A DNA stretch of 58,969 nucleotides, counting the filler, from Dugesia japonica (lineage: Eukaryota), in NCBI GenBank assembly GCA_001938525.1. It is 4 parts of 4 records of this genome, joined end to end, with 100 filler letters (N's around TTAATTAATTAA, not from the genome) between each part and the next. Parts side by side here need not be neighbours in the genome. Positions count along the whole stretch, not along the records: positions 36,073 to 45,210 come from MQRL01622013.1; 3 more parts are not named here. One strand, given 5' to 3'. Positions 1 to 58,969 of the stretch are shown in pieces. Under the pieces are notes generated by a model. It worked only from the letters and a program-made list of their open reading frames with translations, had not been told where the DNA came from and did no database searches. How positions within the stretch are numbered: the first letter of the stretch is position 1; the number at the start of each line of letters is the position of its first letter. Both the position numbers and the translations under genes were made by a program.

Positions 1-68
1 AACACTTGACACGTTTTACATTTAACAACCTCTCCAGATGTTTATAGTTAAAATAAAACAAATAATTA

Positions 69-1052
69 CAGTATTTCAAATAAACGGTTACATTTCTTAA
101 ATAAAAAACCAAATTTCACAAATAAATGGTCAAATTTGGTGAATAAACGCCAAATTCCATGAAAAGATGACCAAATTTCATAATTAAATATGCAAAATTC
201 AAATAAATATTGGATTTGTAAAAAATGTCAACAGGATTATTTTAATATAATAACAAAACAAACTAGTTTTTAACGAGTTTAGTTCTGTTATATTTTAATT
301 CAATTTTTAAGCCGATTATTTATTGCATTTACCGATTCCCAGAAAGTTCTGAAGTATTCACGAAAATCATTCAGGTTTTCCATCACAAGATTTATATTAT
401 GTTTGAGATTTTCTCTTGTTTGTGTTTCTGGCTTATTATTATCTAGTCTAGGTTTAATGCTGGAAAATTTATTCTTTAAAGGATTTAGGTCTGAAGAATA
501 GGGAGGAAGCATAGCATCGTAACATTTTTTAAGCTAAATAATTCGTTATTGTTTCCGATCAATGGAAACTAACATGGCCCATTATTAATACGAGATTTTT
601 TGAAATACAACTTTTATGTTGCATTCAATAAAATTTATTCCATTAAAAGATCCATCAATCAATTTAAAATGTTCTATTTGCCCTATAAAAATAATCGAAC
701 AAAAGGAAATATTTCTACTGCTAGAAATTGGCTGATAGATAAAGGCGTCTGTATTTATTTGGAAATATCCGTAATTGATTATTGGTGTGCCAATTGAATC
801 CACTCGACAAAAAATAAAATTGGCCGTGATCTGTAGCCCAATATTGTTGCGTAATATATTTGTCTTGTTGCATGGTTTTCTTGTGTGCTAACTATATTAA
901 ATCTGTTTTTCAGTTTCTAAGTAATATATAATATATCCATATATTCATTTTTTCTGTAATTATTATGCTGATATGTTTTATATAAATTATTTTATTTTAT
1001 AAAATTGATCGTTTATTTATGAAATTTTACCGTTTATTTATGAATTAGTCTG
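69..1052 (-). mobile_element. Decayed Tc1/IS630-like (DDE_3) DNA transposon
   Basis: Minus-strand fragments NYGY...FKLIDGSFNG and LPPYSSDLNP (cf. LPPYSPDLNPIE). Imperfect TIRs TA|CAGTATTTCAAATAAACGG (69) and CCGTTTATTTATGAATTAGTCTG|TA (1052). Subterminal repeats of about 21 bp at 90-210. Protein similarity to the element at 38555. Confidence 0.8.
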
Positions 1053-2159
1053 TAATTGACAATCAATAATTGATATTTAGAAAATAATTTGTAATTTTCA
1101 ATAAATCGTACTTTCGCACAAAATAATGATAATTTTAAAACAAATATTTCATTTTAATATTTAGATTATTTAATTTTCAATTTTATATTCAAAAAATTAC
1201 AGCACCGTAAACTCGGGATTGTGCGAATAGATTTATTATCATATATAAATTCCTATGTCTGTATGTATGTGAATTTGTATGTAACGCTAGAGTTATAAAG
1301 TTTGTATAAGGTTGGGGGTACAACCATGTATTTAAATCAAAGACAAATACAAGCGCGAATGCACTACTTCCCTTTTTGACTACAGTGTCTCAGGGTACTC
1401 AAAAAACAATGTCAAAAAATTGTAATGATCACATAATATTCAAATAAATGTCATCAATCAAATCATATTTTTACTGAATTTTCATCGAATGTTGATTTGA
1501 AGACATCATTTATAATACTTGACCGATCTCTAAATTATCATTATCCATCTGAGATCTCATTAATTCCTAGTTAATCGAAATTTCTTCATCTTCCATTGGG
1601 TTTTGATGTTGATAAGCGCCATTATTACGATAAGGGATTGGCTGAAAGACTTAATTTATAATTTTTCGTACTATTTTATTTATAATTATTTTTATTATTT
1701 TGTTTGGTTACGAAAAAAATTATGTAGGCCCCAAAAGAGTCACCAAAAAAATTTGTAGGGACACTTGGGGTGTAGGTTATGTAGATTTTGTATTAAATTG
1801 AAGAGTAATGGATATTATATAAATTATGACAATTTAAAAAATATAAATACAAATTTAACTAAAAATAAAACTTTTATAATTATGATATTCAAAAAAAAAA
1901 TATAAAATTACTCTTATCAATACTGTTATTATTTCTTTTCAAGAATATTGTTTATTTTTAAGCTTTTCTTATTTTAATCGGCGGTTGCCAAGTTTTCTGG
2001 ATTTTTAATTTGAATTTTAATTTGTGCGATTAATTGGAGTCCGTAATTTATATTAAAATTTATCATGTTAATACATCCATGTATTTACATACACTCATGT
2101 GTGTATGTATATATTTTAAAATTTAGATTTTCAATAAAAAATAAAATAAATAACAGCGA

Positions 2160-3594
2160 TTAAGCTTCTCTTCCATAAGACGTTGATCGACTTCCATCAA
2201 TTCAATATAACTCGGAGCTCCATCCACAAGGTATTGGGGGATATCAATGTTAATTTGCTCCATTTGATGTTGGAAGTAACAATTACTCGTTTCAGAATGC
2301 CAACTTTAAGTTTGGGGATTATTTTTTGTCCAGGGTAATTTTCCAATTTGGTAATAGGATTTGGAGTTCATCTTTAAGACCCTAATGTTTGGATATATTG
2401 ACATTGCCAGACTCTTCCATGTTGTCAAGATTATCATAAGTTATCATCACATCCAGAAGCCAGAGTTCTTTGATTTCGATTTGGAGATTAACTTGAAGCA
2501 TAGAATTGAATATTTTATTTTTGTGATCTCCAAGAATTTTCCTACTCGGACGATTCTTGAATAGTCAAAAACAAAAGATTTACAATCGAATTATGTTGAT
2601 TTATAACAATACGAATTAGTTGCACACGATCTCAGATTCAATCTCATAATTGCATTTTCTACAATGCTTTTTATCCTTCTATCATTAACTGGTAAAGTTT
2701 TGGTATTTGCTTGATGAATAAAAAACCCGTCTAAAATTATTAGATTTCCATTATGAACAAGTTTTGTAAAGTCTTCGAACCTTGTAAGAGCAGAAGCGAA
2801 AGCACCAACACGATATTGTTCACTCCATTTAAAAGTTCAGTTTATTATTATTAATAATAAATTGAGTAAGGTAATTGGAATTGATGAAAAATATTCTTAC
2901 TATTCTCATAGAATATAATAGCAAACATGCTTTTATCCGTTCTTTATCTAATTCATGAATAGCGGTATCATCGGGGACAGTCAACTTATTTCTTGCTGCT
3001 GAGAAATGTATCGCCGTCGGAAATTCCACATAACACTGGATATGTTTCTACCCATGAGCTGACATTTCGCTCTGTAGTCAACAGTAGGTGTTTCCAGATT
3101 TTTCTTTAAATTGTCCCAGATAGAAATCAGACTGTTCCTCCAATTGTCACATGTAAAAACTGAAGTGCCTATCATGAAAGCGACAACGATTTAAAATAAT
3201 AAATTCACTCACTATTATTACCAATTTCTATGCCACTCCGATGGGGATTAGCGATGTGCTCCATAATAGTCCTGATGTCTGGAAAACTTCTCTGCTTATC
3301 AGATGTTTTATCAGTTGAAATAGAAATTGCAGTGCTCGAGGGACCTTGTTCCGGTGTGTAAGGTCCTCTTCCACAGTCTGAAAAAATTTGCAAACTGGAC
3401 ACATCGTTGATGATGGGGTAGAACTCTGGTACTGCGGAAATGTCAGAATGTACATCAAATTCTCGTCCTTCGATTCTTTGAGCTTTTGGTAGTCTGCAAA
3501 TCGACCCTCCGTCAGATTCATCAAGGTCAACAACGGGTTGTGATATGTGTTGATTTGGTCGCTTTCTCTCAAGATCAACAATTTGCTGAGCCAT
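2160..3594 (-). pseudogene. Spliced orphan pseudogene of unknown function (at least 3 exons)
   Basis: The 129-aa ORF 3205-3594 has a GTGAGT donor near 3212. Splicing to the TAG acceptor near 3170 joins it in frame to ORF 2981-3175. A second GTAAGA donor lies near 2900. Coding-like sequence with stops and frameshifts continues to about 2160. Confidence 0.55.
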
Positions 3595-4246
3595 TGAAAT
3601 GTATTAGGTTCTGATTTTTCTAAAATTGATTCAATGAAATAATATTCATCATGAACATTAATATTATTATTTTATTATTATTACTAAAGGTAAATTTACT
3701 ATCATTATTAATAATTATTACTTAAAAATATTTTTTCATATTTCTCATATTTACAATAAAAAAAATAAAAACTATTATTTCCAACATTACATCTAAAATT
3801 TGTTATAATTGCAATATAATTATTAAAAAAACAACATTATTATTCAATCATTTTCTATAATTTAAATATTTTATAATAAACATCGTTTATTATAAAATTG
3901 CAAAACAGCAGTGTCAAATAAAATCCTTTATCGCACATTCTTTTTTTTATAACTGTACAGTTCAATTTGAATTCTAGAAAATAAAACCAACTGTAATTTT
4001 TGTTTATCAATTGTAAAAAATTTACCTTTTTTTCAATGAATACTAAAACATTCTATTAAATCAGTGAATATTTCTTTATCCGGTACAATCAAACTTATAA
4101 TCTAAAATTAAACCAATAATATTTATTATAGTATAAATTATACCATTTTATTATTAATTCTAAATCATCTAATCAGCAATTTATCACCTTGTTTGTTCAA
4201 CATTGAATGTAATAAAACATAGCGACTACACATACATTTGTTTTTT

Positions 4247-4565
4247 TTAATTTAATATTTTATAATGTCCATAGGCCACACTATTTCTTTCCATCCAAAA
4301 GCGCTTATCATCTAAACAAGATGATGCGCATTCTCTTCTATCAATTGTATACAACTGATGGTTTATCGATGGAAAGCTGGTCTGGTTAATTTTTAATGCT
4401 TCTTTATCATTTCCACTATATTCATTTTTATAATTTTCATTCTGAATATCGGTTGGCGTTAAACTGACTCCTTTAACCTTCATTGATGTGGTGTTATCTT
4501 TTCTTTAAGCTGTAGCACTTTGGTTGGAGGAAAATCCATTCCGTATAATCTTCACCTTGACCTTC
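4247..4565 (-). pseudogene. C-terminal fragment of a Polinton-type protein-primed DNA polymerase B
   Basis: EWIFLQPKCYSLK...MKVKGV...SINHQLYTI...SCLDDKRFW...VAYGHYKI matches the pPolB tail pattern (PKxYS, KxKGV, HxxYT, DDKR, xYGHY). Confidence 0.8.
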
Positions 4566-4689
4566 TTTGACCAGCCCGATCTTGTTAGTTATATCACTTG
4601 ACTAGAGAGGATGATCCTTTGGATAATTACTTGTATCCAACAGACTACCCAATTTCATTTGAGTCAAGAATTTAGTTTAAGTTAATTAA

Positions 4690-5200
4690 TTTTATCAGGA
4701 AAAAGAAAGTAAGTTATGTAAAAAATCAGTTAAAGGCGATTATCTTCACTCAGAAAAATCGGAGGAAGATCGGAAAAAAATTTTTGGAAAAACTGGAATC
4801 TCGGGGGAATTGGATGTCATAACGAATAAACCTTATCATTAGCGGAGGGGTCAAGAAAAGGCTTTAAAGAACAGGCCAATGAGAGGCCAGAAAATAAACG
4901 AAAGATAAAGCCCTAAAAATCACAAGGTGTCCTAAAAATAGGTACCTATCGTGCGGTCGAAAATCTTAGCAATTTTTGAAATTGTAGACCTGGTGCCAAT
5001 CAGAAGTGGCAAACCAGAAAATAAAAATAACACCCAATACGAAGAAAGTTGTTGCAGAGAAAACGTATATAAACCCCCCGAAAATTGTTACCAAAAGTTC
5101 AGTTTTTGATCAAATTGTTCAGTTTAATACTGTGTAACTAATTAATAAAAGGTAAAGAAATCTTGTGGAAAAGAAAAACAAAACTGGTGAACAAAGTCGA
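4690..5200 (+). mobile_element. Partial LTR (U3/TATA part) of the TGTTGGG LTR family
   Basis: Shares the motifs GGCCAATGAGAGGCCAGAAAA, CCTAAAAATAGGTAC and GTATATAAACCCCCC with the copies at 23447 and 57727. Ends not resolved. Confidence 0.55.
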
Positions 5201-7989
5201 GATAAGTTTAATAAAAAATTGCGCTTACTGATCAATTTGGAAATAATTCAAAGGAGATAAATTTGTAAAATCTATTTTTTCTTGAATATTAATGTCCGCG
5301 ACATTATTATTATTAACATTCGATATTTTCGTTTATTATTAATGCAATTATTGTTATTATTATTGTTAAAATTGATATGATATTCTTTTGTTCTTGTGAA
5401 ATTAGTATCATTGAACATATCCTTAATCTTAAAAAATATAACGATTTGTACCGCTAAGCCGATATTTACAGTTTATGGAAACGGATCATGCTTAATCAGG
5501 GTCATGGATATTACTTTTAATTATGCTTAGTGGTTAATGGAATTGCTAGCATACTAGTGATTTACGTAAATACCTCGAATCTTATAAGCATTATTATATC
5601 AAGGGCTAGCGATATTCATTAATTTACATTTAAAGATAACTAAAGTTACAACAGTAATATTTGAAAAATAGTAATAAAAAAGTTTTAGTGGATATATATT
5701 AAAAAAAATGCTTTTATAATATGAAATCTATTGAAATAAAGATTTAATCTAATCAAAAAACAAGTAATAAATATTAAAGACAATGAATTTATTAACATAC
5801 ATTTATTAATTCATAAAAATTAATAAATTCATAAAATAATTCCAAAAAAAGTAAAACATAATAATNCAAAACCAGAAAAGAATAATCCTTTATGTAAGAA
5901 TAATAAATAAATGTTCAATAATCTACTCTTTCAAAAGTAGTGATAATGATAATAGTAATAATAATAATATAAATTATAATATTATTGATATTAATAGCAA
6001 TGTAATAAATTAGAATTTTAATTTATTAAAAAATAATTGTGATAATAATTTAAAATAATATTTCCTTACTTTATTCCTAAATCTATGATCATGAGCATCA
6101 TAATCCTCATCATCATTTTTTAAAATTTATTTCCTTCATTTTGTTCGCCATTTGATAAAAGTCTAATTAAAATCTTAAAAAATTATAATAAATTAGAAAA
6201 ATAATACATTTGTCATCATCTTCTTTCTAATGTTCATTTATGTCTATTATACTCGTCAACGATGATCTGATTATAAAAAATAATAAAATTAATGACATTG
6301 AACAAAATTACTTTTTTAAATTCGTCGAAAATTTTCATTTTAAAAGTTGTTGATTAAAATAATGTGACGATTTCTGAATGTAATAGTTTATGAATTATTA
6401 AAAAAAGTTCGATTTATTATAATAATTAATTAACAGTTTTTTTACAGCTTCGTGGGCTGAAACTTCCCGAGCAACCTTCATGATCCAAGGCTACACAAAA
6501 TTTTTAGTTACACTTATTCTAAGGGCAACTAAGTAAGAAGCATTAAGCAGTAATAGATCTTATTGTTAAATTTCTTTGCTATTCGATTAAATCATATACA
6601 TGTTTCTCACTTGATTTTTTAGTTAATAATCTCGTATAATATTATCCACATCCATTATACATAATTCTTTAATCAAATAATCGGCATTATTATCCTCTAA
6701 AGGCTTTATAATCAATAAAAACAGACATTTTAAATATTTATTGATAGTCAGATTAACATTGTTTTACTGGCTTATAGAACTTTCACACCTTATACAAAAA
6801 CATTTCAAATAGTATTTTCTTGAATGTATTTACATTCTCACGTGTTTTTAAAATGCTCGAATTAAACCCCTGTAACTAATGATTCAGGTCATTGTGTTGA
6901 GGGGTGAATGAAAATAAAATTATTTATAAAATATAAATAATATATATTTGAATATATATATTAAGAAACAAATTATTATTCAATATAACTTAAGGGGTAA
7001 TAGTAATTACCTCAACAAACAACTCTTAGAAATAACTTTAGGATTTCTATTGAGAAACCAACCAAGATATCACTGGGGACTTAATTTATATCCTTTTCAA
7101 ATGAGTATTATAACTTATTGTAAACTTTATGAGTCCCTTGATATTTTATTTATCTTGAAGAAATCCTCATCGCGATAAGGTAGTGGGTTATTATATTAAA
7201 TTTACCCCAAAAGAATTTTAAATTATTTAAATGAAAAAATTACTTTTCTTAACAAATATCCAAAATGTATTGATAATTTTCAGAACTTTTAAATCCTCAA
7301 AGTCTGAAATATAACAAAATAAAAATTATAATGCTGATTGATCTAGGTTCATCTAGAAATCACAAAATGAAAAATATAATGTTTACACAACTGATCTTAT
7401 TAATCAATATATATATACAAAAAAACTGTGTGAATGGCATATTTATCAGCTTCATAATAATGACAAAATAATAATAATAATAACAATAATCGGATCAAAT
7501 TGATCCACTTTCTCAACATAAAAAATAACAATAATCATACAATGAAACTAACGGATCAAACCGGTCCAGTTTCAAGATAATAATAAAATAATAAAAATTT
7601 TAATAATAATGATAACATATGTATCAAATTGATCCAAATTCTGTATAAAATTACTGACNNNNNNNNNNNNNNNNNNNNNNNNNNNNNNNNNNNNNNNNNN
7701 NNNNNNNNNNNNNNNNNNNNNNNNNNNNNNNNNNNNNNNNNNNNNNNNNNNNNNNNNNNNNNNNNNNNNNNNNNNNNNNNNNNNNNNCAATACAACAAAT
7801 TGAACAAATCAGTCAATAATAATAATTATAATAAGATAAGAATTAAAATGAAAACAAATAAATATAATTTAAATGCAACTTATTTATAAAAAATAAAACG
7901 TCTCACTAAAAGGTAAAAATGAAAGAATAAAAACAATGTTAAGGATAAATAAATACCAATTAAAATGTCACATTGTTCAGTTGATAAAA

Positions 7990-10900
7990 ATATTCTTATG
8001 CACAGACGAACATCCATCCGAACTCTAGAATCTTTTTAATCGTATCTGCTATCCTGAGGCTATTTGCTAGATTGAAGTCTTAGATTAATTGTTTGTCTGC
8101 TTTTATTAATATTTAATGTTTTAATAACAATGTTTTCATATGTTGATTTTATGTTTTCTCAACAATTGTGTTTATCGAAAATATCGCAAAGATATGCAAA
8201 TTTGCTTATCCATATTTCGTTTTCTAAATATGGTTTGTAGTCCGAGTTTCTTTCTCTTAAAAATATTACCACTTCCGATCTCAGTGCAAAAAGCCGATTT
8301 AATATTTTTCTACGTGAAAGCTAACGGATCTCCGTATGAAACAAAAATGTAATAAATTCAGATCCCATGTTGACACAGCTCATTAAAATGTCTCAAATTC
8401 CTTTAATTATGTTAACGGTTTTTACACCAATTTTTTGCAGAGTTCAAATCTTCATTTAATTGCTTTGCAGCTAATACTTCTCTATGTATAATGCAATCAT
8501 TCCATTTTATTGAAGGATTTATACATTTGAGATTTAAGTCCACTTTCACTACCTAACATTGATGCTGCTCCATCTGTACAGACTGACACGCCATTTACAT
8601 GATAATCCATTTTTTAAAATTTGTTCATTTAATAAATTAAAAATTGCATCTTTTGTCGTTCTTGTTTTTAATTCTTTACAACACTGTTTTTTATTCCCTG
8701 TACATCATTATCAATATATCCAACAAATACAATAATTTGTGCACTGTTGTATATATCCGTCGATTCGTAAATTTGTAATGCAAATCGTTTTTAACAATTT
8801 TTTTGCTTACTTGTTTTATAATATCTTTTTCCATATCATAAATTCGTCGTTTAATAGTATCATTCGAACCTGGTATTGTTTTTATTATATCTACCTCCTT
8901 TTTATCGAACATAATTTCTGTAATTTTTACAGCAGCAGAAATAATAAGATTTTCAGCAATTGTATGTGGTTTCTTTGATTTGGCAACCAAGTGGGCAATT
9001 TTAAAAGATATTTGTTAAGCTTTTTGTGATATCTTTGTAAACGTTTCCATTGAAATAATGGACTTATTAAATATTTCTAATTTTATATTTTCAATTATTG
9101 TGAGAATAATTGTTGGACCATTGATCGCATTTGAGATTTCATTAAAATACAAAAAGTTTCGATCAAAATTATTTTGATCGAAGCTTTTTCTTTATTTTAA
9201 TGAAATTTCTAATTTTCTTTGAAAGAAATAGTCTTAATTCTGGATGTTTTGTATTCAAATACCTTTTAAATAACGACAGCTTCATTAAGAGGTTTCAGAA
9301 TTTTTCATAACTAATCACACAAACTGACAATGGTGGTTCATTTTCATTTGTAGTAAATCCATCGATCCGTATATTTGTCAAAAGTTCAGTATTTTGACGT
9401 ATTTTTCCGAAACTGGTTCTTCTAAGCATTCTTCATGTTCTTCGTCGTTCAACTGTGAAGTACTCCCTTCATCAATACTTGTATCTTATAATTCTCCAGC
9501 ACCTTTTTTATTTATTTTTTATCAGAAATCAGTACATTGCTATTCAAAGTAAAAATTTAAATTAAAACAACAAACCTTTAATAATTTCAATAAAATTTTA
9601 TGGTATAACAAGGAAAATAATTGGATTCCCTGCAAAATCTTTCGCACATATCAGTACATTACGAATTAAAAATAATAGTATTAGTATTATCTACGGAATC
9701 CAATATTGGACGAAAAATAAATACCGGTATTAAAAAATTATAATACTGGTATACTGGTATTAAAACTGGTATTCAAAGAAATTAATTGAATCACACTTTT
9801 TTCAAAAATTATTCATATTTTTATTGGTAATGTATAAAAATTTACATTTATATTTTTTGCAATATAAATTAATAAAAATAATTCATTAAAATAATTAAAT
9901 GAAACACAAGAAACTTCAAAATCACAATTCATTAAAATATATTTCAATAAAAATTTTGTTGGTCTATTTTCTAGAATACTTATCGAATTGTTATTTATCT
10001 CCTTTGAAATACCCTCTTAAAAAACAAAGAGCATCCAAAGTTGTCATCCATTCTGCATCGCAACTTATTCAAAATTACACCGGCTGCAGAAAAAGTCTTT
10101 TCGGATTCAACGGTTGGGTGAACCGTTAAAAGACGTTCGTAAACCTGTTGAGATATTTTCCCAACACACCTTCATTTTCAAACAGGCTCATCGGATGTTT
10201 AAAAAATTCTGAATGGAAGCCAGTACTGTCATTCTAGATAGGATCGCTGCTAGTGAGTCGTCCTTGGTATTTCTAAAATATTTTGTAATTTTTGGAGAAG
10301 GCTTATTAGATTATGAACTAGATCCAACTACAGGTTCAACAGCAACTCGTTTTCGTGATATTACTTCTTGTTTGATCTTTTAATGTGTATGGAGGCTGAT
10401 TGTCGAGCCACCTCCGGTTTTTATAATATTTGCACACTTACATTTCGCGTAACATCCTTTTTCTTCTTTGAGAAAGAAAAACCAGACCGAATTTTCATCT
10501 CTGTTTCTTGAATGATGAACAAACTTCATACTCAGACTCTCCATGGGCTAAATTAGATTATTAAAAAAACAAATTAAAATTATACGACTAATTAAAATTT
10601 TAATATTTAAATTTAATTTAAATAAACTTACCAAAGTTGTGCTTATTAAATATTTTTACAAAAAAATCACACAAAAACTTTGTAAGTTGCAAATGTTAAT
10701 TAATCAATCATTATCACTATTTAATTAAGCAATCAAAATCGAGAAAAGTAGATAAATGATAAAAATATTAATGAAAAAATTGATAAAAAAGAAAGATGGA
10801 AATACCGGTATTTAACCTTTGAATACCGGTATTACCGTAAAAAAATTGGCCGGTATCCCGGTATTGGATTCCTTAGTGTTATCATTTTAAACAATATTTA

Positions 10901-11235
10901 ATATTTAACTTGTCATTCGTGTATATAAAAATAAATAACTACAAAAATTTAAGCACCTAAAGATATCTAAAAAAATGTGCCACTAACAAAAATAAATAAA
11001 TAAATACACCGAAGGTTAATTAGCAAAACATAATAAATTAAATATTAATAAAAATATTTATTCTTAAACTGACCGTTGCATATTAAATATTAAAAAACAT
11101 TCTGCGCAATCTAATTTTACATTGGAGTTTTTCCATAAATTTAGAATTTTCTCTAATAAAATAATATATTTGAATACCTTCGATATTTTGTCGCGTACCA
11201 GTTAGGGTACATGAACACCACGTTGAAAAACACTG
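7990..11235 (-). mobile_element. Decayed hAT Buster/Charlie (ZBED5/SCAND3-like) transposon with nested insertions
   Basis: Minus-strand motifs VAKSKKPHTIAENLI, SNDTIKRRI, ESTDI, VSVCTDGAASMLG and CIIHREVLAAKQL. A 5' TIR CAGTGTTTTTCAAC ends at 11235 next to CTCTAAAA (NNNTANNN-type target). The other end was not found. Confidence 0.85.
9692..10875 (-). mobile_element. Internally deleted hAT element nested in the Buster element
   Basis: TIRs TACGGAATCCAATA and TATTGGATTCCTTA. 8-bp TSD GTATTATC/GTGTTATC. ACCGGTAT subterminal repeats. hATC-like remnant PTVESEKTFSAAGVILNKLRCRM at about 10040-10125 and a BED-finger-like remnant at about 10400-10500. Confidence 0.85.
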
Positions 11236-12097
11236 CTCTAAAACGTTTGCCATCACTGGGAAATGCCCAAATTTTAGAAAAGATTATTGGAGGATTAAAA
11301 TGTGATTATAAGAAAAATTAGCTGAAGGATTAAAGAGAATAGTTCGTCGATTATTTGACAAAATACTTTGCGTGAATTATAAGCGTTATTATAAACTAAA
11401 TTTTGAAATTGAATAAAGTTTTGGTAACTAAATTTTGTGATCAGAGTTATTTTAATACTATCTACTGCATAAGCTCACGAACTTGTTAAACAACAAAATT
11501 ATAAAAAATTATGAAAGTGTAACAGTAAACATTTTTTAATTAAATGCATTCTTTAGGAAAAAATGAATTTCACATTGGAAAAATTGTCAACCAACATCAT
11601 TTTTTATTAAAATAGACGTTAATATTTGTTAAAAACTTACGTAACTCTCAGCTTAATTAATAATTTCATTTTAAGTATATTGAATATCACAGTGCATTTC
11701 TTAAGTAATCTATTAAGAACACGCTCTATCAAGGAACATTTTTAAATAATAATCACAGATTTACCAATAATTATATGAAAAACCCAGTGGTGTATTTTTG
11801 TTTGTATGTTTCCGTGATGCACAATATTATTCATAATGTTGAGATTCTTTGGAAATTGTGACCAAAATAAATCAAGAAGTGCGTGCGTTTAAAGATAAAT
11901 TTGATAATTTTTACAATCCAGTATATCAAGTTATATAATATATTCATTAAAATAAAAGCTTCAATGAAAATTTGTTTTTTGGTTTTGGATAATAATTCTA
12001 TATTTCGACTTTGTTTTCGCCAGGAATTGATTTTTATAATGTATCTTATAACCTTTATATGCTTAGTATAGATACAACAATATTTATAAATAAGGTA

Positions 12098-13672
12098 TGT
12101 TGAGTTTATAGTATTTTGATGTTAAATAGTAACATTTCCTCCCTCTTTAATCCGCTCATTTTTTATTTTTAATCAGCAACACCACAATCTAGGGGCATTC
12201 GGTTTTCGTGTAGACTCCTTTTAAGCGGATTATCTCGTTCTGCAGCTCCATCTTCTCCTTCCATCTCTTCTGCAGGGTCATCACATCTTTTATTGATATT
12301 GGAATTAAAATTAAATTAGCTAGAATCAAATATTATTATTTTTCTTTTTTATAGTTAAGAACTATGCGTTTGTTTAACCCAACATCAAAGTAAAAGATAA
12401 AACGATTAATAAAAATAATTAACAATTAATTTTCTCCGCGGTTGCCTCTGCAACCCATATCCATACGTCCAACTCTAAAATAATGACATACATCACATAA
12501 TTCAAATCAAAAACCACAACTATTAAGCAATACATTTATTTATTTCAGATTCAAATCAATGAGGTGGATAGGGCTACTCAAACCCATCATTTCGCGTAGG
12601 ATTTTCAGCTCCTCTTCCTTTTCCTGTTCTTCCTCCAGTTCATCTTTCAAGGTTCGGGCATTTTGAATTTTTAGTGAATTTAAGGAACTCTCGTCCCAAA
12701 TTTTCAACTACTCCTCAGGGGCCTGATTTATATAATTGCATTGACTTGTGACCACCTGTAAGATGCCTTCTTTTATGGCCAACTGAAGTTAAGTCGTCTC
12801 CAATTCTGCCTTTATTTCGAGTATTTCCAACTCATGACGTTCCTTCTCCTTCGTTATCATGATTTGTACTTCGAGCCATTCGATATAGTAATTACCGAAC
12901 TCATCGATGTACGGTCAATTGCTGTCCTCTGACTTCAGCTTTCCATATTCTCGATTTAACAAATTCATCTATTATTAATGGAGAATAATTTTTCGAATTA
13001 TTATCAAAGCACAATAAAAAATGGTTATCTAGACAAAATAACGAATATAAGTTTTCTGTGTCTTCGGCCTGCGGTCTGCCATTCCTCGTTCCGCCGCTTC
13101 TGGATTACGGACCAGAGAAGACAGCATTTTATTCTCGATACATTTTAATCCCGTCACATTATATTTCAGGATACATTATTCTCGAAACCTTTTATTCTCG
13201 TAATATTTCACTCTCTGTTTTATTCTCGATATTTGCCTGGATTAACTTATTTTGTTACTATTTCTGGATTTCATTCACCCTAATCAGACAAACATTGATA
13301 AATGGAACGGGTTAATTAAAAATATAATAATAACATCAAACGCTATTTAGCTTAATTATAATAAAGAAAATGTGTTGTGAAACCCTTCTATTATATTATT
13401 ATAGTATTGTATATATTTTTACGATTTACTTTTTCCCCCTCTTATTTATCGCCAAACTTATTTTCGGCTTCCTCTACGCTAAATTTTCATTTTTCTCATA
13501 ATAATTTCATAATTATAATTACATAATAATAATAGTATCAGTACTAATAATCAAATTTCTGATCCAGCATTTTAACTTTTTCCTAATTTTCTGCTGATTT
13601 TCGTATTTATTTTTCGTTTGTTCGGAAATTTTTTTTGGTCTTACTCCAATTGTTTGGCTTTCTAGCCCAACA
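12098..13672 (-). mobile_element. Solo LTR (1575 bp) carrying coiled-coil gene remnants
   Basis: TGTTG...CAACA termini with an exact 4-bp TSD GGTA (12094-12097 and 13673-13676). The head TGTTGGGCTAGAA and the motifs CTAAATAGCGTT and ATGCCCCTAGATT are shared with 27787-31081. Confidence 0.85.
12540..12968 (-). pseudogene. LTR-borne coiled-coil mini-gene 1 (143 codons, 3 in-frame stops)
   Basis: ATG directly follows an AG acceptor. Frame MNLLNREYG...GNYYIEWLEVQIMITKEKERHELE...HLIDLNLK*, with AATAAA at the stop. Resembles 29659-30090. Confidence 0.6.
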
Positions 13673-15036
13673 GGTATATAGTGAGTTCTATTAAATATCA
13701 AATGAATTATTATTTTAAAAATTATATTACGAGTTTTTTAAGGGTTAAAATACTGAATTTTCCAATCGTATTTATACCAAATTTTTAGGATGTGTGTACA
13801 CCCTTTGCATAATAATAAAATAATTAAATTTGTAAATATTCACATACAATTTAAATAAAACCATATGAAATCAATTAAAAATAAAATAAAAGATCTGGTT
13901 AAATAATTTCACAAAATTATAAATGAAATCCGATTAAATGAAATTTATTTACAATTCATAAAAAAGAAAAATTATAGTAAAATTAAAAAAATTATAATAA
14001 AATTTACTATTGATTAATAAGTCATTAAAATTTGATAATACAATATAAAAAAGAAAAATTGTAATATTCATAATCTCAAAAATTTGCAATAATAGTCATA
14101 ATAATCATAATATAGTTATTGGATTGTCACTGGCTGATCGGATTCCTTAGATTGCTGGTTTTGATTTGGTTGAGGTTAGATTAGATGTTTGGTTGTTGCA
14201 TGTTTTTGTCATGTGTATTTTGAATGCGTGCTTGTGCGTTTGATTAAAGTTGGTTTGTGTTTTCCCAAACAATTAAAGTTCAAAAATTATGAATTTTTAT
14301 TGCTTTTAAAATTTTAAAACACAGTGGTGTATGCATGTTTGTACGTAATGCTCAATATTATTAAAATTTTTTAAAAATTTTCAAAAATTGTGATTTTTTA
14401 TTATAGTTTTAAAATTTTCAATTAATATATTAAAAAATCAGTCGTGTATGTTTGTTCCTTTATTTGTGCGTAATAATCAAAATTTTAAACTAAAGCTAAA
14501 AGACGATAACATGCAGGTGAACATGATCAGGCTACTTCCTGAAGCAATTGATGTGCCAAATAAGGCGAGTGATTAGTGGAAAAATCAATGCGAAGAGGTT
14601 CATTTGAAAACAGGAAGAAAGAGATTAGGCGGAAGGCACTGATGTCGAGCAAAATAAGATCCCTTGAGCAAGTCACGAGCAACCAAATAAAAAAGACAAA
14701 AATAAGGCGTTTAAAAAGCATTTGGTTGATGGAAACCCTTTTAATAGACTTCATTTGCATACCATATCGAAAGTATGTATCTTTTTTATCCATTATTTTG
14801 TAAAAGTATAATGATGAATAAAATTTAATTCAAAAAATATTCAGGAAATGTTTTCTATCACGGGGCTATCTATCATGGATTTTTTCGGTTTATTTTATTT
14901 TTGAATTCTTAAAATTTAGTGTATTTTTTCATATCATTATAGAATTTTTAGACTATTAAAATTTCATTTACAAATCGTCATTTTTGACAGGTGATAATAC
15001 CTAAGGTGATAATTAGTTATTTAATAAGTTTCTAGG

Positions 15037-15560
15037 CTACGAGCTTTTGTTGAACTCTTCTAATAATTTTCGTTTGAAGTCAGCTGTTCCTTCACTGTTC
15101 CTACCTATCCAACTTTTTTCAACTTCTTTATAAGAATTACCTTGCACATAACTATATGCATAGAATAATTTTCTTGGTTCAAGATCATAAGATTTACAAG
15201 TTGGATATTTCCTATAATCTTTTAACATTTTTCACATATTTTCTATTTTCATACATTCTTAAAGAATCTAAAAATCTAATATTTTTGAATTCAAATGCTA
15301 TATATACTTTATCTGAATATGGAATTATATTTTTAATATCTTCTGGATATTTTTCACACAATTCTCGAAAAAATAAATGAATTTCAAACTAGATGCATTT
15401 TGGAAATGTAATGGAATAAAGAAATTTATAATAGATTTGTCTTGTAAATTAAATACATTATGTTCTAATCTTCTAAATTTATTATTCAAATAATCATGAT
15501 CTGTTACATAATTTTCCATGTTTTTCACAATAATAACATTTCCCTCGTTATTTATCATAT
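15037..15560 (-). pseudogene. Fragment of a second pPolB (endonuclease VII-like/exonuclease region)
   Basis: VTDHDYLNNKFRRLEHNVFNLQDKSIINFFIPLHFQN and IIPYSDKVYIAFEFKNIRFLDS align with VIDHDHFNGEFRSYPHSNCNL and IIPHSDEVYISFEFRHIRVLDS at about 33170-33430. Confidence 0.8.
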
Positions 15561-16859
15561 TGATATTTTAAATCTTTTAAACTGTTAAATTCTATATTTG
15601 TTTCTTCAATTATTTTAGTTAAATTATCATTTATTTTATTTATTATTTCAATTTATTATTACATTTTGTCCTATATTTTGTGGATGTGTATCATGATGAG
15701 ATATATAAATTGGAAGGACTTAGGATTTTTCGTTAGAATCATTATAACTTAATTCAAATACATTTACTTAGAAATTATTATTTCTTTCAAATAATGTTAT
15801 AAAATTTAACAGGGAAATTTAAATTAAAATTTAATTCATATATAATCAAAATAATTAGAAACATTAATAAAAGCTTCGATCAAAATTTGTATTTTTGGTA
15901 TTCAGGGATTAATTCTAAATTTCGACTTAGTCTTCAGGAATTGACTTTTATTACTATATTATAATAAAAATAGAAAGATCCTTAAAATCCTTTAATTACA
16001 ATAATAGTTAATATTTCATTCTTTTTTCTGTTATAATCATTATTATCGTATTTTCATTATTATGATGATTAATTGCACTGGTCTGATAAATAATTTGAAA
16101 AATCCAAATCTAAAACGAGACAAATTAGATAGAAATAATCATTGATAAATTAAAGTACTTACCAAGTGACTAAAGTAATTCTGGTTTTCCAAATTTTATG
16201 TCACTCAAACCTATACGAACCTGAAAATAAACTACGAAATATTTCTCAGTAGCATTGAGAGTACCAGTCAGACATGGATGACTAATGACACGAATCACAG
16301 CTTACACCTGCAATTAAAACACACAGCTTGCAATAATTGGATTGGTGATTGTAGAGATGAATACAATCAACTGTCGTCCGAGCTGGTATAAAAAGTAGAA
16401 TCAGAAAAAACACTTCAATTACTAAAAATTTACATTTTATTGCAAATTTTATTGATAATCCAATATCAAAAGACTAAAATCTCATCGAATACAAACATCT
16501 AAAATATACAAATATAAATAAAGTGTCACACATTGCCAAAAGACAGTGTGCATATTGATTGCACCTTTTCATAAAGGCCATACATATTAAAAAATCAACC
16601 TTAGTAAAACAGTATCATCTGTGTCAGGAGGAGTACATGAATATTTTAAGTTTAAATTTTAGAAATTTATTTAAAATTAATTATAATAAAGAAACCAGTT
16701 GTTGTTTTAATATTTAGAGTTTTTTTAGCAGAATATCGAAACTTAAATAGAAACAGTTAATTATTTAAAGGTGGAATTACTAAATTATTTTGAAATAAAT
16801 ATTTTAGATTATGAAGGTCTTTACTGAATGAGCACGTATTCTTTGTTTCTAATAATCTG

Positions 16860-17320
16860 AACCTCTGTTTTTGCCTTGTCCAATAACCGCAATGTCTCCT
16901 TAATATCTTCTACTTTATCCACTTTGCAAAGTAGTACTTCTTCCGTAACAATATATCAATAACTTTGCTGTAAGTTTCTTGTAAAGTCCTTAAATGCGAA
17001 TATATTGTTTATCAATTCTTCTACTCTTGCCATTTAAATGTCAATATCTCCATTTTCTCGTTTATATTCTAAGTTATTTTTAATATTAGGTATGTAATCT
17101 TGTCCCTGATGGGATGCTGCTCTTAATTGTTCCTGAAAACTTTCTATCTTTTTAAAAGTTCGAATATATATTCTCCACCAAATCTTTGTTAATCAAGCAA
17201 GTGACGAACCGCCCATCTTCTTTCTTATTTGTTATCCATTTGACCTCAAAGTAGAGTTCACATTTTAATAAACTTCTCCAAATTTTCATTGTTCCCATAA
17301 ACGTCTGGTAACAAGTTGTC
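16860..17320 (-). pseudogene. Possible Ty3/gypsy gag N-terminal remnant
   Basis: Frameshifted LLPDVYGNNENLEKFIK...ELYFEVK resembles a gag N-terminal motif. Heavily decayed. Confidence 0.35.
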
Positions 17321-17642
17321 TCTAACCGAGTGTGTATTGATCGCTGCTATCATGATAGGGGTAGGATATACTGACCCCTCACAACAGATTCAAAATTTTC
17401 AAATTACATTTATTTGAATTAAGATGATCTTCTATTCTGATCTTTTCAATTAATTATCTAAACTTAAGCAATTTAACAACAGTTATAAAAACATAAATTT
17501 ACAAAAATATAAAATATTACTGAATTTATAAAAAATAAACATGAATTAAAAATATAATATTTATCAAAAAACAATGCAATTATTGCATTCTTACTTAACG
17601 TCTTCTTTTAAAAAATATGCACTAGAATTTTCTAATTTTTAA

Positions 17643-18490
17643 CACTATTTCTACCAAGAGGTGTCAAAAGACACTTCAAATATTAACTGAACATTATTCT
17701 CGAAGTTTAATAATTTCTCTAGAATTATTTTTTTGACTATTCATACAACAGTTGTCAAATTAATTCAGCGATATTATTTTCATCCAGCTCATCCAGGATC
17801 ATAATATGTGTATACAGTATACTTGTTTCTACCATGAGGTGTCTTTTAACACCTTCAAGATTTTATAATATTATCTAATTTTAAACCGTTTTACATATAC
17901 ACGTCAACACTATTTTGCAGCATCATATCAATTGTAATCTGATTAGAGAATTCCGATTTCAGTTGTAAAGAAAAATATTTTGATGTTTGCTTGTTTTTCG
18001 TCATGCTGCATTTTACTATAGATCATTGCAGTGACTTGTTTTACGTGTTTTCTTTTCCGATTCTGATAGTAAATTCAGTACACGTGAATTTTGTTTTTTT
18101 CATAAAAAATTTGAAAATTATTATTGAAATTATTATTGCAGTTAAGTAAGCAATAAAACTTTTTGTAATACTGATAATTATTTCTATTTCTTTACGTTTT
18201 TAACGACAAAATGTAAATAACCTAATTTTATTTTTTTCTTTCTAAACTTATTCTATGAATGTCCCAAATTTAGTAAATGAAGGAGTTATTGCAAAAAATA
18301 GACAACATAAATGAAGAATGCTCTGAAATTGATGAAAGCTCACAATCTGAAATGAGGATGAGTTGGATGATTCTTTTGAAAGTGACCACGAATTTGATAG
18401 CGATTATGAAAATTATTCGCCAAGCACTAATAAAGAAGAAAATTATTTGAATGTAAGTAGAGGACGAAAGAGATTGAAAATACAATATAC
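17643..18490 (+). mobile_element. Possible piggyBac-like 5' end
   Basis: TTAA|CACTATTTCTACC start. The motif TTTCTACCAxGAGGTGTC recurs at about 17648 and 17826. Acidic coding-like stretch at about 18300-18420. Confidence 0.4.
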
Positions 18491-18593
18491 TAAAATAATA
18501 AAAATTTATATGAAAATATATTAGCAATACGACTAATAATAACTATATTAACTTAACATTCTTTATTAGTTTATTTTCTTAAAATATTAATAT

Positions 18594-19135
18594 TATTGGG
18601 GTGAAACACAAATCCACAGAATATAAATAATTAGAGTCCCTCGACAAATGATCAACCGATAAGTTTACAAATTAAATTTAGAAGAACATCTAAAATAAAA
18701 CAAGAACAAATCAAAAGAAATGCAGGAAAAGGACAAGAAAATAAATAAAGATGTTAATAAAATTTATCAACAGAGCCACTACAATTAGGAATAATAATGA
18801 AAGTTAATCAAATTAAATTGATTATCTTAAAAATATGGTTGGAAAATAAATCAGAAAATTAAATAATTTTTTCAAGAAAAAAAAATTAATTTAGTCAAAA
18901 ATCTGAAAAAAGGAAATAACTTTTTATTGGAACTTCAAAAATCTTCGAGACAAGAAAAACTGAAAAGTCCTTGACAAGAGAAATCCAATAGTTGTAAGAT
19001 TAAGATAACAATACTTTCGGAAGGGTTGGAAAAAAAGTTTCAAAGTTTAGGCCAATGGTAAGCCAAGAAAATGTGAAAGGATAAAGACAAGAAAGTCAGC
19101 AGGTGCTCTAAAAATAGGCACCAATAGAATGGGAG
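18594..19135 (+). mobile_element. Truncated LTR head (TGTTGGGGTGAAAC family)
   Basis: Starts TATTGGGGTGAAAC. Contains GGTGCTCTAAAAATAGGCAC, also present at about 58222. Abuts the mariner relic. Confidence 0.7.
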
Positions 19136-19885
19136 ACACCTTCCATATCCCACCAAATACAAAGCATGACTTTCTTATCATAATTATTACGCTTTGCGGT
19201 AGACGCTGATGCCTGTCCTGGATCAAGCCATGATTTTTTCCGTTTGGGGTTATGGAAATAAATCCATTTTTCATTGCCCGTAACAATTTGCCAAAGAAAA
19301 CTCTTTTCTCTGTCTGGCAAGTAATAATGTGGCTATACTTAAAAGATTACAGTTAGCACTTTTACTCAAAATAGGAGGGATCCATTTTCCCTCCTGAATT
19401 TTTCCTAGCGCATGTAGCCGTCTGGAAATTGTTGATCGATGTGTGTTTAATGTCATAGCCAATAGTTTCTCTGTTTGAGCGGGGTTGTCATTCAATAAAT
19501 CTTGTAATTCACTATCTTCAAATTTTTTTGGCTGACCTGGTCTTTCTTTATCATTCAAATCGAAGTCGCCTGATTTAAATCTTGCAAACCAGAATTTGCA
19601 GTTAGACAACGATGCAACATCATCAGTGTATGTTCCCTCAAGCATTTTATGCGATTCCGCTACTGATTTCCGCATATCGAATAAAAATAATAATACGTGC
19701 CTGAAATGTNNNNNNNNNNNNNNNNNNNNNNNNNNNNNNNNNNNNNNNNNNNNNNNNNNNNNNNNNNNNNNNNNNNNNNNNNNNNNNNNNNNNNNNNNNN
19801 NNNNNNNNNTTATTTTGACTTTATTACAAATATAACTAACGTTATCGCTTATTTTAAGTTTAGACCAGAATTAATGCACCTTCTT
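19136..19885 (-). mobile_element. Truncated mariner (Mos1/mauritiana-like) transposase pseudogene
   Basis: WFARFKSGDFDLNDKERPGQPKKFED, GKWIP, IVTGNEKWIYFHNPKRKKSW and KVMLCIWWD. Frameshifted and cut before the second catalytic Asp. Confidence 0.95.
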
Positions 19886-20406
19886 GCAGCGGTTGTTATA
19901 AGATTTCATGTAAAAATACATAATTTAAAGGATTAATATGTAATTATATATAATTTATTTTCTGTTTATATTAACTTGAAATTCTTCTGTTACTGATTAG
20001 CTCATTTCCAGAATGATTGGCCATGAACTTTTAATTAAACAATCAATTTATAATACACAACAACTTGAAAATAAAAAGGAAAAATAATTTCAGTGATGTA
20101 AAGTATATTATTAACGATTGTAGAACTATGGATTATAGGTCAGGATGCCAGGTAATGAACAAAGACGTATTAATAGATATTCAGAAAACTATCTTATGCA
20201 GATGTACTCGATAATATTACGAAAAATATTAATATGTTGCACTGGAACAGGGCTCAATAAAATTTATTTTAAAAATGAAGTGACAGGGCCAGATCGGAAA
20301 TGAAATACTGAGTATATGACATAAATTTCTCAAAAAATGAAAACACTGTAGAAGAACGAGTGATAATTTAGTAGGATTAGCATGATAGAATATTCCTGAA
20401 AATTTC

Positions 20407-23173
20407 TATTGGTGGTTTTATTTCATGACTGGAGGATCAGTCACCCAGCAGAACCCCTCTAAGAAATTAATCCAGCGTCCCTTGGCTAGATTTTCGGAAT
20501 AGGACCGGTAACCAGAAGTTGGAGTGCTTGTCCGCATTCCTTTGGTCCGGGTTCCCTATTCCCCATACTTTATGAGAGACAACACAACAAGATGGTTATG
20601 GATAAACATTTATTTACACATCATGATTCTTATTTATGGATGGGCCGAAGGCTCGTTACTAAAGTTGAAGGCGGCCTTGTCATCCTGGTCTTTCCACTGG
20701 TTGATTGCTAGGGTACTACTCGTGACCAGATCAGCAATATAATGTGTCAGGGACGCTACCTTGCGGAACAATCAATTCGCGGTAGTGGTAGCAAATGAGT
20801 GCAGTTGGGCTTTCCAGAGCTGTTACTGAAAGCGATAGCCTCCTTCCGGAATTCATGGCATCGTCGTTATAGACTTTTTTTGGCCTTTTCGGCGGTAATT
20901 TGGGCTTCCTAGTTTATCTTAGAAAGTCGGTACATCCTTCAAGACATCTCTTGGTCTACGCTGGCTTCACTTTATCGCTTGTACGCAGATGTCTTGGATT
21001 TGGCTCTATTTGAATTCACTGAAAGAAAAGATTCAATTGTTAATTATTTAATAATATCACGCTGATTAGTATTTAACAGTGTGAAGATAACAGAAATGTT
21101 ATTTCTATTTATTAACTGATCTATTGATAAAAATAAAGCAACACTATTCAAGTAAAGATCTTTCAGTCCATGACTCAATTACTTAATTGTTGATTATAAT
21201 TACTTATAATTATAGAACCAGAGAATAAACAACAAGAGTCAAGACAATGGTATTTGAATTATCACATAAATAATATAAATGTCGATTAATTAATTCGCCC
21301 CATCATCAAATGTTCGTCGAAGTCCTACATGAACAAATGTGTGAGAGAAGTTTGGAGTTCTACATATTTTATCATTGCCATGGGCTAATATGGATAATTG
21401 TAGCGCTCAAGGCTATCTTTACAGTGGCGTTGTACTCTATATTCGGGTGAAATATAGTGTTGATTCACCGGGATGCCGACATGCCAGCTGAATGGGTTCC
21501 AGACGCACTGAAACACAATTCGGCCGTTTACGAGTGGGAAAAATATTTATTGGTAGTTACGAGACATTCTAATATAGGTAATATAAAGTAAAGAATTATG
21601 TGACAAACGATAAAATGTTTATTGTTGAACCATTAAGACATAAATTGGGTTAGTCGTGACCAAGTGGTGTTTCCAGGGGGAACATCTCTGCGAAACACGC
21701 TAAATCTGTCTCGCTGGGATGTTCCACTTTGTCCGGATATACAATGTGTATCACTAGTCTGCGGAGTCGCACTAATTCGTGCTCATGTCTAATAATCCTG
21801 AATAGAAGGTGAGGAAAACTTGACATGTTTCGTGTTCTAAAAGAAAGATTTATTAAATTAGATCGGTTGGTGGTTGGCGGTCTTGTTACTGCTACCATGA
21901 CTTTAATGGTATCAAGAGTAGCAAGGTACTGAAGGCCATGAAACTATTAATAATTATGATCATAATGGCAATAACTATAGGTCGCAGCAACGACTATTAA
22001 TGTTAGATGATAATAATAAATTTATTAAATAACCCTCAAAATGATAATAGGGGTATCATAACGACGAGGTCATTAATAACTAATTTAATCGTAAATCTGA
22101 ATGATATATTAGCGATTGAAATGTCAAATGTTTATGTCCTAATAATTAATAATAAAAATTAATGAAATTTTCAATGATGATAACAATAATGATAGTCGGT
22201 AATAGTAATAACTATAATAATAATAACAAAACAATAAAAACCACAACAAAATTATAATAATAATATTCAAATAATAATAATCATAACAATGACCACAATA
22301 ATATTGATAATAATATTAACAAAATATAGTTTAACACAAAGGAAAAAGTAATAATATAATAATAATAATAATGAATCATGAAAATAAAAGTTCTTATTAT
22401 ACGACCACTAACAAGCTGATATTTATTAGATTAGCTGTTAACAATTAGGTCTCACAGACGGTCATGCAACACGACTCGGTACTAAATCATTTTAATGGTA
22501 ATAATAGTAACAACGATACGAGATGATAATAATGTTAATAATTACAATCATAATAGATAGTAGATATCAATAATAAATAACAGCCATAATAAAACAACAA
22601 TAATGATAATTAATAATAATAGCAATAATTATTAATGATAGAAACGACAAAATTTTTTTAAAAGTCTACACATTTTAAAAAAATTATTACAATTTTAAAT
22701 TATAATTTTGAATTGTACATTTTCTTGAAAATATTTTTATTTGCAATTTACAAATTTTCAAGAAATTTTGAACAACATCTGGCAATTTAATCTATATGCT
22801 AAAATAAGTTATTTTTAAAAATAATAATTTTCATTCAGTTTTATGTTATGAAATAAATAGTAATTTACATTGCAACATAAATAATTTACACTAATAGTTT
22901 ATATCTCAAAATGCATAATCATAATAATAATTTACATTGCAAAATACTATCAGTATATTGACAACACAATAAAGTATAATGAATCATCAATTTAAATAGT
23001 CAGGTTAAATTAATTAGTGATCCTATCGAATGAATGAATTCTATAGCAATCTGGGAACAATCTGGTTTGGTTGGTTAAAAGGGTGGTTTTATAATATTTT
23101 TTATGTATCTGTATATAATTTAGGTGACTGGGTGTATGTAAATCTTTGATTTTAGTTTCTATTTTTTCCAACA
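20407..23173 (-). mobile_element. Probable large solo LTR with internal short ORFs
   Basis: TATTGG...CCAACA termini with flanks TTTC/TTTT. The 3' motif TAGATTTTCGGAATA...CGCATTCCTTTGGT is shared with 51640-51715 and the reverse complement of 25905-25930. GC-richer ORF remnants at 20635-21020 and 21650-21898. Confidence 0.55.
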
Positions 23174-25059
23174 TTTTTGATCTTCGATTGCATCATTAAT
23201 TTTCAGATAACTCATACATATGATATTTCACTCGTATATGTATAATGATCTGTCTAAGGGAGGGGTTCCCAAAGTTTTTCTCAGGCGGGTCAATTTAATA
23301 TTACCGAATTTTTTGGCGGGCCAAAATTAAACGGAATAAAATCAAATTAATAACCACAATTTTTTGTTTTAAATATATTTAACTATTTCTTATTTTTTTA
23401 TTAGCATACTAAATTTAATATAAATATAAATCTTTAATTATATATTGGTTGGGGTGAAACATCCAGTCGAAGAAGAAAATGAAACCAAGGGCGTAAATCA
23501 GTAAAACAGAACGACAGGTTCATTATAACTAGTCGAAAGAAAAACAATTAGAACCATGGTTAGGACAGGATAAATCTAACCATTAAAGAAAAGCAAAATA
23601 AAAGTAAAGTTGAATACGAAGAGTTTGAATGAATAAAATTAACATGTATCATTGTCAAGAATTAAAAGAAATTATTGAATCAATAATAAAACTCAAGAAA
23701 ATTATTAAAGAAAAATAATTATTTACCAGAAAAATGTTAATTAATTTTGAAATAACATAAATCAAAATTAATCAAAAATTCGTTTTATACGAATAACTTT
23801 GCTCAGGAAAGCCACAGGAGCTTGGTACAAGAAAATTCGAGAAGAATTTGTGACGAAGTAATAGGATTTTGTGAATAGGAAATCTTACCACCACCCAGAA
23901 GGTTTCTACAAGGGTTGGAAGAATGGGCTAATAAGGGGCCGAAAAATAAAAATAGAACAAAGAAATAAAAATCACATGTCACTCCAAAAATATACGCCAA
24001 TAAAAGTTCTAAAACTCTAAAAAATTCAGAAGATTGGCACCAACGCCAATGATTATTAAGTGACTTGAATTCAAAATAACCGACCAACAAGAACATAGTC
24101 GGGTTGCACCAAAAAAGTTATATAAGGCTTTCAGAATTCAGAAGAAAAACCACAAATTTTTACAATATTGTTACTGAGTTCTTTAAGTGTAATAACTTTG
24201 CGAAAATCACACCAGAAAACTTTTCAAGCAGGATCGAATAATAAATTTAAATTGGTAAGATCGCGACAACTGATAAATTAATTTATCGGAATCGTTATTA
24301 GAATCAAAGAAGAAATTGTTTCAACTACTCAAGAAGATAAATTCCAAACAGAAAACATTAGTCAATTTGCCTGAAATCTACTCGTGTCGAAAAGTTAACT
24401 CGTTGCAGATACTTCAATTTTATTTTTAATAGTAAATATGAATTCTTATTCCTTTATAAAATATGTGCGTTGTTGAAATTTAAGATAATAAATAATGGTA
24501 AATGTTTCAATTATAAACTGCGTTGAAATTTAACTTGGTTATGATTTAAACTATTATCTTTGTTGAAAATTAAATTAATTGTTAATAAATGATTTAAGTC
24601 ATAAATTTTATTGCTGGTGAGAAGAACTAAAATAATTTCTATATTTAGTAATTCCATACTAATTTCTGTGACAGAATTTATCACATTTACGATGACATTA
24701 TTGATTCAGTGTGTGTCCAGAAATCGGTCAATAACAGCAGTGTTTCTCTTAATTTCCAGAACACATTAGGCCCGAATAGAATTTCGATGCATGAATTCAG
24801 TAGTGATTCACGATTATTAAGCAACTAACAGCTGGCATGCCGTCCAGGCCAAGTTTAAACACACTAACTCTCCAATTGACCTTCCAGTACGCATTTTATT
24901 ATCGACCACATATCGCTTGTTAATTAACCACAAATTTCTGTAATGTATATTTTGCAGTGCATTCATCACTGAACTGGCCCTCGGCTCCGACTTAAAAATT
25001 AGGAATGCCAGCGAGGACCAGGAAATGACCTGGGACCTCTATCGCCTCGCGAGGCGTCT

Positions 25060-25377
25060 CTAGAGGCAGATATGACCACCGTAAATAGTAAGGTACTTCA
25101 GTATAAGAAAAAATGCATCGCCTTTAAAAAGGAAGCCGAGGCCTCTCACGCTCAATAGAGAGTGTGGAAAGGGCAAGTCGAGTTCTTCGCAGAAATTATC
25201 TGGTCCTACCATGACCGAGAAAATAAACTGGTCGGCGACATCTTGTATCTCAAGGAAAAAATGCCTCTTGAACCTCTGATGATAGATAAAAGCACCCAAA
25301 CTCCGCGGCCGTAGGTACCCGGTAGTATCTGGTTCTATGAATAAACATTTTTTCATGTTTTTGTGTTTTTTTTTCAT
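25060..25377 (-). CDS. Hypothetical protein inside the LTR (antisense)
   Basis: 105-aa open frame in a GC-richer island. No recognisable domain. Confidence 0.3.
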   Translation of the reverse strand: MKKKHKNMKKCLFIEPDTTGYLRPRSLGAFIYHQRFKRHFFLEIQDVADQFIFSVMVGPDNFCEELDLPFPHSLLSVRGLGFLFKGDAFFLILKYLTIYGGHICL

Positions 25378-25441
25378 TCGTCTATACCTTTTAAGCTAAA
25401 ATAAAATTATTAGTATCAAATATTAGGACTAAGGTAGTTCA

Positions 25442-25837
25442 TTGTTGTTTTTCTTTAATATTTCACTCGTTTCAGGGCCACGTATCCAGATTCCCCGTAG
25501 TCTAAAACGATGTCAACGACTAATCCAGAAATTGCTACTCGAGAGGCATCTTAAACGCCAAACTAAGTGTGATTTGCTCCGTGACTTAACACAACGAAAT
25601 AGGCTGATGAAGAGATTGGGCGTGATTGTAAAGAAACAAAATGACTTAACTGAACACACAAAACAACTCCTTCAGCACAAGGTCGAATTTTTGAAGCGTT
25701 ATATTGCCTACCTATCGTGTCAATTAGGGAATTTTGCATGTCTCAAGTGTGATGATAATGACGACTCGGTGTTGTTCGACTTCGTGCCAAAAGTGCCTAC
25801 CCAGTGGTTGGACCCGGGTGCTCTAGATGAAATGTAA
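25442..25837 (+). CDS. LTR-borne coiled-coil protein, probably a terminal exon starting after TTTCAG at about 25476
   Basis: Open frame with heptad-like LLRDLTQRNRLMKRL...LLQHKVEFLKRYIAYL. Sense to the LTR and lies just before its 3' motif. Confidence 0.55.
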   Translation: MLFFFNISLVSGPRIQIPRSLKRCQRLIQKLLLERHLKRQTKCDLLRDLTQRNRLMKRLGVIVKKQNDLTEHTKQLLQHKVEFLKRYIAYLSCQLGNFACLKCDDNDDSVLFDFVPKVPTQWLDPGALDEM

Positions 25838-26566
25838 TTTAAAACCAATACAATCTATTATTAGTATTTAGTTTATTTATTGAATAACCAAAATAATAGG
25901 TAAACAAACGAACCCAAACCAAAGGTATGTGAGTGTGAACCTCCCGTAAAGGATGCAGGTCAACCGCTCCACACTGAATTTGAGGACATTAGATGTAAAT
26001 TCTTGAAAGGTTATCCCTGAGGGCCTTTTTTCCAAGCACTGTCTAATTTTACAATCAACTCAGGTGGGACCCCAAAATATTTATTCAAACAAAAAAATAA
26101 CTGAAATCTATCTTATTATATAATAATATAAATAATAATATAACCACAGTTATTATAAAATCTTTCAATTTATTAACACGAAAGTAAAATCACTCTTATT
26201 GTAAAAACTGAACTATAACTATAGCAACAAGTATTATTAACATAAACAAATGTAACTGGAACTAAACTTATAATTATAAATATAACTTTTTAATCATTGC
26301 TACAATGATAACAAACTAGTACTATTCATTAACACTAAAAAAATAAAATATATTGTATCGATATCGCGGTTCGAATTCACAGGCTTTGTGGGCCGCAATT
26401 TGTGAACACCTGGTCTAGGGTTCACAAGAATACATAAGAATACATTTTCTAACAAGAATACATAAGAACTACAAAACTTAGTGCACCCTCGTGCGTTTTC
26501 CCTTTTCCCGAATCCACCGAATTTTCGTGGTAACCCTTCTTAGCTAATTGGTATCGAGATTCATTT

Positions 26567-26666
26567 NNNNNNNNNNNNNNNNNNNNNNNNNNNNNNNNNN
26601 NNNNNNNNNNTTAATTAATTAANNNNNNNNNNNNNNNNNNNNNNNNNNNNNNNNNNNNNNNNNNNN
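26567..26666. other. Artificial contig linker (N44-TTAATTAATTAA-N44); identical linkers at 35973-36072 and 45211-45310
   Basis: The same 12-mer, with stops in all six frames, is centred in a 100-bp gap three times. Confidence 0.95.
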
Positions 26667-29658
26667 TTACAGGTGCTGACATTGATACTCGTTTTATAAA
26701 AATTCAAAATTGTAATATTTTTATATGTAGCCATTTAAGAGGTTTAAATTCCACCAAATATCTTTTTTCAAACAAAATTTAAAAAATTTTATTTAAAAAT
26801 CACCAAATTAATTATTCATAAAGTCTACATTTTATATATCTAACTAAAACGTAAATCTTTTTTAATAATTTTATGTTTTTCTAAAACAATTTTTTTGGCA
26901 GTATATAATTTGTAAGCAAAATAATGATGCGGTAATTGGTAATACCGTTTACCGAAAATGGAAACCCTACTTGTAATCTAACTGTTTGAGACTGACTTAA
27001 TGTTTACGAACCAAGCAAAATCATTCTGAGTAATCTGGATCGATCCAATTCAATAATATAATAGTTGTTAAATTTATGTATATATATATCATGGGAGTCC
27101 ACAGAATTATTTTTAGGGACGAGCAAAGTTTTAAAGTACTGGGACGGAGACAAACGAGAGGCTGCCTCGGCACCCTCATGATTAACGGGTATGCACAGCT
27201 AGCGTCGTAAGCTCTCCCAACTGTGTCTGAAGTGTATTCCAACCGCCAGCGCTTTTGCATTTGATACGATATGTGTCTGTTTCAAGCTATCTGCAATCCA
27301 GTTTTTAACTATATCTGAACGTATATTTCAGGAACAAAACTTAAAATTTTGGAAATTTATATATTTTTAAAATCTTTTAGGTTATCTTGACAAAACGATT
27401 GGATAAAAATTAAAATTTGAAAAAAAACATTGGCATAATGACATTCATTATGAAAAACTAAGATAATTTAATTTTCATGACTGAAGTCTAAAAACNACTC
27501 TGATTCTTATGAATTTTATTCTTGTTCTTGAAATAACAATTGCATTCGTTTGGGTTCTTGTCCAAACTGATTAATCACTGTTTCTATGAATTTTTCTTTT
27601 TAACAGTTGAAAAAGTATTAATAAGCAAGAATATGGTTAAACAAGTTAAAGATTTAATTTTACATGAAAAAATCAAAGAAGTTAAAATTGAAAATGATTT
27701 ATTAAAGAAACTTGAAAATCAAATTATTGAACAACAGAAAATAATTAGTAAATTAAAGAAATAAATTGGATAACGTGTGACTGCTTTGTTGGGCTAGAAC
27801 ACAAAAACGGGTGAAATAATAAAAAATGTAAAGATTGGGAAAGTTTTACGAAACTGGAGAAGAGCATACACAAAATTGATGAACTGGACCAGAAAATATT
27901 ATCAAAAAATCATTATTCTTATTATTATGGTCATTATTATTATGTAATTATTATTATTATAATTATTATGGGAATATCGTAAAATAACGGAAAATAAAAA
28001 TTGGGCGTAAAAGATCCAAATTTTATTTCACAAAAGTAAAAAGTGTATGAGAGGAAAGGAAAGGAAGCAGTTAATAAGAAAAATAAAATACGATATTATA
28101 ATAATTTATTAAAGGGGTCTCTGAGACCCTAAATAGCGTTAAATATTAATTATTATTGTAAATAAATTGGTCCAGTCATCAGTCCTTGTCTAGCTGACAA
28201 AAAATAAAACGAAAATCATCAACAAATTAGCTGAATCATTTCCTGCTAGACAAGGACTTCTCCTCAGTAACTATCAGAGGTCACACGAGGTTACTGATGA
28301 CGAGGAAGTCCATTCCGAGTTAGTGTGTCGAAATTAGTACGACACAATTTAGCCAAGAGATGCAAAACGAAGGAGAAGGAAACAGCAAGCAATCATAAAC
28401 CCAAATTGGACGAAAAACAATGCTGATTTGCAAACGAATGAGTCGTTCCAAGTTGGGGTGCTAACGAGAAAAAAAACTCGTTTGCACTGAAGAAATCGTC
28501 AGAACCACAATTTAATTTTTGCGAGAGTTGAATTTTAATTTTGTAATTTTATCATTGAATTTCGTTTTTCAAAGAAAATTTAGTTTCAAAAATCGGAGAA
28601 TAGATAATTGAAATAAAAGTAAATTTTAATTTTAATTTTAAAAATTTACCCCATTGTTTTTTTTTATATTATAAAATCTGAGTGTCCCAATTAACGGTCG
28701 TGCTCCCGGAGAACAGAAAAGCAAATTAAAAAAAATAACCGTGAGGAAAAATTAGCAAACCCACGATTACAACAAATGAGATTCGATTATATGATAGAAA
28801 AAGCAGAAATTGACTATCAAAGAAAAGAGACACCATCGATATTAATTTGAAACCGCAAGATGAATTATAATTGACAAATTCGACACGTCAAAATGAGATG
28901 TAATTGTTGTTAAATTACTTTACAGTTATGATAGAAGAATGAGAAATTAAATATCAAGGAAAAGAGATGCAATCTGTATTAATTTATAACCGCAACATAA
29001 GAGAAAATCGGCCAATCCAGAACACAAAAAAGGAGATGTAATTACGACCAAATAAATGTTAATTATGATAAAAAGAAAGAAAAATTGAATATCATGTAAA
29101 GGAGGTACAATCGAGATTAATTTATGATCGAAAAATGGGGAAAATTGGCTAATCCAACACTGAGGAAATGGAATTCAATTATTGATAGGTTATTGCAGAC
29201 ATAAAATGAACATGCAGAATGATCATTGCAGAAGGTGGGGAGCTCGATAAATGAACACTGAATACACTTTGAATTTGATAAATGATTTTGGTTTTGGGTT
29301 TCGGGCAGTTTTTCTTTATTTTTATAAATTTGTCTTTAAGTTTTAATACAGCCTATAATTGCTAAAAAATTGTGTTTTCATTAAATAATTGAGATTTAGT
29401 AACGTAATAAGTTATTTAATTATAAATAAACGACGAATAAGAAGTCGTATTTTCATGTTCCATATAACCATATTGAAAGTTTTTAACGGAGCTTCGAAGT
29501 AGTGGGAACCAGGGAAGATGTCTGCTATTGTAGACATCTTCTCTGATTCGTACTACTGAAGATCGTTATATTAATTGCCTTATTTTTACTTTGATTTATT
29601 TTTGAATCTCATTTAATATTATTATAATGTATTTTGATAAATTTATTTGGTAGAAACC

Positions 29659-30090
29659 ATGACTGAGTATTATAAATCTCCTATTCCGTTGGTCCATACT
29701 AACGACGGAAACGAAGGAACATTCTGGATTCCTTGGAGAAACACCGTTGAGCTATTGGAAGAACAGTGAGGAAAACACGAGAAAGAAAAAACGGAGTTAC
29801 TTCATAAAGGCGGTCAACTGGTGATGAAGTTTAGGAGTGTGAAGCAACAACTGATCACCACCCAGGCTACTCTGCTGAGGACCCAACAGGAGAACGTTCA
29901 GCTCCGGCAGGGGATGAAGCGGATAAAGGACGGAGTCAATGCGTTAATTCGGCTCCAGATGGACCAAGGAGCTTTGATAGGCCAGCTCGAAGAGCCAGTT
30001 TTAACAGTAACATCCGAAGATGCGGAATCTGGGTTGGCACATACGCTGGTCATCGCCAAAAAGGTATCGATGCTCGCACCAGATGACTAA
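29659..30090 (+). pseudogene. LTR-borne coiled-coil mini-gene 1 (144 codons, one internal TGA)
   Basis: ATG at 29659 just after a TAG acceptor, in frame with ORF 29821-30090. AATAAA at about 30103. Confidence 0.65.
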
Positions 30091-30423
30091 CTAATATGTG
30101 TGAATAAATATTGTTAAAAATTTTTTTATGTTATTGTGTTCATTTCTAATAGCGTGTTGATCAGATGTGATATGTATGTCACAGTGAGAGTAAAACATAT
30201 TTTGTGTTGAACGCAGAGGCCGTCATAGATTTAATGCATTTGATTGATCCTTATCTGATTCGGAGTAATAGCACAAAAACGGGAGCAATATTTAACCCAA
30301 TAGCTATTAAATAATTCTAGGTCTCGGATAATCAAAAAAACTCATAATATTTATTGTCTTTAATTATTTATATTCACATAGTCGGTTAAAGATATTGCAA
30401 TTGATTTTCGTCTTATTATTTAG

Positions 30424-30743
30424 TGAACTAATCCCATGATGAGAAAATATTTAAACGAGATGTAGTTGCAGCGCAGCAATGATGGAAGGAGGAGAGACGC
30501 GATTTGCGTAACGAAATCTTACAGCTCAAAAGCCAATTGAACCGATCATCGTCGAAATATGCTCAATTAAAAGAAAAAGAGTTGGCATTACAGCGGGCCA
30601 ACCGCCTTATGTCCGACACCATCAAAATTTATGCCGATCGCGAGGCCACGATGTTCCTCGCTCTGCGGACGTTGTGGTTAAATTACCGATCCCCAAAGCA
30701 ATCGACCGAAGTCATGGAGCAGACCGTCAATCTGGACTCCTAA
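30424..30743 (+). pseudogene. LTR-borne coiled-coil mini-gene 2 (terminal exon, one internal TGA)
   Basis: TTTAG acceptor at about 30423. DVVAAQQ*WKEERRDLRNEILQLKSQL... continues into ORF 30504-30743. AATAAA at about 30772. Confidence 0.6.
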
Positions 30744-31274
30744 TAACCGAAGGAGGAATTGAAGATTTATAAATAAATGTTGCTGGGTGTTGCTTTGAGT
30801 ACTTCTTGAACTATAGTATTAATTGATGAGATGCGCTTATCATATTTGTTTTTACTGAGCATGTGAGATTATTACTATCAGGGTTCATGTATTCAGTGAG
30901 TAAGACGCGATACCGCAAAGTCGCGCTGAACCGGTGGAAATAAAGGGGCATGTCACAGAAGTGACATAAATACTTGTGGTTTTTAGGGATGCCCCTAGAT
31001 TTTGTGATGAAAGTTTAAATATACAAAGGAAATTGTGAGAGTAGCGACTATTCTAAAACAGCAAATCCTAAAAACCCAACAGCTTTATTAATTTTATATT
31101 AAATTACAATTTAGATTTAGAAAGTGTTTTATGCATAAGACACTTTTTCATTTAGAAATAGTCTCACGCTTCAGACATTTTTTATTTTAGATTTTAGAAA
31201 TTAATCACTTTAATATTAAAAATAGTCTTACGCGTAAGACACTTTTTTAATAAATTTGGCTGCAGTCACCAACT

Positions 31275-34200
31275 TTATATTGAACTACAATTTAATTTTT
31301 GTTTTAATTTATTTAATCTTAAATACCACTGATTACAAATTTCATATTTAAACTTATTTCCCTGAGGCCATGTTCTTATTCCATTGTCTTCAATTAGTCT
31401 TTTGTCATCATAGCACGTTAAAGCTATTTCTTTTGTTCAACAAACTCAATTTCATGTTTATGTGATTTTAAACTATTATTAGTTCCATAAATTATTTCAT
31501 TTGACTCTAAAGCTTTATCGAATTCTTTCATACCTATTTCATTAAATTTAGAAACAACTTTATATATTTTATCTAACTTGTTGGTATCAAATTTGTAAGC
31601 ATAACTTTTTGATTTAATAAAATCACATTTAGTAATTTCATTATTTGGTTTCTCATCTTTCCATTGAAATAAATTATTACCTAATAAACTTTCTACTTGA
31701 GTTAAATTATTTCTTCCAATAATTTCTACAAAATATAAATCTGTATCACTATAATGAATTTTATACTTGTTTGGTATTGCATTATCTAATTGATTATAAA
31801 TAAAGTCATAAATTACTTCTTTAACGTATTCTAAAATAGTGAAACCAATATATAGGAATTTATTATATTTTAATTTTGATTGTCTCAAATGAATAGCTGC
31901 TGTTTCTGCTCGCTTGGTTTCTGTACATGTAAATATTTTACTAGATCTAAAATTTTTCTTTATCTGTTCCAACTATTTCTACATTACATATTTTTCCTAT
32001 GCCTTCTAAAGTCTTTCCATAAAATCATTATTTAATAATTTAAAGAAACAATCTCCAAATACATCGTTATTTCTTTTTGATTCATTTCTTTGATTAATAT
32101 TAAATTCAGTGTAATCTTTTAACCAAGCTTTTGTTGGAAAGATATATTTCGAATGCATTTTTTTATTTTCATTCCTAATTTTAAATATAAATCTAATGTA
32201 GAACCCAAAACAATATAATTTTGTTTATCAAATTGATTCAATGTTAATTTAATATTTTTCTTGAATAATTTCTTGCTAAATGATAATTGATATGGTCTTA
32301 ACATTTCTTCTTTAATATTTATTCTATCAGGATATAGAGGAAAATACTTTGTCTTTTCATGTATTTCTGGAGGATATTCTATATAAACTTCATAAATGTA
32401 ATTAATTTCTGAGGTTGATTTTTTATATTCCAAGTTGTTAGATTCAATTATTTCACCAGCTGATAAAGATTTTGTCATGCAATAGACATAAAGACTGTTT
32501 TCATCAATATATTTAATAAATGTATCTTCAAAATAATCTTGTGAAAATATTTGTTTTCCTTGTAATAATAAATTTAATAAATCATTCNNNNNNNNNNNNN
32601 NNNNNNNNNNNNNNNNNNNNNNNNNNNNNNNNNNNNNNNNNNNNNNNNNNNNNNNNNNNNNNNNNNNNNAGAAACCACCTCTAACACCTCTTTCTATTTT
32701 TAGAAATATGTTGTAAGTATCTTCTTGTGCATATTTTAGTTTCTGATTTGTGAATTTCATTCCTGCAGCCCAAGTTAATTCTGGAGCTGAGTAACAATAG
32801 CTTGGATGTATTTGATAATTATTTAAACAAATCAATCTAAAGTTTTCAAAAAAATCTGCTAAAATAATTACATATAATTTCATATAAAACATCATATAAT
32901 CAGATAAATTATTAAAACTTTGGAAATCTTGTAAAAATTGATTGTATTCTTGTTCAGTTATTTTTTGTTGTTTTAGTTTATTGTTCAAATCTTCTTTTGC
33001 CGGAACTCTACCTAATTTTAATAATTCAATTACTTGATTAATGTTTTCTCGTTTTACATATTCACATGAAAATTATATTTTCTTTGGAATGAGATTAAAT
33101 GATATTAAATGATTATATTTTCTTGATTGATTTAATAATTTACCCATTGTGCCAATCAATGTAAAAGGACACATTCTTGAAGAATCTAAAACTCTGATGT
33201 GTCTAAATTCAAAGGAAATGTACACTTCATCTGAATGTGGAATTATTCTTTTTACTTCAGTTAGATATTTTATTAATAATTCTTTGAAAAATAAATGATT
33301 GTCATAACCAGATTCATTGTGAAAATAAAATGGTATAAATAATTCTTTTATAGTTTTATCTTATAAGTTACAATTTGAATGAGGATAACTTCTGAATTCC
33401 CCATTAAAGTGGTCATGATCAATAACTAGATTTTCAGTTATCTTTTTATTACAATATCTACATTTGGATGATCAGTTCTAGTATAATATTCAATTAATTT
33501 ATTTTCTTTTATATCTTTTAATTTATTATTAATCTCTTCTAAAAATTGAAAGAACTGTTGATGTATATTCTCTCCATAAAATTCTTTATATTCATTTTCA
33601 ATTAAATGTTGATATTTACTTTTGATGTAAATTCTTAGAGATAAAGGTTTTTGTTTTTTGGTAATTATACTAGTCCAACTTTCGAAATCACCATAAATTA
33701 CAAATGGTAATTCAAATGGTAAATATTTATCATTTTCAAAATATACTTTAGATGAATTGTGGTTAAAACATTAATTCCACAATAATTTTTAGATCTTTTT
33801 TGATAGTAATTCTTTTATTACTTGAATATGAATTAAATACTCTTTCTTCATCTTCTTTAGTATAATTACAATTTACACTCAATCGTAACCCAAACTTTTT
33901 TGAATTATCAAAATAAATATCAACAATTTTACTAATTTCATTTTTAAACCAAGATATTAATTTAAAATTTAATTTTTTACATTTCTAGTTAATTCAATTT
34001 TACTTTCTTTAAAATATTCAATTTTATAATACTTTATATTTTTTAAATGTTTAAATAATTTTCGAGTTTCATTCCTTTCAAAATCAGTTGCAGGTAATTC
34101 ATCAAATAAATTTTTAGTTTCTTCTCTCAATTTTAAAACACGATCTTTGTGTATTCCACATTTAAAATGAGATCTTGCATGGTTTTCTCTAGTGAATGTT

Positions 34201-34430
34201 AAATTGCAAATATCACAAAATAATAGAACTGCATCAACCCTATTTGAACCCCTACTATTTCCGGGTCGCTCCGCTCCACAATTTGTGGAGTTTTTATGTA
34301 ATATCAAACCTTTTTCCCTTGCTAATCTTTTGAAACAAATGTTACACGTGTAATATTCGTACACTGATCTTGCACAGGTTCTATATTGATTATGCGACGA
34401 CAACCCCGCGTTATTTTTAAAAGTATTGTT
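31275..34430 (-). pseudogene. Polinton/alphadintovirus-type protein-primed DNA polymerase B with N-terminal zinc fingers and an endonuclease VII-like domain
   Basis: Motifs in order: zinc fingers (CNIC...H, CDIC...H...H), FVIYGDFES, VIDHDHFNGEFRSYPHSNCNL, FHNESGYD, LADFFENFR, IERGVRGG, YIDENSLY, KLLNN, GFTILE, YSDTDL, KSKSYA, CYDDKR. Multiple frameshifts and stops. Confidence 0.93.
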
Positions 34431-35121
34431 AGTAGGTAGATAGTGGCGCACTAGCCCACCCCCTCCCCGCGTGGGAAAAAAAAATTTTGTCGAGAAATTT
34501 TTTTCGACAAATTTTTTTTGTCAAGAAATTTTTTTCGATAATTTTTTTTATTTTGCGCGCGAATTTAAATTCGAATTGTAGAAACAATTATAGGGTTGAG
34601 CGCGCAATTTGATGGCGCNNNNNNNNNNNNNNNNNNNNNNNNNNNNNNNNNNNNNNNNNNNNNNNNNNNNNNNNNNNNNNNNNNNNNNNNNNNNNNNNNN
34701 NNNNNNNNNNNTTTTTCGACTTGAAACCAATTGCAATCTTCAGGAAATTAAAAACTGCCTATACATTACCTAAATTACTACTAACACACACACCTTTGAA
34801 GGTTTCAAAGGGGTCTGGAGCGGTCATTTAAAAATATTTTTGCCAAACATCATATAAAAATATTATGGAGAATTAAATTCTCTACATTTTGCGTATTTAA
34901 ATTTTGACGAGAACTTCGTTTCTGATGAGATATTCACCATTTCTAAATTTGGACTGTAGGGGCCCCATTGAAGTTTTTTGACATTTTGAAATTTATTTAG
35001 TTGTAAAGTAAATTGAAAAGTACCTATACATTGTCTAAAGGACTAGTATCGAAAAATCCTTGCTTCATGGTGAAAAATGAGGTCTATGTCTAGTAGGTAG
35101 ATAGTGGCGCACTAGCCCACC
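34430..35121. repeat. Segment bounded by a 31-bp direct repeat that truncates the pPolB 5' end
   Basis: TAGTAGGTAGATAGTGGCGCACTAGCCCACC at 34430-34460 and 35091-35121. Internal palindromic TTTTGTCGAGAAA/TTTCGACAAA repeats. Confidence 0.8.
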
Positions 35122-36778
35122 TGTACCTTATTAGCACATAGAAAAGTGCTATGGTAAAAACGTAGGTATCGTTGGACGCGTAATTTTATGACGAGCACGA
35201 TGGTGCATTTATATTTGTAGTCCAATGTAAAGGTAAAACGTTATTAAACATTTAATATTTGAAAATGGCGTACAGCCACCACCTTTAAAGATATGACTTT
35301 GAAATTTTTACCAGTGGATAGACAATTAAAACCTACCTATACATTACTTATAAGACTAATATCATAAAGTGCTTCATTTTATCACAAATTTGAAAATTTG
35401 AAACAAAGAACTTTTTTTTGAATTATAATTTTTAATTTAAATTTTAATTTTGAAAATTTTTTTTTAATTTTTTATTTTTTTTAAAATTTTTTTGTTTTTT
35501 TCTGAAATTACAGGAAATGAAAAAGTAAAATAGGAATGCAACAAGAACTTATATATTAAAATATTTAATTCCTAATAAAAATTTAGTTTCAATTTTTTTT
35601 TAAATTTTTTTTTGTTTTTAAATTTTTTTTTTAATTATTTTTTTTATTGTTATAACCTAAATAAAATAAAGAAATAAAGACATTAATACATTTATTTTAA
35701 TTGACAACAATACATTTAATTAACTACAATGTTTTTTNNNNNNNNNNNNNNNNNTTATTGTATTTATAAATTTCCTCTTCAAATCCTTCTTAACATCTTC
35801 ACATTCTTCTTTATGGTACATGTGATAAATTTCAAAAACCTTCACGATATCTATCCCGATAAATTGTTACATTTTCTCCCAAAATATTTCTGGTGCCTAA
35901 TATGAGGATTCATCCTGGTGGTTTGGATAGATATTGTCGAGTAAATCAACAAATGACTCTAAAAACTAATTANNNNNNNNNNNNNNNNNNNNNNNNNNNN
36001 NNNNNNNNNNNNNNNNTTAATTAATTAANNNNNNNNNNNNNNNNNNNNNNNNNNNNNNNNNNNNNNNNNNNNTATATGAGCTTATTGATTAAATGTTTCG
36101 AAATTACATGAACTTCTATTTAATATTTTTCAAACATTATAATTATAACTGTGATCTACAATAAATTTATGCATTAACTAACCTATAAGTTGAAATCATA
36201 AATTTCGTAATTTTATGTTTGAAATAATTTATAATAGAAATATTGGATAAATTACAATTTCTAATTTTGATGATTACTTAGATTTCGTATAGTAGATATT
36301 TGAAAACCTCTTCAAACATGGAAACATCGTAAATTTGATATTCAATTTGAAAAAATTTTAATTATAAATTACTTTTTCATTAGTTTTACAAAATTAAACT
36401 ACAAGTTTATTATTAATTAAATGAATTTCATTTTATTACATGACTGCCTTTTTGTAATTATTAATGGTGGTTGCTAACAAAATTGTTACCAATTCTTATG
36501 AAACAATAGATGTTTAACAAAGGTAAAATTTTTCTTAGAATTGATAGAGATTATAATTGGTTCCAAGGACATTAGCAATTACAAAAATTACATGGTGAAG
36601 CCTGAAAATATTTTCGTCCATAATTATTTCATTTAATAATAATTTTTTAGTGTCATTGGAGAATTTATGAAACGGGAATTTTAGTTTTAATTATATTCTA
36701 AAAAACCTTCATAAAATAAATATTTTGAAAACTGCATTAAATAAGGAATCAACACATAAATGAGTAAGCACATAATAC

Positions 36779-37510
36779 CGCATTTGGCTACCTCCATCCG
36801 GGGTGAGAGAATACCTTTTCCCGATCATAATGTACCTTATTATTTGGCTGGCTGAAACCTTTTGCAAGAATAATATATGGCAATCTAAACTCCTGTGATT
36901 GTTCATTAGCTATTCGTTTTATATTTTTACATCGATGTTCCATAACCATTTCCAGATCATAACAAATTTCTTTGCCATGTTTGTGAATTAGTTATAAAGT
37001 TTTAAGTTTGCAGTCAGATTTTTGTATATTTTATTCTTAAAAGTTAGATATTAGACATTTATTTGGAACAACAATGGATAAAACGTAACACAAAAACATT
37101 GAATACGAAGTAAAAGAATTGGAGTGATTTACTTTCAAAATTTTTGGATATAATTAGTTTTTAGCAAAACAAAATTTAGCTTTACGGAGTAATTAGGAAA
37201 ATAATAACTGCATAGAATCAACAGAAAATGGAGGTAACTATTTAGAGTTGGTTCATTAAAGAAATGCTCAGTGCTGTGTGAGGATATTCTTAAAATAAAA
37301 CTAAGAATAAAAATATAACGCATGTGTTACCCACATTTCAAAACAAATTGATTGAAATAATGGGACAAAAATAAAAAATCCAAAATAATTGAGGATATAA
37401 AAAAGGCAAAATACTTTCAATCATATTTGGTTCCAATCAGCTAAATAATATGGTACGTTATGATAGGAAAAAGGCATTCTCTCACCCCGGATTGAGGTAG
37501 CCATTATGCG
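36779..37510. mobile_element. TIR element (about 80-bp TIRs) containing a ZMYM1-like hAT transposase fragment
   Basis: GGCTACCTCCATCCGGGGTGAGAGAAT... is inverted at 37430-37510. Internal plus-strand LAKQNLALR, GNYLELV, PTFQNKLIEIMG and IIEDIKKAKYF. Confidence 0.7.
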
Positions 37511-37634
37511 CAATGACACGTTTTAACATTTAATATGAACATTTTCTATATTGAAATTGCTTTTTTTATTATTAATTTAAGTTTGTAGAGAATAAAATTA
37601 TTGAAAAGAAAATAAAATTATAACAATCTGTGAT

Positions 37635-38003
37635 CAGTGGCAGATTTATCTATGGGTTAAATAAGCTCAAGCCTAGGGCTCGAGTTTTAGGGGGCATACA
37701 ATCGAGGTTTACTAAATTAATAATGAACTTTTACGCGCAAAAATCTATATTTATTTAAAATTCAAACACTTAAACTGATTTCAACTTAAAGGTTAGTTAA
37801 TGCATAAATTTATCATAGATCACAGTTATAATTATAATATAAATTATACTAATCAGAATATATTACATTAAACATACTATAGTATTGATATGTTTTATTA
37901 TAATTTGTGATGTCTTTTAAAAATATGAAAATTTGATATGGAGGGGCAGTCCTGTGTAGAGCCAGAACTCTATAGTGACTCCCGTCATTTAAGCCTGGCA
38001 CTG
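37635..38003. mobile_element. hAT-type MITE
   Basis: CAGTGGCAGATTTA...TTTAAGCCTGGCACTG termini. 8-bp TSD TCTGTGAT/TCTGTAAT. Confidence 0.75.
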
Positions 38004-38554
38004 TCTGTAATGATTTGAATATAAAGTTTAGATGATTCAAATTCTTAGAACCACATAACTTAGTTTATATCAACAGGAGAAATTACAAATAATCAATAAT
38101 CATTAACAGATTAATCGCCGTGCGTTGTGTTGATCATATTTATTTCACACACAGAAATACTATTTGAATTAAATTTAAATATTTATAAAATGGTAAAATG
38201 GCTCAAGTTTCACAAATTTTCACTTTATGGGGATTCTCATGTTTAAATTTTCCTTCCTAGTTTAAAAATTCCTTCATTTTCGAATTATTCTTTTCTACAA
38301 TTCTAAGGTAATAACTAATTTCAACCATTTTTAATTTAATTCATTTAATATAATATTTGTTTACTAAAACTTTATTTGCCGTATAATAGCTACTATTTCT
38401 AAAAGTCTTTATCATTTGTCCATTTTCTTCAATAGTTAGTTGCTGGGCAAGAAAACCAACTTGAAATTCAAATATTTATGATGGTCTTAATATCTTCATA
38501 TACATATTACGTTTAGTAGCATTAAAATTAGCTCTATACATAAAATATGTTATA

Positions 38555-40379
38555 CAGGGCTATTTATAATTATATCCACCTTATGCATAATTATATGAAC
38601 TTTTAAATTGAAATTAAAATATTATATTTAAAACAAAAAATGTATAAAAAAATAAAATCTAATATGTATTTTAAAGTAAAAAACGTAGAAATATTTTTTA
38701 ATAATACTGTTGTAAATAAAATTAATGCATATAGATATCAATAATACATTTAATCTCTGATGATATTGAACAAAAAATAGGAGTGTTCATTTTTAAAGAA
38801 AAATTCGAAATAATTCTATGTATGAAACAACAGAATGTTAAAATTGAAGATATTTCGGTGGCAACAAGTATTGAAAAATAAGCCATTTATAAAAAGTTAT
38901 TTGCATTTGACAAGCATCTAGAAAAGGGTGGAAATACAAATAATTTTTTTAAAAAATTCGGGCGAAAATTAAACAGCAACAATCATATACAGGAGGAATT
39001 GTACGAAACAGTATCATTGGATAATGCTCTGACCCAAGAGGGAATGAAAGATAAAACTACTGGAAAATGGTATTCAAAAATCACAATCTGCATTATCTCG
39101 TATTCTCAAAAGCATCAATATCACAAGATAAAAATTGAAAAAAATGAAATTACGTGAAAAGAGAAAAATAAATTACCTGAAAAGAGATACATAAGTCAAA
39201 ATTATTCTATCATCGTGAGAAATACAGGATAATAAACTATTTTTTATTGATGAGACAAAATTCAATCTACATACTTCTACTAATTATGGATACAGTTCTG
39301 CAAATAACGAGGCTTATATAAGAGTCCCCAAAACCAGAGGAGTCAATGAATCACTTATGGCATGTCTAGGGTTTAAGGGAATAATGGCACATAAAATTAT
39401 TGATGGTGCATACAATGGATATAAATATTAGGATTTTATAAATAATCTTACTTATAGGAATCTATTAGAAATTGGGGATACTTTGGTTTGTGATAATGTT
39501 CCGTTTCATCATTATATAAGAACAAGAAATCCACTTGAGCAAGCCAATGTTAATCTGGTTTTTTTACCACCATATTCACCTCAACTAAATTCAATTGAAA
39601 ACGTTTTTGGTTTGACAAAAATGTGATACATATCAATGATGCCGATATAGGGCAAACACGTAACTACATGAAATAAAGAATATTGTCGGTAATGAATGCT
39701 CTAAATATTGATGAAAATATATCTTTTCTGGAGTTTTATAGGTCAATGAGAATGTATTGTGACAAGGCATAATTTGGAATTTTTTTAGTCTAATAATCGT
39801 TTAAATTATGAATTTTGTTCTATATAAAATATATTTATTTATTCATTTCAATAAGATAAATTTAACATATTTTTCGAAGTAGTATTTTTGTATAATTATA
39901 TATAATGGGGAAGTATATATTTTATAAAATAATTTTAAATCGAAAAAAGATCTATTGTATTGAATATCTCAAGAAGCCAACATGTTCCTGAAGAAGACCA
40001 TTGTCGAAAATTTGAANNNNNNNNNNNNNNNNNNNNNNNNNNNNNNNNNNNNNNNNNNNNNNNNNNTAATGAAATCTCAAATGCGATCAATGGTTAAGTC
40101 CAACAATTATTCTCACAATAATTGTAATTATAAAATTCGAAAAATATAATTCATTTTAATTTAAAAGTGGATATAATTATAAATAAAGTAGTTATAATTA
40201 TGAATAGAGTGAATATAATTATAAATAGAGTGGATATAATTATAAATATATTATATATAATTATGAATGAAGTAGATATAATTATGAATAGAGTAGATTT
40301 ATTTATGAATAGAGTGAATTTAGTTATGAATAGAGTTTTTATCATTATGAATAAAGTAGATATAATTACGAATAGCCCT
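38555..40379 (+). mobile_element. Decayed Tc1/IS630-like transposon with a subterminal 21-bp tandem array
   Basis: LFFIDETKFNLHTSTNYGYS, LVCDNVPFHH and VFLPPYSPQLNSIENVF. TIRs TA|CAGGGCTATTTATAATTATATCCAC and GTAGATATAATTACGAATAGCCCT|TA. 21-bp repeats at 40160-40370. Confidence 0.9.
39981..40016 (+). ncRNA. Minimal hammerhead ribozyme motif in a Penelope-like fragment
   Basis: GTTC-CTGAAGA-A-GAC CATT GTC-GAAA-ATTT-GAA shows both core boxes, a 3-bp stem II, a palindromic stem III and a partial stem I that runs into an N gap. Confidence 0.55.
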
Positions 40380-41097
40380 TATTTTAGTATAATTTTATTT
40401 AGTAGATATGCATGTATCCGCACATTTATTCTTTAAATTATTACTTATATTAAGTGTATCATCGTATATATTAGAATAAAAATTCCAAGGTAACATTTTT
40501 CAAACCACCTTAACAAATAAGTTTTATATATATTCTTTTTTTAAATTATTGATTTCAATTTACTCTCCTTTATATTAATAAGAAACATTATATTGTAGTA
40601 AATATTTATTTGTTATGTGGCATTGTTTCTTTTAAAAATTTTGATTTATTATCATTATAGTGTTTCTTTTGTACACTTTGTATTCAGACTGGTTTTTTAA
40701 AATCGCTTTTATTCCTAAGTTTTTAAATATGTTAAATATTTTTAGTAAAGAAGGTTTATGAATATCATTATACAGAAAAAAAATTTATAGAAATTTATAG
40801 TTTACTAATTTCTTACAAATCTTCTAAAAAGTTCACTTAAAAAAATTATCAAAATAAATAAATACATTATATATATAAGTAGTGGGAAATATACTCTTTA
40901 ACCTCAAGGGGTATACTTACCGTACCACATTTTTCTTATAAAAATAAAATCTCACAATAAAATGTCACAAAAAATGTCGCATATAAAATGTCGCATGTAA
41001 TATGTCACAATAAAACCATAAAGGAAAGTATGCGATAAGAAAATGTCGCATGTAAGATTCATAAAGAAAAAAAAATGCTAAATTTTTTCTATAGAAA

Positions 41098-41730
41098 ATG
41101 ACTACTGAGAAAAAGCCATTACAACAATTAAATTTATTAAGTGTTACAAATTTAATTTCTAGTGTTATTGATATAAAAGATGGAAATATANNNNNNATAG
41201 TAGAATATACAAAATGTGAACTTACAAAAGATGCCGCTCAAAATAATTTAAATTATCTTAATCAATTTTATAAATCAATGGATGGATATAATATACCAGA
41301 TGAAATTAAAAATGGTATTAAAAAAATGATGACTCTTGTTATTAGTTTATTAACAAGCGATCAATGTAAAAGTTTAATGGTTGAATTATTAGATGATAAA
41401 CTTTTACATTGTGAAAAAATTATTGAAGCATATCAACAAAAGTTACAATCAGAAAGAGATGAACATAATAGTGTTTTAAAGAAACATAATGAAATATTAA
41501 AACCAGAATATGTTGATTTTATTGATTTAATTTATAAAGTCGCGGTAAAAGAAGGAAAAAGAAGATATGTAAAATCTTCTGATGTTACTAAATTATATAA
41601 TAGATTAGTAAGTGATCCCAAAAAATTATATAGCCTTTCTGTAAATGAATATACTAATATATCTACAAAAGGATGTAAATCAATTGCATCTGCACAAGCT
41701 AAATTTAAGGGTCAAAAAATAGTTAATTAA
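41098..41730 (+). CDS. Polinton hypothetical protein (210 aa, helical)
   Basis: Long open ORF with AAAATG context, first gene after the terminus. No domain recognised. Confidence 0.7.
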   Translation: MTTEKKPLQQLNLLSVTNLISSVIDIKDGNIXXIVEYTKCELTKDAAQNNLNYLNQFYKSMDGYNIPDEIKNGIKKMMTLVISLLTSDQCKSLMVELLDDKLLHCEKIIEAYQQKLQSERDEHNSVLKKHNEILKPEYVDFIDLIYKVAVKEGKRRYVKSSDVTKLYNRLVSDPKKLYSLSVNEYTNISTKGCKSIASAQAKFKGQKIVN

Positions 41731-42106
41731 AATGGATACAGTTTTTTATAAAATGTTAAATGATTATAATTTTAAAAATAATTCTATAATAAATTTTNNN
41801 NNNNNNNNNNNNNNNNNNNNNNNNNNNNNNNNNNNNNNNNNNNNNNNTAAAAGAAGGAAAAAGAAGATATGTAAAATCTTCTGATGTTACTAAATTATAT
41901 AATAGATTAGTAAGTGATCCCAAAAAATTATATAGCCTTTCTGTAAATGAATATACTAATATATCTACAAAAGGATGTAAATCAATTGCATCTGCACAAG
42001 CTAAATTTAANNNNNNNNNNNNNNNNNNNNNNNNNNNNNNNNNNNNNNNNNNNNNNNNNNNNNNNNNNNNNNNNNNNNNNNNNNNNNNNNNNNNNNNNNN
42101 NNNNNN

Positions 42107-42378
42107 TAAATAATCTCAATGAAAAAACTGTAAAGAAATATTTAAAACAATGGAATATTGAATATAACACTAGAATATGGAATCCATCTAGAAATAATCA
42201 AAGAAATTCAAATGGTAGTTTTATATCTGCCATCGATCGTTTTGAAAATAAAAAACCTATTGTAGGGCAAAATAAAAAACCTATTGTAGTGCAAAATAAA
42301 AAAGATAATATTAAAATTAATTATGATGAATTAGGAAAACAGATGAAAAAAATCATACAGTATGGTAAGATAACGTAA
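42107..42378 (+). CDS. Polinton hypothetical protein, C-terminal part (5' end in gap)
   Basis: Open frame NNLNEKTVKKYLKQWNIEY...NKKPIV (x2), ending upstream of the capsid gene. Confidence 0.5.
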
Positions 42379-42475
42379 CACAATAGTAACATAATAAAAA
42401 AACACAGTGGCAAAAAAAACACAGCGAAGCCAACAAAGTGCCAATAGACTAAAAATTTATCTTTATAAAAGAGAC

Positions 42476-43740
42476 ATGTTGGATTTAGATTATAATATTG
42501 AATTTCAACATACAGCAATTAAAAATGACNNNNNNNNNNNNNNNNNNNNNNNNNNNNNNNNNNNNNNNNNNNNNNNNNNNNNNNNNNNNNNNNNNNNNNN
42601 NNNNNNNNNNNNNNNNNNNNNNNNNNNNNNNNNNNNNNNNNNNNNNNNNNNNNNNNNNNNNNNNNNNNNNNNNNNNNNNNNNNNNNNNNNNNNNNNNNNN
42701 NNNNNNNNNNNNNNNNNNNNNNNNNNNNNNNNNNNNNNNNNNNNNNNNNNNNNNNNNNNNNNNNNNNNNNNNNNNNNNNNNNNNNTTCAACAATGTTAAA
42801 TTTTATATCTACAACTGAAACATTTAAAAAAGAATATGGACAATTATCAGGTTGGATTCTAGTTATTGATAATAGAAAAAAACTTTATAAATCAAATAAA
42901 TTTGAAGGTTACTTTCAATTAAGAAATCTATTTGGATTCATGCAAAATTATAATCGTCTTTTGTACAATACAATAATAGAATTTACATGTAACCGTCAAA
43001 TGGAAGATAAACTAATATTTTATGGAGAAGAAAAAACAACTGCATCATTAAAAATATTAACACTAGAACTTCACATTCCAGAAGTTAGATTATTACCTAG
43101 AAAAGAATTAATTCTCCTAGAAAGAATATCTACAAATAAACCAATTAAAGTTTCATATTTAAATAGATTATCATCTAAATCGAATTTAGACACTGGTGGT
43201 TATTATTCAATCAAAATTAGCAGTCTAGCATATCAACCCAGATATATTTTAATTTGTATAAAAGATTCAGAAAACTCGTATCAAAAGAATAATAATTTAT
43301 TCATTCAAAAAACTTCAAAAACCACAAAAGCAGTGGCACCAGCAACTGTAGAAACAATAACAAATTATTATTTAAAAGGTGTACAATTACAATTAAATAA
43401 TACTTATTATCCAATTAACGAATTAAAATTTGACATGTCAAATAATGAAATGGCTTACCCATATATGCAATATATAAAATGTTGCCTTGAATTTTTAACA
43501 GAACCACAATTATCATCAATTGATTTCACTAATTTATATCCATTGTTCTGTTTCGATACCAGTGCACATGATGACAAAATGAATATTAATAATGTTGATG
43601 TCACACTTCATATATCAAAAGATCCAGATTTCAAAGGAACTCTTTACTGTTGTATACTTGAAGAAAAACATGTTGAAATGAAACTTGCTAATAATAAAAT
43701 TGTTTTAATTCAAAATGTTAGAGGACTTGATATAAAATAG
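42476..43740 (+). CDS. Polinton/adintovirus major capsid protein (double jelly-roll), interrupted by an N gap
   Basis: LRNLFGFMQNY, LELHIPEV, QPRYILI, VQLQLNNTYYP, LYPLFCFDTS, VDVTLHI and LYCCIL match the Polinton MCP pattern. Likely start MLDLDYNIEF at 42476, before the gap. Confidence 0.85.
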
Positions 43741-43749
43741 ATTTAAGAA

Positions 43750-45087
43750 ATGAATAAAGGAAGCAAAACCATAAAGAAAGACAAAACCATAAAGGAAGAC
43801 AAATTCATTTGTGATTATTTTGGTAAAATATTATTAAAGAAAAATAAATCCAGACATTTAGATTTGTGTATTAATATTAAAAGTGGAGGCGACTTACAAA
43901 ATTCAACAGTAATATCTAAATTATTAAAACCTATAACTACAGAAAAATATCCAGGTGAACGTCATTTATTCCACCATAATTACACTGGCCCTGGAACTAG
44001 ATTAGATATCCGATTAGATTCCGACAATAACCCAAAACCTGGTGAAGAACCAATTAATAGAGTTGATGAATCTGCATTAAAACATGACATTGCGTATAAT
44101 TCAACTGATATCCGAGATCGTCATATAGCAGATGTTAATTTAATACATGATCTTAATAATATTGAAAATCCAACCACCAGTGAAAAATTTCAGAGAGCTC
44201 TTGTAAAATTAGCTATGAAAGGTAAAATCATTCTTGGCCAGAGTGTAACGAAGAAAAATGTAATTAAAGATGAATCTGATGCGGAGCGAAGCGACGATAA
44301 TAAAGATATTTTATCAAAAGAACTTCACAAAGAATATAGAAAAACTAAACATTTTAGAAAAGTCATTGTTTATGAAAAAGATGAAATTTGGTCAGCTGAT
44401 TTAATATTTCAAGGCACAGAACGAAAAAATAAACATGTAATATTAACAGTTATCGATCTCTATACAAGATTTGCATTTATCGAACTTTCTAAAAATAAAA
44501 CTGGAAAATCAACAACAAAAGCATTTGAAAGAATTCTTGAAAAAAGTAATAGAACTCCATTGAAATTATGGGTTGATGAAGGTAAAGAATTTTATAATAA
44601 AGAATTTAAAATTTTCTGTAAAAATAATAATATTGAAATCTACTCAACTCAAAATCAAGGAAAAGCAGTTGTAATTGAAAGATTCAACAGAAAATTTAAA
44701 AACAAGCTTTTTAAACATTTTACTGCCGTTGGAAATCAGCGAATCGAAGATGAGCTTTTACAAGAAATAGTAAATGATTACAATAATACAATACATTCAA
44801 GTATTAATATTACACCTCAACAAGCAACAGATAATCCTGAAAATATTAAACTTAATACAGAAAAATCTTACACGGACAAATTAAAATTTGATATTGGCGA
44901 TCGCGTAAGAATAACTAAAATTGGAAAAACATTTCCTAAAGGTTATACNNNNNNNNNNNNNAAAAGAATTTATATTATTACTAAAATCCACAGGACAAAA
45001 CCTTTTACATTTGAAATTTCAAATCTTAATGGTAACAAAATACTTGGTAGATTCTATACAAATGAACTTCAAAAAACTGCATTATAA
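43750..45087 (+). CDS. Fusion protein: parvovirus VP1u-like phospholipase A2 (PLA2X) plus Polinton DDE integrase
   Basis: NYTGPGT (Ca loop), PINRVDESALKHDIAY (HD dyad) and RHIAD, followed by ELHK, WSADL, LTVIDLYTRF, LWVDEGKEFYN, VIERFNR, YNNTIHSSI and GRFYTNELQK. No stop, and the only gap is downstream of the junction. Confidence 0.93.
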   Translation: MNKGSKTIKKDKTIKEDKFICDYFGKILLKKNKSRHLDLCINIKSGGDLQNSTVISKLLKPITTEKYPGERHLFHHNYTGPGTRLDIRLDSDNNPKPGEEPINRVDESALKHDIAYNSTDIRDRHIADVNLIHDLNNIENPTTSEKFQRALVKLAMKGKIILGQSVTKKNVIKDESDAERSDDNKDILSKELHKEYRKTKHFRKVIVYEKDEIWSADLIFQGTERKNKHVILTVIDLYTRFAFIELSKNKTGKSTTKAFERILEKSNRTPLKLWVDEGKEFYNKEFKIFCKNNNIEIYSTQNQGKAVVIERFNRKFKNKLFKHFTAVGNQRIEDELLQEIVNDYNNTIHSSINITPQQATDNPENIKLNTEKSYTDKLKFDIGDRVRITKIGKTFPKGYXXXXXKRIYIITKIHRTKPFTFEISNLNGNKILGRFYTNELQKTAL

Positions 45088-45310
45088 GTTGTTTTAGTTC
45101 GCAGAAAGCAGTGTTAAGTTCGCAGAAAGCAGTGTCCAGTGTTTATGATTAAAATAAAAAATATAAAATGGTGCACTATTTTTGTGAATTAGAAACTATA
45201 ATTGAAACAANNNNNNNNNNNNNNNNNNNNNNNNNNNNNNNNNNNNNNNNNNNNTTAATTAATTAANNNNNNNNNNNNNNNNNNNNNNNNNNNNNNNNNN
45301 NNNNNNNNNN

Positions 45311-45742
45311 TAAAATTATTGATAATTATATTTAAAATTATTGATGATTTAAAATTATTGATAATTATATTTAAAATTATTGATAATTTAAAATTATTGA
45401 TAATTATATTTAAAATTATTGATAATTTAAAATTATTGATAATTATATTTAACATTAATGATGATTTTATTTACAATTATTGATAATTATATTTAAAATT
45501 ATTGATAATTTAAAATTATTGATAATTATTTTTAAAATTATTGATAATTATATTTAAAATTATTGATAATTATTTTTAAAATTATTGGTAATTATATTTT
45601 TAATTATTGATTATTTTATCTAAAATTATTGATAATTTTTTTTAATATTATTGGTAATTATTTTTTAAATTATTGGTAATTATATTTAAAATTATTGATA
45701 ATATATTTAAAATTATTGATAATTATATTTAAAATTATTGAT
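45311..45742. repeat. AT-rich minisatellite (TAAAATTATTGATAATTATATT variants)
   Basis: Direct tandem array visible in the sequence. Confidence 0.95.
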
Positions 45743-46069
45743 ACTTTTATTTATATATTACTCATATTACGGGATATCCCACTATCAATTTTACCGCCGG
45801 GATCCCGTTAAAGAAACACTAGTACTTAATTGTTGAATCAGTTTGCTATATATTAGTAGTTTAAAGGTAAATAATTGTTTTATTTTAATCATTATTTTAA
45901 ATTTTAATTTTTATCGAAGTGATAAGTCAATCTATCAGAGATTTTTCTATCNNNNNNTTTTTCTATCACTAAACTTTTCAAGGATGTCATATTATTTGAT
46001 AAAAATAAATTATTTGATAAATTATTTGCAATAAAAAATATGAATATTCCAAATAATCGAGGAAATATG

Positions 46070-46974
46070 TTAGAAAATCCAATAAATACTCCAGTAAAAT
46101 GTAGGAAATTAAGGAAAACAATCAAATAAAATACGTAATAAGTTGGCATAGTTGAAAATTCAACCAATGAGCAAGCTTTCCCAAGGGTATATAAGGAGCC
46201 TACCATCTGAAACAAAGACACTTTTTGAAAGAAAAGTACGTAAAAAGAACCCGTAAAGAGAAAGGCAAAAAATATTTATTCAGAGTAGCCAAAATTATTA
46301 CATGTAAAAAATGTCTCGAGAGTCAATTTATTATTGGCATCGTTATCGTATCTTCGTTAGATCCCCTTTCATCACGTTTGAATAATGAAACTCAGATTTA
46401 ATAATAAATTGATCTGAGTCATTTGGACATGTGCGAGAACACCCCTGTAATTTCATACAATCAAAACGTACTCAGTAATCGACCTAGTCGGACATTCTGG
46501 CCTAAAGTACAACTATAAATTAGTTTAGAACCCTAAGTCGCAACTGTCACAAATTGGTAACTGAAATGTCTCAACTGAGGAGACAAAATATTGAATAAAC
46601 TCTGAGATATGAATCCCAGGGTATGCCGTACTGAAAGTTGAATTTCTTCACCAGAAAAACAGGAGCGCTTGTGTAGTCTCCATCACGGCACGCCATCAAT
46701 CTCCTAATCAATTCCTCCACACAAGAAGATTCGGAAAAATCTCGTTGACATCTTCTCAGAGGATGAACAATAAGTTGTGATATGTTACTTGTACAGATTT
46801 TCTATGAATATATGAGAATATATTCGTGAATTTTAATCGTTTGAGTAACATATGGTTTCTATTGCCAATTTAACGTTACGTTATAGTCATCTTAGTTGTT
46901 ATCAATGCAACTAAAGGGCGGTTGTAATAAATCCAGTGATATTTTTCGAGCTATACCACCCATGACCCCCAACA
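46070..46974 (+). mobile_element. 3' part of an LTR of the gene-bearing family
   Basis: CCAAT at about 46164 and TATATAAGG at about 46188. Decayed coiled-coil-like frame at about 46430-46773 containing KVEFL (cf. ORF 25442). Ends CCCCCAACA at 46974. 5' end unresolved. Confidence 0.5.
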
Positions 46975-47156
46975 AATAAATAAAAACACATTTCAAAGAA
47001 TATGAAAAGTTTGTGAAAATTAAATATTTTTGTAATGTTTAGAAAAAATAAATTTTCTTTGCTTTTAAACTCAAAAAATTATCATTTGGCCTTAAATATC
47101 AAATAGTAGATTCTTATCGAAAATTATATTTTGTTTCAATTTTCCATTTAATTTAG

Positions 47157-47559
47157 ATCGAAGATATTAATCATGATCGAAATAAAATTAAGTCTTTACT
47201 TAAAAGAAAGGTCAAAGAAACTGGAAAGGATTACGATAGCACTTACGAATTTTTAAGCGATTTAAATAATTTCGTTGAATTCAAACATGAAATGAATGAA
47301 ATCAATTGTCAAACGGGTATTTCATTTATCGTTTCTGGATAAAATTTTGATTTTTTTTGGTTTAGAACTAGTTTTCACTAATAATTTCTGCGTTGTTTGT
47401 CTTGATAAACCTGTTTCTGTTGTTTTCTTACCATGCGGTCATTTGAAGACTTGCAATCATTGTTCAAGTCTATTATCAAGTTGTCCNATTTGTAGGAAAA
47501 TAATTGAAAAACGTGTTTATGGAGTATCTTTTGGAAGAGAAAATTCATTAATAAAGTAG
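47157..47559 (+). CDS. IAP-like gene, last two exons (UBA-like plus C3HC4 RING); exons 47157-47316 and 47366-47559
   Basis: CVVCLDKPVSVVFLPCGHLKTCNHCSSLLSSCxICR is an IAP-type RING. The upstream exon KIKSLLKRKVKETGKDYDSTYEFLSDL resembles the IAP UBA region. A 49-bp GT-AG intron joins them in frame. Confidence 0.8.
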
Positions 47560-47613
47560 AAAGTACTTATCGTATAATCAATGTGTTCTCTTACTTTTTT
47601 TGTAATAAAATTT

Positions 47614-48290
47614 TCAAATTAATTTTACACTTTCGCTTTCATTCGGACTTGGTAACAACATCTTGCATCTTAATTCTTGTCAAAGTGAAAAGCAGAGTGA
47701 TTATCGGAATAATCGATCTATTTATAAATTATAATTAACTAATTGTAATTTTATTGAATGCTACACATTATTCACTATTACTGATTTTTTAAATGATTTT
47801 GATTTGAATCATAACCATATTTTACTATTTATGACGGTAATTTTATTGAATGCTACGCATTATTCAATATTAATGATTTTTTTTAAATGATTTTGATTTG
47901 AATGATAAGCATGTTTTACTATATAGCACATTAACTTTATTGAATTCTACACATTATTTACTATTAATGATTTTCATTTATTTTTACCTCTATTCAAATT
48001 AATTTTACACTTTCGCTTTCAATCGGACTTGTTAACAACATTTTCCATCTTAATTTTTGTCAAAGTGAAAAGCAGAGTAATTATCGGAATAATCGATCTA
48101 TTTATAAATTATAATTAATATTCTGTGATCAATTATTATTTANTGCGGGTTCATCTTTATTAAATGCTTTGAATCATTACCATGTTTTACTATTTATGAC
48201 CGTAATTTTATTGAATGCTACACATTATTGACTATTAATCATTTTTTTTAAATGATTTTCATTTATTTTCACCTATATTGACAGGACATA
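47614..48290. repeat. Tandem duplication of about 380 bp with internal sub-repeats
   Basis: TTCAAATTAATTTTACACTTTCGCTTTC...GTCAAAGTGAAAAGCAGAGT at about 47614 and 47994. Confidence 0.85.
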
Positions 48291-50833
48291 TATTGAACTA
48301 TTAAATATTATGTGATTGTTGATTATTAGTCAACCAATTTTGAAATACAATTGTTGTAGTAAAGATTTTCAATATTTTTATTTTAAACAGAAATCTAAAA
48401 TTATTGATTTAAAAATCCAGTTAAAGAGATTTTCCAAGAAATGCTGGTGAGTAAATTATTTTAATCGATATCAAGGTTTTGAAAATAATTAATGGAAATA
48501 TAAGGCGTGTCGTGCGTAAAATATAGAAAATCACAGTAAATGCAAGATTTCGAATTTCACCTAAAATAGCTGTGATTGTTAATATGTAGAAACAAATTAT
48601 AATGAGCAAGATTACCGAGGAGGAATTGCTTGAAATGGTCCAAGAATTTTTATTAGTTGATAACAACACGTTGAAAATGTACAAGCAATAACTAGAAATA
48701 TTAATTAATTTTTTATTGAAATGCTACTCAAATTGTCTGCGACGAATGTATTACAGAAATTTTTTACAAAATATTAACCAGAAATTGAAAAAATCATATC
48801 AGAAACTTGAAAAAATTATTAATCCTTTGCCATGTTTTTATAGTTATTGAAAACCATTACAATATTTCCCCACTTTTTTGCAAAATCTTTGAATGGTTTA
48901 AATTTTGTGAGTTAATTTAATAATAAAATATATTTTCTNNNNNNNNNNNNNNNNNNNNNNNCTTTGAATTCCTGAAGAAGATTATATATGAAAATTCGGA
49001 TAACTACCAAAAGAGAAATAAAAGAACAAAACAACATTTTGATCGAATTATTAGCATTATCGAATTCCTACTATAATTTTCATACTTTACGTTCTTAATT
49101 GCCTAGTTTCTTATTTTATTTTCTCAGTTTAACTACTTATTTCTTAGTTATCTAATTCAATCTCTTAACTTTCTTGCTAGGCTGGTAACAAATTTTAAAG
49201 CGGGAGTACCCATTTTGCTGTAGTATAGGTGAACTCTTCTGGCTTAATAAATTCTTTTATTCCAACAATTTCTTAATTGCCTTAACTTATTAATCACTTT
49301 AATTTCTTAATTATTTCTTACTTTAATATCTTAATAGCTTTAATTTCTTGATTTCTTACTTTAATTTTACTATTATTATTTTTTATTCTTATTTCTTAAT
49401 TCCTTACTTAAACTTATTAATCACTTTCATTTTCTTAATTACTTTAATTTTCTTCACTTCTTATTTTGATTTCTTAATTCATTACAATATTCCTAATTTA
49501 CTTTAGTTTCATGAATCAGGGTCTATTTTACTTTTATTAATCTTAATTTATTTTTATTTAAATTTACTTTCAACTATACTATAGTTATAATAATCCTATA
49601 TTCATTTTAATTTCCATATGATGTTCTTAATTTTCCTTTACCTTTACTTTTGTATTCCTACTTCATCATTTTAATTAATTAATTTCATTAACCTTAATTC
49701 TATTGAATTTTCGTTTGTTTAAATCTTCTTATTATAATATCCATTTTATTTTTGAAGATGACACAGGATTTAGCAGGAAGGCCGAAAAAGTGTTCTTTCT
49801 AAAGTTAATGGATTTATTTTCTTATAATTATTATTTAACGTAGAAGAGTATCTCGGCCACAATGCTCTTCGAGGAAGAAATAATCTATGTTAAATCTCTG
49901 GAACGATATTGTGATTTCCTTCCAGGAGTTTGGCCTAATTTTTTACTCGCTATCCTTGTGATTATTAATTTATGTGAAATAATCAAAGCCACTAAAATAT
50001 GATATATTATTACCGTTGTCTTAATGGCAATTTTATTGACAATATCCATGATAACAGAAATGAAAACTTTGCTAAATGTAATTGATTTTTTTATTAAAAT
50101 TAATTTAATATTATTGCTAACATTAAAAATGACTAAAAGTGACAGTTTTTTATTAAATTTGATTCATTAAATTTTCCTTAACGAAAGTATTTTATTTAAC
50201 CCAATTATGTTTTCAACAGTTAGATTATAATTAGATCAGTAATCAGTTAAGTGTATTATTATTATTTTAAAGTCAGATTTGTTATAGTTTAACATTAAAG
50301 TTATGGATAATAGACTTATTTAATTAATTTCGATTTTTTTGCTTATTATTCTTTGAAAATTTTTCATTTTTATAATTTTAGATAGTTTAAACAATTTGGA
50401 TGAAAAATAATTAGTTTATATGATTATTAGTATTTAGAGAAAGTGAAACCCGATTAACAGTAAACTAAGTATCAATCTCTTTCGGTGCTTCAATTAGCGA
50501 TCAAGGTTGTCTTATCAATGTACAGACGAAAATTGAGAATAAAAAACGGTCCTAATTAGGACCACAAGTATTTGGTTTTTATTTTTGTTATTTATCGAAG
50601 AGATTGTGAGTTGTCTCTTTATTTTAGATAATAATCTATTTTTAAATTGTTTATATTTTATTTTGAGAATATTTTATTTACATATTCCATAACATGTGTT
50701 ATTGTAATTCTCTCTTCCAGTATACATTTATGAAATTGATTTAGATTTATAAAATTTATAATTAGTATGTAATGAAAATTTTAATATCGAATTTCTTGAG
50801 AAATAATCGAAAATTGTAACAACTGAGAAATCA

Positions 50834-51489
50834 CATTAGTAATTATTTAAGGGTATAAAATTAGTCATGTTTATTGTGACGTTATTTATTCTAAACATCC
50901 TCCTAAATTGATTTACCCTTTATAAGAAAATTTTATTCTAAATATCTCGATTTAATTCATCGGTTTCTCACAATTAAGCGGTGTTTTTTGTTTGATATTA
51001 TACCATCTTTTCACAATAGGGAATATTGAACACATAAATATGGTTAACAAATCAGGTCGATTATTACAGGCTGAAACAGCTTAAAAATTTGTCATTATGT
51101 GGATTAACAACATATTCCTTATAGTTTTGTACTTATACGGTATTATTTGATGCCAATTTTCTCAAAACTTAGTGAGAATCTTTATGGTATTCACTGCTTA
51201 TGGACCAGTTAACTTAGTGAAATTAATAACTTAAAATAAGATTTGGGCTACAAAAAGATTAAAATGATCAATTAAGAAATTTTAAACTAATTTCTTTAAA
51301 ATTTTAATGTAAAATATTTTCAAGCCAAAGGAAAATTTTTACATGATCAATAAAGTTAATTACTTTATCCCATTAGTAATTATTTAAGGGTATAAAATTA
51401 GTCATGTTTATTGTGACGTTATTTATTCTAAACATCCTCCTAAATTGATTTACCCTTTATAAGAAAATTTTATTCTAAATATCTCGATT
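50834..51489. repeat. 119-bp direct repeat (50834-50952 and 51371-51489)
   Basis: The two copies look identical by eye. Confidence 0.9.
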
Positions 51490-51505
51490 GAGCCCCCAAA
51501 ATTCA

Positions 51506-52952
51506 TGTTGGGAATTTACCCTAGTTGGGTTGATTTACTTTTATAATTAAATTTAGGGAGACAAACTATATATAAAATTAAGTCTAGGGTATTTGATCTG
51601 GTAAAACCCTGCGATGAATTTGAATCTAGTGTCGCAAAAAAATCCAGATATTCGGAATAAAGCCGTTGACTCGTAACTCAAGTACAGACTCGCACTCCTT
51701 TGGTTTGGGTTCGTTTTACATGATACTTGCTTAATTTACTAATCACAATTAGCCTTTACAATTATCCACTGATAATCCTCCGTTTTGTGTGGTATTCCTT
51801 ATTTCGGTCACTCTATATTTGATTATAATCTTAATAGCTAATTATCAATCCGGAAAAGAATTTATAAGTGAAAAATATATTATATGAATAAAATTTCACT
51901 TGGGGTACAATAACCTAACAATTTACAAAACTAACGTTTACTGAATCCCGATCCTGAGCAAGCAATAGCATAACATCCATCCAATTCGTATCCAATAGTG
52001 ACTCCGGAGGTCCTCCATCATGATAAGCCATAGCAATCCAGTCGGAAATCGTTGCATCATCAATCGAATCGCATAAATAATCTCCTTTTGTGTTAATTTC
52101 GTTTTAATTTCCGTGTTTCCTTGATAAAAAGTGTATATTTTTGTGAAAATTACACCAGTATTTATTCCGGTTTCTCTTCACACCCCCATTCCTTTCATTG
52201 GTTATTTGTAATCGTGCGATTGTTTATACGTTTCCATTGGCTTGAACGTCACGCGATTTCTTTTTATTGGTGGTTATTTTAAGATTCCAAAATTATTCGT
52301 CAATCTTGAAACCCTTATAACTTCTTTCTGGATCTTTTTATGATTTTCTTACTGACATTTTTGAATTTCCCGATTTTCTCTGGACCATAATCTTCTTATT
52401 TGCTGATTTTTCTACCATGGGAAGTTGCCTTTTTTTCCATATTACAAAATATTTAATTTTCTTTTAAAATTAAATTGTTTTAATTTGTTTGATTTATTTT
52501 ATTTATATAAAAAAATTATTTATTTTATTTTCTTACAAAATATTAATTCAATGTTCATTTCTTTGTTTTCTGATCTGAAATTAATTTAATTCTGGTGTTT
52601 TTTTCACTAATTAATTCATTTAATTTATTTTCTGTAAGTTGATTATTTCCTTTACTTTTCTTTCTTTTATTTAATGAATTATTTTCTTCCGTTATTTTCC
52701 TTTTCTTTGTTCTCTCAGTCCGTTTTTTGTCTTCTAACATTTCTTTTCTTCCTTTGTAATTCACTAGGTTACGGATCATTTCCCATATTCAGTTCCTTTA
52801 TTTTGGTTTTTTCTTCAATTATTCTTTTCGGTAACTGGTCTAACTCCTTCTTTTGTCTGTGTTCTTCGTTTTCTTTCTTGTGACATCTTTTCAAATTTCA
52901 GAAGTACCTAATCGCTGGTTTATTTTCCATTCTCAAGTGTTTTACCCCAACA
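51506..52952 (-). mobile_element. LTR of the TGTTGGG family (about 1.45 kb)
   Basis: TGTTGGG...CCCCAACA termini. Minus-strand head TGTTGGGGTAAAAC. AAACGAACCCAAACCAAAGG is shared with 25905. Flanks do not form a TSD. Confidence 0.65.
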
Positions 52953-53929
52953 AAAGTAAATAGCTCTATTTCTTTTCTACTGGTGAGTAAAATCTTGTAG
53001 TCATAAATTTTGACTTAGAGTTACGTTCCATTGAAATCTATAATATAAAATTTACCCAAATTCTTTTCAAGATCTTTATAAACATTATCTTTGCTTAATA
53101 AATTTTCAACATCTAATAAATTTCCAAATTTGGAGCACAAATTATGAACACTTAGCTTATAAATCATGTACTTATTTCATGCTGCAATATAATTGTTGTG
53201 GAAAAACTATTCTCTGCTAATTTTTCATATAATTTTACTAATTCTTTCAGCTCCGTTGACAATAACGTTAACCGCTTAATCTCTGGCACTCATTTTATGT
53301 TTCTCAACCACGTTTATCAGTTTTATTAATGGTATTTTTAATTATTCGCCTCGTAATGTTGATAAAATGAGATATATGTTTTCTTTTATTCCAAAAATGT
53401 CTTATTTTACTGCATTAGCTCCTTCTAAATTTAATGATTGGTAATCGCAATTTACAAATTATGAGTTAAATTTAAAGTCTCAAGTCTCCATAAATTGTTA
53501 ATTGATTATTACAAGTCTTTTATTAAAATTAAAAATATGACATAACAATTCACAAATTTTAAACAAATAATCGGAGAAATCATAAAATATTTTTCAAAAA
53601 TGTTTTTTTTTTAAATACCAAAATTTAATTATTTTTAAAAATAATTTTACAAAATAATTATTATAATTTAACATAATATAAATATCGACTTTAATTTTAA
53701 AATACCTTTATTATTTTTTAAACCAAATTTTTTTATAATTTTATAATTTAAAATTTTGAAATACTTTTATTTTACGATTATTTTTTGACATACGTTTACA
53801 AAATAATTTCATAATTTTGCCTAATATAATATTTAGAATTTATTCAATTAATTTGTATTTTTTAAAAAACCAATTTAATATATAAAAATTTAAATATCTC
53901 AGATATTTGAAATTCATGAATCGATACTC

Positions 53930-55000
53930 ACACAAATAATGCTTTATTATTTTCTCCATAATTCTTTGTTGAACACTAGATATGTGACCTGACATCACAG
54001 CATCATAATCACTGTGATCTACAGTTTCTTAATTAAATCCGTTCGGAATTTAATTTTTTTTAAACTGTATTTTCAATTGAGGCGGCCTCTTTTTTCATGT
54101 ATTTTAAAAATATCCTAACAAATATTCTTTGATAGAAATTTTTTGGTGGTGAATTCAATATCTACATATCTAAAAACTTTCAAAATATGTTCTCAATGAG
54201 CGATATCATGAGTCAAATCATATAAAAGTCCATAATATTTATTTATTTTGATGTCACTTAATAGTTTATTTCGAACTGTGGATAACAGAAGATTAATAAA
54301 TCTATTTTGAATTTGTGGTGATAGGCATGTGACAGTTCTTGGCGTTTTCATGAAATTTTTAAAATGATTTCAAGTAGTGGATCAAACTATGCTACTAGTT
54401 TAAATAAAGTTTATAGGTTTCTGACATTTGTACCACGTTGAAGCGCTCAATTTCCAAGATAACTGCATAGAGGAAGATTTTGTACAATCTGATTCTTCAT
54501 AAAATATAATATTAACTGCAATATATTTAGCCACCGTTTTTTTCGGAATGTATATTTGCTTTTATTTATACTTGGATTCCTGTTTTATTATTTAATCTTC
54601 TTTTTGTTTCTTTCAAAGTTTTAACGATTTTATCTGTTTTTGACTAATTTCATTTGTAACCAATTTATCCTTTTTCCTCCATTAATTAAAATTAGATGTT
54701 GTTATAAAAGATGATTGTGTAACGGAATTTTAAGTAACAAACAGCTAACAGTAAAAGAAGTATGTTGCATTATTTTTTGGTGAATATAATTACAAAGACC
54801 TGTAATTTCAGTTCCTTTTTCATTAACAACCCATCGAGAAAAGCAGGCTTTTGGCATTCGATAATAAGCTGATGTTGCCATGCTGGAATACTGGATTTGT
54901 TCTGAAATGTGGGGGATCCAAGAAGTTGATTCGATATTATTGGAAGATTATTACTGAAGTTTTAATAAGCAACATCTATCAACTCCAGAACGTCCAGAAT
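53930..55000 (-). pseudogene. ZMYM1-like (Tip100-type) hAT transposase pseudogene
   Basis: FDPLL, CLSPQIQNRFINLL, IKINKYYGLLYDLTHDIAH, VFRYV, NCRSQ and VMSGHISSVQQRI on the minus strand, with many lesions. Confidence 0.8.
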
Positions 55001-56953
55001 TATAGTGATTGCTCCTGTTTAATTTTCTGTACTTTTGATTAGATATAGACTTGGATTTGTCACTTCTGATGTACTTAGGCCCCCATTTACATTGTCTTTA
55101 GAGTCGTTTATTTGTTGTGATGTGTTATCGCATACAAGTTTTGCAGCAGAAGTATTACAACCTAAATGTAATTCAGACTCTGATTTGCCTTCTTCATCAT
55201 TCTTATCTTCTGGTTTTTCCTTTTGAAATTTTTTTTACTAAATATGATTCTATTATTATTCTGAATATCTAAGCTTCTTTTCTTACTCTAGTTTTCTTTT
55301 TCGAATCTGAGATCTGCGAAGTCTTTCCTGGCATATACGTGGTCTCAATAAATAATTAATTTTTATTGCATCAATGAAGATTTTACTTTTGAAAAAACAG
55401 CAATAAATAAAATATAAAAANAAAGTAGCTTTATTGAAATTTGTAAATAATATAATAATAAAATTCAAAATAAGCTTTCTTCCTTGCACAATTCATCTGC
55501 CTAGAACAACTACTGCCATATATCATGGAAAAAAAAGTTAAAAGACTGTTTTTAATACGTACTATCAGAATATAAATAATGGTTTTTGTGCTATAAAGTT
55601 TTAAGGTGATTGGTACTTATAAATACTGTCAGTAGATAAAGGGTTAAACGAACTTTAACTTGCCTTATTTTTGTTAATAATCTTGTTTGTTAAAGTTTAT
55701 TATTTATAATATAATAGAAATACAATCAGACATTAGTTTTGTCGAGTATATCTTTACTTATTATACATCCCAAGCTTTCCAACAAGAACATTATTTTTTA
55801 AGTTACTCACTTGTACAGACTAGTTCTACTTTCATGACTTAAATTAATAGCAAATAGAATAAAGAAATTATAAATTTACAGACAAAAGTGACAAACAAAA
55901 CTATCACAATAACTACTAATATATATTGGTCATAAGAGACCTAGCTACATTAACAACTAGAAAAATTCCAACCAGATTGTTGGTTCATAATAAAGTGTTT
56001 TTTAGGACACATTATAATTATCATTCGTTATTGAAAAGAGTACAAAGAAAAAGATATACCACAATTTCGATAACAACTTTTTGAAATCCACAGTTTGATC
56101 ATCACAATTTCTGGTATTACTATTTTTTTGCGACAAATTTTGATACCACAATTATAATTTGTATAATCCTTCTACAAGAATTCGTTAAAAGAAATTTCGA
56201 ACTTTTGGTGATCCCATTCTATTTATTATTTATTGATTGTTGATTTTAAAGAGAATAAACCAAATAACTGTAAATACTAATATGACTTTCCAGTAATTTA
56301 GATATGAATATTCAGGAATTAAAATCAATAATGGATCAAAATGAATTGCAGTTCAGAAAATTGAAAGTTTAATCAATTCCGGAGATGCAGCATAAAAATG
56401 CTGAATTAATCTTAATTAGTGAGGCCAACAATAGATTAACTTTGTAATTATGACATCGAATATTAGTGTACGAATACAAAATGTCCAAAGAGAACATGTG
56501 ATCAAAAGAGTTGGTAAAATTAACGAGGCAGTGCGAGGTGATTAAGGCGTTCAGTTAAATAGAATTTGTTGAAAGAGTTCATGTTAGATACACAATCGAT
56601 TGTCTGAAGAGAAGCACAGATTCAGAGTTTGAAATATAAATGGAATGTAACGAAAGAATCATTCCTCAGTTAATCATAGACATCAATACTGTTTTAGAAA
56701 TAAAATTCGTTTTTATTGAATGCATGAGTTGTTTTTATGGTTTTACCAGGACAAAGAAGTTGTAGTATATTTGCTTTTTTGAATAACAAACCGCTAAAAA
56801 TGTTTTGTGTTTATACTTTTACTCTTTTCTTTGTGAGTTAATTAATATTCATTAGGGCTGAATAATTTCTATATTTAATTTACTAAATTTTGATGAATTA
56901 CTAATATTGTCGTAAAATCGAACTTGAAATTGGTTAAAGAACATATTTAGAAT

Positions 56954-57088
56954 TGTTGGGGTTCCACCTGAGTTGATGTTAGAAAAATAGCGGCTGGGGA
57001 AATGACAGCCCTCAGGGGACTCCTTCAATAATGTAATCTAAAGTCCCTATTTAGATTTTCGATATGGAGGGGTTGACCTCCAACGTTA
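56954..57088 (-). mobile_element. LTR 3'-end fragment
   Basis: TGTTGGGGTTCCACCTGAGTTGAT...CCCTCAGGG is the reverse complement of 26010-26077. Confidence 0.7.
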
Positions 57089-57089
57089 A

Positions 57090-57235
57090 ACCATTATTCA
57101 TTAATTTCCACGAATCTTTCTAAAAGTCAGTTGTAGCCACAGTTCTTTTTCTTGTATTATAATCTATATATTCTTTTAACCACGGTTTTTCTCTAAATGA
57201 AACTATCTCATGTACTTTTGTTACAACCATTCTAA
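57090..57235 (-). pseudogene. Short pPolB fragment (motif B region)
   Basis: MVVTKVHEIVSFREKPWLKEYIDYNTRKRTVATTDF*KDSWKLMNNG. Confidence 0.85.
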
Positions 57236-57726
57236 AATGAGTATTTGGGTTTGCTGCCATTTTTAAATAACCAAAATAAAATTTACGCAAATTTCCAAAA
57301 CATAGAAATTAGGACAAATTAGTTTTAGATTTGATAAAATCATATTCCAGACAAATTTTAAAAACTGCATTTGCTTCACAAAAAATCGTCACATACAAAG
57401 TGACTGCCAGTTTGAATAGCATACTTTTGAAGGCACGACATTGTTGAGACAATAAATTTATCATAAATTAAAGAACAACAATAAGCGTAATTAAACTAGA
57501 ATGCTTTTACTTGTTGCAAAAATCTAACCTCCCTTTTAATTCACAAAGCCCTGAAACAGGGGCGGGTGTAAAAAAATCACCTCAGAAAAGAGCGTGGTAC
57601 AAACGAGGGTCACCTTGTGTTCTGCAGTTTCCAAACTTCCGTCTTAAAACGTTTCTTTTCTTCTATTCAGTTATTTTTAAATTTGATAAATGTTGATATG
57701 ACAATTGAATAATTTCTAGTTCATTC

Positions 57727-58969
57727 TGTTGGGGTGAAACCTTCGGTTAGTAAAGAAAACGTGAGGGACAAGGGCTCAAACTATAAAATTATGCAGAAGA
57801 GGCTTGAAAAGAAATACAGATCAGCTGGTTAAACAGTATACATCTTTACCAAAAAAACTAGAAAGAAAAGTAAACAACAGAAAGAAAACATCAGACGAAT
57901 AAATTCAACCCTGCTCAATCACAATAATTAAAGAAAATTAGAATGTATTATGAAAAAACAAGAAAATTGGAAAAATAATTTATTAACAAGAAAATATTAA
58001 TTAATTTTAAACAAAAAAGAATTAAAATTAAGTAAAAATCAGTTTTGGTCAAATATCTCCGCTCAGAAAAATCACAGAGAGTTTTAGTAAGAAAATACGG
58101 GGCAATAGGATTTTGCAATAAGAAAATCCTGCTATCATCAGGAGGACCCCTACAACGGTCTGAAGAATGGGCCAATAAGGGTCCAGAAAAGAAAAAATAA
58201 AACAAAACAGGAAAACTATATGGTGCTCTAAAAATAGGCACAAATAGAGAATCAAAATTAGTAGAGAAAATCAAGAAGATTGGCACCACCCCAATCAGAA
58301 CCAAGAAATTCAAACTAAAAATGGATATCCAATACTGACAGAATTGTGTTGTAACCAGAATAGTATAAAATCCCCCCAGAATTTTATCAAAATACTAACA
58401 GAAAAACCAATAATTTACTTGTACTATTAGCGTACCAATTTGTTTATCAAAAGTTTCAACTATTATTGTCGTAGAAACTCATCATAACAAGCTATCGCGT
58501 ATCATTTACTACGAAATTTCTAGATCGATTTAGAAAATAATAAAGTAGATTAGATTTTAATCATTAGACTAGCCAAGATTAATTTTAATTTAAAAAAGAA
58601 AAGAAATCCGAAGAAGAATTAGGTTATTTCCATGGGTGCGAATCTATAATTGTTAACAGAGAAACTAGCGAAAACCATTGCAGAAATCCCAAAGTTTATT
58701 AAAGAAAAGTAAATTTATGTTTTTATTAATTATATATTAAATAATTTTAAAATTCAAAAATAAATGTTTCACTCTATATTAGTTTTTATTTAATGGGAAT
58801 GTGAAATGATAATTAGATTATAGAACTATTACCGAATGTCACATAATGATAAATTACTTTATCTTTAATAGATTTAAATAAATAAAATAGATCATTGGGT
58901 GTAATGCCACATACATTGGAGAGACTTCCCGTCATCTCTGTAAAAGAATTCAGGAACAAAGTCGGTTAG
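57727..58969 (+). mobile_element. LTR head (TGTTGGGGTGAAAC family), probably continuing past the window
   Basis: TGTTGGGGTGAAAC start. GAAGAATGGGCCAATAAGGG is shared with about 23920. TATA at about 58364. 3' end not identified. Confidence 0.7.

Follow-up and report, generated by a model that had tools for sequence, protein, structure and literature searches.

Repeat units with 4-bp target-site duplications

The window, a 58,969-nt stretch of Dugesia japonica DNA, carries four repeat units that we name U1 to U4, along with further units and partial copies (Table 1); "LTR U3 region" below denotes a part of an LTR and is distinct from unit U3. TG...CA termini with short inverted repeats are exact in U1, U4 and two additional units. 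We found five target-site duplications (TSDs): GCTT and GGTA, both exact as the initial annotation had claimed for U4 and U1, TATT, AATA, and ATTC, the last on a split copy (57727/56954) with ATTC flanking both ends when read in element orientation. U3 and U2 had been put forward as weaker units. The TATT duplication of U3 proved exact, with one mismatch per terminus, whereas the ends of U2 are weak, one of them reading TATTGG, and its flanking bases match at only three of four positions. The copy ends at 57727 and 56954 preserve the termini of the unit-U3 family, TGTTGGGG/CCCCAACA, intact.

Taken alone, a TGTTG..CAACA pair with a 4-bp match occurs about as often as chance predicts (13 of 1131 pairs against ~10.5 expected, 4-mer match rate 0.0093); when one TGTTGGG/CCCAACA end is required, 4 of 92 pairs match against 0.86 expected (p = 0.011). 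We accept the units as real because of their internal homology and copy number, and they are genuine insertions. A further interval, 6895-8164, was dropped as a family member; it has a TSD (ATTG), yet is AT-only and gapped and lacks the shared motifs.

Table 1. Repeat units and their features, in window coordinates
Feature	Position	Strand	Details
Unit U1, 1575 bp	12098..13672	-	U4 relative with internal deletion; TSD GGTA both sides, exact
U1 ORF B remnant	12190..12320	-	Truncated at junction with tail
U1 ORF A remnant	12540..12965	-	Three stops in read-through frame; AATAAA overlaps stop
Unit-U3-lineage head, truncated	18594..19040	+	Adjoins mariner remnant
Unit U2, 2767 bp	20407..23173	-	Degraded, weak ends; ORF b remnant 20634-21019; ORF a 21650-21943
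Unit U3, 2631 bp	23447..26077	+	Second lineage, TGTTGGGG-type ends; TSD TATT
U3 candidate promoter and leader exon	24033..24261	+	From sequence: CCAAT boxes (24033, 24046), TATA (24119), donor-like GTAAGA (24255)
U3 ORF a	24957..25345	+	Frameshift and stop; C-terminus DKSTQT; AATAAA at 25340
U3 ORF b	25475..25837	+	Acceptor 25475, ATG 25510, frameshifted; no AATAAA past stop
Unit U4, 3295 bp, solo-LTR-like	27787..31081	+	Ends TGTTGGG/CCCAACA; TSD GCTT at 27783-27786 and 31082-31085, exact
U4 A-rich head	27787..28150	+	Common to U1: first 13 bases identical, ~60% identity over ~400 nt
U4 structured, very high-copy block	28170..28520	+	Fold z -4.17, 0/100 shuffles
U4 repeats, about three diverged copies of a 137-bp unit	28766..29219	+	Self-alignment, 65-72% identity
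U4 ORF A, 143 codons	29659..30090	+	Helical/coiled-coil-like; one premature stop; AATAAA at 30103
U4 ORF B	30441..30743	+	Coiled-coil-like; broken near start, open 30483-30743; AATAAA at 30772
U4 structured tail	30895..31081	+	Fold z -3.76, 0/200 shuffles; summed DNA depth 171,717
Additional unit, 907 bp	46068..46974	+	TSD AATA; CCAAT and TATA close to 5' end
Additional unit, 1447 bp, unit-U3 lineage	51506..52952	-	Three CCAAT boxes; short ORF; without TSD
Head of unit-U3-lineage copy	57727..58969	+	Likely tail inverted at 56954-57087

Structured blocks and copy number

Public DNA contigs, 5027 of which aligned to U4 and its flanks, show that U4 is multi-copy over its full length, its structured blocks at head and tail being very abundant and its middle low in copy number. 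Four contigs join the two flanks across the unit, and their match to the expected empty site is approximate, as judged by eye. Within the structured block downstream of the head, a 14-bp perfect stem (28181-28194/28245-28258) begins at an Inr-like TCAGT, and summed DNA depth is 79,977 in the bin 28155-28285. The block has no Rfam match and is a candidate internal promoter or leader. On its upstream side the tail is sharply bounded at ~30897, next to an Inr-like TCAGT; upstream of 30897, 43 contigs depart from the U4 sequence, and joints from several inner points of U4 end at 30896-30898. We consider this tail a candidate R-U5. No loose end was found at either U4 terminus among the 20 listed of 665, and no position was seen on U4 where many molecules start or stop, read strand being uncalibrated. 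The AATAAA at 30939 in the tail was rejected as a conserved poly(A) signal, as it is not kept in the loose ends of other copies.

The proposed layout of an A-rich head, GC-richer ORFs and a conserved tail was borne out. The CCAAT and TATA boxes also ascribed to the units are clear in U3 and in two additional units, but not in U1 or U4. Those of U3 are retained in the copy at 57727 and, with the donor-like site downstream, may mark a promoter and leader exon.

Broken ORFs with coding-type conservation

None of the seven main ORFs of the four units is whole: six contain stops or frameshifts, and U1 ORF B is truncated. In an eighth, U2 ORF a, the start is not clear. The premature stop in U4 ORF A is missing in other copies (142.8 of 158.7 contig depth over the site, DNA run X1). 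We found that an AATAAA, described earlier as a frequent companion of the ORFs, lies at most 35 nt from the stop in six of seven ORFs (p = 1e-4 to 1.4e-3), or in four of five when counted over independent sets (p = 0.003-0.016); in U2 it follows both the ORF b remnant and ORF a. The splice acceptors said to precede the ORFs are recognizable for six of eight, with an AG among the unit's top 7 by a crude score (the acceptor-like AG of U4 ORF B, at 30423, ranks 1 of 206), but not for U4 ORF A or U3 ORF a. The C-terminal DKSTQT of U3 ORF a is what we take to be an LC8-type (dynein-light-chain-type) motif. None of the 11 listed U4 indels falls in an ORF (p = 0.06). We dropped ORF length as proof of coding, since length alone lacks significance (U4 ORF A over the whole unit, 106/1000).

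U1 and U4 are collinear, and their ORFs B are homologous (0/2000 shuffles); homology between their ORFs A is weak and marginal (39/2000 shuffles, and 8/500 in a second test). In the other lineage, U3 ORF a is homologous to U2 ORF b (score 55 against a null of 29.9±3.8, 0/22), and U3 ORF b gives a raw score of 43 against U2 ORF b. A proposed equivalence of U3 ORF a and U4 ORF B was dropped (score 33 against a null of 30.7), and the cargo of the two lineages may therefore be unrelated.

Over 130 aligned codons, in segments picked after inspection, the three codon positions show identities of 0.57/0.62/0.28, and the pN/pS of 0.44 compares with 0.72±0.08 under neutral divergence (0/400). The summed alignment score is 227, against 113±9 for unrelated controls, and GC1 and GC3 exceed GC2 in 5/5 ORFs. 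The position-3 deficit of 0.315 is only 1.6 sd above that of protein-guided alignments of unrelated sequence (0.206±0.068), and in a DNA-only alignment of ORF B the codon pattern is weak (16/25, 20/25, 13/23). The claim that the ORFs are part of the unit is upheld by the collinearity of U1 and U4, the homologous ORF common to U2 and U3, and the coding-like codon pattern. These sequence comparisons support the view that the ORFs belong to the element itself and once encoded proteins, and did not arrive as secondary insertions; if the unit is an LTR, they would be intrinsic to it and conserved as protein.

No Pfam family was detected in 15 read-through frames (six for U4, sense frames only for U1-U3), in agreement with the reported absence of gag and pol from the units. 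A Pfam search with ORFs gave sub-threshold coiled-coil matches only; outside the four units and 31300-45401, coverage of the window was by selected ORFs. A word search (10 candidates) returned no protein relatives of ORF A; three HMMER matches to it, all repeat-rich proteins with scores summed over 4-7 weak stretches, were set aside as artefacts. We found no protein relatives of U3 ORF a, and in Atlas nothing for U3 ORF b and generic coiled-coil look-alikes with low recognition for ORF B. None of the 596 metagenome or 36 viral pattern matches was an ORF B locus. A 17-mer of the tail occurs in 5 viral contigs, which we take as chance; a longer pattern occurs in 0 viral and 0 metagenome contigs. 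A retrozyme test with Rfam, hammerhead ribozyme included, gave 0 matches at E<=1 in 11900-31400. Separately, Pfam read-through of 31300-45401 gave no RT or Gag and identified a Polinton integrase, PLA2, DDE_3, endonuclease VII and a zinc finger.

RNA over U4 follows DNA copy number

We aligned RNA reads from two libraries to U4 only. In library X22, 316 of 13.6 million reads fell on U4, 2 of them at least 99% alike; X21 gave 21 reads on U4 from 10.5 million, with no match at 99%. The RNA/DNA ratio (x1e4) was 12.6 for ORF A, 3.7 for ORF B, 17.6 for the non-coding middle and 2.5 for the flanks. RNA and DNA depth over U4 were correlated (Spearman 0.73), so that RNA follows copy number and is background only. 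No GT-AG joint was present among the 15 of 49 joints listed on U4, where an RNA depth below 2 is too low to show joints.

The initial annotation held that the LTR is itself a spliced transcription unit and that a protein-coding gene is left wherever a solo LTR forms. Working, expressed genes of this kind would fit the acceptor-ORF-AATAAA modules, the CCAAT, TATA and donor upstream of two acceptors in U3, and the lack of the ORF A stop in other copies. The state of the seven main ORFs and the background RNA on U4 argue against them, and we regard such genes as very unlikely. We find no support for the "gene capsule" claim; with so few reads, splicing could have escaped notice and may occur in other copies or conditions.

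Probable solo LTRs with proposed accessory genes in the LTR U3 region

Starting from the TSD-flanked insertions, their copy number, the ORF homology and coding-type conservation, the AATAAA placement, the broken frames and the background RNA, we interpret the units, with a probability of roughly 0.6, as solo LTRs of Gypsy-type and possibly Burro-like elements that carried accessory genes in the LTR U3 region and decayed after insertion. Identity as an LTR is suggested by the TG..CA ends, the 4-bp TSDs and the asymmetry of the ends. The solo-LTR reading is favored because five units combine TG..CA ends and 4-bp TSDs with inverted repeats at the termini no longer than 5-8 bp, because the contigs joining the U4 flanks resemble empty sites, and because the tail is conserved and sharply delimited upstream while the middle varies. 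In crapaud, LTR subfamily variation is limited to the 5' half (PMC10787394, excerpt). Counting against this reading, poly(A) signals within the LTR would have to be bypassed. We saw no PBS, PPT, paired LTR or gag-pol neighbor of the units, the DNA contig pieces listed on U4 spanning only 141-303 aligned nt.

At least two related Gypsy-type lineages would lie behind these solo LTRs, whose length would reflect one or two small accessory genes in the LTR U3 region, each laid out as an acceptor, a short coiled-coil ORF and its own poly(A) signal. While the element was active, splicing or internal promotion probably gave rise to the mRNAs of these genes, which would differ in their last exons. The promoter would have been located within the first 0.4-0.7 kb of the LTR or in the 3' LTR of a full transcript, and the short structured R-U5 tail would be where genomic RNA began. 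The lineages may have diverged under selection that preserved the proteins; integration and LTR-LTR recombination would then have been followed by decay of the solo copies. Like the borders between U3, R and U5 within the LTR, splicing and protein function are presumptive here, and the link to planarian Burro, likened by description and not by LTR sequence, is tentative. A bolder version, which we find rather doubtful, makes the LTR a cassette of several gene modules: a leader with its internal promoter would serve several alternative last exons for small coiled-coil proteins with their own poly(A) signals, one protein ending in the LC8-type motif, modules would be exchanged between subfamilies, and young solo LTRs would scatter working copies across the genome when piRNA silencing lapses.

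Cut-and-paste transposition offers a different account, in which the units are non-autonomous elements with TGTTG ends, Ginger-like or of an unknown integrase type, that carry small cargo genes. Ginger1 and Ginger2 have TGTNR ends and 4-bp TSDs (PMC2836005, excerpt), internally deleted copies exist here (U1 and contig joints), and no gag-pol was seen. The same excerpt gives Ginger TIRs of 40-270 bp, far from the short TIRs and asymmetric ends of our units, and a preference for CCGG/CCGT or RTATAY targets; none of the five TSDs is CCGG or CCGT, the flanks are not RTATAY (unit U3 alone comes near it), and Pfam read-through found no transposase remnant in the units, making this origin unlikely. 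We consider it quite unlikely that the units are deletion derivatives, joining a 5' LTR start, an accessory ORF3 region normally located between pol and a shorter LTR, and a 3' LTR end. Rotifer LTR elements do have spliced ORF3s, some coiled-coil, located downstream of pol (PMC5408684, excerpt), Burro carries accessory ORFs (PMC6431247, excerpt), and the 907-bp unit is of ordinary size; yet no direct repeat is common to the U4 head and tail, visual inspection of the units revealed no internal junction resembling a PBS or PPT, and two lineages repeat the same layout. Another possibility, ordinary solo LTRs in which the ORFs arose as GC-rich stretches by chance or were inserted later from unrelated sources, would agree with the ORFs' lack of database relatives and with the insignificance of length alone, but this notion is largely refuted by the collinear protein-level homology and AATAAA placement in diverged units, and we hold it to be highly improbable.

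Comparison with known systems

Solo LTRs are usually regarded as non-coding regulatory remnants. If the solo-LTR reading with accessory genes is correct, it would explain the several-kb length of these LTRs, reveal a family of orphan small proteins overlooked by annotation, and make LTR-LTR recombination a route for seeding new small genes. The claim is limited by what this window shows, namely pseudogenes. Coding LTR U3 regions are documented for sag and nef in a few vertebrate retroviruses (PMC12789967, excerpt), and we found no case in an invertebrate LTR retrotransposon in literature other than Grohme 2018, the Repbase entries and the supplements of PMC11410931. The U3 region of the MMTV LTR holds the whole sag ORF, with upstream U3 promoters present (same excerpt). 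MMTV sag resembles our units, if these are LTRs, in placing a coding ORF within the LTR (HIV nef overlaps U3), and available accounts describe its expression from spliced RNA or extra U3 promoters. MMTV differs as a vertebrate retrovirus with one such ORF; the units here have up to two, usually with their own AATAAA, are of an invertebrate type and show no sequence relation.

Among invertebrate and plant elements, Burro/GYPSM1 is of Gypsy type, as proposed for our units, resides in an AT-rich genome and has accessory ORFs; it occurs in thousands of copies, with decayed copies carrying stops and frameshifts in one species. Its accessory ORFs lie upstream of or within the polyprotein, and the excerpt consulted (PMC6431247) describes none in LTRs. 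A giant polyprotein with Gag, Env-like and BIR/BCL2 domains and pol characterizes Burro/GYPSM1; our units contain no internal region. Ogre elements of plants share long LTRs (1.9-6.5 kb) with our units, but have their extra ORFs in the internal region (PMC6431247, excerpt). The rotifer ORF3 elements (CC, TM, GDSL, DEDDy) likewise have family-specific accessory ORFs, some coiled-coil. Spliced messages yield these ORFs at a low level, with small RNA coverage (PMC5408684, excerpt). In contrast to the units here, the rotifer ORF3 is outside the LTR, downstream of pol.

Four repeat units share the anatomy of solo LTRs

The window holds four solo-LTR-like repeat units, U1 to U4, with further candidates (Table). 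The anatomy proposed for them in the initial annotation is borne out, and the feature is real. By itself, the TGTTG..CAACA signature with a 4-bp match occurs at chance level (13 of 1131 pairs against ~10.5 expected); when one end is required to be TGTTGGG/CCCAACA, 4 of 92 pairs pass against 0.86 expected (p = 0.011). Two lineages are present: U1/U4 (TGTTGGGCT) and unit U3 with its relatives (TGTTGGGGT). The unit U3 family has intact ends at 57727 and 56954 with ATTC beside both in element orientation, which fits a single copy divided by inversion. Across 56954-57726 this tail and head face outward, an arrangement that may reflect an inversion or a mis-oriented contig, and Polinton polymerase-like sequence, recognized by eye, lies between them.

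Table. Repeat units and other features of the window (TSD, target-site duplication).
Feature	Position	Strand	TSD	Remarks
U4	27787-31081		GCTT, exact	
U1	12098-13672	-	GGTA, exact	
U3	23447-26077		TATT, exact	One mismatch per terminus
U2	20407-23173	-		Ends weak
Further unit	46068-46974	+	AATA	907 bp; clear CCAAT and TATA; GC-richer stretch of 76 codons on opposite strand
Further unit	51506-52952		None	
Truncated head	18594			
Possible degraded unit	14137-14830	+		GT-rich, like part of U2 end; then GC-richer 76-codon ORF and AATAAA
Polinton/Maverick remains	42529-45087	+		
Polinton/Maverick remains	31424-34520	-		
Mariner (Mos1-like) remnant	19047-19870	-		Adjoins truncated U3-lineage head; best relative 72% identical
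Tc1-like DDE_3 transposase remnant	39219-39620	+		
Tc1-like DDE_3 transposase remnant	588-887	-		
hAT-like transposase remnant (by eye)	8400-9250	-		ORF tested without Pfam match
C3HC4 RING finger fragment	47296-47559	+		zf-C3HC4_3, E 5.5e-14

The ORFs belong to the units

Sequence comparisons indicate that the ORFs are intrinsic to the units. U1 and U4 are collinear in the order head, ORF A, spacer, ORF B, tail, with their similarity reached by 39/2000 shuffles for ORF A (score 48), 2/300 for the spacer and 0/2000 for ORF B (score 62). No match between U2 and U3 was reported at the DNA level; a frameshift-aware alignment finds U2 ORF b homologous to U3 ORF a (55 versus 29.9 ± 3.8, 0/22 nulls). 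No relation was detectable between U3 ORF a and U4 ORF B. Across 130 aligned codons, the three codon positions are identical at rates of 0.57/0.62/0.28, and pN/pS is 0.44 against 0.72 ± 0.08 in simulated neutral divergence (0/400). A second control tempers this: in codon-shuffled sequence under protein-guided alignment, position 3 is lowered too (0.206 ± 0.068 versus 0.315 observed), but the alignment score falls far below that observed (113 ± 9 versus 227). The pN/pS result and the alignment score thus reject neutral homology and non-homology on different statistics, for segments picked after inspection.

GC2 lies below GC1 and GC3 in 5/5 ORFs, AATAAA follows within 35 nt in 6/7, and 6/8 have a high-ranking acceptor-like AG. 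None of 11 indels within U4 hits an ORF (p = 0.06, among the 12 of 18 indels listed). The predicted proteins are coiled-coil in appearance, and no relatives were found in any collection searched. U3 ORF a carries DKSTQT at its C-terminal end, which we take to be an LC8-binding-type motif. Within the four units, no gag or pol domain was found.

Individual copies are decayed, and U4 draws few RNA reads

Judged by their reading frames, these copies are dead. In U4, a single stop interrupts ORF A, and ORF B is broken close to its start; in U1, three stops interrupt ORF A, and ORF B survives only in truncated form; U3 ORF a, U3 ORF b and U2 ORF b are frameshifted; and U2 ORF a is open over 97 codons without a clear start. 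The stop in U4 ORF A is mostly confined to this copy, being missing from 142.8 of 158.7 contig depth. Outside the stop site, the ORF differences comprise 5 synonymous and 10 non-synonymous changes (n = 15, among 40 of 376 differences listed), as expected if this U4 copy decays neutrally.

RNA reads were aligned to U4 only, among the four units. Of the 13.6 million reads in library X22, 316 aligned (2 with ≥99% likeness, 305 partial only); of the 10.5 million in X21, 21 did. RNA depth is <2 over the ORFs and tracks DNA depth across U4 (Spearman 0.73); the RNA/DNA ratio (×1e-4) is 12.6 and 3.7 in the ORFs and 17.6 in the non-coding middle, so the ORFs are no higher. None of the 15 joints listed, of 49 on U4, is GT-AG, and no pile-up of starts or ends was found on U4. 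Mate direction, uncalibrated, differs between X21 and X22. These data argue against strong expression of the U4 subfamily in those two libraries. Splicing may have gone undetected, as depth is too low, U4 alone was surveyed, and planarian LTR elements are silenced by piRNA (PMC8532177, excerpt).

U4 contains two high-copy blocks

Copies of U4 were surveyed over 27500-31400 in four runs at 85% likeness, giving 5027 DNA contigs with all 30 bins covered. The 24 runs listed for this unit all bear a single species label. Summed depths, which are totals over contigs and not copy numbers, are 60-1350 in the middle, 79,977 at 28155-28285 and 171,717 at 30906-31036. Four contigs join the left flank directly to the right, with intervening letters that look by eye like an inexact empty site. 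Others jump into the tail from inner points (29311, 30187, 30656, 30685 and 30691), and U1 behaves likewise. At a sharp border at 30897, 43 contigs diverge upstream; beside it lies TCAGT, presumably an Inr-like motif. Both high-copy blocks form stabler folds than their shuffled versions (z -4.17 for the 28170 block, -3.76 for the tail), the inner tail hairpin shows a two-sided change in loose ends, and no Rfam family matches either block. The conserved end block is as expected of R-U5, and the variable part upstream of it as expected of the U3 region of an LTR; in crapaud, subfamily variation is located in the LTR 5' half (PMC10787394, excerpt).

The surroundings of U4 (27631-27786 and 31082-31400) are another multi-copy repeat (summed depth 645-5900), which includes a short coiled-coil ORF (27537-27764). 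Directly upstream of U4 ORF A lies a 26-bp inverted repeat (29498-29557, 85% complementary, 8-nt loop), and in one RNA-type contig the 120 letters ahead of 29489 do not match.

Solo LTRs with accessory genes are the favored reading

We consider the units to be solo LTRs with accessory genes in the LTR's U3 region, with a probability of roughly 0.6. In unit U3, CCAAT (24033, 24046), TATA (24119), a donor-like site (24255) and an acceptor (24957) precede ORF a, followed by AATAAA (25340), an acceptor (25475) and ORF b; this layout could be that of an internal promoter feeding alternative last exons. From U4's anatomy, the structured block at 28170 may serve as the internal promoter, and the tail may be R-U5 of genomic RNA. 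By analogy, the units would work like the MMTV LTR, whose U3 region encodes sag in full and carries additional promoters (PMC12789967, excerpt). Burro and Ogre, compared by description, resemble the units in the length of their LTRs and in having accessory ORFs (PMC6431247, excerpt). The ORFs of the units are like rotifer ORF3s in that they are small, coiled-coil and probably spliced (PMC5408684, excerpt). No multi-gene LTRs in invertebrates were listed in the literature searches; Grohme 2018 and the PMC11410931 supplements may describe these.

A DNA element with short TIRs is unlikely, as the units lack the TIR length and target preference of Ginger. Slightly less probable still are deletion derivatives carrying ORF3-type genes. 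The initial annotation had cast each solo LTR as a capsule leaving a protein-coding gene behind; that every one holds working genes is unsupported, given broken ORFs and RNA at a low depth that follows DNA, and we regard working capsules as unlikely. That the ORFs arose by chance, or were inserted later, is very improbable.

Other content of the window

With a GC content of 0.15-0.40 per kb, the window is rich in A and T; it also contains gaps and abundant transposon remains, among them mariner, a Tc1-like DDE and pieces of Polinton (capsid, integrase and PLA2). This composition and repeat content suggest a planarian host. The Polinton/Maverick remains include a double jelly-roll capsid, a PLA2-like plus integrase ORF, and pieces resembling DNA polymerase B (by eye), along with an endonuclease VII and zinc-finger match. 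The RING finger fragment is presumably IAP-like; Burro1 is reported, in excerpted text, with a RING/BIR region. TTAATTAATTAA occurs three times with 44 N on either side (26611-26622, 36017-36028 and 45255-45266) and resembles an assembly linker. The near-identical duplications at 41546-42010 (163 bp, beside gaps) and 50830-51489 (123 bp) are probably assembly artefacts.

Follow-up and report, generated by a model that had tools for sequence, protein, structure and literature searches.

A Phospholipase A2–Integrase Fusion in a Maverick-Polinton Element of Dugesia japonica and a Predicted −1 Frameshift at the Same Junction of Related Loci

The open reading frame (ORF) located at positions 43750..45087 (+) of the window, i.e., of the whole 58,969-nucleotide stretch of Dugesia japonica DNA that was analyzed, is a real fusion of a phospholipase A2 (PLA2) and an integrase, with both active-site motifs intact, and it lies beside a capsid gene. 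Judging from sequence comparisons, this fusion is likely the in-frame form of a product that related loci would obtain by a −1 frameshift, and it would probably put the integrase in the virion by means of the PLA2. The frameshift predicted in the relatives is a more surprising and testable result than the single ORF of the window, which belongs to a wide family.

Results

Domains and Predicted Structure of the Fusion ORF

The ORF was characterized by translation, Pfam searches, alignment and AlphaFold2 modeling. It encodes 445 amino acids. The initial annotation had described one uninterrupted frame with a PLA2 and a D-D-E integrase: the single frame with both domains was borne out, and the description as uninterrupted holds for the lack of stop codons but not for a run of 13 N at 44949..44961. 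These N are 3′ of the catalytic core and distant from the junction, and the frames flanking them agree with those of the homologues.

Starting from the N-terminus, the ORF displays a Gly-Gly pair (aa 46–47; 43885..43890, +) within a GG-D-L-Q motif that precedes the PLA2 and is a candidate protease site. There follow the core of the parvovirus VP1u-type PLA2 (aa 72–142; 43963..44175, +), with YTGPG at 78–82 and HDIAY at 112–116; the LGQS motif at the PLA2 end together with a basic/acidic linker (44233..44307, +), which is the place where the frame changes in relatives; and the rve integrase (aa 187–445; 44308..45084, +), with an ELH motif, the D217-D276-E310 triad and a beta-rich C-terminal domain. 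The profile check proposed for the residue ranges of both domains gave Pfam matches above the curated cut-offs to Phospholip_A2_4 (PF08398; aa 72–142, E=3.4e-8) and rve (aa 209–299, E=1.7e-10), while no Pfam match to the chromodomain (PF00385) was obtained in the ORF, as had been anticipated. In an alignment of 46 sequences (the window and 45 chosen hits), G80, H112, Y116, D217, D276 and E310 were invariant. A PLA2 profile built from relatives matched the VP1 of AAV/parvovirus in the PDB (E=1.1e-5), and the nearest solved structure to the integrase by sequence was that of HTLV-2 integrase (E=3.8e-5). The AlphaFold2 model of residues 1–400 showed two confident domains, with block pLDDT mostly >85 over approximately 60–160 and 205–365, and a low-confidence linker at residues 165–181; its best fold match among viral proteins was the integrase of a MELD virus (E=7.9e-12). 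The linker (44233..44307) contains neither a canonical slippery heptamer nor a Met codon, so the window ORF would yield the fusion every time.

Near the start of the ORF, the closest homologues have a zinc-finger-like motif, C-x2-C...H, with which the segment 43810..43860 (aa 21–37) aligns, save for the second Cys, which is missing from it; the −1 relatives described below have DUF5679 (PF18930) in place of that motif. A short doubled repeat (45098..45136) is found directly 3′ of the ORF.

Genomic Context of the Fusion ORF

The window is AT-rich draft sequence with 24 runs of N. Upstream of the fusion ORF there is a double-jelly-roll (DJR) major capsid gene (42476..43740, +; PF21738, E=8.2e-16) that contains an assembly gap at 42530..42785. 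Its TAG stop codon occupies 43738..43740 and the ATG of the fusion ORF begins 9 bp downstream, at 43750, as the initial annotation had it; the adjoining DJR gene likewise upholds the Polinton context then proposed. Six capsid homologues were found at 44–52% identity, the full-length ones being of 431–448 aa, and the window capsid gave weak tblastn matches to the capsids of four related loci (L001, L002, L004 and L019). The model of this capsid was poor (pLDDT 53), yet it still matched DJR capsids, with a fold search that did not discriminate among groups. Alpha adintoviruses, by the accessible parts of PMC8502044 and PMC11071296, have a hexon recognizable by BLASTp against the reference and an OTU-bearing PolB; for the window, the comparison gave six unnamed capsid homologues only, with no PolB linked to the capsid.

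The sequence starting with AGTAGT at 40878..40895 (+) is the likely left terminus of the element, as inferred from the sequence. It is present as a single copy in the window and is of the (AGT)2 type, which is the terminal motif of Mavericks according to the accessible part of PMC8097293; no matching right terminus was found in the window, the opposite strand included, with up to 3 mismatches. Short subterminal direct repeats of the AAAATGTC type (families D9, D12 and D15) occupy 40945..41058 (+), and a 210-aa ORF with no Pfam match above cut-off occupies 41098..41730 (+). The element fragment 40878..45210 contains gaps and is cut by the scaffold join at 45211; in this gapped fragment, which stops at the join, no ATPase, protease or penton genes were found, nor any protein-primed PolB. 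The element behaves as a group 2 Maverick-Polinton but lacks two adintovirus features, the pX tail and the chromodomain.

Other features were observed in the window. An exact 163-bp duplication (41546..41708 = 41848..42010), flanked by N gaps, is likely an assembly artefact. AT-rich tandem arrays with periods of 21 and 22 nt flank the element (40123..40415 and 45302..45790). A degraded Polinton-type pPolB occurs in several frames at 31356..33471 (−) and 57078..57242 (−), in scaffold pieces separate from the element. Elsewhere there are a RING-finger ORF (PF13920; 47296..47559, +), a mariner-type HTH (PF17906; 19271..19675, −) and a segment that by eye resembles a broken Tc1-type transposase (38882..39626, +).

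Sequencing Reads across the Junction

A pair of DNA runs from this organism, each belonging to a different study, gave 13,741 and 14,175 contigs matched on 42790..44948, with read contigs in all 30 bins of this interval, mostly at 90–95% likeness; the element is thus a member of a large, diverse repeat family. The summed read depth falls steeply at the linker (44230..44301) and at the N-terminus, which is to be expected if both parts vary between copies. One contig of run X1, which may be the source sample, equals 44203..44306 with 0 differences, and none among the contigs listed spans the linker with 31 letters inside the integrase. In low-depth sibling contigs, the end of the PLA2 is linked to the start of the integrase by shorter linkers; in a low-depth contig of X5, the only sibling with known intervening letters, the linker is shorter and the integrase is out of frame. 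The raw-read check suggested for the junction gave the exact X1 contig on one side, and the depth drop and the out-of-frame sibling on the other. RNA data amounted to 11 partial reads with less than 95% likeness in one run and 0 in another, too weak to speak of expression.

These data bear on the explanation by which the window fusion would come from misassembly, or from a deletion private to a single dead copy. The scaffold is a draft with many gaps and the duplicated 163-bp piece is nearby, and both the fall of depth at the linker and the lack of a listed contig bridging 31 letters into the integrase would fit with it. Nevertheless, the homologues closest to the window, at 54% identity and 95% coverage, run collinear with it through the junction, the X1 contig is exact, with the mentioned reservation about its source, and the sibling contigs make the same join. 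This explanation is already largely refuted, and we consider its chances minimal.

Recurrence of the Fusion among Homologues

A homologue search that admitted only lengths of 220–700 aa, and ranked two-domain proteins first, returned 264 proteins. Both Pfam families were annotated in 81 of the best 120, which makes misassembly or private deletion very unlikely, and both domains were matched by our own profiles in 100 of the best 120 of the 264; given the length window and the ranking, these counts demonstrate recurrence and not frequency. Among clusters at 50% identity, both domains were present in 33 of the best 150 representatives, with the PLA2 first in 31 and the order reversed in 2. One of the fusion clusters carries an annotation from the sea spider Nymphon striatum and another one has 114 members. 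The ESM Atlas contains a cluster of 184 members, named PLA2/integrase by automatic means, with rve in 93% and PLA2 in 78% of them; its score was middling to good, and it is a lead only. The fusion is not unique to the window ORF, and its architecture is already visible in automatic annotation. The recurrence in relatives that the initial annotation proposed to look for was thus encountered; by the same token, the rarity that it implied did not survive, the fusion being widespread, which that annotation had itself named as a finding against its reading.

Of the 81 fusions with both annotations among the best 120 homologues, no more than 4 had the chromodomain PF00385. In the alignment of 46 sequences most rows end with an E-L-x-K-T motif, and this shared end indicates that the absence of the chromodomain is common to the relatives. 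In a FastTree analysis of 88 integrase segments (38 of the 76 long fused hits, 49 loci and the window), the window grouped with 34 fused sequences, a grouping favored by sampling with a fused query.

Variants of the architecture were also seen. In the two reverse-order proteins (P0362 and P0444) the integrase is followed by a chromodomain-like end, a G-K-G motif and an intact PLA2, which suggests, from their sequences, an independent joining of the same two enzymes. The locus L021:514-2499 is a fused form in which an insertion of about 250 aa separates the PLA2 and the integrase, P0318 being similar, and in L029:9884-10050 a DUF5679-like start is joined directly to the linker and integrase, with no PLA2 domain.

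Junction Phase in Related Loci

The nucleotide sequences of 93 distinct contigs were examined, leaving out three duplicates and ten PLA2-only contigs (L096–L105); viral contigs scanned with the single protein gave no match. The long related contigs (L001, L002, L004 and L019) are Polintons that have a capsid gene and an A32 ATPase, and L002 has PolB by Pfam. There is an adenain-like protease in L019, a −1 locus (E=3.2e-4 to adenain), and probably also in the fused locus L002, which has a similar ORF. As to the contigs left out, nine of them (L096–L104) are viral contigs of about 3.3 kb with a related PLA2, possibly small ssDNA viruses.

In 30 loci the PLA2 immediately preceded the integrase, both being on one strand: 10 were fused, 17 had the integrase in the −1 frame, 2 in the +1 frame (L045 and L106), and 1 had an in-frame stop (L055). 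Eight of the fused loci are L002, L011, L014, L020, L021, L023, L028 and L065, while the other two, L001 and L025, are fused through the linker and have a later break. L015 was counted by its PLA2 tail only, and L029, with its PLA2 domain deleted, was set apart. The excess of −1 over +1 loci (17 vs. 2) departs from even odds with p=0.0007, with the reservation that the loci are not independent: many −1 loci are close kin, so that the counts overstate independence. The −1 loci fall in at least 3 parts of the FastTree, interleaved with fused loci, and in 12 of them the integrase is in one unbroken ORF. The +1 locus L106 has both ORFs otherwise open; it is a Polinton with PLA2, integrase and capsid whose record bears the title of a bacterial MAG, probably through misbinning.

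L001, L025 and, probably, L048 have the appearance of fused genes in which indels arose by chance, from which it follows that some of the phase changes are mutational. Most related integrases, with 54 loci tested, stand by themselves and have an ATG of their own, so a link to PLA2 is not required.

Slippery Heptamers, Start Codons and Hairpins

The known signal for −1 frameshifting, according to the accessible part of PMC7075266, consists of an N-NNW-WWH heptamer, a 5–8-nt spacer and a downstream structure. The heptamer A-AAA-AAC, which is read as Lys-Asn in the 0 frame, was present in 10 of the 17 −1 loci, in frame with the PLA2 and some 12 codons or fewer after the G-x-G motif that ends it. 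Any canonical heptamer was present in 13 of the 17, the three extra ones being T-TTA-AAA or A-AAA-AAA, and none was found in the other 4 (L004, L030, L048 and L073). As a control, the integrase ORFs of the −1 loci contained in 4,238 codons no in-phase A-AAA-AAC and 19 canonical heptamers of any kind; Lys-Asn occurs there 25 times, never as in-phase A-AAA-AAC. Of the 12 loci with Lys-Asn in the linker, 10 have it in this codon form, with L030 and L048 being different. Among 115 stand-alone PLA2 proteins, sought with a query profile that contained −1 loci and so favored their kin, 83 also had Lys-Asn no more than 20 aa downstream of G-x-G (counting distinct tails, 67 of 99), versus 9 of 75 proteins from the fused search. 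Clusters of stand-alone PLA2 with the same Lys-Asn tail have up to 41 member sequences.

Concerning start codons, a Met before the ELH motif was found in only 2 of the 16 testable −1 loci (L004 and L019) versus 50 of the 54 unlinked integrases, after exclusion of 7 more loci that were cut or unmatched, and in a control limited to short leaders (≤36 aa) it was found in 14 of 17 unlinked integrases. The integrase ORF of most −1 loci has its first Met only downstream of the first catalytic Asp. If the frameshift reading is true, annotations would have to be corrected, many Polinton integrases being truncated by gene callers.

Behind 4 of the 13 heptamers (L015, L017, L049 and L050) there is a hairpin, 4–7 nt away, more stable than every integrase-body window of the same gene, and in 3 of the 13 a stop codon comes directly after the heptamer. 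No unusual hairpin was found behind the other 9, scoring simple hairpins with pseudoknots aside. The heptamer and, in some loci, the spacer and downstream structure match the signal quoted above and are the signature of programmed −1 ribosomal frameshifting, which very probably takes place at the PLA2/integrase junction of the relatives. The linkers of the window, L002, L011, L014, L028 and L065 contained no canonical heptamer, and a reverse use of the signal, with frameshifting in fused genes to stop after the PLA2, was dropped for this reason.

Two other explanations of the −1 loci were weighed. According to the first one, the fused ORF would be the sole functional state, and the −1 loci would be dead copies or assembly errors in which a base slipped in the lysine A-run. 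It is worth noting that A-runs of ≥6 are rare in integrase bodies (20 in 9,633 nt), which makes the linker the likeliest site of slips, that six loci (L030, L045, L047, L048, L073 and L076) are plainly degraded, and that L001 and L025 do show such indels. However, slips of this kind leave out of account the −1 bias of 17 vs. 2, the fixed C after the A-run and the fixed phase in 10 loci, the correctly spaced hairpins in 4 loci, the unbroken integrase ORF in 12 −1 loci and the Lys-Asn-tailed stand-alone PLA2 clusters, so we regard this explanation as improbable. According to the second one, the −1 relatives would make the integrase separately, by splicing, by a non-ATG start or by reinitiation after the PLA2 stop, and only the in-frame group would fuse it. 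The Met before ELH of L004 and L019 agrees with a separate integrase, and related DNA viruses splice their transcripts. Nevertheless, 14 of 16 loci are without that Met, the overlaps are purine-rich with no obvious acceptor tract by eye, and the phase of the heptamers and the hairpins would be left unexplained; it seems to us very improbable.

Discussion

Protease Motifs and a Proposed Packaging Mechanism

The initial annotation had compared the Gly motifs at both sides of the PLA2 to adenain-type sites. According to the accessible part of PMC6048507, the strict adenain consensus is (M/I/L/N/Q)XGG-X or (M/I/L/N/Q)XGX-G (the final hyphen marks the cut), and mavirus virions contain an rve integrase together with a protease that cuts GG-X and GX-G. 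The window motifs KSGG-D and ILGQ-S depart from the strict consensus, with Lys at P4 in the former and Ser in place of Gly in the latter, so the comparison does not hold for the strict form. The looser mavirus-type GG-X does occur upstream of the window PLA2, while GX-G does not occur in the window. Among 79 proteins with PLA2 motifs, GG before D[LIVA][QH] is found upstream of the PLA2 in 48, and after the PLA2 there is G-x-G in 54 and G-x-S, the type of the window, in 4. Fused, frameshifted and ordinary PLA2X proteins alike retain G-x-G where the PLA2 ends, and long PLA2X-like proteins have it ahead of their own tail.

The polyprotein and packaging idea of the initial annotation is indirectly supported by the apparent −1 fusion of the relatives, the kept G-x-G, the adenain-like protease of L019 and the virion integrase of mavirus. 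In the relatives, the PLA2 ORF ends with G-x-G and a short basic tail, and the integrase overlaps it in the −1 frame without an ATG. Most ribosomes would produce the PLA2 alone, and a minority would produce PLA2–integrase by slippage at A-AAA-AAC, as occurs with Gag versus Gag-Pol; the window ORF would be a fixed in-frame form of the product that the relatives are predicted to obtain by frameshifting. From the parallel with parvoviruses, a role at entry is attributed to Polinton PLA2 (accessible parts of PMC8502044, section 3.2, and PMC4642659). The PLA2 may be a virion protein that breaches a membrane during entry and brings the integrase with it; most simply, it would be packaged as a precursor, and its C-terminal cargo, here the integrase, would be cut off at G-x-G. 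The adenain-like protease of the element would cut at GG and G-x-G, freeing both enzymes at maturation, and the incoming DNA would thereby arrive with its own integrase. Generalizing, the chances seem about even that a broad Maverick-Polinton branch evolved independently a Gag/Gag-Pol strategy, with PLA2 as carrier, A-AAA-AAC as metering device and release by protease, and that several lineages fixed it in-frame.

Some points count against this proposal. The window LGQS departs from G-x-G, and a Lys at P4 fits adenain poorly. Moreover, the fixed 1:1 ratio in fused elements loses the dose control of the frameshift and leaves the source of surplus PLA2 unexplained. A different reading takes both the fusion and the −1 frameshift as real, with expression economy (a single promoter and start codon, a low integrase dose) in place of packaging as their purpose, the PLA2 doing no more than lending its start. 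Neighboring genes become fused easily, the majority of the related integrases stand alone, and mavirus packages a stand-alone integrase (accessible part of PMC6048507). Against economy as the reason, the catalytic residues of the PLA2 are invariant in fused proteins, G-x-G is retained at the boundary, and there are reverse-order fusions, in which a shared start cannot be the explanation for the integrase. On balance, we find expression economy rather unlikely, and packaging by means of the PLA2 is the reading that we retain.

A conserved physical coupling of the integrase to a lipase of entry, by in-frame fusion or by frameshift, would make little sense for a purely intracellular transposon, and it touches on the question of how the Maverick-Polinton integrase meets the incoming DNA. 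If the Gag-Pol-like reading were true, it would provide sequence evidence for integration from incoming virions; if the frameshift reading were true, it would be a DNA-virus case of Gag-Pol-like recoding. Maverick-Polinton virions have not been observed, according to the accessible part of a 2026 preprint (10.64898/2026.06.19.733378).

Comparison with Known Systems

In the accessible parts of the literature, PLA2 and integrase are treated as separate genes (PMC8502044, PMC3671162, PMC11161782, PMC11071296, 10.64898/2026.06.19.733378, PMC6048507, PMC11131425, PMC5803895, PMC4642659, PMC7075266, PMC10120064 and PMC8097293). We found no literature description of a PLA2–integrase fusion or of a PLA2-to-integrase frameshift, although subscription journals, Repbase notes, figures and supplements may show either.

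The closest system is the PLA2X of Alpha adintoviruses or group 2 Maverick-Polintons, which, as far as the accessible parts of PMC8502044 and 10.64898/2026.06.19.733378 show, is a parvovirus-type PLA2 beside capsid genes, as in the window. A stand-alone long form (P0226) has 34% identity to the window PLA2 and the same G-x-G end. The difference is that PLA2X continues into a pX-like tail which in the window is replaced by the integrase; by the description of PLA2X in the accessible parts of PMC8502044 and PMC11071296, the long tails seen in P0226, P0256, P0283, P0288 and P0292 are absent from the window. Also, the adintovirus integrase has its own gene and carries a chromodomain, according to the same accessible parts, whereas that of the window is fused and has none. 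In this virus group, −1 frameshifts have been predicted for penton and hexon–adenain (accessible part of PMC11071296); the recoding is of the same kind, equally at the level of prediction, and PLA2 and integrase are not mentioned as partners in that part of the text.

Two other systems resemble the window in part. In mavirus, the rve integrase MV02 and the processed, lipase-like hydrolase MV13 are both in the particle, with sites GG-X and GX-G (accessible part of PMC6048507); the mavirus proteins are encoded by separate genes, and MV13 has an alpha/beta fold and is not a PLA2. In parvoviruses, the unique region of VP1 has a PLA2 with YxGPG and HDxxY tethered to the capsid protein, whereas the window PLA2 is tethered to the integrase.

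Finally, the retroviral Gag/Gag-Pol system is like the relatives in having a structural ORF followed by an integrase-bearing ORF in the −1 frame, with an N-NNW-WWH heptamer, and the likeness extends, in some relatives, to the 5–8-nt spacer and downstream structure, and likely to the release by a protease. It differs in that here we have a dsDNA virus with a double-jelly-roll capsid, in which the upstream partner is a small lipase and not the main shell protein, the protease is a cysteine protease encoded apart, and the copy in the window reaches its integrase without any shift.
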